A stretch of 63,650 nucleotides of DNA, filler included, from Conidiobolus incongruus B7586 (Eukaryota): the NCBI GenBank assembly GCA_000697335.1. It is 8 parts of 8 records of this genome, joined end to end, with 100 filler letters (N's around TTAATTAATTAA, not from the genome) between each part and the next. Parts side by side here need not be neighbours in the genome. Positions count along the whole stretch, not along the records: positions 59,864 to 62,235 come from JNEM01006224.1; positions 62,336 to 63,650 come from JNEM01006232.1; 6 more parts are not named here. One strand, written 5' to 3'. Within the stretch, counting starts at the first letter, position 1; each line of letters begins with the position of its first letter. The notes below the pieces were generated by a model that was given only the letters and a program-made list of their open reading frames with translations, was not told where the DNA came from and searched no databases. Positions 1-63,650 of the stretch are shown one piece after another. A program made the position numbers and the translations under genes.

Positions 1-3000
1 ATTTATATTCAAAATATAATGATTTTAATTAATAAAAAGCTATTAAAGATAAAATAAATTAAATATTAATAATAATGAATAATTAAATTATATTAATCGT
101 TATATATTAAATTATAATAATTTAATTGTTATTTTATAATGAAATATATGATTTTGGAATATAAATGAATCATAAATAAAATAATTAATATATAAAATTA
201 ATTTTTCAATTTATTCAATTTATATAAATATATTATTTTTTATAAACCAAATTATTTTATTCTTATTATTTTTTCTATAAAAATTTTATATAAATTTGTA
301 ATATTAATTTAATATTCCTTTTATATTTGATATTATATATAGTAATTCTTAGTAAATTATTTATATTTGAAAAAACAGGATTTCTATTATTGACTAAAAT
401 CTAATATTTCAATAAATGTCACAATCTACTTCTTTATTACAATCCAATTGTCACAAATTTTAAAGATTTAATTATACCTTAGATTTCAGTCACTATTTAA
501 TATATATATATATATATACTTAATCTAACTTAAAGAGATTTTTTTAAGCTAAATATTTTTTATTTAAGGATAATAAATCATATTAATTATTATTTTAATA
601 TAGAATCTAAGGATAACTATGTAATGACACAAATAAAATAAAACTATAAAGTGGGCTACACTTGAAGACTATGTTTTTTTTAGCAATTTGACATTATTTT
701 TAATCTCTTATATTATTATATATTATATTTGAATTGTTACAAGATTATTAAGTTTAATCATAAGTTACTAATTGCATTAATTATATAAAATCATCTCTGC
801 AATTATTATTTTGCATTTATTCAATAATATAGGTGAATATTATTCTTGACTGCAGGAGCCAAGTACAGGGAATATTTTCGAAGGTCTCGACATTAAATTA
901 GTTTAATATATTTCAATAAATTCATTTTCAAAAGTATTTTTATTAATTATCAAGATTATTTTAGTATATATGGTTATAAACAAATAAATAGACCCAGTTT
1001 AATAGTTTTTTATTTTGTTTATAAAAAAGATTATATAATTCAATTTATTTATAAAAAATAAATTTTCATAAAAATATAATTTGGAGTTGATTTTATGTAA
1101 ATTAATTTATAAATTATTATTAAATATTTTATCTTTAATAAATTAGTGAAAGAACTATAAATAATTATAGCTCAAAAGATTAATAAATACATATTAATAA
1201 AAATTTATTAATATATTAATTTAGCTGAATATAATATTGGATTTTATTTTATTTTAATTGAAAATATTAATAAAAGAGGATTTTTTGGAATAAGATTTTT
1301 AGGTTTTATATTTATATTAATAAATCTTGCTTGTTTAATATTATAATAGTTTAAATTTTTATTTTATTTTTATTAAACTAAATTTAAACTTTAATATATA
1401 GTATATTTAGATAGTTATTATTATAATTTGTTAATTGCTTTCTAGTTAAAAAGGTTTTTTAATATATATATATATTATAATCTGCAAAGAAAAATAACAA
1501 ATATTATCTAATAATATAATGGTAACTTTGTAATAGTTTGATTTTAACCTTAAAAAAATTAATCAAATGATAAAGGGTGATTTTAGATAAAATCATAATA
1601 ATAAGTTATTTAAAATTTTTAATTATTTCAAAAAATATGATTAAGTTTGAATAATAATAAAATAAAGATTTTTTTAATAATTATTAATAAATATAAATAA
1701 TATAAAATTTGATATTAAATTTTAGAATGAAAAATTATTAGAATTGAATATATATACTACTTGAAATCATAAAGTCTTTTATTTGCTATATATGAAATAT
1801 AATTTAATGAATAATGAATAAACTTGGGAAATTAAATTTTAATAAAAGTGTTAAGATTTAATTTTGTAATAAATGAAGTCAATGATATAAATTAAAATTT
1901 CAAAACCAAATAATTTGATACTCTTTTTATATAAAAATAATTTGTTTAATTTTTAAAAGAAAATAATTGATCATAATATATCAATTGAGAGCAATATAAC
2001 GGCGAAAATTATAATCCAGCTGAGTGTGATATAAATATATGTTCAAAAAATTAAGAATAATCAAATATTGGTAAATTTTATTATTATAATTAAGAAATTT
2101 AAACAATAAATTTATTTTATTAATCTCAAAATAATTAAAATTATTATGCATTTTTTCAATTATATATTATTGGTAATAATTAATAGTGATTATTTAACTT
2201 GCTTTGAAAGTTTGAAATTGAATTTTGCCGAATAAATTCAAATAAATTATCAGCTAAATATTGATTATTCAATATTATAATATATTGCAAATAACCTTAT
2301 TTAAGATACATATATATATTTATTGATAGTCTATCAAATGGATATTATATATATATTATTATAATACCTTTCTTTAAAATATAAATAAAGACTCATAAAA
2401 AAATAGATAAAAAAAATAATATTTTGAATAATAATTTTATGATGATTAATATTATTTATTTCGGAATGAATATTAAAATTCACTCAATTGATTGAATACA
2501 TTTAATATATATTAAAAGCTATAAAGAGAAAATGGTATATATTCAGAAGGCATATATTTCAATTTGTTAAATTTCAAAGCTATAATGGCAATTGGTAATG
2601 GAATTATTATATTTGAATTGCTTATAATAAACTTCAACTAATTTCCTTAAAACTATTTTTTTTGAGAATTAACATATAAAATAAATTGCGAAAAAAATTG
2701 AGCAACAATCTTTGTAGTTCTATCAAAAATTAAAATGTTAAATCAAAATTAATCATATATTAATAATTCATATACATTAATTAGTAGAAGGATTTTTTAT
2801 AATATATTACTTTAAGTGACAAATCCGATACTGGAAGAATAACATTGATAAACTTTTCACCGCCTATTAAATTCAATTTAATATCACAATTATCAGGATT
2901 TAGAGTGGTATTTCCACAGTTTGGTCATAATATATCTATTCCATCTCAAAATTTTCATTGAGTTGTTAATATTGATAATTATTTCATCTCACTTTACTTA

Positions 3001-3688
3001 GTAACCCACCAAGATCACCACCGCTATCACCAATTTTGAAACCAATTCAATAACCAATCAAAATCAATTCATTCAAACTTCAAGTCACCTCAAAGTTCCA
3101 ATTTAAAACAATTTCCTCTAAAAAGTTTATTTTTATCAATAATTAATATGAATCCAACGAAGAAGTGCACCTGAAATTAAAGTATTCTTCACCACAGTGT
3201 GTTAACCCCGCAACCAGGGTATTATAAAATACCCCACTAACATCAATTCTACAAATACTAATCAAATAATTCAGTATATTAAGAAGAATGAATTTAGCTA
3301 AAAATTATTTAACACTGACATTCAATATCAACCCTAGCAATCCCATCTTAGTTGACGAACCTACTGTGACAGAGTTGGTACAAAAGGAAGAAAGAATGGG
3401 ATGGAATCCCAATTTGCCAAGAATACCCGAAGAGAATTAAATCATCACAGATAAAACTTAATGTGAATAATAATGATTATAATGAGAAGTTTATTAGTTG
3501 AAAAGTAATAATTAAAAAAAATTTTAAGGATATTAATAAAATTATAATTAATATTTCATTTATTTAGTTTTTTTAATTTAATTTTTAAATTAAATTAATT
3601 ATTTTAAGAAAAACTTTAATAAAATAGGAAAATTAAAAAAAATTCAATTTTAACATGAAACAAATCTATTTTATTAATAATAAATACC

Positions 3689-5681
3689 CTATTCCTCTTC
3701 AGTTTCCTTCATCAATTGTCTCAACAAAATCGAACTGGGTCCGGGATTGTCCTGCTCGTCAACAATCGCTTGTAGCAAATGATTTACACTCTCATTATCC
3801 AAACCCTTCAAATCCACATTTGTCAACTTGTGTTCCAGTTCTTGAGCTATGTCATCGTCTTCGGTGGTTGAAATACCTGTCAAATCTAATTACCATTAAT
3901 AAATCAAAATCATTAATTAAAAATTGAAAATTACCGTTCAGATAATATTCCAATCTATCCAAAAATTCATCACCCTCAAAGTCTTCATTCAAATCTACCG
4001 TTGTATTCAAATCTTCAATACCTGTGTAATCACTATCTAAGTTCAGATAAGAATTCAACTTAGTTTCTATATTGTCAAGTTGTAAAATATCGTCATCTTC
4101 CAATTCTAAAGTATCGGGATCTGTATTGAGATTGGGATGCTAATTGAGAAATGTTAGATTATAATAAGATGTGATGATGGAGAGGAATTACTTTGTTAAA
4201 TAGTTCATCCAATTGTTTGAATCCAATTTCCATCCAATTGTCGTTATCATCCTTATCACTATTAAATACTTTATCCTCAGAAATGGGTTGTTTTATAATA
4301 TTTTGAATGGTTTTAATTAAGTTAAAATTAGAATGAGTTCTATATATCATTAAATTAATAAAAGGAATAGAATTAATCGATATAAATATTAAATTACTTG
4401 GATAATTCGCAAGAATTTAAATAATCTCTCTTTAATTGTTGTAATAAATCTTGATATTGGTTAGATGTTTCGTCAAGGCCCTAAATCATTAATTAATCTT
4501 AATATAACTAATCATTGATTAACTAGTTACTTGAAAGTAATTCTCTTCGACTTTACTATTATAAAATTGGGTCCATTTTAAATCTTTAGAAAATTGGTAA
4601 TTCTAAATTTTAATTAATTAATTAATAATTATTTGAAATAATTATGAAATTTACTTCAATAGTGATTTCTGGTGATTGATTGAGTAATAATTCTAATCCT
4701 ACAATCTAGACTATAATTAATATTTTGATTAATTATTAATACATAATAAAATTACTAATTTTAAACTTAATTCCCCCTTAGAATCCGTAGCCAGATCATT
4801 AACCCAGCGCTTAGGAACAAAACTCATACTTTGACAACTTATCATCGCATAAGAATACCTATGAAATTGAACACTCTTCCATACCCATTGATTTTCCCTG
4901 TCTCTAAATTCTTCTCTAATACTAATACGTTTTAAATTATAAGGATCTCTAAAGTAATAAGCCCTACAAATTTCACTAATAATTTGAGGTTTTTGATCCA
5001 AAAGATTCGCAATTTGTCGAGGTAGAAAAAGTTTGCAAAAATGTTGACTATCTTTCAAATAATCTGGAAATTTCAATAATTTTTGATTGAGATGTTGAGT
5101 CATTGAGGAGGTGGATCGATATTCGTCATAGGATTTTGGTAGGTTGGGTAATTTTGGACATTCTGGTGACAGTAGATACAATTCTCCATTTTTTATAAAA
5201 ACTCTGTTATCAGAAGTTTCTGGACTACACCACTCTGGTAAATAATCAGCCAATTCAATTAATAGGAACTCGCCATCAGTATCTCTCAATCTAAATCACC
5301 AAATTAGTACTTGGGTAATCAAAATTAATATAATAATTACGTAATGATTAATTCCCCAAACTCTTTTGACAATTTCATCATCAAATAGACAATAAACCAT
5401 TCTTCATCTAAATTTTCTCCAAATTGAAATTCCCCATTAAACAATATAAATTTATTACAATTATATTCATTATTTAAATCCATTTCAATAAGTTTAAATG
5501 GAGCTATGAACCAAATATAGTTGGATGAAGTGACTAACTCGGTCATCAAAGCGTTGAAATAAGATTGTATTTGATATTGTAATTTTTGGAGTTGTTCATT
5601 GGTTAATGGATTAAGGCGATAGTTGTAATAGATGGTGTAGGTTAGAGTATCATTGTTGGTGGGTATTGACAGTTGATCCAT
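3689..5681 (-). CDS. ECD: Ecdysoneless/SGT1-like protein (multi-exon)
   Basis: Motifs FGENLDEEWFIVYL and DTDGEFLLIELADYLPEW..PETSDNRVFI, plus an acidic C-terminus. GT-AG introns at 5291-5340, 4706-4755 and 3886-3934 were checked and join the ORF pieces in frame; further introns lie between 4100 and 4660. Confidence 0.9.
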
Positions 5682-8601
5682 AATTATTTAATTTATAAAA
5701 TGAATAAATGAATTTTTCATTAAAATTTAATGTAGTTCGATCTCTTTTATGTTTATTATATTAATAATTCAATTTATGGGATTAATTTTTAAAATAACCA
5801 AAATAAAAAAGGAAATCAATTGATGAAATATATTTTTATGAACTCTATATTTGTTCATTAAAAATTATTAATCAAAGTCAATTAAGTTATATCAGATATA
5901 ATCATATCTGTAATCTTTCTGGAAATGCTATATAGTAAAGGCAAATTAATATATAGACAGGTGATACAAAATTTAATATTAAATATTTTAAGTATTAAAA
6001 CATTGGATCAATTTGAAAATTGGTGTAGTTTCAAATTATTAAGGATAATTAGAATAAATGTAATTACAATAGAATAGTGATGGATGAGAAATAATAGAAT
6101 AGATCTTGAATCTATTTATTGTATTATATCTCGAAGGATCAGTTTTATAAAATATGTTCAATGATTTTGATAAATTTGCTGTAACTAATCAAATAAAATA
6201 CGAAGGCAAAAAAGTTAAATTTGCAATTAAATTCATATGATAAAACTTAATTGAATTGGAATAGATAATATTATCTTATTTATTTAACAAGTATGAATGA
6301 AATAACAAAAATATTTCAATTATTGCAAACAAGAATTTATTTTATTTTATTTCTTTTTTATAAATACATCTTACAAAATTCTTTTTACCAAATCTGAACA
6401 GTGATGAAACTCTCATCTCTTAAATTGCATGACATATATATTTTAAAAATTTATAGTTTGATGAATATTATTCTATTATAATATTTAATAAATTCAAATT
6501 TCTACAATTGATATATTTGATTCAAAAATATTTAATTATATAATAATATTTAATTTTTTATATTCAAGACTTATAATAAATTGACGAAGACTTTAATTAG
6601 ATTTAAATAAACCAAAATTGTAACTTTTTCCTATTAAGAATTTAATATCAATTAAATATAGTTGGAAGGAAAAATAAAGATTTAATATTGTTTTTAATAT
6701 CATTATTATTGTTATTGATTAAAATAATAGTAATTGAAGTGATATAATTTAAATTTAATCAAAGCTATTATTTTAGTTATATTATATGAAAATTCAAATT
6801 TTTTAATTTTTTAATATATATCAATGATTTATAAAAAAACACTATAAAATTTGTTAATTTGATGTCATTTTTCATCATAGTAATTTTATAATCTCTTTTA
6901 TAAACTTTCAAAACTGATTTTATAATATAATAGTGAATAACATTAATATAAATTTTTCAAATTCAATCCATATTACGCAGATTAAATTAAAAGATCCCTC
7001 CCTATACTACTTTAACGAAGACTTCCACACCAATTTTTACTCTCATTAAATTTATTATCAAAGTAATCCACTTACAAATCCTCTGTTACTATTTTGCAAT
7101 GATCTCATTGTTAACTGTATATTCTTTGTTTTTCAATTTGAAATACCAAGTGTTTCAATCTGTCTTCCTCATTCAAAATTGAACTAAAATTTTAAGGATA
7201 TAATGTAAAATTCAACAAAGGATCCAAGGATATTTGATTGTGTAATAAATGACTGTAATGTTTAAAAATGGGACTGTTTTGAACCTTATAGTTCAAGGGT
7301 TTAGCTCAAACTTGAATGGAGAATTGTATATTGTGTGAAAGCGTTATAATGATAGTGCCTTTCATAATGTAAAATTGATCTCTTTAGTAATCACTATAAT
7401 TCATTGAATATTTCTGAAAATATTTCAATTAATAGTATTAGTATTATATAATCAAGTTTATTTTAAAAAAATTATAATCAAAAATTTAAATTATTCAATA
7501 TATTATGGATATATCTCAATTTCAGTCAATTAAATATAAAAATGATAAAACACACTTGATTTTGATTATATATATAATTATTAATATCATAGGCTTTAAT
7601 AATTTTACACTTTAAAACCAAATCTAAACTAGTTCAAAATGAAATAATAGTCTTTTCTAGAAATTTTTAAATTAAGAAATATTTATCCTAAAATTGTGTG
7701 CTCTCCCTTTGTAGCATTTAAATATTAAAAGTAATAGATAGCAGCTTTAAGATTATTGAATAAATCAGATCATCAGTAGAAAAAAATTTAAATTTTACAA
7801 AATTGATGCTTCAATCGAGATCCTAATTTTCATGTCATGAACTTTAGAATATTGTTAAAAATTTAATTAATAAAATCATAGTTCCTACAATCATTTCATT
7901 TTTATTATTCCTAAATAATTTTATTCATATTAAATTTTTTTACTAATATTAAATTAAATATAATTATACTTCAGTCTAATTTATTCCGCTGAACATTTCA
8001 ACTTCCTCCTTTTATGCTTTTCATTATCAGAGACATTCTTGAAAGAATCTCAAATATCCAGAAAGAGTGTCAATTTAAATCTTTCATACTCTAGCAATTA
8101 AGGTAAAGTGAGTAATCAAATAGTTTAAACTTTTCCTGATGTTTTAGTATTGAATATTAAGATAAAGACTTAAGAGTGTATTATAAATTCTGGCAAAAAG
8201 ATTATACATCCTTTATTTGATTACTCTTCAAAATTGTTAATAGTTAAATATCATTGAATTAGTGATTCGTGATTTAGCTTGAAATTTGAAAACGGAATTT
8301 TTGTGAAGTGATATAGTGATAGTGCTCTTGTCATGCTGTATGTTATTGTGAATTATTAGGAGATTAGACTATTTATCATTGTTAATGCGAATAATAAATT
8401 GAAGGTAATTTTTGTTATATTAAAGTTGAAATTTTTTTAATTATTTTATTTTCTATATTTTGAAAATAATAAACTTTTTATTAATTCAATGAATTAAATA
8501 TAACTCTGTGATAATTGATTATATATTTAATGAAAAATTGAAAAAAAATAAAACAAGTATAATTCTGACTGCATAAATAATTAAATGGATTAATTATTAG
8601 A

Positions 8602-8638
<37 letters not shown>

Positions 8639-8962
8639 ATAATATAATATCAGAAATTTATAATCCAAAATACAATATTAGAGATAATTATTTGATTGTT
8701 AATATATTTGCATTTTAAATTTAAATATAATATATATTATTATTTATCTTATTTGCTTTTGAATAAAAATAATCTATTCAAAAAATAATTTTTATAAATA
8801 TATATTTAATATAATTATGAATAATAATATATTTTTCATAAATATCTGTTAGTAAATTAATGATGTGATTTAATTGTATTTAATTATAAAATTTAAAAGT
8901 TATATTTTTATTATTAAATAACTTTGAATATTATTATACAAATATATGATATATTATTATTA

Positions 8963-9973
8963 CTCTATATTTTAAATAATGGGAATTTTTTGTAATTTAA
9001 AATAAATATACATTTTGATATATAATATATAAAAATAAATAAAAATTATAAGTTTAATAGTTTGTTTTATTATTAATACCTTTTTACTATACTTTTAATA
9101 AACTTCTAACACTTAAAAAATAATTTTTTTTATTAAAAATTGAAATTTAATATTTCACAAACTAATTAAATTTTTCTATAAAAATTTTCTTTCTTATAAG
9201 CTAGTTTTTTAATTACTTAAAGCAATTATAATCACATAAGTTATAATCTAAAGAATATACTAGATGTAGTAGTTTTTTCTAGTTATTTTTAATCAAAAAA
9301 TTTTTTATAACTTTAAATTTATATATTTTATAATTATTTTATAAAATAATAAATTTTTTTAAATTATATTAAGAATATTAATTAAAAATAACAAATAATA
9401 TTATAATTTATTATAATAATTAATATTTACTTATTAATAAAATATTTATTTAAAAGGATTTGTAAAAAAAGTTGATTTAACTTAACACTTTGATTTATAT
9501 TTTAATAAAAGATTATATAAAGGGAATTAAAATTTATTAATTATAATTATTTATTATAAAAGTTTAAGCATTTAGTAATATATTAATAAGTTTTATTTAA
9601 TAATTATTATTGTATCTTTTTTTTAAGCTTTAGTTAAATTATAAGGTATTTATTTTATACTTTTATTTATTAATTTGAGTTTAAACTTTAATATATATAA
9701 AATACTTATAAAACTAATATTAAAGTGTTTAAATATTTTTTTAATTAAAATAAAAAGGTATTTTTTAATATATTTTTTCACTCTATTAATAACTAAAAAA
9801 ATAATAGTTAAAATTAATCTTTTAAATTTTAATATATTTTAAATAATTTTTCTCTTTAAAAAAATTTACTTAATAATAAATTATTGATTTAAATAATACT
9901 TTATTATCAAAAGTTACTTGCAAATTTTAAATAATTTTAAAGGGTTTATGGTTAAGTTTTATTAATACTAAAA
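8963..9973 (-). mobile_element. Mariner transposon relic, heavily C>T/G>A mutated; runs into the gap
   Basis: Terminus TA|CTCTATATTTTAAATAATGGGAA at 8961. Minus strand 9231-9290 reads *KKLLHLVYSLDYNLCDY, a decayed form of the mariner WxxLPHPxYSPDxxPxDY motif. 9800-9973 is the reverse complement of the transposase 5' part at about 63310-63490. Confidence 0.85.
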
Positions 9974-10073
9974 NNNNNNNNNNNNNNNNNNNNNNNNNNN
10001 NNNNNNNNNNNNNNNNNTTAATTAATTAANNNNNNNNNNNNNNNNNNNNNNNNNNNNNNNNNNNNNNNNNNNN
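9974..10073. other. Artificial assembly linker (N-TTAATTAATTAA-N, 100 nt)
   Basis: The same construct occurs at 22207-22306, 32875-32974, 49820-49919, 56784-56883, 59764-59863 and 62236-62335. The core places stops in all six frames. Confidence 0.97.
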
Positions 10074-10124
10074 TCATTCAATTCTCATTGGATGAGGACA
10101 TCCAATCTTAAAACCCCCCGGTAT

Positions 10125-10462
10125 TGTCACGAGTCAGGTGACTCTCCTCCCACGTAATATGCTTACTTCAACTGAATATAAGGGTCATTCCCCCCCTCAT
10201 GTGACCAACCACTTCAACCCTATCCTTTAATCAGCTAATGATACAACCCTCCAGAAAACTCCAGAAACCTACTACTCTATGCACTATATATAGAACCCAG
10301 AAACAGAGCTATACTACAGAGAAGGAGTTCGATCTGGGTCCTCCCAGCTATTTGGCTTAAACCAATAAACCCCCTATCTCCCTAACCTTTACCTGGAATT
10401 CCCTAGATCTCTCCCTTTTGCTTATACTATTCCGGACACGGCTTTCCCAAGACGTGTTAATA
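10125..10462 (+). mobile_element. LTR-like repeat, family 2 copy a
   Basis: GC-rich island starting TGTCAC, with TATA-like CTATATATA and AATAAA. Alignable along its length to 39368-39702, e.g. the shared CCCTATCTCCCTA..TTAC.TGGAATTC.CTAGATCTC block. Confidence 0.7.
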
Positions 10463-11179
10463 TATTAAATTTCAAAAATTTATATTAAGTAATTTTCCAA
10501 TTATTGAATATATTCTATAAATATATTTATTTTATCTGAGAAAATAATGTAAAAAATTTGAAATTAATATTTTCGATGAATTGTTTTAAATATAATCTAA
10601 TGATTTCTGATAATATATATATATATATCATTAGTTTTATAATCAAAATATTTATTTATTTATATTAATGATTTTGGTTATATTTTGATTATATATAAGT
10701 AGATTAACTCTATTTATCTCCTGAAAGTGGGAATTTTGATGTCAAATTTCTTCTAATTGAAATACAATTTCTCATTTTAACAAACATTATGATATTTGAT
10801 AAATAATAAAAAAATTGCCATTAATTGACTATAATATATAATTCAAAATATATATTGAAATTTTTATATTAGATATAAAATAATTTGATATTGGTTATTA
10901 CCAAATTTAGGATAAGGATGTGTGATAAATTGAATTAAACTAATTTGAGCTAGATATGTACAATTAATTAGAAGAGTTAAGTTGGATGAGAATTGGGTTT
11001 GATTTCGTTTAGTTTGGTTTTAATTAAATAACTTTTAACGTTATTGGGTTTGTTTAAATAGCAAACGCTTGTACAATTTGATCCTTTATACACCTTACTA
11101 CCACAATAATTTAATTCATATATTCTTTTGGATTATATCTCTATATTAATCTCTTCTATTATTTTAACCTACTTTGACT

Positions 11180-12557
11180 ATGGCCACTTTTGAATTACCT
11201 CAAGACTTATCTCAGCTTCAAAATATTATCTCCAATAATTATAAAATATCGAGTAAAAATTGTTTACCTATACCTGAGCAAACTAAACGGCTCTTCGATA
11301 TTGTTGAGAAAGGAATTAGCTTAATATCTACAAGTTCGGGTAAATTTTTATAATGTTATTCAATTTTAAATTATATTAACCTATTATTTATTGTTTATAT
11401 TAGAATTAAATACTGTTGATTATAGTAACAAAAAGGAATTGGCAGAAATATTATTAAATTCTAAATTATTTTCTTCTCAATTAAAAAGAATTATTCCTTT
11501 TTTAATAATTAAAGGAGCCGTTACTAACCCAAGTGACGAAGTAATATTATTTAGATTTATTTGATATAATTTTAATTAATATATTTGTATTTAGTTTTAT
11601 GGTTGTTTATGGTTAGTATACACTATCATTTATCAAGCTATACCGTTAAATAGCGAATGGATATCCCAACTTATTCAAGCTCATTATGTTTACAAATTAA
11701 CCAAAGAAATTAGAGAACCTATTGACGGTAGGCTAGAACTACCAGCTGTCCAATTACTTCAAATAATATGCTCTAAAACCACCTTAAATGCTACCGATCA
11801 AAGTAACGTATTGATATATTTTTATCCTACATTATTATTAACTCGTGTCAATTTAGGTTATTTGAATCAAAAGTTGATAGACTATTTATTTGATATGGTG
11901 GATTTTTTAAGAGATAAGGATGATGCACTAGAAGAACAGCTTATTCAGCTCATTCTAATAATCCATCATCAATTTATCCTAACCCAGTCATTGAATAATA
12001 ATTCTATGATAATAACACCGGCATCTAGTCCCACATGCCATCCTGAACAATTGCTGGATGATGATATACCCAATCAAATTGCTTGCGAAACTTCATCTAA
12101 ACCCACTATCATATTATCAACTATCGAGTCTAAATTTTCTACCGCGAAAACTTTCGGAGAAGGATTAATATTTTTATTGAACCGAGCAACTGATTCATTC
12201 GTTCAATCTACCATTTTAAAATTTTTAATCGATGTTTTCAACTATAAACCAACAAGCCAATACTTCTATACTAATGATCTACATGTACTGGTCGACATCA
12301 TCATTCGCCAACTAAACAATTTATGCTCAAGTTCTGATCAGGTGGCATTGGATTATTTGAACTGTCTCTACACCTTACTTCCTAATTCGCAATATACTCA
12401 CCATTTTTACAAGTTTAATGAAATTGAAGCTTTATTGCAGCACTTAGCCGAATTAGAAATTTCCGATCATCACCATGATCTATGCTCCAAAATCCAACGT
12501 CAAGCTCATAATCTACTAATTCAACTAGATAATTTAAAATCAAAACTTCATTGCTAA
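11180..12557 (+). CDS. Ldb17/Dip1/SPIN90-like (DUF2013) Arp2/3 activator, 4 exons
   Basis: Motifs FGEGLIFLLNR and FYTNDLHVLVDIIIRQL. ATG at 11180; introns 11340-11403, 11541-11594 and 11803-11856 give a continuous frame. Confidence 0.82.
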
Positions 12558-14873
12558 CTTATCACATAGCAATATTCTCTCATTGGATAATTTAATATAC
12601 TTTTCTATAAGCTGGACTACTAATTAGTTAATACATGTTCCTAATGAACTAATAAATCTCAATTTAATATTATGCTGAATATATATATGCTATTTTTCAA
12701 ATTTATTCTATTAATTTTTGAGTTTCATATATATTAATATTTGAATAGTTTAATATTTTTTTTAAAAATCAACCAAACAATATAATTTTATTTCATTATT
12801 CCTTTTATCCAAATTAATCAAAAAGGATATTAATAATATAACATTTTACAAAGACTTTTTAATAATTATGATCAAATATCAGACCACGAACACAAGTTTT
12901 GAATGCAAAATTCTTGAATCCACTAAATTACCTCAATCCCGTTATACTACCTCCAATTTCATATGATCACCCCTAAGTTTGGATCCACAATCCCAAGTCC
13001 AATTTCATTTCTCCAGCTTAGACAAAATTTAATACCCCTCAATTAACTCTTTCTTCATAAAACTTACTAAAATAGTGTTAGTCGAATTACTGTTCACGTC
13101 CTATTAGGTCTTATACTCTTAGTTTACTAAATTTGGCTTAATCTCATAATTATCTAACCTGATTTATTTTCAATATTCAAGAAATTATATTTGTTTGAAT
13201 TAAATTTTTATAATAAAAGATATGACAGAATGAAATTAATATTAGTGCTCTCAATATATATATATATAATATTGATTTATTTAAAAAAGTTTAGTGATAT
13301 TGTATTATTAATCAATTTTTTATTTTTTTTTGTAAATTGACTAATGATTGTAATTTAAATGAAAATTAGAATTATATTAATAAATTTGAATCATTAAATA
13401 AGGATATAAAATGTTTAAATTATAAACATGAGTTGATAATATTAAAATATTATACTATTATTAATATAAATTAAAACTATATACCAATCTATTTATTTAA
13501 AAAAATAAAATAATTCTATGATTTTATATTATAATATCAAAATGAATTCATTGTTTGAAATTTCAATAATAATATGAGACCTTATATTCATTCAATTAAA
13601 TATTAACAAAATTTAATAAGCTTTAAATATTCAATTACTGTAAATTTACTCACTAAATTATGAGTTAAATATATTTGGAATGACGTTAGTTAAACTTGAA
13701 TAAAAATTATATTTTAATATCTTTGGCATGAATAGATTATTAATTTGTAATAAATTTTGTTAGAAGCTAAAATTTAAAATTACAATGTTATCTAGATCAA
13801 GAAATCTATGTAATATCCTACTATTCAAATATTCAACAGTTTTACCTGATGCTTATTGGCATTTGACTATTCTCAAATATTTATTAACTACAATTGTAGT
13901 TCAATCAAAGTATATGATAATGTAATTTACGGAAGATGTAATTATAAAGTTGTAACTTGAATTGAAAATTTTAAACTTTTTATTGAAACTATTAAAAAAG
14001 ATAAAGTTATACATAACAAAAGTTGTATCGTGGTTATTTCATCCATTGATAAAATTTGGCATTTATCTAATATAATTGAGTCATCAATTAATGAACTTTA
14101 AGGTAATTTTCACCAAACAAAATAATTCTAAAGCGATATCAAGTTATTGATTATGTGAAATTTTAATTATATTAGAATTAACATATAATTATTAAAAATA
14201 TATGATGTCAGTTCCAAGCATGTTGGACATATCAATAATCTTTAAAATTTTAATAAATTATGAAGTGTTTTTTATCAAAATGATTAAAATAAATTCAAAG
14301 TATTATAAATACAATTTCTGGTGTTAAATTTATTGAAATAAATGAGTTTAACTGTATTTGTTTGATGATATAGTGTATGATTTATGTATATTAATATGAA
14401 TAAAAGATCTAGGATATATTTTAATCTATTTTATATCCAATTTATATGAGAACATATGTCTTTTATTATATAATAAATTTTAAGATAATACATTTTTTAG
14501 ATGTTATATTTCTATGAATGTATATTATCAGAAATAATTGATTTGGAATGATCGACAAAGGTGATAACAAAAGTATGATAAATTTGTTATTTTATTTCCA
14601 ATAGATTACTAAGCAGTCGGAAATTAGAAAGTAATAGACAATGTGATAATTCCAAATATATAATTAAAGATAAGCTCAATCCAATAAAGAATAATATATA
14701 ATAAATATGGAGACCTTTGATTACATCACGAAAAAAATCACTTAGGAAAAATAAAGTTGAATAATTCCAAGACAACAATAACCAATTAAAAATTTGGATT
14801 TCAATTTATAAATGGAATAGATCATATTATTTTAAATTTCATATTTTTACTTTCGTTTTAAATTTCTATTAAA

Positions 14874-14906
<33 letters not shown>
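14874..14906. repeat. (ATT)11 microsatellite upstream of LIS1
   Basis: Perfect trinucleotide run. Confidence 0.95.
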
Positions 14907-15020
14907 TAATATTAAAATAAATTTGTTATATTGCTTAATTTTTTTAAATTTGGTAATTTAATTAGTATTTATATTGTTTTATTCAGATCTAATTAGTAAT
15001 ATGTTTATTTTAGATTTATA

Positions 15021-16369
15021 ATGTCTTCATTATCAGATCGCCAACATGATGAATTGCGCAAATCAATTTTAGATTATTTATATAATAATGGTTTAATGGA
15101 ATCTTTTGAAGCTCTTCAAAGAGAATCTAATAATGAAGATTTTATCCCTGACCCTAAATTGAGATATGCTAATTTATTGGAAAAAAAATGGACCTCAGTA
15201 ATCAGATTACAAAAGAAGGTAATTTTTATCTCTATTTTTTTTAGAAAAATAGTATATGATTAAAATTGAAATTTAGATTTTAGATTTGGAAAATAAGTTA
15301 TCAAATATGAGCTTTGAATTGCAAAGTGTTCCTTCTAAGAAGAATATGAATAATTCAGACTTCCTTCCAAAAGGTCCTGAAAAATTCACGCTTGTTGGTC
15401 ATCGTAATCCTGTTACACGTGTTATTTTCCATCCCGTTTTTGCTGTCCTTGCAACTGCTTCTGAAGATACAACTATTCGAATCTGGGATTATGAAACTGG
15501 TCAATATGAACGCAGCTTAAAAGGTCACACTAAAGCAGTTCATGATATATCTTTCGACCCTAAGGGAAATCTTCTTGTCTCCTGTTCATCTGACCTTAGT
15601 ATCAAGCTCTGGGATCTAAATAACGACTATCAATGCACTAAGACTTTGCATGGTCATGATCATACCATTTCATCTGTCAAATTCTTACCCTCTGGTGATA
15701 AAATTGTCTCTGCTTCTCGTGATAAAACTATTAAGATATGGGAAGTGTCTTCAGGATATTGTATTAAGACTTTGGTGGGACATAATGATTGGGTAAGAAA
15801 GGCTGTTGTATCTGAGGATGGAAAGTACATCGTTTCTTGTTCGAATGATCAAGTAAGTATTATATTTACGAATTTATAACTTTTTTAATTATTTGTAGTC
15901 TGTTAGAATTTGGGATTTAGCAAGTGGTGAATGTAAAACTGATATTAGAGGCCATGAAAACGTTGTTGAAACTGTTATTTTTGTTCCTGTCCAAGCTTAT
16001 CCACATATTTATACTCTTACTGGAATTAAGCCACCCACAAAGGAAGCTGCTTCGACACCTGGTCAATTTGTATTATCCGGATCTCGTGATAAAACTATTA
16101 AGCTTTGGGACTTTTCTGGCCATTTACTTCACACATTCATTGGGCATGACAATTGGGTTAGAGAATTATTAATTCATCCCAATGGTAAGTATATGTTAAG
16201 TTGCTCAGACGACAAAACGATCAGAACGTGGGAATTGTCTACTGGTCGCTGCAATAGAAATTTCGAAGGTCACGAACACTTTATCACCAGCATAGCTTTC
16301 AACCAAAATGCACCCTTCGTAGCATCAGGTAGTACGGATCAATCCGCTAAAATTTGGGAATGTCGATAA
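15021..16369 (+). CDS. PAC1: LIS1/NudF/Pac1 dynein regulator (LisH + coiled coil + WD40)
   Basis: N-terminal LisH, LLEKKWTSVIRLQKK, and WD40 repeats (GHRNPVTRVIFHP, GHTKAVHDI, GHDHTISSV). Introns 15219-15276 and 15853-15898; ends KIWECR* at 16369. Confidence 0.96.
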
Positions 16370-17151
16370 ATTGATCATTAATACCCAGAAGAATTGCACA
16401 ATTGTCAATTTTTTAAAGCATATTTTTTAATGTAAATAATACGTTTCAATATTCTTTCCGAATTTTTTAGTATCAATAAGAAAAAGTTTGCTATATCAAT
16501 TAAAATGTAATCCTTTTATTAAAATATTCTTCAAATTTTGACTAATTGTTCTCTATTAATATCTATGATAAATTTCTTTTTTAAATGATTTTTTGTGTTA
16601 CGACCCTGATAGTCTGAGAATCCAGCATTTAAACATTTCTTATTGATGTAAATTATCAACTAGAATGTATTTCTATTGAATTCAATATCCTATAATGATT
16701 AAAATTTTCTTAAATATATTATAATATTAAAACACAATGAAATTGCTAATTTTTATATAGTAATAAATATAAGTTAAATAATTCGTATTATTTTAAAATG
16801 ATTTTGATTGATTTTATACGATATAATTCAAATAATTTATTTAATATTTCAAAATAAAAATTTAATTATCAATTTCATATTATAATAATCAATAAGTCAT
16901 TCAATTTTTTATCAGCTAATTAGATATTGAATAGTTTTATTAATTCAATCATCTATAATTCCACTCTATCATGTTTAAATGATTTTATCTATTTTGTATT
17001 TTCATTATATAATAATTTTAAAATTTTTTTATTTAAGATTAAATTTAAATCAAGTTAATAATATAAATATAAATTGTTTTTTTTTAAAAAGGAAAAAAAA
17101 ATATAATAACAATATAAAAACTTAATTAAATCAATATCAAATTATTAGAAA

Positions 17152-19582
17152 ATACCCATAACCAAACCCAAGTTATACTCATTGGCTAAAAATTAAAATT
17201 AAATAATTCCGACTCAGTAGAGACTGAAGTATTTCAAATATCGGAAGAACAGATAGCTAATTTTGATAGAGTTATTATTTTTAATAATGAAGAAAATTGT
17301 GGTGTTATTGCTTATGTTCATCCCGAACGTTTGGGTTTTGTTGGGATTATTAAAAATTTATATTAAACGATATTTTAATAGAATCAAAGCAATTTATTGA
17401 GATGATGATTGAGATATTATGATTTTTTAGTTAATGAAATTGATCTAGTGGCTAAGTAGTTCATTTGACAGAAATTTCCAAAAATGGATATAATTAGACA
17501 AAAACTGTTAATGGTGTTGAAACTTTAGTTGAATTTCAAGACAACAAAGAAGTTAACCAGTGAACAGAAATTAAGGCTGAGGATAGTAAACCTAATTCAG
17601 AAAAACAATCCGAAGAAGCCAAATCTGAATCCAATGAAGAAATTGAAGCAAGAGATTATGAAGGATTAGTCAATTTATTCAACTCTGCAGAATGTCCTCA
17701 ACAATTAAACTTAGCTGAAAGGGATCAACATATCAAAGGTTTAAAATCTTTATTAATTACTAAAGATAAATCAATTGTGAAATCCAAAGTAATTACACCA
17801 TATCATTTAGTAATTATCTTTTTTCATTCTGATTTTCTTTGAAATAGAATACTCCCAACAAAGAATTAAGAGCACAAATTCATATATACGTTAAACAATA
17901 TTTTAAAAGATTATTCTATACCACTACCAATTCTGAAGATTCTTCCATTAACTTTAGTCACAAAAATAAATGCAATCAAGGTATTATTCAATTCAATGGA
18001 TAATCTTATAATATCTAATTTAATTTTGTAGATACCAAATCTACTTATAATAACAAAAATCATAATAAAAGATCCCAGGGGAATTCGAATAATGATGATG
18101 CCAAATCTGATTATCTTCACCTCAGTTTATATAAAGAAAATAGAGAAATCAACGATTTAATCGGATTTATATTTAGAATCATTAGGTACATATATAGTCA
18201 CAACAATCAATTTATTATTAATGATTTGATAGAGTTCCATTTAAAAACTTTACTTTTACTCGTACTAAAGATTGTCGAGATATTACCGCTCAAAGAATCT
18301 TGGCATTTAAAACCAATCTTCAAAAGTTACAAGGTTCAATAATGTGATTAAGAATGATGCTTTGGGCAATTTCAAGTAATTCGTCGTATATAATCATCAA
18401 ATAATTTTTATTTATGTATCATTTAGATATGAAAATAATCCTCTAAGGCTTGGTGATCTTAAAGGATATCAGTTTACTTTGATTATTAGGTAATTATAAA
18501 ATTTTTATAGATGTAATTATAAGTATCAATCGGTTATAGGAATGCCATGTTGAAAGATACTGACAATCAATCACATTCTCTCAATGAAATTATCAATAAA
18601 ATTGAAGGCAAGTTAAAGCCCTTTAAACAAGATCCATAAGTTATTAACTATTTTGGTATGCAACGATTTGGTACAACTGCCATTCCTACTTATGCTGTTG
18701 GATCCACACTATTGAACATGGACTGGAAACGTACTGTTCAATTAATCTTAGATCCAAGGGAAGGCCAGCATTCTAACGAAATTGACGCACGTAACAAATG
18801 ACGAGAAAACCCCAAAGTGGTGTGTTACTGAACGTGCTTTACTTGCCTTTTTTCAAAAATCCAACAACCAAATTACCAACTATTGCGGTGCATTGATGAT
18901 GCTTCCCAGAAATTTAAGATCGATATATCTTCACTCCTATCAAAGATATATTTGGAATCATATGGTTGATTTGAGAGTTGAAAAATTTGGCATCAATCCT
19001 GTTATCAGAGACTTAGTTCAAACTGATCCATTAAAAGATCCTATCTTGATTACTGAAGAATCTCAACTCAGTTCATAGACTTTAAAAGATGTGGTATTGC
19101 TATTACTAGGCCATCAAGTACAATACCCTAGAGTATCTGGTCTGTGTGAAGTTTATGTTGAAAAAAATGGCTCAAGATGGATTAGACCTATCTAATATGA
19201 GTCGCAATCAACGCGAATTCTCATTACCAGGAGATTATCGTCCCATAGTCATCTCGGCAAGAAATTTTGATTACGAAATATTCAAATAAAAGACGAAACC
19301 ATTCCTTTAGTCTTGAGCGATTTAGGTAAACTGAATCATAAGCCTTAACCCGATTCCACACAAGGTAAATTATCATAGGTATAGATCCCATATGAATTAC
19401 CACTTATTAAAAAAGTTTAGATGGTGACAAATTAGCCATTAAAATGAGTTTTGAATTAAATTCTTCGGGATATACTACCATGATATTAGTTGAAATTATG
19501 AAAATTACAATAGAGTGCTTTTCAAGCTTCTATCATCAAAACTTCCATTAATAATCATAATATTACTTCTAAAGAAAAATAA
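17152..19582 (+). pseudogene. PUS7: PUS7 (TruD-family pseudouridine synthase) unprocessed pseudogene; ends approximate
   Basis: Ordered motifs GFVGIIK, RYYDFLVNEID, LYKEN, RTKDCRDITAQ (18261), [27 protein letters not shown] and LPGDYR. In-frame stops at 17457, 18637, 18799 and 19076, plus frameshifts; intron-like segments are retained. Confidence 0.88.
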
Positions 19583-19681
19583 TTTAAAAGATTAGATTTT
19601 CCAATTATAGATATTTAATCCTCATCATATAATTTAATAAAATCATCCAAATTAAATAAATTTTATTATTAAATAAATAAA

Positions 19682-20981
19682 TTATAAATTTTGAGGAATT
19701 TCATAACCTTGCAATCGACGATCGATTAAATATAGCATAATACAAAATTCTTTTTGATCCAATTGTCCATCTTTGTTCATATCTACCAAATCCCTACAGT
19801 CAAATTAATATTATATTTAATAAATGCAATCAATAATACTTACCAAATATTGCCCAATGTATCACAATCTAATCGACTTCTTATCATTATATTACGTGCT
19901 TCGGGACCTAAAAATCATTGAATATACTATATCATATCATATAAAATTTATATATTTTACCCCAAATAAATCCTTCTAATTCGGTATCCAACTCTTGAAA
20001 TAGTTTTTGATATCTCATCTTATTATTCGTAGGAATTTTATCGTACCATATATCTATTAATTTGGGCTGAGGTGATTGCAAAGGTGTAAGTATAGTAGGT
20101 TGCGCTGGCAAAGTCGATCTTCTGGGCGGCAACCTTGGAGGATCATGATGAGAATTAGAGCTAGATGAACTTCTGGAAAAGGGATCTTCAACAATGGTTA
20201 AGTTTTTAAATTCAGGGTCATTTGTCATTAAGTTTTACCTTTCAAATCTGTGAACAAGTGATCCAATTGCTCCGGCTCTTCTACCGTCATAGAATCATTC
20301 CTGCGTTCTGGTAGTCTTGGAGGTTCGTCATTTATTTTTAATTTCTAACAAAAAATAAATACCTTGAATTTTTTGAATTTAGAAAATGGGTTTTACCTCG
20401 TGTAGAGGTGATTGAATCTGTCTTTTAGTCTCGTTCAAAGTAACTGACCTCTGAATGGGTTTAGGACTTAAAGATTGTTTTAAGTTTGGATTGTTATTGA
20501 TCACTGCTTTGGTTGGTGCCTCGTATTCTGATTTGTGTAATGTTTCGTCATTTACAGGACTGTTACACTTCTTCATTGAAAGTTGTGAAGAGTTATTCTT
20601 TTCTATGTCTGCCTTCAATGATTTTTCTTCATTGATTGGACTGTTACTACTCTTTCTTATTGAAGGTTGTGGAGATTTCAATTTCGATTTTAAAGATGTC
20701 AAATCTGGCTTGTTAGTTGGTATCGGGGGCGGTTTCGACTTGGTTTTGGGCTTAGAAGGTATTGGAGGTGGTGAATTTGGTTTAGCAGTATTAGTATTAG
20801 TATTATTAACAGTTGTAGTGGCTATAGTAGGTGATTTGGATTCAAATCGACTTTTAAGATCCTTAACACTTAATTGATTCTCTTCATTATTATTACTATT
20901 ACCATTAGTATGATTGTTATTAGGATTATTTTCGAATAATTTTTTAATATCTTTGATACTTTTAAATTCTTCAGTTTCCAT
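19682..20981 (-). CDS. Pro-rich, low-complexity protein with a C-terminal EH domain (Irs4/Tax4-like architecture)
   Basis: C-terminal exons give RYQKLFQELD..EGFIWGPEARNIMIRSRL...LGNIWDLVDMNKDGQLDQKEFCIMLYLI. PxxP motifs PPPIPSKP and PPRLPPRR. Introns at about 20345-20396, 20186-20238 and two further 3' ones restore the frame. Confidence 0.8.
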
Positions 20982-21261
20982 TTTTATTATGATTATTTAT
21001 ATATTCAATTTTTTATAAATAAAAAACAAAAGTCTCATTCTATTAAAATTTAATTTTAGTTGATATAATTGTTTATATTTGGTGAATTTTAATTGGTTTG
21101 ATTAGTTCCTTTAAATTTAGGTTCGTTTTCGCTATTTATCATTATTTGAACCATTTAAATAGATTTAATATTCAATATTGGGTTTCAGATTTGATAAATT
21201 GAAAAATATAGAAAAAAGGTTTATTTTTTAAATTTATTAATCATAGTAATAGTAACTATAA

Positions 21262-22020
21262 TCAAATTTGAAATCTTGTAATTTCTCTATTCTCATCCAT
21301 AAAATGCTTTCGAATAGCCCCAAGACATAAGTATTCAACTCTAGATTTGAAGGCAAATATGTAGGGTTTAATGATATAGCAATATTCTACAAGTCCATAG
21401 AATTCTATAACCAACAAAAAGATATCTAATGTACTGAAAAATGCTAGTGTAACTAGTAATTTAATTAGATTTTTCTTGCCTTTCAATCTATTACCTTCAA
21501 CTTGTTGAATTTTTTGATGGATTTTGTAGATTACATAAAAATTGATAGATAATTCGAATATTATACTATAGGTGGCAATTAATTGTTCTGATAATTTAAC
21601 GTGAAATTGGTGAGTCTCAACATTTAAAAAAGCATCCCAAACAAAATAAACTGAAAAGAATATTTGACCGAGTAGTACCATTCCATTATAACTAGATACG
21701 ATCCTAATCATACTTTTTTTACTAGAAAATACAGAAGTCTGTCTTATTAACATCAAAATAAAACTATTAATATAAATCATCCAAATGATACAAGCTACCA
21801 GGTAATACTTCCAAAGATCTTCTTCGCGCACTGGCGACATTTGAGGGATTAAAAACGAGATAATTTCGCCGGCAGCTCCGAATAAGCATAGCCAATGCAG
21901 CAGCCAACTCCAAATATCCTCAATGATCATTCCCAACATCATAAACATCAAAATTTCGTCAACTACAATAAACGCTATTAGGGATAGCATAACACACTGG
22001 ACAAATGGTAATAAATTCAT
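21262..22020 (-). CDS. Intronless seven-transmembrane (GPCR-like) membrane protein
   Basis: The ORF track starts at a GTG; the first ATG is at 22020. About seven hydrophobic segments, with a basic loop (KIHQKIQQVEGNRLKGKKN) between TM5 and TM6. Confidence 0.6.
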   Translation of the reverse strand: MNLLPFVQCVMLSLIAFIVVDEILMFMMLGMIIEDIWSWLLHWLCLFGAAGEIISFLIPQMSPVREEDLWKYYLVACIIWMIYINSFILMLIRQTSVFSSKKSMIRIVSSYNGMVLLGQIFFSVYFVWDAFLNVETHQFHVKLSEQLIATYSIIFELSINFYVIYKIHQKIQQVEGNRLKGKKNLIKLLVTLAFFSTLDIFLLVIEFYGLVEYCYIIKPYIFAFKSRVEYLCLGAIRKHFMDENREITRFQI

Positions 22021-22306
22021 TGTTTGCGATAAATACACAATTCATCAATAAAGATATTTTCTTTCATATATTGAAAATATTTATATCAAATTACTGAGAT
22101 TTTAAAATAAAACGTAGTGTTTTTAGAATGAGATTTGAATAAGGCAAAATCCAATCCGATTTCTTCATTGTGGAAATTATGAAAAAGATTTTATTTTAGA
22201 CCTCTANNNNNNNNNNNNNNNNNNNNNNNNNNNNNNNNNNNNNNNNNNNNTTAATTAATTAANNNNNNNNNNNNNNNNNNNNNNNNNNNNNNNNNNNNNN
22301 NNNNNN

Positions 22307-22698
22307 GAAAATCTATTATTTTGTATAATAATGATAAAATAAATACTTAAAGTTATAAAAAATTTTCTAATTAATAATAACTAGAAAAAAATACTATATT
22401 TAATATATTTTTTAGATTATAGTTTATATGATTATAATTGCTTTAAGAAATTAAAATATTTTCTTATCAAAAAAAACATTTATAAAAAAATTTAATTAAT
22501 TAATAAAATATTAAATTTTAGTCTTTAATAAAAAGAATTATTTGTTAAATTTTAAAAGTTTGTTAAAACTATAGCAAAGAGTTATTAATAATAAAAGAAA
22601 CTATTAAATTTATATTATATTATCATATCTATTTATTATATATCAAAATGTTTATTTATTTTTAATTATAAAAAATTCCCATTATTTAGAATATAGAG
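22307..22698 (+). mobile_element. Mariner relic, 3' end (same family as 8963-9973)
   Basis: Inverted copy of about 8963-9330, ending TTCCCATTATTTAGAATATAGAG|TA. The YSPD region has decayed to *KKILYLIYFLDYSLYDY. Confidence 0.85.
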
Positions 22699-23009
22699 TA
22701 ATATTAATAAAATCATTAAGTCAGGATTAGTGCAATATTATATATTTATAAAAAGCTATTAATTTAGGTGGGTAAGTGAATGAATTTAATATTAATAAAT
22801 AATATAAAAACTATAATATATTATAACTTTCATTTTTAAATATTTAAGTTATAATCTTTGAAAAGTGCTAAATTCTATATTCATAGCAATAATGAATCAA
22901 AAAATATAGATGTAATCTTCATATAATAATATATTATTAATAGAGTTTAATCCTTGATCTCAAATAAGAACAGAAAAATATATAAATAAATAATATTAAT
23001 AATGATAAT

Positions 23010-23900
23010 ATATGATGAGTAAATTAATAATTCATTAAAACAATCGACAATTCTGATCAATTATTTAATAATAAGGTTAAATTGAGTAAAATCTTGGCTC
23101 TAATATTGTTTAATTTCGAAAATTCCTAAAAACTAATTGAATTTGGTAAATGTAAAGGTATTTAGATTAGATGCAGGAGCATGTATTTATGTATGGATCA
23201 TCTAGAAAAAAACAGAGTTATCCAAATTAGTTTGCATTAGACTGATTTAATTCTTATTTTTTTAATTATTAAATTTGCCTTGATGCATCATTAGTTCAAA
23301 GAGTATTATCATAACTTGAGAACTTTCAACGTTTGACAAGCTGTTTTTAAAATTATAATGATTTGATACAATATGTTATATAAGATTATGTCAATTGCAC
23401 AGCTGATAAAATTTGAAGTTGGAGAATTCTCTAATCTTATTTCATCCACTTCTTACTTTAGAGTAAGCAATAACTTTCGCGATCAATGATTTTATCAATA
23501 GCTGGGGAAGAAAGTCAAATTAATAGCCAAGTACAGATTTTGATCAAATAATTTAGAGGTGGCAAAAGTTACTCAATTTAGAAATATTTAATTAAGGTTT
23601 TGAATAAAGCAATTTGATTCAATTTCAAACTTTGTCGTATGTAGATAATTGATGAAAATATGAAGAAATAACATGATATTGATCTTTATATAGGATGATG
23701 TTTATTCAAACTGACTGATATAAAAAATTGTAATGATCAATGGAGTGATTTTGTATTAATAACAACGTGATTTTTAACACCAATAAAATATATAATTAGA
23801 AAGTGAAATCATTTAATCACATCGAATATACGTTTCCTTATTTGATTGGCTAATATAACCATATAATATGAGGATTGCATTAATTACAAAATCCTCTTTG
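23010..23900 (+). pseudogene. Possible degenerate SAM-dependent methyltransferase relic
   Basis: LDAGACIYVWII at about 23167 followed by YPN resembles motif I (VLDxGxGxGxW...YPN) of fungal class I methyltransferases. Many stops; weak. Confidence 0.3.
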
Positions 23901-25415
23901 AAATTGTGGGAATGGATTAGAGAGAGTGAATTGGATAGATAAAATAGATTAAATTTTAGCTGATAAACAAAGGATGAATTAAATTACTTAGTTTAGCTTT
24001 AGTGCTGTTAAACATATCCTTAACAATTAATTCGACAATAATAATATTTGGAATAAATCAATAAAATTAACAATATTGTCCCTAATACAATTTATCAAAA
24101 TATTTAACTCAGTTCAAAACGAACTCACCTATCAATTCCAATCCCTTATCAAGCTTGAGCAAATAAAAAGTAGTTATAATGAACTAAATACTATCCAAAC
24201 TACGTGTATTTAACCCAAATCGCTATTTTTATTTATATTCTTATGTATTATATTAATTTTTTATCAATCCAGCTAAGCAATATAAGGTAATAAATTATAA
24301 TAAAATGGATTTTTCAATTAATTGTTGGGTTAAATCTTATAATATCTCCCTCCTTGAATTATCTAAAAAGAATTAATAGTTCAGATAAAAATTCAAATTG
24401 CGGTAATTTATATCTATTTATGGTAATTTTTTGGTGTTTAACTTTGATTTTCCTGTGACTTTAAATAAGAATTCTAAAATTGGACAAATTCATTATCAGA
24501 TGTTTATTATTTGTTTTCTAAAGAATAAATAATTGATATATATTTTATTGGATTTGATTTAAAAGTTGAAATAAATTATCAGAGCTATTTGACAATAAAA
24601 GTTTGAATATAATCTATTAATAATAAAAAATTATTTGATAAATATCTATTATAATATGAAAATCAAACTATTTTTATTTATATATATTAAATATTTTTTA
24701 ATATTGCCAAAGTGTGCCAAATTGAATTAATAGTTGAATAATTATAATTTCTTAAATTATATTCGGTAATAAAGAAATTATAAAGATCAAAATAAAAACT
24801 TTCACGTTATTAACATACTAAAAGTATATGTTGATAAAATAATAACTAGTTTATCAATATTATGTAAGAAAATATTTAGGAATTGAGAACTATATACTAG
24901 TAAAATGAATAACAATCTAATTTACATTCAATATAAATACTATTCAAATAGATTTTATGATAATGAAATGTATAATTTAATAATAAATCGTTTTATAATT
25001 TGTTAAATTTAAAAAAACAACATTTTTTTAATATTTTGAAATTTACAAATTATTAAAAAAAAGGAATATTCAAGTTAATTATTAATTCATTTTTATTAAA
25101 AAAATAATATAAATAAAGAAATATATAAGTACAATGTAATATTAATAAAATATTAAGATCTTTCTAAAATATATTTAAACAATATGAAATAATATTAATA
25201 TATATATATATATATTCTGAAGTAGTTTAATATCAAAAATTTAAACTTTTAATTTTGCATTAAATCAATTTAATCTGCGATGGCTCTAGCCAATTTTTAA
25301 GCAGGATTACTGTTACATTACTTTCACGCTTTTTAAATTAAGTTTGAGAATTAGAGGGTAAATGCGATAGTCTTTAAGTTACAGATATCACTAAATATTG
25401 AATATTACTATTAAG

Positions 25416-25450
<35 letters not shown>

Positions 25451-25828
25451 TAAAATGAAATAATTCAATCGAATACAGGATAATAAATCTTTATGTTTAT
25501 TAAATAAAAAAATCATTTAATTTAAAAAAAAGTTTAAATATATAGAATTCACTTTCATATGACTCCGATAATTTCCGGTAAGGTAGAGAGACTAATATCA
25601 ACTCATAGTTTTGGGTTATTTGAAACAAATCCTCTCAAGTTCAAGTTGAACTAAAATTTTACTCAATTTACTCAATGTGATGTGATAGTAATATGTTAGA
25701 GACCAGTCTCGTTTCACATCCTTTAATCATCTATAATTTTATAGTTGAATCGATTGCCCATAGTCAACTTGGAATAATATAGTTTGTTTAGTTTTCAAAC
25801 TTTATAATTTAAAATAGCTGAACTACTG

Positions 25829-25861
<33 letters not shown>

Positions 25862-26659
25862 CTAGTTAAACGGGATTATCAACATGATAATTACTTAGGT
25901 TGATATAGTATTAGAATGCGATAAAATTGGATTGGCTTGGCCTAGCTTGGTTTGGATCATCTTGTTAGTAAATGCATAAAAGTTTGATTAGTTGGGTTTT
26001 TAGTATTTTTAACTTAATCAATTCGGTCATTGTTGAAAATTTATAACTTTTAGATAATTTGAAGTCTCTGTTTTCAAGATGAGAGATATATAACTTTGAA
26101 TGTAGAGGTTTAAGTGATTCAGCTGTGTAGAATAGGAATGGGCTTAATTCAGCTGAGTTAAGTCAGAATCCAAAGCCAACATAGTAAGGGAGATTAGCAA
26201 TGGATTTTATTGGTGATGTCAACTTTTGCCTATCAAAGATCTAACAATCAAATTAGGACTTGAGTGTACAAATTCAAGTAGCTGAAAAATCAATATCACT
26301 TTGTGTAAATGAAGGTGATAAAATGCATGGTTTTAATTGGCTGGTGTAAGCTTCTGATTGGAGGATTAGCCTATTCGATGGGATGTGGACAAGTTTCGAT
26401 TTTTTTCATGTAATTTAGGTATTGAGAATTTAATTAATTCCTCCACCTGTGTGAACAGCTAACAGTTATGCTGGTATTGCCACTATATGCTCTGGAGAAT
26501 AAAGCCAGAGGAGAAGGGAGGCATCAAGTTATGACATTTCAAATGCCGATGAGTTAGGGGCACTTCTTTGAGGGGTAGGGGTAATTTATTCCTTCCTATC
26601 AGTGCTATGTTTAAATTATCAGTTGGAGAATTTCAAGTGGTGATGGTATCAATCGCAAT

Positions 26660-27058
26660 CATCTGATTGGCCCAATTTTCCTTTTGGGATTCATTTGTAT
26701 AAAAGGGGTGTCCAACCCAATTTCACACATTTAGCTTCATTTTGCTGTTCAAGTGCGGTTGTTTATACTTGTTTTCTACATCGCAGTTTGTCTACCTTAG
26801 ATATAGCTACCATTCCTTGTCTTTTGTTTCAAACATTCAAGGCTATTTTCATACTAGGTAGGTCTTCTAACTTTTGATAAGGCGTAAGCTGTTAGGATGC
26901 AGTGACTTAGATTCATTCAACATTCAATTGTTAGATATGTCAAACATATCTAACCTATCATAAATATCAATTTTTGCATATATGCTCAAAAATAAATAAA
27001 GCTCAACCTTATCATCTCCAACATTAGAGACAGGCGCTTATCATTATTGTTTGTATAG
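26660..27058 (+). promoter_or_regulatory. Putative core promoter and 5'UTR intron of the GATA-PHD gene
   Basis: ATTGG/CCAAT at 26666-26676 and TATAAAA at 26698. Candidate intron GTAGGT(26858)..TAG(27058) carries three TGATAAG sites. Confidence 0.5.
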
Positions 27059-27090
27059 ATTTTTCAAGTTGATTCATTTGTATATACCAA

Positions 27091-28212
27091 ATGCAAGGCC
27101 CTATAAATTTCATGGGAGACGAGTCTGAACTCACCTCGTATTCTGTTTCCACCCACCTCATCAGAGATAATTGGAATCTTTCCAGTTGGAACTCTGCTGA
27201 CCTCTCGAATATGCTTTCATCCCCTTCCTTTCTTCTACCCTCCCCCTCCCATCCGCTAAGATCGAAGCGTCCTCTCGCTTCTGATTATGAGCATGGTGGT
27301 CTTCCTGAAGTCAATCCTCCCCTTGAGCTTCCGTCCCAGGTCGAGTCATCCTGCAAGTATTGGGAAGATCCATTCTTTTCCGATCCTTTCGATGACTCCT
27401 CTCATTGGACACCTCCATTTCCATTACCTCTCGATCCCCTAGCTACTGACCCTCCTTCTCCTTGCACTGAGTCCGTCATCCAGACTCCCAAATTGTGCTC
27501 GGTTGAAACTTCCCCTCCTCATTCTCCCAGTCTACCCCCTTCCACCCCTCCTTCACTTGCTATGAGCTGTGTTGACGAGTCTCTCGACTCACCCAGTCAC
27601 CTTTGTGAATATAATGTTCCACTTCATAAAGTTAAACCATCCAATCCTGCTAACTCTCTATTTTGCCAACTCACTCAAACTGGAGTTGACTGGTGTCGTT
27701 ACTGTGGTACGACGGAGACAGTGAGTTGGCGACCTGGTCCATGGGGCAAGCGCACACTCTGTAACAAGCATGGCTGCGACTACAAGGGTTATGGTATGAC
27801 CCGCCGTCAGCCCCGCTTGGATCTCTCGAATTTTCTCACTGAGACGATCCACCATCGATTAAACCCAGTATTCCAAGAGTTTTGTATTGTTTGTCAAGAA
27901 CCTGAACTCGATTCGGAAAACGATCCATTACTCAAATGCTCTTCATGTCCCCAAGCGTACCATATGCGCTGCTGTCCCCAAGAAATCTTGGCACTCAATT
28001 GTAACGATCTTGATGACCACAATTCGGGTTACTGGTTTTGTTCCTCAGAATGCCCTAATAACCTCGAAACACGCAAAGTGGTATTTAAATTGGATGGGAA
28101 AAATTTACCTCTCAAAATCCCACTTGAAGCGGTACCCAAGACTGAGAGCTCCCCACCTCCTCCTCCCAAGAGAAGAATGTTAGACCGACGTGCTCGCAAA
28201 ACATCCCATTAG
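27091..28212 (+). CDS. GATA-type zinc finger (variant C-x2-C-x18-C-x2-H) plus PHD finger transcriptional regulator
   Basis: CRYCGTTETVSWRPGPWGKRTLCNKH; PHD finger CIVC..LLKCSSCPQAYHMRC..WFCSSEC; Pro/Ser-rich N-terminus; C-terminal PKRR NLS-like motif. Confidence 0.88.
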   Translation: MQGPINFMGDESELTSYSVSTHLIRDNWNLSSWNSADLSNMLSSPSFLLPSPSHPLRSKRPLASDYEHGGLPEVNPPLELPSQVESSCKYWEDPFFSDPFDDSSHWTPPFPLPLDPLATDPPSPCTESVIQTPKLCSVETSPPHSPSLPPSTPPSLAMSCVDESLDSPSHLCEYNVPLHKVKPSNPANSLFCQLTQTGVDWCRYCGTTETVSWRPGPWGKRTLCNKHGCDYKGYGMTRRQPRLDLSNFLTETIHHRLNPVFQEFCIVCQEPELDSENDPLLKCSSCPQAYHMRCCPQEILALNCNDLDDHNSGYWFCSSECPNNLETRKVVFKLDGKNLPLKIPLEAVPKTESSPPPPPKRRMLDRRARKTSH

Positions 28213-29235
28213 ACTAGCTAAACATTTTCTAGTATTGTAGTGTAATTTAAAATATTTGGTAATTTCCGAGTCTTCACCCTCAATCATTTGGATTAAATGG
28301 GTCTTCCTCGCACGGAGAATCCATTTTACTCAAATTAATGTATTATTGTAAATTATTCATAAATGAAATCCACTTCATTATTATCATTTCAAAAATCATA
28401 TTTCATATTTTATTGTTATTGTGCCATATAAACATTATAAAATTTAGTATATTTGTATTGATATAATAAAACGAAAATAATACCAAATAGTTAAATTAAT
28501 TTACCAAAAACTTGTAATTCATTACAATTACATGGGTAAAAAGGTTTGAAAAATTAACACTTTAGGATTACCAATATTTACATTTTAACCCTCCAATTTT
28601 TCCATTAAATGGAGAACTCATGTCAAATTTGGCGCCCAACTTTAATTGATTACATCAGTCAATGTTAATTCAATTGAAACTCCTAGTAATTCTACACTCT
28701 TTTGATCTCCTTAATTAATTCAACAATATTTATGGTTGAATATTGTTTATTCAAATTAATATTATTGAAATTGAGAATAGTTTTCTTTAATATTAAGAAA
28801 TCACCTATTATTATTTTGATCAATGTATTGATATTATTGAATGAATATATAAAGGTCAAATAGATATATTTATTAATTGATAAATTGAGGAAAACAGTCT
28901 AAAGTTAAATTTAATTAAAAAAGAGGTTCAAAATTATTTTAAACAAAAATAAAACAAATAATGCCCAACTCATATTGAATCAGTTTAATTATCTAATAAT
29001 AAATATAGTATTATATTTAATATATATAACATTGAATATTATTATGACTTCAAGATTTTTTTTATTATCATATAGTACAATGCGCAATTTATATTTTTGG
29101 AGAAAATTTTAACTATTAAATTATTTAAATTCCTTTATTAAGTTATTAATTATAATAATATTAAATTTTATATATACTGAAAATATGAAATAAAAAATTT
29201 ACTTTGGACATTTATCAAATTATATTTAATATTGC

Positions 29236-29274
<39 letters not shown>

Positions 29275-29918
29275 AATTTTTAAAATAATAAAGTTAAAAT
29301 AAAAATTTAATATTTTCTCATTTCCATATTATCTCTAAAAATTAAAATAGATTCTTCTAATAGAATTCAATTTTATTATTATACAAATAATAAGAATATT
29401 AAATCAATAATTTTAAATTATATTTCTAATATATATAATATACTCTGTAAAGATAGAATAAAAATTTTTATATTTAATTATTAATTATAGAATTAGTATT
29501 AAAATTAAATATAGTGAATTTATATGTAATAAAGTTAATTGAATATCAATTTAATTTTAATTTTTAAATAATTTTATATTAAATATTAAAAAATTTAATT
29601 TAAAAATTAAATTTGAGTAGAATATATATTTATTAGCTATGATTAATATATTGATCTTTGATATTAATTTTGATTTGATTCAATATTCTTATAAAATTAT
29701 TTAGTAATTGTATAGCTTGGTTTATAAGTCTCCAACTAAGATTGCAATTAAATTCAAGTCCTAATTTAATAAATAAATTTTAATTATATTCTACTCAAAA
29801 TTATTATAATAATTAAGATAAATCTTTAAATATTTCTTTATTTGTTTTTCTTTTTATTATTTTTCAAATTAAATTTAACTACAGAAATTAAAAAAAATAT
29901 TATATTATTTCAATTTGA

Positions 29919-29954
<36 letters not shown>

Positions 29955-30363
29955 CTAAAGTTTGAAAGTTTTATATTAATTTTATTTTTATTTTAAAAAA
30001 GAAATTTAAGTTATATAAAATTAAGTTTAACATCATCAAATAAAAATAATTTTAAATGTATATAATTGAATAATTCAAAAATAATATATTACTAAAAAAA
30101 TTTAATAATAATATATAATTGTTAAATTAATAATATTTTTTGTTTTAATTTTTCTCATATAATAACTAATTCTAATAAACAATTATGATTGAGAAATTAC
30201 ATATCAAATCACATGTAAAAATAATATCTGTAATAAATTGCCCTATTTTATTGGATTAAAAATGTATATTATGTATGAATACGGTATAAAATATGTGAAA
30301 AATAATCCACTGTTTGAAAATAGTGCTAATAATTTATTCAATGTTTTAAGGTATGTAAAAGGA

Positions 30364-32785
30364 TTAGAAGGCGATGAGCAATTCTTCAGGCTCTTGCTTG
30401 GCTAAAGTCTGTTGGGCTGATGGTGGAATTGAAGTAGATTCCGACGTGGAAGCTTGGTAATCGCCAGAGGTTTGATGATCTGTAAGTGACATAACGGTGT
30501 CAACTTCGGGACGATCTGATTGGATGAAGGTTTCTGGTAGCTTGTGATATACGGATGCAAGGGATGATAACTCCTTCATCAAACGATCAATAACATGGTT
30601 GTCAAGTTTAGGTAAATTGGATGCGAGGATGGGCTTTTGGGATAATACAATTTTCTAAAAATATAGTCAGTTAAATAGTAATTAGAGTGAAGCTGCATAG
30701 TGAAAAAAATACCTGAGTAGCTTGTGAATCAGTAGATAATAATCTCCAGTAAATGTAAGCTCTGTCCCTGACATCAGGGTTCTCACCTTCGGTAGCAATT
30801 TTGAGATTTTTGAGGACGAGATCTTGAGCTTCGGATGGCTTCGTTAAGAATAATTTTACAGTGGAGGTGAGTAGCATTAATTGAACGTTGGTAGGCTCCT
30901 CCGTGAAGTTCTCTAAAAAGGAGGCCATGATATCAACAGAGTTGTTGATTTTGGCGCTATATTCACCCAAGATCCAAATGAGTGATACCTTGGCTTCTGG
31001 ACTGTTAATTGCTTCCAAATGATCGCAAAGGATTGGGATCACTCCTTCGTGTTGGTTAGGGTATTGACGGAAGATGTCCTAAATTTATATATTAATATGC
31101 CAAGAATGTATTATAAATTGGAGAATTATTACCTTCATAACAACGACAACTTCTTGGACAACGAAATCTACTTTATTTTGGATGAGTTCAACCAATGCTT
31201 GGACAGCTTTGGGGGTGACATCAGGAACTTGTAATGCCAGCTGACCAATGCAACGAATTGATTTTTTGACAAAATCAATATCAACTTCATTAGAGTATCT
31301 AAATTAAATAGTCAATATCCAATATAAATTAAATATATATATATATATATAATGGATCATACTCTTTCAATTCCAATAAAACTTGGTCACAATTGTGTTC
31401 ATTGGTCAATCTGATGATAACATCCAATTTCTCCAATTTGACATATAAAGGATCGTTATATTTACAGAAGAACATTCTGATATCTCGATTTAACAAATCG
31501 GGATACTTTTGTAAGATTAATTGTAAATTTTTCAATAATACATATTGAACTTCAGGTGATTCTGATAATAAAGTAACTAAAATAATAAAATAAATGATTT
31601 GTAATGATAATGAGAAAAATGTTAAATTTACTCAAGGCAGGAGGGATTTTGTTAAATACTTTAGTTCTCAATTCTTCGTTTTGGATCATTGGTAAGTTAA
31701 TGAATAATAACTGGAAATCAATAATAAATGAATGAGATGATCATTGATAATTCATGGATTTAACTTACTCTAATAGCCATTAATACAACACTAGCATTGG
31801 CATGTGATAACCTAGGTAAAATTCTTTCACAGATGCCTTCAGCTTCACGAGGTTCTTGTGCTTCGTATTCGGATAAACATTCCATAATCTGGATTTGTCC
31901 CCATCTATTCGATGTTAAATAGTTTATTAATCAATGTGAATAAAATGTACTTACTCAGTACATTCGTTCATTGCTCTCAATAATTTAGTCATAATAGGGA
32001 AAGTGATAACTAATGCCTTATTATTAGGAGATAATTCATTAATCTCCATAAGAGCAGCAACAGCATTAGATACTACCTAAAGTTTGTGAATAAAATTATA
32101 AATAAATCAAAAATAATAAATTTACCACTGGGTTACTATCACTTAATAATTCCAATAAAGCCAAAATAAACCCATTTTCAATACAGAGCTCAGGATTAAT
32201 ATCAAATAATTTAGCAACAGCGATGGCAGCAGTCTTACGAACATAAGGGTCGTCATCCTTTAAAGCTTTACGCAAAGGGTCGCATAAGTAATCCGTGATC
32301 TTATCAACTCTAATACATCCCATAGTTCTAATAGCGAGAGCTCGAATAAGAGGATTATTATCTTCAGTATCCTAAAAAACCCACTGATTTAAATTCAGTT
32401 CATTCATCAAACAAATCAAATAATACTTTAACAAATGTATTAACAGCTAAAATAACTAATTCTGGCTGAGATTTAGCATAATTAATTAAATAAAGATAAA
32501 TCAACTTTTTCATTTCAATATCTTCAGTTTGCATATTTTTCACTACGTGGGGAAATAAACTACTAACATCTTTACCAATAGTCATATTAGCAATAACTCT
32601 TTTAACACCTTCTTTACGTTCCCAAGCGTACTGACTATTTAATTCGTTGCGAAGTTCGTGAGCTTCACCTAATTGATATTAGATTTAGTTAAAGTTGAAT
32701 ATTTTAAAATAATACCTTTTTTAACATTATTAAATAATTTATTTTGAAATTTTAGTAAGTCATTTATAACACTATCCATTGTCAT
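30364..32785 (-). CDS. AP-1/AP-2 adaptor complex beta subunit (beta-adaptin), multi-exon, no appendage domain
   Basis: [60 protein letters not shown] and [18 protein letters not shown] at 32785; about eight short introns; ends EELLIAF*. Confidence 0.95.
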
Positions 32786-32829
32786 ATTCATATTTATATT
32801 AAAACTCATTTTGTTTTTAATTAATTTTT

Positions 32830-32835
<6 letters not shown>

Positions 32836-32870
<35 letters not shown>
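32836..32870. repeat. (TA)n microsatellite; others at about 8607-8632, 25421-25449, 25829-25860, 29238-29270, 29924-29951 and 63197-63221
   Basis: Dinucleotide runs read directly from the sequence. Confidence 0.9.
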
Positions 32871-32873
<3 letters not shown>

Positions 32874-32974
32874 TNNNNNNNNNNNNNNNNNNNNNNNNNN
32901 NNNNNNNNNNNNNNNNNNTTAATTAATTAANNNNNNNNNNNNNNNNNNNNNNNNNNNNNNNNNNNNNNNNNNNN

Positions 32975-35900
32975 TTGACAGTGGCGAAGTAGCACATAAT
33001 GTCCGTTAAGATGGTGCGACATACGCGATGGTCTAACCCGAAGTAATGCTTTGTGAGCTGATAATAAAAAGGCTCTAACTGTTGCCAACTCAATTCCAAT
33101 TTTCTCAAATTCTCCAAAATAATTGACAAGAGCTGAGCTTTAGTTTCGTAAGGAACAATACCTTCACCTTTCTCGAGACATGGAATCAACAAATCTAACA
33201 ATTTGTAACTCAAATCCTTATCTTCGACTTTGGGAGCGAATACTGATAAAATTTGAACACACTTTTGGAACAATTTATACTTGTTAAGAATGAGCAAATC
33301 CCAACGGTTAGCCATAACATGATGCAAATTATTTAGAAGGGTTGCGACATTGGGCAAAATACCGTACTCGACGGCCAAGTTACCCTCGAGTTCCGATATT
33401 TTGATGAGTTGGAAGTAGTCAGAGTGTTTGATACGTTTCTGAACATTGAAATCTTCTGAGGGTTCGTTAAATTTCAATAAAATTAACTGTTCGAGCCAGT
33501 CGAAAACGAAATGAATTACACTGGGTTGGACAGATTTCGCTGATAGAATGTTAATCATACTGGGAATTAATTCGGATCGATAAGTCCACAAGAATGGAGC
33601 GAATTCAACCCTTTGGGCCCAAATCATGAACAGATCCATGAGTGCTGAGGGTGATTGGGAATTCTCTTGTGAGAAGCTTTCCAATTTGGAGTCGATAATG
33701 CCGAAAATACCTTGGGGGATATAAGGTGCAAAGTCAAAATTGGCGCGCAATTGGAAGATTTTAACAAGACGTTTATAGCCCAAATTACGGATCTTTTTGT
33801 ATTGTTGAGCTTGAGAATGCTGTTGGATGTTGGTTAAATATTGGAAGTGGTTGGATGCGTAGTGGATGAGGTAGAAAAGAGGGACTAGTATTGATGATAA
33901 TAAGGTAATGTCAAACCACCAAGTTGTGTCAACAAATCTGGAAGGAGGTTAAGGAATGTAAAATGTCTGTAAATTGGCACAGATTTCATATCTTCCATTA
34001 ATTTGTCATCAAATTCAAATTCGTAATTCATTTGATCAGCATTATTTTTGGGATCCTTCAATAAGAAAGTATATTGGGTGGTATACAAATCGAACAAACT
34101 AGCCAATTCCTTATAATCCATACCAGACATGTACGATAGAATGGCGGCGCGTTTAGCTTGAGGATGCGATTGGGATCCCTTCTTAGTCTTCTTACTAATC
34201 AATGACCGTAAAGGATTCTGGTGATGAAAGGGAGCAGTTTGGCACGATGACTGTGTTCGATAGTGTTAGCATCGGGAGCCAAACTAAAGTTAATCATCAC
34301 ATCTCTGGTTTTCGAATCATCCAAAAGATCTTTCAGCTGATCGAAATAGGGATTCAAATAATTGTAGCTCAAAGGCTTGAAGCACGCAACAACTTTCTGT
34401 TGGATTTGGAGATCGGTGTGCAATAACAAAGTTTGATAAATATCCAAGATTTGGCCAAAATTACTCAAACTTTTGGGCGATGGTAACTTGGCATTTAAGT
34501 CCAAAAACTGGTACATGTGTTTCCACATAGGTCTAGAGCGAGTTTCGTCGGTTTCGGAGCTGGGAGCTTCTTCCTCTAGAATTTCTTCGTCATCGTCATC
34601 TTCATTATCGTTATCGTCTTGATTCGATTTGGATGATTCTTTCACTTTCAGCACCATATTTTCATCTCTCTCCAATTCTAGGTCATGGAACTTGTGGTAA
34701 AATGTCAAGAATGCATTGAACAACTCGGAAACACTCTCCTTACCAATAGCTTCAGAGGGCAATTTGATAATGCTATTGAGTAAACAGGTAAAAACCGACC
34801 AAGAATCGAAATCGTCAGTACGGAACTTGTTGGCTTGGAATACGATTTCATTGGCGTTTTCAATTTGTTTGACTACATTGGCATTGTCAGAAGTTGTAAG
34901 AGAACTCAAAAAGTTGAATAAAAAGTTTTGAGCTGGACTGTTGAAAAGATTTTCAATTGGGGTAGGTTGCATCAAATCGACAACACTCTTATACTTGATA
35001 TATTGCTGTTTCAAGTTGCCATCTTCGACAGATTTCAACAAATTGATGATCCATGTAAGTAATTCGGAACCGGAAGGTCCTTGAATTAATTGGGTGATAA
35101 ACTTAGTAGATTCGTTCCAAAGCGGTTGGAAATTGATGGTGAAGTGAGATACACACAATTTCAGTGCAAAGTGATGGAATTCGGTAGGAACAACGCCATT
35201 CAATTGCAATTGGACAACTCGCTTCAAAGTGTTAAGACGACTTTGATAGTTTGGAAGATCGTAAGCGGTAGACTCCATCGAATAGGCCAATTCGAAGGGA
35301 TTTTCATTATTCAAACGTCTCAATTCTTCTTCACCCACAGGGTATTGAGAGTACAGGAGGAAAGTATTGAATCTGAGTGTTTGGTCAAAGTGATACAAAT
35401 TATTTTCGGTAGCTTTGTAAATTGCGTGCAATTCATCATATGTTATCACCTTTTCAACTTGCTTAGATTGGGTAACACTGGTCATATATTTCATCAATTG
35501 AATTAATTCGATAAGTCCAGCGACAATTTGTTGACTTTGGTGATATTTTGGCAATACATTGTCAACAATATCCCTATAAAAATAGACTAAAGAATCCATA
35601 TTCACAGACTCCTTGGACATTCTCATGTAAAGTTTGGCATAAATTTGAATAATTTGACCCAACAAGAACTGAGCAATAGTAAATTCGTACTGATTTAATT
35701 CACTCTCTGATGCCAAATAAGTCTTTAAGCAATTAAAGTTATCAATTAAAAGGTCCAAAAATTCTTCCAAGTCTTTGATTACAATATGGGGTAGTGAAGT
35801 TAAGATGGAAGAGTAGATGCCAATTAAGCTAGATAATTGCAAGTTGTCATTATCTTCAACCATCAAATTACTACCTTGAAAATCGTAAGCAGCTTTGATA

Positions 35901-37855
35901 GCTGTTGAAAATTGTTTGGAATTTTTAAATTCAGTCAACAATTCTCTGAAATAGTCGATTGGTTGTTGGGTGAAAAATTGTATTCTACCAAACTCGTCTA
36001 AGTAGGAAACTACTTGGCTCTTGCTGTTACCACGAATTAAGTCGGACGAAATCAAGTGGTGGATGAGTAAAGTGAATTCAATAGGAGCAGATTGCCAGTT
36101 GGAACTCATAAATTTCATTAAACTGTTGAGACCGAGCGTTCTCAATGGAGAAAATTTGATATAAGTTAAAGTTCTGAAGTATGTGATGATGGTGTTGGCA
36201 TTTTCTGTGTGAATAATGATGTCAAGGATGCTGCGACCTTTGGTATATAAGCTGGAAGGATCGGATTTGCTCATGATTTGAATCAAATATGAGAAAAGTT
36301 CAAGTTGAAGGGCTGGTGATAATTTGGGATCAGCTTTAGGTTGGAACAATCCTTTAGTAATAGCTTGTACGCATTTATAATGAGTTGAAACATCTCCCAA
36401 TAAAAAACCTTGGCGATGAGATAAAAATTGGTTGCAAAGACCGAAAACCCATGTCAACCCATTCAAATCTTTGGACTCGAAGTGTGAAGCTAGCTGAACG
36501 TGTAATAATTCCCAAACGGGTTTGGCATTTTCTTGAGTATGGACATAGTATGCGAGTTTTTTGAGAAACTGAGCTAAGAGAGGGAACATGACTAGGTCAT
36601 TTGCTATAAAAATATTATTAATATATCTTGAAAAAAATTATGCATGATAGAAATTTACTGGATGTAAAATGATCAGGAATATGCTCCAATTTCAAACAGA
36701 TTTTAATTAACAAGTTGAAAATGTTAGGAAAACCTGATGAATGGAGACGATGATCCAAATTCTAAAATCAAGCATATTAATATCAACAATTAAGTATTAT
36801 ATAAAATATATTATACCTTGACAGATTCTAACAACAAAATGGCCAAGCCATTGGTCAAACCTTCATAATCGTGGAACTGATCCTCAGTAACTCTCTTATG
36901 GTAATATTTCAAAATATACGAAAGAATCTTTTCCAATTGGGAAGCTTTGGCCTTTCTAATGAGGAAACCTATACTTTGGGAGCAGAATTCCTGTAAAAAT
37001 TGCTGAGTTCCTGATAAATCTAGGAGTGGAGTAACCAGTCTAATTCAATTGTTAATAAATAACCTCTGTTTATGATTAATATAAATAATTACTGGAATGT
37101 ATTAATCAAATTTTGAGATAGTATAGAGCTCAAATATTTAATTAAATATGATAAACTGTAAAATGTCCACTAAATTTAAATGATTAACCCAAAAATTAAT
37201 AAAATTATCAATTGAATTGAATTAAATTAAATTTACCTCTATAATTTTATGATTTTGTTGATTACTTAATAAAGGTAATAATTTATTGACAATCTGACTG
37301 AAATAAGGATATAATTCATCTCTGAGATCTCGAGCCAAACATGGAATTAAACTATTTTAACAAATCAGCAATCAATATTCTTAATATATGCTTCGATCAA
37401 ACTACCTTAGGAAAGGTTCTAAGCTAATTTCAAATTCAATATCTACATTTTCCAATAAAGAATTCACAATTTCATCCTTGTGAAAGATTAGTTGTGGCAA
37501 TGATTTTGTAATATTATCGACTTTTTCATAAAAATCAGTAAATTTAGTGGTTTGATTGGATATTATCCACTCCTCCAACTGATCGCGAAAGTGAGAACCC
37601 GATTTCTAAAATTTTATAATTAGTATTGAATATTGAATGATTTGGGGATTAAATATTACTTCGATGTCGTTGGGCTTTCTATCAATATTATGTACTACAT
37701 CAAATTTTAACCCTTTTATTAACTCTTTGTAACTTTGAAACTAAAATCAATAGAATTAGTATATAGATTTTTTAAAGTTATAAGATATAAATCACTTTGA
37801 AAGTATTCTTTCCAGAGCCTTTATTAAGTTCTTTGGTAGGTATATTATCTTTCAT
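32975..37855 (-). CDS. UTP20: UTP20 (SSU processome HEAT-repeat protein), 5' part; truncated by the gap, with two apparent 1-nt frameshifts
   Basis: N-terminal exons read SHFRDQLEEW..NQTTKFTDFYEKV..ITKSLPQLIFHKDEIV and LARDLRDELYPYF. Downstream HRAKLLPFITRILYG and KRAAILSY match the DRIM region. ATG at 37855. Confidence 0.88.
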
Positions 37856-39367
37856 TATTTGATTTTATATGATAATTTCTTATATTCTTTATGATTTCCA
37901 GATCAAAAAATATTATTTATGTTTCTGTTTAATATGTAAATTTTTTGGTCTAGTTATAAATATTATAAATATATATTAATTATTATGGTGCTAAATAATT
38001 TCTATAAATGAAAAATATCTATGATAAAGGATTGGAAAGTTGGATAAATCATTGAATTTTTATGAAAATTTGGAATTTATTGTTTCCCTGAATGAATTTT
38101 AGTACTTTAATTTTTATGGGATTATAATTCAAATTTTTTTTTAATTTTTGTATGGTTATAATTGAGAATTTATTTTGATTAGTAATTTGAAAATTGAAAA
38201 TTTTTCAAAATTATAATTTATAAATCAACAAATTGATATTATATTTAGCGATAACCCTTTTATTCTAGTTATTGCTTTGAGAAGCAGTTTTTTACTATTA
38301 TAGTCTATGAAATTTTTAATTATATAATGATATAAGTTTATGGAACAACGTGAATTTTTTAACTAAATAATAATTTCAATAATGAAAAAATGATATCGTA
38401 GTTCATAAGAATAACATGGTGTCTAATTATTATATCGATTTCACAATTGATTATAGATACTAATATTTAACAAAAAAAATTTTCGGATTTTAAAATATAT
38501 TTTAATTTTATCTAGTCTTAATTATTGGTTAAAATAATAAATTTCTATATTTGAAATATTTGATTTCATATCTCAGACAAATTAATTAAATTGATATTGA
38601 AAGCCTTATATTAACTGTTTCATATTTTTATACTCTATTATTAACAAAACTGATAATATTATTTTAATATTTTAAAGTGCAAAAAAATTATTAATTCTAT
38701 CAAATTGATTGAATATATTAATATTATATTTCAGTAATATCAATATAATTTTTATTTACAATTAAATAAATAATACAAATATCTAAATTTAGTTTCTCAA
38801 TATACTGAATGAATATTATGTTATATAATAGGAGTTAAATATTAATATTATTTATTCTGATCAATATTTCAATATTATTAGTTTATTTAATAGTTATTAT
38901 CATGAAATTGTCACTAAATATTGTTTGTTATATAAATGATTTGGCTTAGTGTTGTGTTTTATATTAAGTTTTATAAATAAAGATGGTAGTTAGAAAAGTA
39001 CTTGTAATATGATTTAGTAAATTATTTATTAATGCTGCTCTTTAACGTATCGGGACTGTAGGTTTAAATAATTGAATCAATGAATGATATGGGATTTGGA
39101 TAAAATCTAACAAAGAAAATAAAGAGAACAAAGAGTATCCTTCAATTATAGACTGACAAAGCCAGCTTAAAATAGAATTAATATTGGTTTAGCTATCAAA
39201 CTGGAAGAGATGATTAATTTTGAAATACAACATTAGTTTAAAATATTATAGTTGTTTTTATTAAAATTTGAAAATAGTGTAAATATGATATTAATTTCAG
39301 TAGATTTTAGTTAAAAATAATTAATTAAAATTAATAATTTATATAATTTTATCATAATATTATGCAT

Positions 39368-39702
39368 TGTCATTTGTCAGATGACTCCTCTCCTACCTAA
39401 TCTACTTACTTCAACCTAACGTAAATATCATTCCTCCTTCGCATATTAGTTACTTTTGCTTTAGCTTTAATTGGCTGATGATGCAAGCCACAGAAAAATA
39501 TCATAAATTACCTTACCCAATTCACACTGTACAGAGCCCAGAATTTGAGCTATTCCCAAACAGACAAGTTTAATCTGAATTCTCCTAGCTATCTGGAATA
39601 AGCCATTAACTCCCTATCTCCCTAGCAGTTACGTGGAATTCTCTAGATCTCCCTCATATATTTATACTCATCCAAACACTGATTTTCCAAGTCGTTTTAA
39701 TA
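39368..39702 (+). mobile_element. LTR-like repeat, family 2 copy b (diverged, solo)
   Basis: Starts TGTCA and is colinear with 10125-10462; similar 3' end (TTCCAAGTCGTTTTAATA vs TCCCAAGACGTGTTAATA). No clear target-site duplication. Confidence 0.65.
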
Positions 39703-40686
39703 TAAAGATGAAATATGTTTTATTATAGTAAAAATTTATAAACTTTAAATTTTTATAAAATTTTATTTTAATAAAAAAATACTCATATTCAAAATAATTT
39801 TTAATTGATGAAAATTTCTATTTATCTTTTTTTTAATAAATATTTATTAATAAAAATTAAATCAATTTATAACTAAAAAGAATCTATTTTGAGAATTAAA
39901 TTTGTAATTTAAATGGTTCATAAAATATTTTTTCAAAGTTACACAAAGCTGATTAATTTTTTGATTTTAATCATACTATTAAAAATTTGATTAAGATCAT
40001 TTTTGAGATCAATCATATCTATAAATCATTCATTATTTGGATGCTATTAAGTTAAATTATTCAACTTTGAACAATATGGTAAGTAATTAAATTTTGTTTA
40101 AATTAGAATATCAAATTGGTCAACCTAATAAAAGCTATTGTTATTATTAATAGTATTGTAAATGATATAATAATATGAATGTCAATTTAATATATGGCAA
40201 ACTATGAAATAATCGGAATAATGATGAGAATGAATCTTGTTAAATTATTCCAGGGACTTTTTATTATATCTTTCACAAATAAAGTAGGGTACCTGGACTT
40301 GGTTATGTTGAGATATATGAATGATAATGAAATTAATTAGATTTTCATATTTTAAAACACTGATAGCATCAATGATGATATGACTTTTTATTAGTAAATA
40401 ACATATTATAAAATGCCGAATATATGGAATAAATTGGATATAGTACTTTTTGGTTGATTGTTAAATTTTTCAAATCCGCACGTCACTATTTAGTTGCAGT
40501 AACTCCAAAAACCTTTTGTTCAAGATCCGATATCATATAGTTAAACCTAAAATACTATTAAGAATATGCTCAGTTGAATTTTATCATAGTGTTGGTTGTA
40601 TACTATTGTGACCCTTGGAGTTTGGGTGGATATATAATGAGACATTGAATCAATTGGTTTTTGGATATCATTCTTTAACCAATACA

Positions 40687-42090
40687 CTAATACTTATTAT
40701 AAGTATCCTGCTTAGGATGCGTATGAGACGGATGGTATGTCTTGGGGCGATATGGCCACTGGCCTTCGTTGGATGCGTATCTATTTTTCTCAACCTTGAT
40801 TTTGTTGGAATTATGATATTTTCTGCTACTACTATCACATCTATTATCAGAAGAACGATATGGGTGAGAATAAGAGTTTGAGTGAGATTGAGAAGATTTG
40901 GAATAAGAATGTGAATTATTTGTATGATGAGCAGGACGGCGATAATGAAAATCAGAATTAGAATTAGAAGAATAAGTACTACTTCTATCGGGTGATTGAA
41001 ACCTACTTGATTTGTATGGAGGATAATCGGGATCTTTGATTGATGGAGAAACGCAATCATTAGGCATTTTAGTTGATTTAACTGCGTCATCTAGAAACTG
41101 TTTGATAGTATCTTTAATATTCGAATCCAAACTATTAGTCTTCTTATTATAAAATTTCTCTGTACCATTTTGAAAAACATCAGAAGAATCATTATCCGTA
41201 TTATCTTGTTTGATATAAACTGCTTGATCAAGGAGAGTCTGTGGCGAATTATAATTACTAGTCTGTGAAGGATATTTGTTTTTTACATCATTGTCTGATA
41301 ATGCCAGTGAAGGAGAGGGAGAAGAATCTTTTACTTTGAGAGCAGAAGCTGAATAAGCACCTTCAAAAATTGCTATACATTTTGTTATATATACTTGGAA
41401 TAGGTATTGAATGTGCTGGATCATTTGACTGAAAGTTGTCTGAAAAGAATTATTAACCATATCACATAACTTTTTATACTCTTCCTGAGTCATTGTATTT
41501 TCCATAGCGCTGAGAGATCTTAAGCATCTTTTCACAAACTCTTCTGTTGCTACTTCCGTTTTAATACTATATATAAAATTGGTTAACTCCATTTTTGTAG
41601 AATTTAAAACTGCAGTCCCCAAATCTTTTCTATATAGATCATTGATAGAATCCACCAAATATACTAAAAATTTACTAGCTTCATCTACTTTAAGAGAGAA
41701 CGGAACAAATAATTGTAAATTTTTGACAAAACCAGGTAATTGTCCATTTTCATTTTGTTTATCCATATGAACAAGTCGAGAAGCGCAAGAGGCAGCTTCC
41801 TTTAATAGATAGACATAATCTGATAGTTGCTGTCTCGCAATAGTATTGAAACGACTTGGTGCATCACTAAAAAGGTCGGTTTCAAGGTATTTTGGTGTAT
41901 GAGATTTAAGTGGAGATTGATAGCTAGGACTAGAAGGAAAATCCATACCCAATGTTGTAGTAGGTTGTAGTAGGGATGGTGGAATTTCCAAAGGGTTGAG
42001 TGGCTTGTACTTATATAAACGGGGTTTTCCGAAGAGGTCATCAATTTGTTTTTGGATAGATGGTAAGGTATCATACAATAAAGTCACCAT
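40687..42090 (-). CDS. Hypothetical 467-aa single-exon protein (helical core, Ser/His/Tyr-rich tail)
   Basis: Uninterrupted 1.4-kb ORF in very AT-rich DNA; no family recognised. Confidence 0.6.
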   Translation of the reverse strand: MVTLLYDTLPSIQKQIDDLFGKPRLYKYKPLNPLEIPPSLLQPTTTLGMDFPSSPSYQSPLKSHTPKYLETDLFSDAPSRFNTIARQQLSDYVYLLKEAASCASRLVHMDKQNENGQLPGFVKNLQLFVPFSLKVDEASKFLVYLVDSINDLYRKDLGTAVLNSTKMELTNFIYSIKTEVATEEFVKRCLRSLSAMENTMTQEEYKKLCDMVNNSFQTTFSQMIQHIQYLFQVYITKCIAIFEGAYSASALKVKDSSPSPSLALSDNDVKNKYPSQTSNYNSPQTLLDQAVYIKQDNTDNDSSDVFQNGTEKFYNKKTNSLDSNIKDTIKQFLDDAVKSTKMPNDCVSPSIKDPDYPPYKSSRFQSPDRSSTYSSNSNSDFHYRRPAHHTNNSHSYSKSSQSHSNSYSHPYRSSDNRCDSSSRKYHNSNKIKVEKNRYASNEGQWPYRPKTYHPSHTHPKQDTYNKY

Positions 42091-45000
42091 TGTTGTATTA
42101 AAAATATCAATTGATTATGTTGTATAATAAAGTTTACCGATTATAAAAATCAAATTACTAGCAAATATGAGTTCGATGTTAATTGATAACAAAACAGAAT
42201 GAGATCAACATGTCCCTTTTCTCATTTATACATCATCAAAATTCTCCAACCAATAATTACTCATGTATATCATGTACGAGACTAAAATAGACCTTATCTT
42301 GTTTTATCTTATATTATACATTATCCAATCATAATCAAAATGAAAATTCTAATAGAATATTCATTAAAATTATAGCTTTTCTAACTCTAATCTTTGCACA
42401 AGTTTTCATATCAATTAAGAGATAATTTCAATAAAGTTCATATCACCATTTTAAAGTTTTCTCCAAGAATAAATTATTTAATAAAATTGGATTGAAGAGT
42501 TACCTTGTTTATATGATAATATTCAAAATCAAGTCATGTTATAATTAAGAAGAATATTATAATAAATGATTTTGTTAATCAAAATACTATACTCCATTTT
42601 TTATTGAAAATCTGAAAATACAGATTTGAATTAATTAATCAAAGGTTGAAAATTGAATATTTTTACACTTCAAAAAACATTCAATAATTAAATGAAATTA
42701 TGTTCCAAATATCATTTCAGTAGTTGAGTATGTAGTATGTGTTTTAATTACTTAATATTTTTTGAAGCTCTTTTATTGAATCTAATCAAAAATTATTTTG
42801 CAGTATCTGAAGATTTTGTAACTCTAGGTTTACACTAAATGATCAAAATTTTAGTACAAAACTAGATAAATTCTTTGAGAACTATAAATTTTTAGATTTA
42901 TAATATTTTCAAATAAAGCAAACTATAATTTTAAATAACTAAACATATTTTGATCAAATATTTCTTATTGAATTTAAGGCTATTTTTTACCTTTTCCATA
43001 AAAATTAATCTCAAATATGTATTTAACCACAATATGATATAAATTTTGACAATATATATCAACTTTAATTAATAATAAAATGTCATAATATATCAACGTG
43101 ATTACTTTGAATTAAAATCAATATTTTTATTCTGTTTAATTAAATTTTAAACTCAAAAGTCGCTTTTAACAATGAGTCTATTTATTTTCGAAATATATTA
43201 CAATAATAAAATAAGGATTATCCAAGTGTTATTAATATTCAACTATAAATATATATATCATTAAGAAACTAAATCATCGTTTGATATCAAATATAATCAC
43301 ATTCAGTAAACTCAGTTGTTTTCCAATAAGTTTGATTAAAACAATTTAATTAATTAATTGTATTTAATATAAAAAATCGAATTTTAAATAATATATCTTA
43401 AATTCAGGCAATATGTAATTGATCTTGGCTAATGTATCAATAAATCGTCAAGACAAATCTTTGAACAAAGTTATAAGTATTTTGAAATTGTTCGCTATAC
43501 ATGAAAAAATTATATTTTTATCAATATTCAATATATATATATATAATTCCAATAAACAATAATATATTTATTCAAATTATTATTATATATAGGTTGTATT
43601 TACATCAGTATTATATCCAATACCTTATTCAATATTCTATATTTTTTAAATGATATACATAATCATCTATATATTTACAATTTTTTTGGTTCATTTATTA
43701 ACGATATTATATTTAAAGTATCTAGTTGTTGAATGTATATATATTATTTAATCCAATAATTTTATATTATTTGTTAATTATATTTGTACATATCAATATA
43801 TCCACCAGAAAATTCAATATAAATCACGGCATTATCTTATTGAATATACTAAAACAATATTTAATTTAATATACAATAATTTTAAATAATATTACAATTA
43901 TAAAATTGAAAATATAGTATTTTGAAATATATTGATGTGGTATTGGATGAAAATGTGATTATCTTGAATATTCAATAATTCATTACTATTAAATTGACGA
44001 AATCATCAATGATATTAGAAATAGCTTGAATGAAATATTATTATTAACATATGTTAATTGATATTATAAAGGAATATTTGAATGTTTTTTCTGTAAAAAA
44101 ATGCAATTTTACAGTGTTCGCAATCCTGCAAAATTATTTGGAATGAATAATTGTTGGCATATTGGCCAATAGTTCGTATATTCATTTGGATTTAAGATAA
44201 AATACTCTTCATAAAATACTATTCTTGAATTTATTTATTTATTTGGTATATTAATTCTTTCATAATTTATAATTGATTATGGTTCATCTACTTATTTGGC
44301 AAAATACCTTGAGAATGTTGTGCATCGTTTTTGAATATTTTGACATAAATTTGAAATAAATTCACTATTGTGATTCTTTTCAGTATTGCTTCTGACTACT
44401 GTAATTGTGGGAGAAAATAGACTTTTAGAGCTTAAACAGGGAATCGCCAGTGGTAAACAACAAGTTACCACAGAGTTACAGAAAATTGGTGGGGTTCACC
44501 AAATGAGGTGCAAGTAGTTTGCTGTAAATTGGGTTCTTCGAGTAAAATAAATATCCCACGCTTGTCATGACTCAATACTTTTTTGAGGATTACAAGAAAA
44601 GCTTAGAGACTGGATATTTTTGAAATAAAGATAAAAAAGATATGTTTATTAGTTCATTCGTGATAATGTTATATTAGAGTTCAGGAAATGGGTGTTCTCC
44701 AATGTGTCTTCCCGATTCAGTGTATTAATCGCAGTTTCTTGAGTAATTGACAATACTATTTCACATCACTTTATATTTATATAGTTTATAAATTTTATAA
44801 TCAACTGTTTAATTTGAAAACCTGAAACTATCAAATAAAATTTCGATTAAGAAATTGATATAAAAATCGAGCCAATTGAATCAGATATTTATGTTTTCTG
44901 AAATAGATATAATCATTATATAATGGAAACAATAATGAATCTTATATATAATGCTTAAGTTACATTTTATTCAATATATATAGTTTGGAAATCCTCAAAG

Positions 45001-48000
45001 TCATAGAGTGCTTTAATTTAGCCAAAATCAAATATTTTGTGACTAAAGTTAATCATTACTGCATTGGTCCGCTGGAAAATACAGTTTAATCATTAATCAT
45101 GATACAAAGTTTAATTCATCTCAACCAGACTATATCCTTTGTTGATAGTAAAACCCACAATGAAGAATCTTTAAAATAGTTTTTGAAAACATCAATAATG
45201 TTTTATTATACATGATTCAAGTATATGTCTATATTGTAGATTAATAAGGTCCTTATTATAAATTAAATAACATTTCACACACGTCTTATTAACAATGTGA
45301 TTAAATAAATATCGAGCTTTTTGCATTGGTTTTTTTCTCTAGCATTCATTCTTTAATTAGTTTTGACAAAATAAATCTATCTTCAATACCTTAAGAATTA
45401 AATTAATTGAAACTAATAACTTGGAATAAATTTTATTGGGCCTTTCATTGTGAATTATAGCACTGAGTAACTTCAATGACTTAAATCAAAACACTATATA
45501 TAACTAGATTAAATGGAAGTTATTAACTTACTTTAATATATTTTTATTCAAGATTTAATAAAAAGTTAATTATATCAATAAATTCACAAAATTATCCATT
45601 AAAGTCAATAAAACATGAAGAAAAACACTTTCCATTATAATAATAAGATATGCCTCATTTTAAATATTATTTTATTAAACTCAATTTGATGAAGTGTAAG
45701 TTAATCAACTTCTCTAAAAAACTTTAAATGATTCAAGGACTAAATCAAATACTTAATTAGATTAAAATCTATCAAATAATAAGAAACTTAGTCATATCAT
45801 CAGTATCCTAAAACTTTAAAAGATAATTTCAATAACTCACCTTTTTAATGATGTTTAATTCAATTATATTTAATTTATCATCATCTATGAATTTAAATTT
45901 GAATTATTATCTATAGAAATTCCATTGCATATAGTTGGTGGAGATAAGTCAGTTTTTCAGTCTTCCATACAAGTTTGAAAAACAAGATTACTCATTAAAA
46001 ATCTTTGAGTAAACTAGTAAAGTCAGTGGTAAGATAGAGACATTTCATCAAGATGAAAAAGTTTGGGATGTGGGATATAGGACCACTAACAATCTTGGTT
46101 TGAAATATTAATATTAAGAAAGTTGTTTAAAATTTTGGGATTAAGATGGTGGGAGTGTTCAAGAATCAGGTCACTATAAACAATACAAGACTCCTAAATC
46201 CATGATTTAGATCCAATCATTAGGTATATTTAAATGATTTGAGATGATATTGAGTCTAGGCAATTTAAATGTTACCGAGGTGCTGTATTATTCATTCTCA
46301 GTTCTGGTAAAAAAGTATAAATTAGAACAATTTTATGATATATTTATTTCTGGAATAACAATCCAAGGATGTGGCGTACTTCACGAAATTTCAGCACTTT
46401 ACATGATAGATATTTTAGACATATTAAAATTAAAATGACTATTTTTCAGAATTGTTAATGAAATTGATGAGGTAGCCATAAAATATGCTGAAGGCTTAAA
46501 AGTTAGATCAAGCATTAAGTAATTAATATTGATAGAAATAATCAACCAATCATTACAAGATGTAATGATCGAAATTTAAGCTCTCAGTTACCTCAATCTG
46601 TAATGCTTGGATTTTCTCTTCTCTTAAAAGATCTATCAAAAATTATCCTTGATTTTAATCAAGATTAGAAAGATATGTTGTAACTGAGCAGTATTACCGA
46701 ATACGAAGCTTTTGAAAATAATGCATCAGAGTTTATTTACAACTCATATGATCCTTTAATATCACCACCAGATCCTCCAATATTGAAAGATGGTTGAGTC
46801 GTAACATGACAAAACTGAATCAAAGGAGCATTGTTTTTATATTAGTGGACGCAAAGTACATTCAAAGAGCTTGCAAATGAAACTGAAATAGATGTTTATA
46901 GAGGGAAAGCAATTTAAATATTATTCAAATTCAATTTTAAATAAGGAGCGAAACCAACACTATATTGTAAACCTTCGGCTCATTCTCCACATTTTATAAC
47001 TAAATAATTGAAAAATGAGTTTACTTCAAAATTCGACAATATCTAATAGAATAAAGGCATGTATTATCCTACTCCTGTATTATAAGTTGAAACATTTGAA
47101 CACTATAAGAATAATATATTATACAGCAAATAAATTTTATCACTCGTATTGAGTTAAAATCCTGTAAAAATTTATTATACACCTATAAGAATATTATTTA
47201 ATAAATATTTTTAATATTTAAAATATTTAAATTATTAATTCTCAATATATAATATTATTTCAAAATAATTTTTAATAATATTGATTTGTGTTTGTTAATC
47301 CTAAAATGGAGAAGGATTAATTCCTATTTGAAACATATAAATTAATTATTACATTAATATAATGAATATGAATAATAAATAACTAAAAAATAATGATTCA
47401 ATGCCTATCTAAATAAATACATAATATATATATATATATTCTTTGAATTATCATGTTTGTATTTCACAATTTTAATTAAAAATTTTGAAATATTATTTTG
47501 GTAATAAAAATATTAAGAAAAGATCACAAATTTACTAAATTATAAAAATATATTAAAATCATATTGAATTGATATTAAAAGAATTCAAATACTAACACTC
47601 ATAGAATCTTTGTAATTAATACCGATTTATAATATCTGTAAGAAAGAAAGAATTGGCAAATTATTTTATGTCTGATTTTTAAGAAATATTATTAATTTTA
47701 AAAAATAGATTATATACAAAATATATAAGTGAATTAATATTAAAAGTAAAAAATAATATTGACTTCATAATAAAATATTAATTAATATATATATATATTT
47801 ACTATGTTTTTTATATTTTATTTAACTTAATTTAAAAAAATATTTTAATATAAAATATTAATTTTAAATTTTTATTTATCAAGCTTTCCAAAATTAATGT
47901 AAAATGTAAAAATTATTTTTTATAATATTATATATTATATTTTAGTATTTGCCTGTTTTTAAAAAATAAGAATAATTGGATATTTTAATTATAAATAATA

Positions 48001-48845
48001 TATCTAAAATCAAAAAAAAGAATAATTTCAATATAGATTGTATTCAGAATTTTGTCATTAAAAATATAACAAAATAGGCAATCAATATTTATTAAATATA
48101 GCTCAGTATTTTAATATTTGATTAAATAAAAAAAGATAAATTTTTTATTCCTTATTTTAGCTGAATATTTAAAGATTTTATGTAAATATTAGATGGACTA
48201 TTTGAAAGTTAAAAAGCTTTCCTAATTGGTCTTAAAAGTTTACTCAATTTTTTATAATATAATAATTCAATTTATTTAAATAATCAACTATAATTTGGTT
48301 TTATTACTTATATAATACAACTATCTTAAAATGATCCAATTTATTAAGTCCAATTAATTCCTTTATATATAATATTTATTTATCATATTAATTCATTGAT
48401 TGATTTTAAAAATTAGAAATTGATAATTAGAATATTATTAATTCACTTACTTATTTAATGAATATGAGTTTTTTATTACTTTTATATTTGTACTAATATA
48501 TAAATAGTAATTTTCAAAATATAATAATTATAATATCTATAAATATATGACTAATTTAGCCTATTTTGATTAAATAATAATGAAGCTATTTTATTTAAGT
48601 AATTAATTTAATAATTCATAAATTAAAATATTATGGGAAATTAATAAATTATATTTAATAATAGTTAACATTATAAACTATCTATCCAGGATAGTTGAAA
48701 TCAATTAAACTATTTTTAATATTATTAATAAATCTATTTCAATATCATAATATCAAAATTTTGATAATATTTTAAATCCTTTTATCAATAGTTATTCTTT
48801 ATATATTGAGTTTTCATTTTTATATAATTAGATTAATTTATATAT

Positions 48846-49179
48846 TGTCGCGGATCGGGAGGTCCGCTCGCCTTTCAATTTTAACTGTCTGTCAAGATTC
48901 CAGATATAATCCACTCACAAATATCAGGAACAACCCTTGCACAATGGAAAATTCCAGACTATAGCAGAAGCTGGAGCCTCAACACATTGGCCAAGGATCA
49001 ACCACACTATAAAATAGTCACTGGACAGATATTTACCGACAGATCACTTCGATCAAGACCAAGCCCTACATCTTGATATTTTAATAAAACTCCTCTAAAG
49101 TATCTAGTTAACTGTCTTTGGCCCGTTTCATCAAACTCACGTGATCTTCATCGCAAGACTACTTTCCAGAAGCCTTGCA
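48846..49179 (+). mobile_element. Solo LTR, family 3 (334 bp, well preserved)
   Basis: TG...CA ends with ATAT(AT) on both flanks (4- or 6-bp target duplication). CTATAAAA at about 49007 and AATAAA at about 49083; many intact CpGs. Confidence 0.75.
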
Positions 49180-50100
49180 ATATATATATATATGGTTAAT
49201 TATATATAATTTTATTATAATCAGCTTTTTAATAGATAGAATACTTAATTTAAATAATCTTAGATTTTATTATAATCTAAATTAAGCAATTATAATATAA
49301 ATATTAAATAACTAGCCTTAATATATAAGTTAGTTTAAAATATCATAATTATCTGGATAATAATCCACCTAAGTATCTTTACCTTCTTATTTATTTCTAT
49401 ATGATAATATTACCCCAATAGTGACATTATTTTAAAAACTCTTAATTTTTTGGAAATTTATTTTATTTTCAAATATTATTTTTAACTTATAATTTGATTA
49501 TAACAGGACTTATATTATAAATTTAACTATGAGAGATCAATATACATTTTATAAAATAGTAATTATTTTTCATCCTTTAAATAAAGCTTTTGGTCTAATA
49601 TTATCATTTATTAATAATAATTTCCTTACCTAAAATATATATTATATGTATTTTATAATTGAAATTATTATTATATTTTTATAATATTTTTTTTTGATTT
49701 TTTTTAATAATTAAAAAATAAATAAAATTATATATTTAAAATTTTAATAATTTTCAATATATTCCAAAAATTTATAATAGACTATAAATAATATATTATT
49801 ATATTATTATATTATTATANNNNNNNNNNNNNNNNNNNNNNNNNNNNNNNNNNNNNNNNNNNNTTAATTAATTAANNNNNNNNNNNNNNNNNNNNNNNNN
49901 NNNNNNNNNNNNNNNNNNNATATAATAAAAAATATTTATCAAATTATATAATGAAAAATATTTTTAAATTTATTATTTAAAATTATATAATAATTATCAT
50001 ATAGAGATATTAATCTTATTTTGATTTAATATAAATAAATAACAACATTATTTAGTTATATTTTATAATTAATAATATAGTTTGGAGTCTTAAATAACAG

Positions 50101-51435
50101 CTATTTAAAGTACCTTTGGACAATATAGTTTGCAGCGCGAGCCGAGTGTTCCAAAGTCTCCAGAGTCAGAAGTGGTGTGGAATAGTACAATCCCTTAATG
50201 CCTTGTATTTGATCAAATTTGGAATAAAATCCTTCCTTTAATTCTTGGGTTAAGACATGGGGAAAGTAAGACCAGGATTTTCCGTAGAGTGCTGGTTTTG
50301 CACCTTCTCCTGGTTTTAGTTTGTTAAATGTATCAATCACCTTCTGTTTGTAAATTTCCATTTCACTCTGACTTGCGGGTTCCTTGAATGCTCCTCGAGT
50401 CCATGAATATGAAACAAAGGCACCTCTTGTATGATTGTACCAGATTACAACTCGGCCATCTCCCAATACAGGTGGATTGGGAGGAGGTAGCAAGGGTGAA
50501 TACGCATTATGAGAGAATCCAGGTGCATAATTTGCAAATGTAGCATATTTGTTAATACTCACTTGTTGCAAAACTTCTTTTTCTTTTTGGCTAAAGTCCA
50601 AAATCATCTTTGAAAGATCGTTTAAGAGTGGTGGAAATGCAAGCACTACAGAGTGGCAAAAGTGTGTTTTTAATTTACCATCATTGGATCTTGTAAAGAC
50701 AATGGATCGGTCCTTATTTCTCACAATGTTGATCACTTTAGTATTCAAACTAATGTCCAAACCTTGAGCGTATTGGCTAGCTATCTCATCCATTCCATTG
50801 GGTACTTGATAAAAATTGGCTTGACCACCACCCAATAAATCGAATAATTGGACCAAATAAAGTGCAGGTGTTTCATCGAGTGCACCATAACCCTCCATCG
50901 TTAAATAAGTAAGTACTGTAGAGTTCAAAGCCTCAAGGTTATTCTTCTTCATCCAAACTGAACATGGCTCAAATAACTCTTCACTCACATCCATAAGTCC
51001 AGGCTCCACTTTAAGACTTTGTCTCAACCTAAAGTAATTGGTAAACGCTGAAATAACTTCTGGCTTAATGTCATCGGGAACAGGAACCTGCATTCCAGAG
51101 TCTTGGTTATATACTACATTATCACCTTTAACCGCTTTGATTCTCTGAATACCAAATTTTTCCACAATTTTGTTAATTTCGGTATATGCATCAGTTATTA
51201 ATACTGGTCCCATATTCCAAACTTTACCATCTTGACGAAATGTATGCATCTTACCTCCAACATTTCCATTTTGTTCGAATATTTTCACTGAATAGCCTTT
51301 ATCCTGAAGTTTGTGGCCAATATGCAAGCCAGATATACCGGCACCAACTACACAGACTGGAGGTTTGATATTTGGTATCGATTGACTGCTGAATTGATTG
51401 ATTAAACTTAAATATAATATATTAGAAAAAATCAT
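50101..51435 (-). CDS. Secreted FAD-dependent oxidoreductase (flavin amine oxidase fold, PUFA isomerase PAI-like)
   Basis: Hydrophobic N-terminal leader; VVGAGISGL...E...VGGKMHT dinucleotide-binding motifs; C-terminal WSYFPHV....K.GFY.K...QG..G.YY; intronless. Confidence 0.85.
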   Translation of the reverse strand: MIFSNILYLSLINQFSSQSIPNIKPPVCVVGAGISGLHIGHKLQDKGYSVKIFEQNGNVGGKMHTFRQDGKVWNMGPVLITDAYTEINKIVEKFGIQRIKAVKGDNVVYNQDSGMQVPVPDDIKPEVISAFTNYFRLRQSLKVEPGLMDVSEELFEPCSVWMKKNNLEALNSTVLTYLTMEGYGALDETPALYLVQLFDLLGGGQANFYQVPNGMDEIASQYAQGLDISLNTKVINIVRNKDRSIVFTRSNDGKLKTHFCHSVVLAFPPLLNDLSKMILDFSQKEKEVLQQVSINKYATFANYAPGFSHNAYSPLLPPPNPPVLGDGRVVIWYNHTRGAFVSYSWTRGAFKEPASQSEMEIYKQKVIDTFNKLKPGEGAKPALYGKSWSYFPHVLTQELKEGFYSKFDQIQGIKGLYYSTPLLTLETLEHSARAANYIVQRYFK

Positions 51436-52662
51436 TACGAATAAATTAATTAAGTATTATGAAAAAATTATTTAAAGTTTATACTATCTAATTTATACTT
51501 ATTCATTGATTATATTTTCATTCTGTATATTTTGATGTTTTACTCTCTCCTAAATCAATTGCAAATCTACTTTATTGTAATATTTGTTTAGTGTTTTAAA
51601 TTTTTATAATCTTCTGAAACTTTTTAAATTCGGATTTAATCATAAAAATCTAGATTTTGTATCATTAAACTTTATTCTTTTTTTTCCTAATTAGATTGTA
51701 TTTTGTAGATTGGCTGTAGTAATTTAAAATATGAATTTCACAACTTTTTTAAATTTATATTATATTTATTGACCAAGAGGTTGAATCAAGGTGTGTAGTT
51801 GATTGGATAATAATAAGATTGTAGACATTGGATGAAAATCTCAAATTACTGAACATAAATCTATATCATATAGTATAATTAGATTTAATTAATGTTTATT
51901 TTGAAAATGAAATTGGATGATATATTCTAGAACATATTTATTATTTAATACTCTATATAGTAATTTGAAAAAAAATTTGATACTATTATCTTTCAAATGC
52001 CAAATTCATTAAAAAATTCATAATTAAAACCAGATTAATTCCAAATAATAAAAATTTAACAATAAATATTTTGATATTTTTATTGAAAATCAATATATAG
52101 GATTTGCTATTTATATCTTTATTATAATTTTGATTCACATAATGTCGACGAGAATGACGAGCATATTTTATCAGCATTCGAATTAATAAATGAAATATAA
52201 TTTAAGACGCCAAAAATTTGATAGATTGTAAAATTTTTGCTAAAATAATCCTGAATATATCAATTGGAGAGTATTCGTTTGGTATAACTGAAAGATTCTA
52301 TTTAAAATTTGATGTTATAAACCTAATAATATCAAAACATAAATCATATACCTTTTACATTTTAGAAGTTCAAAAAAGTCAAAAATAAATCTTTTATCAA
52401 TTAACTATATATTAAAAGGTAAATATTTTAATTGTGCTATATTGAATTGTAATTTTAATTGAGATTGTTAAAATTAAATAATAGAAAAAATGTCAAATAC
52501 TGATATCTATATTAATATCTTAATAAAATTAATTATTACTATTATTGAAAATTTTAAATATTAGACAGTGTTTAGCAATTGTTGATTGTAAAATTATATA
52601 AGTACATTGCATGCAATATATCAATATATGAAAACCTATTAATAAAAATCACAAGAGATTAT

Positions 52663-52735
52663 GGGGAATTAGCTCAAATGGTAGAGCGCTCGCTTAGCAT
52701 GCGAGAGGCACGGGGATCGATACCCCGATTCTCCA
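52663..52735 (+). tRNA. tRNA-Ala(AGC)
   Basis: 73-nt cloverleaf: acceptor stem GGGGAAT/ATTCTCC with G3:U70; anticodon arm CTCGC-TTAGCAT-GCGAG; T arm CGGGG-ATCGATA-CCCCG. Confidence 0.96.
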
Positions 52736-53341
52736 ATTCCTTCAAGATTTGGTATTTCCAAATTTAAATTATATTTGAATTCTTTGAAAGTAGAATTATT
52801 TTTATTTTGTCATAATTTTTTTCATTTACATCTTTTTATTATTTAATCTTACCAATTATTTGTATAATTTCAATTTATTTATTGTTTCATAAGTGCAAGT
52901 ATAAATTATATTCTCAATACTACAATATTCTAGATCCAGCTATTGATCAACTAATTCTATAATATATATTTATACTAAAATTAGTATTTTGAAATCAATG
53001 AATCATTATAAATAATATTCAAATTCTACAAAACTTATGTCAAATTTTAAGTATTCATGCAATTGGATCCATAAATTTAATTTTAAAGTTAATAATTAAA
53101 GATAAAGTTGAAATCAAAATCCTAATTTTATAATATGAAAATTTAAAATTAAATCAAATATTAATTTTTAGTGATCAATTTAATTTCGAATCGAATTAAA
53201 GTATTTTAAAATTAGTTTCAAATATTCGAAAACCAATTTGTGACTAATTCGATACTGATTGACAATTTCATAATGAATATAAAAAACTTGTATTAGAATT
53301 ATATTTATTTTTTAAATGTAATTAATATTATAATTTTTATT

Positions 53342-53761
53342 ATGAGGAATATATCATACCATCTATACTATATATTTTTGTTGAATACTATATCTGCTTT
53401 ATTTGGCTGGAATTTCCCATTCCACCCAGCTCCAGATCCATCAAAAGATATATTAACAGTTAAATACCCTGACAAAGACACAGTGGTTAAGGTGAATGAA
53501 CCTTTAGAATTGAAATGGGTGACTGCATACGACGAAAATGGACCGATTCACATATTTTTAAGAAACGATCGTTTAAATCTGGAAGCATTGTTATATTGGA
53601 ATGCTTCATATTATTCTTTTAAACAGAAAGTTGAATTACCCCCCTTTTGGCCCAGCTCTTTTAATAATTATTTATTGATTTATGTAGATTTGCCAAAGAG
53701 AAAAAATTGGGTTTTTTCAAATGATTTCATAATTATTAATCCGTTTTGGGGATTGAAGTAA
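53342..53761 (+). CDS. Small secreted protein, possible Kre9/Knh1-like Ig-fold domain
   Basis: Signal-peptide-like N-terminus; pattern LTVKYP....V..N....LKW...S.DF.I resembles the fungal Kre9/Knh1 N-terminal-like domain. Confidence 0.6.
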   Translation: MRNISYHLYYIFLLNTISALFGWNFPFHPAPDPSKDILTVKYPDKDTVVKVNEPLELKWVTAYDENGPIHIFLRNDRLNLEALLYWNASYYSFKQKVELPPFWPSSFNNYLLIYVDLPKRKNWVFSNDFIIINPFWGLK

Positions 53762-54490
53762 TTATATTGTAAATGAGTAATTACCTTGCGTAATAAATAT
53801 GCTAATTTGATAAATCTTTGTTTCCAAATCATTCTTTACTATAGTGATAATGACTATTGGTATTTTTAAAATTGATAAAATATATTAGGTATTTATTCTC
53901 TGTTATATTATGAATATAGCACCTGGTTGATAGTAAAATTTTTAATTAAATGAAATATTTAATACTTACAGTCAGTGCCTGAAATAAATATCCTGGTAAC
54001 TATTAACTATTATAAATAAAATATATATAACTTATAAGTCTTAAACTCAATATGAAAACTGTAACAAATTCTGTATTCGCGTTAATCTTATTACTCAAAT
54101 TTATTTCCATACAGTTCCAAGTTACAAACTAATCTCAAAAATAAACTATAATATATTTAAGAATCAATTATAATTTATTAATAATAAATTATGTAAAATT
54201 AGTTTGAATATAAAAATAAAAATTACAATTTATGAGATTAATTTTAATATCATAACTTTAATTATTCATTTAAAATATATTTATGTACACTTAATAAATA
54301 AAAATTAAATAATTTAATATTAATTAAATCAATGGAATACATAAACCTGATATAAAATACAAAATTAATAATTAAATAATTTGTTTAAAATTAAAATAAA
54401 TATAATTGGCCAAACAGGAAAAAAGTATTTGATTATAATTATAATTCGAATTTATTGAATATACATTTGAACTGAATTTAAAAATAAAAA

Positions 54491-54563
54491 GGCGGGTTAG
54501 TATAGTAGACTGTATATCAGACCTTCAATCTTAGGGCCCTGGGTTTGAGTCTCGCATCAAGCG
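54491..54563 (+). pseudogene. Degenerate tRNA gene, probably tRNA-Lys derived
   Basis: 73 nt, colinear without gaps with the eukaryotic tRNA-Lys pattern (ATCAGAC.TT.AATCT.AGGG.CC.GGGTT..AGTC). Stems are broken and the B box reads GGTTTGA. Confidence 0.6.
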
Positions 54564-54842
54564 ATATTATTTTCCCTATATTTATCAGTTCTGAGATTTG
54601 ATTGATATGTTTTCAATATATAAATTTATTAACTTCAAAAATATTCTAAATTATTCTTGTATTCAACTTTGTTTAATTATTTTATTCTTATTTAAGTGGA
54701 TTTATTATTATTAAAATACTTTGATAAAAATTATTTTAAATATTATTTAATTGAAAATTATATAATTATTCTTTTTTTTTGAATTAATATAAATAGACAC
54801 GGGTTCGCAATTTAAATAGTTATATTGAATCTAATACTGAAA

Positions 54843-55190
54843 ATGACTGGTATCAATCAATTCACTACTTTGCTCTCTGTGATTCTAACTCTTGTTGGAG
54901 CTGCTCCATCTCCGGGACCATATCCTCAGTCTCCTTCTCCTCGTGGTGGTGGTAAATTAGCTAAGAGATGCTTTGGCGGTTGGGATGGATGTGGTGGATG
55001 GGGCGGTTGGGGAGGATGTGGATGGTGTCCAATTTTCTTTGCTAACGAGAATTGTGTTGCTTCCGACTGTTTCCATGCCAGTAATTTTGATCACGACGTT
55101 GCAGCTGCAGCATTTTGCGAGAATACCTGCTGTAATGAAGTTGATGCTAATAGTTTTGTTTGCAATGATTTTAATACTTTTTTCGCATAG
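54843..55190 (+). CDS. Secreted Cys/Gly/Trp-rich peptide precursor, copy 1
   Basis: The real ATG is at 54843, with TATAAATA at about 54788. Signal peptide, Pro-rich propeptide, LAKR Kex2-type site, then a 73-aa mature region with 10 Cys. Confidence 0.9.
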   Translation: MTGINQFTTLLSVILTLVGAAPSPGPYPQSPSPRGGGKLAKRCFGGWDGCGGWGGWGGCGWCPIFFANENCVASDCFHASNFDHDVAAAAFCENTCCNEVDANSFVCNDFNTFFA

Positions 55191-56229
55191 AATGAATATA
55201 AATAAATTGATATATTAGATGTTACAAAACCATTAAATGAATTTTTTTCAGCTTAGTTAAATAGATTATTAAAATACAAAAGGGATTGCTTTATATATGG
55301 TTGTATGTATGCAATATCATTAAAACCAAACGATTTAATTTGATATAAATTCTTATTTCAATATCATAAACTCAATTTTCTGCTTGAAATATTTGAGTAA
55401 ATATATCAGATTAGCAATTTTTTATGTTCAATTACTTCTAACTTTCACTTTAGTTTCATTAAATTCCAATTATCTCACAAAATCTATAATTGGCACTAAA
55501 TTAAAATTTAAATATCAGAATAATCAGAATATCAATGAAAAAAATAATCATATAATTAGAGAAATATCAATTGGTAAATTTATCAGTTTAATAAGTTTTA
55601 ATCAACTAAATCTATTAAATTGGTCTTATTAAATATGGTTTTATCTTTATTTAATACACATTAACCGTAATAAGAATATTGATTTGAAATTAATTTGATA
55701 GATATCAAATTAATTTTTAATATATGATTGTTAAATAAATTATAATGACCTTGATCATTGTTACTAAGTATTCAGGCTTCTTTATATTGTGTATGAAAAA
55801 TGTTCAAAAAATAAATACTAAATAGATATAATCACTTACATATTTCTTATTTTTTATAACATCAGTAGTAGTCATTTAATCCAAAGTTGATTTAATATTT
55901 TTTTAAATTATTTATAATTAAATATGTAATTTTTTTTCTCTTGGTTTCTAGAATTGTAAAGTATAATAATATAAATTTGATTATATCTTTGCACTATTAA
56001 AGTTCATTTAGAAAAAATCAACTATATTTAAAATTATTAAAATTATCTAAATATTAATTTAATTTTGATTGATTAAGTGCTTATTAAATTATTTCATTTA
56101 ACAAATTTAATATTATCAAATACAAAAAATAATAATTATATCTATTAATAATGTCTATAGTAAGAGAGTAGTATAAATATTCTAAACGTTTCCTTCAAAA
56201 CTTCAGTGTATTGAACTAGATTCTCAATA

Positions 56230-56571
56230 ATGACTGCTTTTAACCAACTTGCCTTATTTGTTGCTATTACTTCTTTAGTTGGAGCTGTTCCTTCTCCAAG
56301 ACCTCAACCTCAACCATCCCCTCGTGGTGGTGGTAAATTAGCTAAGAGATGTTTTGGTGGTTGGGATGGATGTGGTGGATGGGGCGGTTGGGGAGGATGT
56401 GGATGGTGTCCAATTTTCTTTGCTAATGAGAATTGTGTTGCTTCGGATTGCTTCCATGCCAGTAATTTTGATCATGACGTTGCAGCTGCAGCATTTTGTG
56501 AAAACACTTGCTGCAGTGATGTTGATGCTAATAGCTTTGTTTGCAACGATTTCAATACCTTTTTCGCCTAG
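56230..56571 (+). CDS. Secreted Cys/Gly/Trp-rich peptide precursor, copy 2
   Basis: Same architecture, with TATAAATA at 56172. Mature region is 71/73 aa identical to copy 1. Confidence 0.9.
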   Translation: MTAFNQLALFVAITSLVGAVPSPRPQPQPSPRGGGKLAKRCFGGWDGCGGWGGWGGCGWCPIFFANENCVASDCFHASNFDHDVAAAAFCENTCCSDVDANSFVCNDFNTFFA

Positions 56572-58859
56572 ATTTTTATTAAATAAATAGACTACTTAGA
56601 TATCTTATTACACATTAGCATTTTTTTATTTTAACTTATTCAGCATATAATATATTATATATTATATATTATAATTTTGATATGATTTAACACTAAATTG
56701 GAAACCTATCTTTGGACATGGTTTTATAAGTTGGTTAATTCATGATATTTTTATTATAATTCAGATTTATTAGTAATTAAAATNNNNNNNNNNNNNNNNN
56801 NNNNNNNNNNNNNNNNNNNNNNNNNNNTTAATTAATTAANNNNNNNNNNNNNNNNNNNNNNNNNNNNNNNNNNNNNNNNNNNNATTTATTATTAAAATAT
56901 TAATAATTCTATTTAATTTTAATATCATTTTCAAGATTAAATCATTATTTAATCTTTGAACTAATAATAAATTTATATAATTAATATTAAACTATTATAA
57001 TATTATTTTATTTAATTAATAGTTAAATAAATCATAATGATGATTATTTTTTAATAATTTTTATAATCTCAATTTTATTATTTTAAATAGCTATTAAAAC
57101 ACTCTAAATATCAACAAAATATAAATATTGTAATTTTTGTATAATTTTTAAATAATTTTTTATTATTTATTAATTAGAGTATAAATATTAAACTTTTAAA
57201 AACATATAACAATTACTCTTATAAGTATAATTAAATTCAATATTAACGATTAAGAGAAAATATTTTGATTTAAAAATATTATTTATCAATATATATTTTT
57301 TAAAACTATAAATTCTCTTACTTTTTTTGTACAATATATATATATATATCTAAATATAATGATATATTTGAAAAATTATTAATTAAAAAACTTTCCATTT
57401 TTAATTGTGAATTAATAATTTAAATTTTTGAATATTATATTATAGATATAAAAGAGTACTAATATAGTAATTTTATCAAATAATTTTTATTATTATATGA
57501 TAATAATAAAAGTTATAGTTCTATTTTAAAATAACTGAATAGAAATTAACCCATTGATTATGAATGTGATACAACAGAAAAAGATAAATTTAATCCATTC
57601 CTAATGATAATATATTACAAATTATATACAAAGTTAAGAATGTTTTTAACACAATTATTTAAAAATAATAGAATGTTTGGAAGTTAATATTAAATATACT
57701 TATATGGCTTATGTATAGTCATTTGATACAGACAATTAAGAAAACTAATCATTGAAATATATTGGTATAAATATCAAAAAAGAGAATTTTAATTAATAAA
57801 AAGTATTAATTCTATTTTATCGTTTGAGGATATTAATTAATTTCATATATTTCAACATACTTCAGATTCGATAAATATATCATTAAAATTTACTGAGATT
57901 TTAATATAAAAATATCCAAAACACCATATTATTTAATTCTTGTACATATATAAAACATTCTAAATATGTATTTAATAAAGAATTTATTTTTGATTTAAAA
58001 TAGTTATATTAAATTATCAATCGTATTATAAATTAAATCATTTCCACATTAAATTTTATTGAAATTTAGATATCGGTATCATATTTAATCCGAAATAATA
58101 AATTAAAATTTTAAAATTAAAAATTTGATTTAGTTAATTGAAATTTAAAAATATTATTGATTTAAATAAATATTTAAAATAAAACTACTGTATCAAATGA
58201 AATAAACCATTTTATTGCAAGTAATTTTAATTATTAAATGAAAAATTTTAGATATTGATTGGTATATTTAAAAAAATGGTTAATTTTTTTGACGCAGCCT
58301 GTATTGAATTATCAGAAATAAAATTTCATTTAGCAAGAAATATCGCTCTTAGATAGCTATATATTGACCTCGGGATATATATTTAATTTTTTCAGATTTG
58401 ATATTTGAAATTTAATACTGAAAACCAAATTTCATTTTGTTAATTTTTGGTTAACACGATAATGTATAAGCTATTGTTTCCTTATTGAACCTTATGATTT
58501 TTTACAGTGTAGAATTTTCGGACAATTGTATTCATATAAAAAGGCAACATCATCTCATATTGAGTTTATAGTGTTAATGCTTATGGAAATATAATTAAAC
58601 TATTCAGTAAGTATATTTTGAAATATATTGTATCAAAATTTAATTTCAGCAATATTAAAACTATATAAATGTATTATTGTAATTAATCAAATTGATTAAA
58701 ATTTTTATATCAAAACATTCATAATTTGATATGATGTTTATGTTGGCTACTAAAACTTACTTTTCTATATTATTATCGCTCTTTTTATTACTTTCTATTA
58801 CAATTATTAGATTAATTTGATATATCAAGTATTGATCGTTTAAATTTTTATAGATAAAT

Positions 58860-59763
58860 ATGACTAAAGACTCCAGTTTAAAAGAAATGAAAGGAAGAAA
58901 GGTGTTACCCACCAATGTTAAACCTTCACATTACTTAATTAGCCTTCGTCCTAATTTAGAAACTTATCGTTATACCGGTTCAGTGACTGTTGAGTATGTG
59001 ATATAATTATTAAATTTATTTGAATTTCAATTTAATCATATTATAGCTTATATATTAACGAGGAATCTTCAGTCATTTCATTAAATGCTATTGATTTGAA
59101 TCTTGAATCTGGTAGACTCTTAACCAAAAGTGGTCAGCTCATTGAAGAGTAAGTGATATTTGAATACAACTTTTATATTTTTAGGTCTAAGCAGCTATAT
59201 TTAGGATTTCTAAAGACCACATGGAAATTGTAGTTGCTGACGAAGTTCTTAAGATTACATTGCAAAATTCCTTATCTGCTGGTCAAAATGTCAAACTCTA
59301 TTTAGAATTTGAATCAGAACTAAACGACAAATTGAGGGGTTTCTACCGTTCTCACTTCAAGAATGAAGAAACTGGTGAAGATAAAGTCATGGCCTGTACC
59401 CAACTCGAAGCCACAAACGCCAGAATGGTTTTCCCTTGTTGGGATGAACCTTGCCTCAAAGCTACTTTCGACGTTGTATTAGAAGTTCCCCAAGATGTTA
59501 CTGCTCTCTCCAACATGAATGCTATCTCTGAAGAGAGCATTGAAGGAAATCTCAAGAGAGTCACCTTTGCCACCTCTCCCATCATGTCCACATATCTTTT
59601 AGCTTTCGTCGTTGCTGAATTAGATTATATTGAAGCTTTTACCACGGTTGGAAATCCCATTCCTTGTAGAGTCTATGCTCCCAAGGGTACTGTACATCAA
59701 GGTAAATTCTCTCTTGATGTCTGTACTAGAACCCTTGATTTGTTCAACACTGTTTTTGGTATT
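58860..59763 (+). CDS. M1 family aminopeptidase (puromycin-sensitive/Ape2-like), 5' part truncated by the gap
   Basis: RKVLPTNVKPSHY, GFYRS, TQLEATNARMVFPCWDEP..KATF, ALSNM and SPIMSTYLLAF. Introns 58994-59046 and 59149-59204. Confidence 0.93.
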
Positions 59764-59863
59764 NNNNNNNNNNNNNNNNNNNNNNNNNNNNNNNNNNNNN
59801 NNNNNNNTTAATTAATTAANNNNNNNNNNNNNNNNNNNNNNNNNNNNNNNNNNNNNNNNNNNN

Positions 59864-61367
59864 TTTAACAATATATAACTATATTTTTTTTCTATTATAT
59901 TATATAATATTTTACAAATATATTAAATTTTTTTATTAATATTACTATATTTAAATCCCTTTTTAAAAAAATTCACTTATATATTAATTAACTTTATAAA
60001 TAAGATAAATCAACTTAAAATATTGCTAGAATTACTAGTGTTAGTTAGTTTATTATAATTAAGGTTGTTAAGAATAATAATAAAAACATATTTAAACTTA
60101 AACTTAAGTATGTTAAGATTATAGATAAATATAATGAGAAGTATATCTATAGGTTAGTTAATACAGATAAATATAATATTATTATAAAAATATAACAATA
60201 ATTATAAAACTATACAAAAATATTAGTTAATACTAATATCATTATATATACTTTATATTAACATAGATACCATTTACACTTTAAGAAAAATGTAAGCATA
60301 GTGGTAGTTAAACCAATATAGTGCAGAGGAAGACTTAATATAAAGGTAGTGTGGTGTAGAACATGGTAATATAATGTGGCTGTAGCATGCAAGTGTAAAC
60401 AAAGTTTAATTAAGCTTCAAACTAGGATGAGTCACCAATATATTAAGGTTTATATTAGGTAGTGCCAATATCCTATAATATTGACAGAATATAGTCTCAA
60501 TCTTAAAAATAGTGTAAAAGTAAGAAATAGTAAGAATTGAGAGGAAAAAGAGGAACCTAGTTTATTATATAATTCAATGCTATTTATACAATTAATTTAA
60601 CTATATAAGTATAAATTAATCATATAATTTATAGTTAATTGGATTATATGAAAGTATATATAAGAATTTAAAGAACTAGTCTCTTAACAAAAAAACACCC
60701 CTAATTAAAAAAGTCCCATTATAAAACTAAGTAGGAATTTAAATATCACTATTAATATTAAACTAAAACTAATTAAAATAAAGTTATTTAATCTAATGAA
60801 ATAAAAATATATCTTAATAGATTTGATAAAAAAGTTAAATGCTTCAAAAAAAATATAAAATTATTTTATAATCATTATATTAATTTTTCCTAAAAGTATA
60901 ATATTAAGTTAATTATTATTAAAGGATATATATTGTTTTTAGATATAGGATATCTTTGTAAAATTAATAAGTGAACTAATATTGAGATATATTAAAATAT
61001 CTTAAAAAATAAATTGAAAAAAACCATTGAATAATATAAGTTAAACAAATTTAATATTATTTTCCAGCAAGATAATACTTTTTGTTATATTATAGTTTTT
61101 ATTACCAAATAACTTAAAAATAACAAATTAATAGTTATAAAGTAGCTTCTTCAATTTCTTAACTTTAATTTAATTGAATATCTTTAGGATTAGTTAAAAA
61201 AAGCTATTAAAGCTTTTCCCCTAATAAAAAATTTAAATTAATTTTAAAAATATGTTTGAGAAGTATAAAATAAGATTAACCCTTCTTAAAGTAAAAAGTT
61301 AGTTGATTTTATACCCCATAAACTTAAAGAAGTTAGAAAAGCTCAAGATAGATATACTAAGTTTTAA
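59864..61367 (+). mobile_element. Tc1-family (DDE) transposase relic, hypermutated, interrupted by a solo LTR
   Basis: VI*SNEIKI at 60783 (VIWSDETK), FQQDNTFCY at 61062 (FQQDNAPCH), *LLQFLNFNLIEYL* at about 61143 (WPPQSPDLNPIEHLW), and the C-terminus FIPHKLKEVRKAQDRYTKF* (SMP.RL..V..A.GG.TK). Confidence 0.88.
60291..60689 (-). mobile_element. Solo LTR, family 1 copy A (399 bp)
   Basis: TGTAAG...CTTAACA termini with a 5-bp AAAAA target duplication; removing it restores the Tc1 frame. Orientation is inferred from copy B. Confidence 0.9.
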
Positions 61368-62553
61368 TTTTTTTTATCACCAAAAACCTACAAATTTATA
61401 ACTCACTTTAGGTAAAATTTAAGGATTGATATTTTAGCCAATTAATAACTAAATATCATCATTTAATGAGTTATATTATTAATAAATATAATTGATTTTA
61501 ATTATTTAATTTAAGTTTATTTTATTAAATATTCATCAAATTACTAGTAAAAATATAAGTATTTTTGATTTTATAACTTATTTTTGCAAGTTAATATATA
61601 ATTACTAGTCATTTTAATATTATTATCTAATATTTTTATTAAATTATTATTTATTTTAACACTTCAATTGCAAAATTAAATTATCAATGCATATGAGTTT
61701 ATAATTATTTCAAATAATTGTTTTAATAAATATTAAAATAATTAGCTTAATTTATAATTATTTAGGTTACTAATTTGATATAATATTATAATATATGTAT
61801 GCCAATTAGATATATATTGATTATTTTTATATTAATAAACAAAAGCTAGTAAAAAGAAAGAACTCAGATAAATATATTAAATAAATTATAAAATCATAAT
61901 TTTATATATAACTACTTATAATTTAAAAAATCCTTAATTTAGTAAATTCAAATTTCAATACAAAATCAAAATATATTATTTATATAAAACTATTATATTT
62001 GATATTATTTAAATTATTTTTAAAAAACTTATTTTTTAAATTTCTTATTTATTTTTTATTTAAATAAATTAACTAAAGATGATATAATTAGATTTTATTT
62101 TTAAAATGAAATTTTATAAATAATAATAAATTATTTAATAACCATGGTTATTCTTTTATCTCTTATTTTTTTTATTTTTTAATTTTTATATTATTTCTGA
62201 AATTAAAATTATATTCTATTAAATATTTAATATATNNNNNNNNNNNNNNNNNNNNNNNNNNNNNNNNNNNNNNNNNNNNTTAATTAATTAANNNNNNNNN
62301 NNNNNNNNNNNNNNNNNNNNNNNNNNNNNNNNNNNTATTATATAAATATTAAATTTAATCTTTTTTTATATTATATTAGTTTTATTATTATTAAATTTAT
62401 AATATAGAATAATTAATATTATTAGTTTAAAATAAGGAATATAATCAAAAGTAATATTATTTAAAATAAATATAAAATCTATAATATAATAATTTATTTT
62501 AAAAAATAAACGAAAAACCATATATGATTTTAATTTAATATAATTATTAATAT

Positions 62554-62951
62554 TGTAAGTGTAGTGGTAGTTAAACTAATATAGTGTAGAGGAAAACTTA
62601 ATATAAAAATAATGTGTGTAGAATATGGTAATATAATGTGGCTGTAGTGTACAAATATAAACAAAGTTTAATTAAGCTTCAAACTAAGATGAGTCACTGA
62701 TATATTAAGATTTATATTAGGTAGTGCCAATATCCTATAATATTAATAGAATATAGTTTCAATTTTAGAAATAGTGTAAAAGTAAAAAATAGTAAGAATT
62801 GAGAAGAAAAAGAAAGACTTAGTTTATTAGATAATTTAATACTATTTATACAATTAATTTAATTATATAAGTATAAATTAATTATATAATTTATAGTTAA
62901 TTAGATTATATAAAAGTATATATAAGAATTTAAAGAATTAGTCTTTTAATA
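62554..62951 (-). mobile_element. Family 1 LTR copy B, the 3' LTR of a chromovirus
   Basis: About 90% identical to copy A; terminal CA is mutated to TA. Abuts a minus-strand polypurine tract AGAGGAG (62952-62958). Confidence 0.88.
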
Positions 62952-63084
62952 CTCCTCTAGTAAATATCTTAAAAGAGACACACTCCTTAAATTTTTACAA
63001 ATAGGTATAATAGGTTAAAGTATTCTTAATATTTTCTAGAGGTTCTTATGTAATTTTTTTAATAAGATAACCCATCTATTTTAT
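62952..63084 (-). mobile_element. Ty3/Gypsy chromovirus 3' internal relic (integrase chromodomain + PPT)
   Basis: Minus strand reads IK*MGYLIKKIT*EPLENIKNT, a decayed KWxGYPxEExTWEPxEN chromodomain, followed by the PPT and the LTR. Confidence 0.75.
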
Positions 63085-63086
63085 TA

Positions 63087-63189
63087 CCTTAAATTTAAAA
63101 TAATGGGAAATTTTTTAATTTCTAATTTTTCAAACATATTATTAGTTTGAAATGAATAAATATATACAAAGTTAATAGGAAATTATATA

Positions 63190-63221
<32 letters not shown>

Positions 63222-63554
63222 TAGTTTTTTTGATTAAAAAATTAACTTTTTAAAAGTGGTTGTTTAATTTAATCATGCTTAAACCAAATAGTGATCATCA
63301 AAAGTCTTTTATTTTGGTATTAGTAAAACTTAACCATAAACCCTCTAAAATTATTCAAAATTTACAAGCAGCTTTTGGTAATGAAGCATTATCTAAATCA
63401 ACAATTTATTGCTGGGTAAATTACTTTAAGGCTAAGAGAGAAACTATTCAAAACCTGCTAAAATCTAGAAGACTAACTTTAACTGTCACTCTTTCAATTG
63501 TAAATAGAGTGAAAAAATATATTGAAAAGCACCTTTTTATTTCAGCTAGAGAAT
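63087..63554 (+). mobile_element. Mariner relic, 5' end with transposase HTH; interrupted by an LTR
   Basis: TA|CCTTAAATTTAAAATAATGGGAA resembles the TIR at 8963 and 22698. ATG at 63275; LQAAFGNEALSKSTIYCWVNYFK is a mariner HTH, and the RSGRP linker has decayed to KSRRL. Confidence 0.88.
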
Positions 63555-63650
63555 TGTAAGTGTAGTGGTAGTTAAACTAATATAGTGCAGAGGAAGACTT
63601 AATATAAAAGTAGTGTGGTGCAGAACATGGTAATATAATGTGGCTGTAGT
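63555..63650 (-). mobile_element. Family 1 LTR copy C (partial, window edge)
   Basis: TGTAAGTGTAGTGGTAGTTAAAC... matches copies A and B and cuts the mariner ORF after SARE. Confidence 0.9.

Follow-up and report, generated by a model that had tools for sequence, protein, structure and literature searches.

Transposon DNA in Conidiobolus incongruus B7586 (GCA_000697335.1) carries dense C-to-T change. Within the window, the whole stretch of 63,650 nucleotides analysed here, the changes share a transition spectrum and a direction, lie on both strands, affect two unrelated element classes, follow a ranked set of target contexts and leave a compositional signature that is missing from genes and ordinary intergenic DNA. 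The likely source of this signature is a genome defence against repeats that is linked to a methyltransferase. The best reading, to which we give a probability of about one half, is a DNMT-linked C-to-T mutator that would act on transposon DNA.

Hypermutated transposon copies

The effect is clearest in two copies of one long terminal repeat (LTR).

60291..60689, minus strand: solo LTR copy A, 399 bp, TG...CA ends, GC 26%, without CpG; less heavily mutated than copy B
62554..62951, minus strand: LTR copy B, 398 bp at 19% GC, with dense C>T/G>A mutation and TA in place of the terminal CA

The first-pass annotation had counted about 39 substitutions between these copies, about 38 of them transitions, and one indel, and a full-length alignment of 399 columns returns exactly these values (38 transitions, 1 transversion and a one-base indel at 60353). 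Read from A to B, the changes comprise 16 C>T, 17 G>A, 5 A>G and 1 T>G (60568); 33 are C>T or G>A towards B, giving a transition direction of 33:5 (p 4e-6). The changes fall on both strands, in agreement with the first-pass annotation, and a search for runs of same-strand changes along the copies found the strands intermixed, with no clustering. Two of the 17 G>A differences, at 60345 and 60448, probably arose as A>G in copy A (2 of the 39 differences), because the family is about 99% A there. The three sites described earlier as CA in A and TG in B lie at 60297-8, 60386-7 and 60436-7. That CpG had vanished is correct for A and B themselves (0 in 399 and 0 in 398 bases) but not for the family, where at least 13% of contigs, weighted by depth, still have it at 60386-7.

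A DNA transposon is altered in the same way.

63254..63554, plus strand: N-terminal remnant of a Tc1/mariner transposase (Pfam HTH_48, E 2.8e-6); its 301 bp contain no CpG
9748..9973, minus strand: second mariner copy, hypermutated, GC 11% versus 27%

Aligned with 63312-63542, the copy at 9748-9973 differs by 37 transitions and 3 transversions. Of these transitions, 35 are C>T/G>A one way and 2 are the reverse (35:2, p 1e-8), with 15 and 20 changes on the two strands and an even distribution across the three codon positions (13/25, 14/21 and 8/13). The ratio of transitions per G/C reference site to transversions per site is 46 here (16 with the upper 95% bound) and 141 for the LTR pair (25 with the upper 95% bound on transversions).

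Variation across the LTR family, which is present in high copy number, was examined in raw-run contigs. Family sequence was located in four listed sequencing runs, all from one sample, and is nearly lacking from three other listed runs; no RNA run is among those listed. Run X1 shows 117 transition and 6 transversion sites, a ratio that is inflated because private changes below 1% of depth are missed, and 76 of the 135 reference C/G sites are variable. Many run contigs also cover the flanks of LTR A on its contig, and the rows shown differ by transitions only. Sequencing or DNA-damage artefact was ruled out: genes retain open reading frames and CpG, while many separate contigs carry the variants.

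Target contexts

Targets rank as CpG >> CpA > CpT > CpC. All 6 inferred CpG dinucleotides are lost in both A and B, and CpG is lost in every preceding context (ACG, GCG, TCG), with no restriction to TpCpG. Across the LTR A/B and mariner pairs, 28/52 CpA, 30/80 CpT and 5/26 CpC are altered, the difference between CpA and CpT being non-significant (p 0.07). Among available cytosines in the family, 9/10 CpG, 13/45 CpA, 11/70 CpT and 3/27 CpC are altered, as counted in 36 polarisable rows of the 40 shown out of about 130. The family data reassign 60362 and 60483 from CpA to CpG. Some apparent CpA changes may be CpG whose G vanished in both copies.

The earlier claim that non-CpG targets are also hit stands, as CpA, CpT and CpC are all altered, CpC being the weakest (3/18 in B, one of doubtful polarity), and the changes are not confined to CpG: 29/37 in B are non-CpG. 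To call the context unusually relaxed was an overstatement, in view of this ranking and of ascomycetes with CpA+CpT or CpG+CpA targets (PMC4352252).

Repeat and non-repeat DNA

Composition and duplicated pairs separate the transposons from the remainder of the window.

59864..62235, no strand: contig packed with repeats surrounding LTR A; its 2372 bp hold no CpG, and its composite RIP index is positive
54894..56591, plus strand: control, tandem duplicated small gene (54894-55210 / 56278-56591), 88% identical with a 68-bp identical run; transition:transversion 21:15, CpG kept
10123..10464, with 39366-39704, plus strand: control, second LTR-like family, 70% identical, retaining 6 and 4 CpG; free of hypermutation at 53:37
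62014..62227, plus strand: LTR copy D, older AT-saturated relative of the family of A and B, in opposite orientation, 76% to B

Repeat DNA holds 1 CpG against 29 expected, and CpA is also reduced. Thirteen AT-rich non-repeat 1-kb bins hold 58 CpG against 86 expected, keep CpA/TpG and have negative RIP indices; the composite index is positive over repeats only. Survival odds in repeat versus AT-rich non-repeat DNA are 0.07 for CpG, 0.57 for CpA, 0.38 for TpCpA, 1.31 for CpT and 1.64 for CpC. CpG decay alone is rejected by the non-CpG changes and because such decay would raise CpA/TpG, whereas CpA is depleted. The suggestion that the mutator also explains the AT-rich intergenic deserts fails, since AT-rich non-repeat DNA has not lost its CpG or CpA/TpG.

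Three other duplicated pairs in the window have ordinary transition:transversion counts of 21:15, 32:28 and 53:37, which differ from the 38:1 of the LTR pair (Fisher p 3e-5, 7e-7 and 2e-6, respectively); their transition rate per G/C reference site is 3.1, 3.3 and 8.7 times the transversion rate per site, and paralogues in the window give 99:96. Judged by composition and paralogue pairs, the signature appears to be missing from genes and ordinary intergenic DNA, and the proposed association with repeats holds: two transposon classes are hypermutated, while the three other pairs and non-repeat composition are ordinary. Not every repeat pair is hypermutated, as both the LTR-like family 10123/39366 and old copy D (19 transitions to 23 transversions against B) have ordinary spectra. 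Saturation accounts for copy D, but not for the GC-rich LTR-like family. The spared pairs, of 317 bp at 88% and about 340 bp at 70%, are at or under the RIP thresholds of about 400 bp and 80% quoted in PMC3318451. The duplicated small protein (54894-56591) had no usable match in Atlas.

Host placement

Two marker exons place the host in Entomophthorales as a Conidiobolus-type, early-diverging fungus outside Pezizomycotina, in agreement with the earlier suggestion.

15277..15876, plus strand: LIS1/PAC1 exon, 179/192 identical (93%) to Conidiobolus coronatus protein P0156
59191..59760, plus strand: M1 aminopeptidase exon, grouping with Entomophthora and Neoconidiobolus

The LIS1 match list was dominated by long WD40 repeat proteins, P0156 being the sole informative entry. 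The aminopeptidase clade has an SH-aLRT of 99 and a long stem in a quick tree of 33 rows, none from Pezizomycotina. When metagenomes were scanned for P0001, an 86%-identical relative, 80 loci were listed, all at 59% identity or lower. Among the 20 window ORFs scanned, none encodes a DNMT, RID or deaminase.

Mechanism and alternative explanations

We infer that a mutator linked to a cytosine methyltransferase, predicted to be of DNMT1/DIM-2 class, would introduce the changes into repeat DNA on the chromosome. Such a mutator would mark transposon chromatin and turn its cytosines into thymine, at CpG first, then CpA, then CpT and least at CpC. The putative agent would be the methyltransferase, 5mC or an enzyme-bound intermediate would be deaminated faster than passive decay permits, and targeting would track transposon silencing rather than the pairing of any duplication. 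Methylation-guided targeting fits because CpG is the top target and the 88%-identical tandem gene pair was spared. A precedent is the Dim2-dependent mitotic C>T mutation in methylated repeats of Zymoseptoria (PMC8016269); transposons of the mucoralean Phycomyces carry CG and CHH methylation (PMC11258239), and Entomophthorales encode PF00145 proteins with RID-like architecture (PMC11105155).

The outcome is RIP-like, but RIP proper, a pairing-dependent, sexual and RID-dependent process, is a separate and rather doubtful reading. RIP or an independently evolved equivalent would mutate homology-recognised duplications C-to-T in bursts at the sexual (zygospore) stage, and would account for the spectrum, density, both strands and strong asymmetry between copies, for CpA and TpCpA as the top non-CpG targets and for a composite index positive over repeats only. 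It also draws support from the RIP index signal of 24.2% in Zoophthora radicans and the RID-like architecture in Entomophthorales (PMC11105155). Similarly doubtful is the bolder reading that Zoopagomycota possess a homology-sensing RIP-type defence that would dispense with RID and use a DNMT1-class mutator with CpG plus CpA/CpT targets.

Passive decay, in which all-context transposon methylation is followed by spontaneous 5mC deamination over time and no dedicated mutator exists, is improbable. It would explain why CpG leads and is wiped out in repeats, and CG and CHH methylation of transposons is on record in an early-diverging fungus (PMC11258239); however, C>T changes per site outpace the transversion clock by 141-fold (LTR) and 46-fold (mariner), non-CpG sites are heavily changed, the altered CpT (30/80) cannot be hidden CpG, and Phycomyces is reported to have little non-CG methylation (CHH 0.9% versus CG 3.4% genome-wide; PMC11258239). 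Genome-wide, transition-rich and AT-biased mutation of GC-richer new insertions, with no targeting of repeats, is very improbable: the window is 24% GC and its intergenic DNA about 16%, but pairs from the same window are rich in transversions and AT-rich non-repeat DNA retains CpG and CpA. APOBEC-like editing of retroelement cDNA, or reverse-transcriptase error, is scarcely credible, as the LTR nature of the first pair and the slight depletion of TpC contexts in repeats (OR 0.62) are set against nearly equal, intermixed strands and an equally altered mariner, a DNA transposon that repeats the LTR pattern independently and therefore largely refutes both, APOBEC-type editing being a one-strand process of retroelements.

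Comparison with known systems and significance

Earlier work links RIP-like mutation that reaches non-CpG targets to ascomycetes and RID/Masc1 (PMC4352252; PMC12543289), and RID/Masc1 is reported in Dikarya only (PMC5751038). The pattern described here resembles RIP of Neurospora crassa and other Pezizomycotina (RID/Masc1, DIM-2) in its dense C:G>T:A change on both strands of repeated DNA with few transversions, in an apparent lead of CpA among non-CpG targets (28/52 versus 30/80 for CpT, p 0.07; survival OR 0.57 versus 1.31) and in a loss of CpA/TpG and a rise of TpA that are restricted to repeats. It differs in that the host belongs to Zoopagomycota, CpG ranks above CpA, and short window duplications are spared. 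Among ascomycetes, Magnaporthe, Botrytis, Sclerotinia and Tuber show signatures of the CpA+CpT and CpG+CpA kinds (PMC4352252). In Zymoseptoria tritici, about 95% of Dim2 changes are C>T, in repeats, with more than 98% at CpA and CpG spared (PMC8016269). A methyltransferase-linked route of that kind, which needs no sexual cycle, would yield the spectrum seen here, although here CpG, CpA and CpT are all changed. The TpCpG hypermutation of Pucciniomycotina (PMC3318451) is likewise CpG-led, repeat-associated and outside Pezizomycotina, and has been credited to a DNMT1-class enzyme without RID (Masc2/DNMT1-associated; PMC4352252); it is CpG-only, whereas most changes here are non-CpG.

Our literature search found one report outside Dikarya, from 2024, which proposed RIP-like mutation in the same order from RIP indices (Zoophthora radicans 24.2%, Entomophthora muscae 2.4%; PMC11105155). 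Its evidence is dinucleotide indices only, with the authors' own caveats; the evidence here is alignment-level and polarised, with context and internal controls, and by coming from the Conidiobolus lineage it carries the trait to a phylum that split off before Dikarya. A 2025 kingdom-wide screen found RIP-like signatures in ascomycetes only ("ascomycetes were unique") and scored C. coronatus as "no_rip" (PMC12543289), a score that counts against the best reading. k-mer screens can miss the signal because non-repeat DNA is already very AT-rich. Neither RID or GC table rows for Conidiobolus (PMC5751038) nor PF00145 rows (PMC11105155) were found among the supplementary entries examined.

If a RIP-type defence does exist in Zoopagomycota, RIP-like mutagenesis would be as old as terrestrial fungi or would have evolved twice. 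Conidiobolus offers a small-genome fungus for asking which enzyme converts repeat cytosines to thymines and whether sex or pairing is needed. The finding also bears on why relatives, Entomophthora among them, have gigabase genomes filled with transposons whereas those of Conidiobolus are small.

Structure and insertion site of the LTR copies

Three further features define the LTR copies.

60286..60290, repeated at 60690-60694, no strand: 5-bp target-site duplication AAAAA flanking copy A
62952..62960, minus strand: purine-rich tract abutting LTR B, a predicted polypurine tract from its position and the loose-end consensus
63555..63650, minus strand: LTR copy C, first 96 bp only (the window ends there), abutting the mariner transposase remnant

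The purine tract adjoining copy B suggests the minus strand for the element of copy A, and copy B is probably a 3' LTR. Sequence past 62951, beyond copy B, matches the loose end of the family at 60687-60689. Pfam detected no retroelement domain near 62952..62960, and repeat DNA translated in all six frames, with stops read through as X, matched no Pfam family in 21 frames. Copy A was identified as an LTR by its TG...CA ends and by AAAAA on both sides, and it sits inside another high-copy repeat. Between 22 and 37 contigs per run continue past 60290 into the downstream flank, and raw-run contigs of three of the four runs contain the empty-site junction 60285>60690, at which 5 letters are shared.

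Directional C>T change in two transposons

C>T mutation of the transposons in this window is real, strong and repeat-associated. Self-comparison of the window recovers the LTR pair A (60291-60689) and B (62554-62951), together with a third, incomplete copy at 63555. Full-length alignment of A and B (399 columns) gives 39 substitutions (38 transitions, one transversion) and one 1-bp indel, the count that the first-pass annotation had reached by hand. From A to B these are 16 C>T, 17 G>A, 5 A>G and 1 T>G, a 33:5 bias towards B (p 4e-6); at 60345 and 60448 the change was probably A>G on the copy A side. C>T and G>A changes are intermixed (17 runs vs 19.4 expected), so mutation is not confined to one strand. 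The three sites noted earlier as CA in one copy and TG in the other lie at 60297-8, 60386-7 and 60436-7. The same annotation saw no surviving CpG, which holds for A and B (0 each) but not for the family, where CpG at 60386-7 is kept in at least 13% of depth.

A second element carries the same signature:

63254-63554, Tc1/mariner remnant (HTH_48 match, E 2.8e-6)
9748-9973, second mariner copy, hypermutated relative to 63254-63554

The mariner pair differs by 37 transitions and 3 transversions, and 35 changes are C>T/G>A with the 9748 copy as the mutated one (p 1e-8), spread alike over all codon positions; GC is 27% vs 11%, lower in the 9748 copy. The better-kept copy is also worn, with no CpG in 301 bp. 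Mariner transposases carry a PRSGRP-like motif, and the stretch that we take to match its position here reads LKSRRL.

The LTR family and its insertion site

The four public runs used here (X1-X4) derive from a single sample. That sample may be the source of the window itself, and so the runs are not taken as independent support for its sequence. Their contigs were aligned to 60200-60790. Copy A is a solo LTR within another high-copy repeat, since it has TG...CA ends with AAAAA on both sides, the empty-site joint 60285>60690 (five letters shared) occurs in three of the four runs, and each run has 22-37 contigs that pass at 60290 straight into the downstream flank. At 60687, 26-36 contigs per run leave the LTR for the sequence found after B. 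Beyond B a purine tract adjoins the LTR on the minus strand, so B is probably the 3' LTR of a minus-strand element; no retroelement domains were found around the LTR in 21 translated frames. A and B are possibly not genomic neighbours because an artificial linker gap (62236-62335) lies between them. The artificial contig linker is identical in all gaps (9974-10073 and six more): TTAATTAATTAA with 44 N on either side.

The family is clearly large; 5,929-8,301 contigs per run map to 591 bases of the LTR region, a depth that does not equal copy number. Places varying at 1% of depth or more comprise 117 transitions and 6 transversions in X1 (115:6, 116:7 and 114:6 in X2, X3 and X4), with 76 of 135 reference C/G sites varying; such counts favour recurrent changes and mask private transversions, and pairwise ratios are the cleaner measure.

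Control duplicates and composition

Transition:transversion ratios of other duplicates in the window

54816-55190 and 56215-56571, + strand, tandem small-protein pair, probably secreted, Gly/Cys/Trp-rich, ~115 aa; 21:15 over the aligned stretches 54894-55210 and 56278-56591
8952-9357 and 22308-22709, two AT-rich repeats of 400 bp, GC 11%, CpG absent; 32:28
10123-10464 and 39366-39704, second LTR-like family, GC-rich, begins TGTCA, CpG kept; 53:37
46457-47036 and 50213-50799, diverged paralogues at 65% DNA identity, the second within a flavin amine oxidoreductase gene (50104-51456); 99:96
62014-62227, copy D, old member of the A/B family; 19:23 against B

The first three pairs, drawn from eight self-matches, are the controls and differ from the hypermutated sets at p 8e-4 to 5e-11. 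The paralogues and copy D came from a looser search (21 matches, many low-complexity). Relative to a transversion clock, transitions per G/C site reach 141-fold in A/B and 46-fold in mariner, against 3.1, 3.3 and 8.7 in the controls. Saturation can hide the signal in copy D and the AT-rich pair because almost no G/C is left there, and the latter is probably an old relic of the same C>T process. The GC-rich family, with CpG retained, is a real exception.

The composite RIP (repeat-induced point mutation) index exceeds 0 in 5 of 64 1-kb bins, all over repeats (9001-10000, 60001-63650), with an additional marginal bin at 11001 (0.05). Repeat DNA (5,111 bp, chosen by the analyst) holds 1 CpG against 29 expected, whereas 13 AT-rich non-repeat bins (GC <20%) hold 58 against 86 and show no CpA/TpG depletion. 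The CpG contrast, tested against GpC, gives p 6e-7. Composition and paralogues serve as the control for single-copy DNA. The AT-rich intergenic deserts, which repeat mutation was earlier suggested to explain, therefore have another cause.

Sequence context

Scored on LTR B and the 9748 mariner together, with a G/C-maximal sequence as reference, mutated fractions are 28/52 for CpA, 30/80 for CpT and 5/26 for CpC, bearing out the earlier proposal of targets beyond CpG; all six inferred CpG were destroyed in both A and B. Family rows give CpG 9/10, CpA 13/45, CpT 11/70 and CpC 3/27 (36 polarisable among 40 rows shown of ~130; three near-fixed and one transversion dropped). Survival odds in repeat versus non-repeat DNA are 0.07 (CpG), 0.57 (CpA), 1.31 (CpT), 1.64 (CpC) and 0.38 (TpCpA). 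Some CpA changes may be former CpG. However, CpG decay would add CpA/TpG, yet both are depleted, so CpA is itself a target; CpT changes cannot conceal former CpG. Mutation is thus not confined to CpG. CTAG is ~5-fold enriched and TCCA/TGGA ~9-fold depleted in repeat DNA, possibly a finer target motif.

Host and precedent

By sequence comparison the host is placed in Conidiobolus-type Entomophthorales, not Pezizomycotina, consistent with the early-diverging fungus first supposed. Its LIS1 exon matches Conidiobolus coronatus PAC1 at 179/192 residues. For an aminopeptidase exon, Entomophthora muscae and Neoconidiobolus thromboides give the best named matches, and it groups with them on a long stem (SH-aLRT 99; quick ML tree, 33 rows, no bootstrap).

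PMC12543289, which takes k-mers from scaffolds >50 kb, reports RIP-like signal in ascomycetes alone and scores C. coronatus no_rip; in that fragmented assembly, repeat matches >1 kb number none at 95-100% identity and 555 at 80-95%. PMC5751038 reports RID from Dikarya only. Further comparison drew on PMC4352252, PMC3318451, PMC8016269, PMC11258239, PMC13297926 and PMC7862722. Searches of a literature collection thin in subscription journals brought up no alignment-based account of this kind of mutation from Zoopagomycota, Conidiobolus included, and methyltransferase genotypes for Conidiobolus may already be in print. For this phylum RIP-like mutagenesis is disputed, and earlier hints of it were index-only.

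Mechanism

A two-stranded, repeat-associated C>T process has acted on chromosomal DNA, with targets ranked CpG >> CpA > CpT > CpC. It is a variant of RIP-like mutagenesis, with RIP proper no more than a candidate assignment. We favour, at a probability of about 0.5, a mutator guided by chromatin or methylation that would act on transposon cytosines, with a cytosine methyltransferase as putative agent by analogy with every fungal case in the literature covered. Pairing-dependent sexual RIP is a possible but weaker reading, since CpG is the leading target, short duplications in the window are spared, the LTR family remains highly amplified and RID reports are confined to Dikarya. Passive 5mC decay is unlikely, given a rate hard to reach and the large non-CpG share. 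Genome-wide mutation bias is largely excluded. So is an APOBEC or reverse-transcriptase origin: DNA transposons have no cDNA stage, and reverse-transcriptase error and cDNA editing therefore do not account for the hypermutated mariner pair.

Other features of the window

27073-28209, + strand, ORF with GATA zinc finger and PHD-like finger, most GC-rich part of the window (48%)
20382-20996, - strand, ORF, 205 aa, no Pfam match
21265-22041, - strand, ORF, 259 aa, no Pfam match
40690-42114, - strand, ORF, 475 aa, no Pfam match

The tandem small proteins, for which no Pfam family or Atlas match was found, combine a hydrophobic N-terminus, Pro-rich linker, KR site, GGWDGC-type repeats and Cys-rich tail. 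The GATA/PHD-like ORF possibly encodes a chromatin regulator. Nested repeats gather at contig ends (59864-63650 and 8952-9973), with an LTR in a host repeat and an LTR beside mariner.
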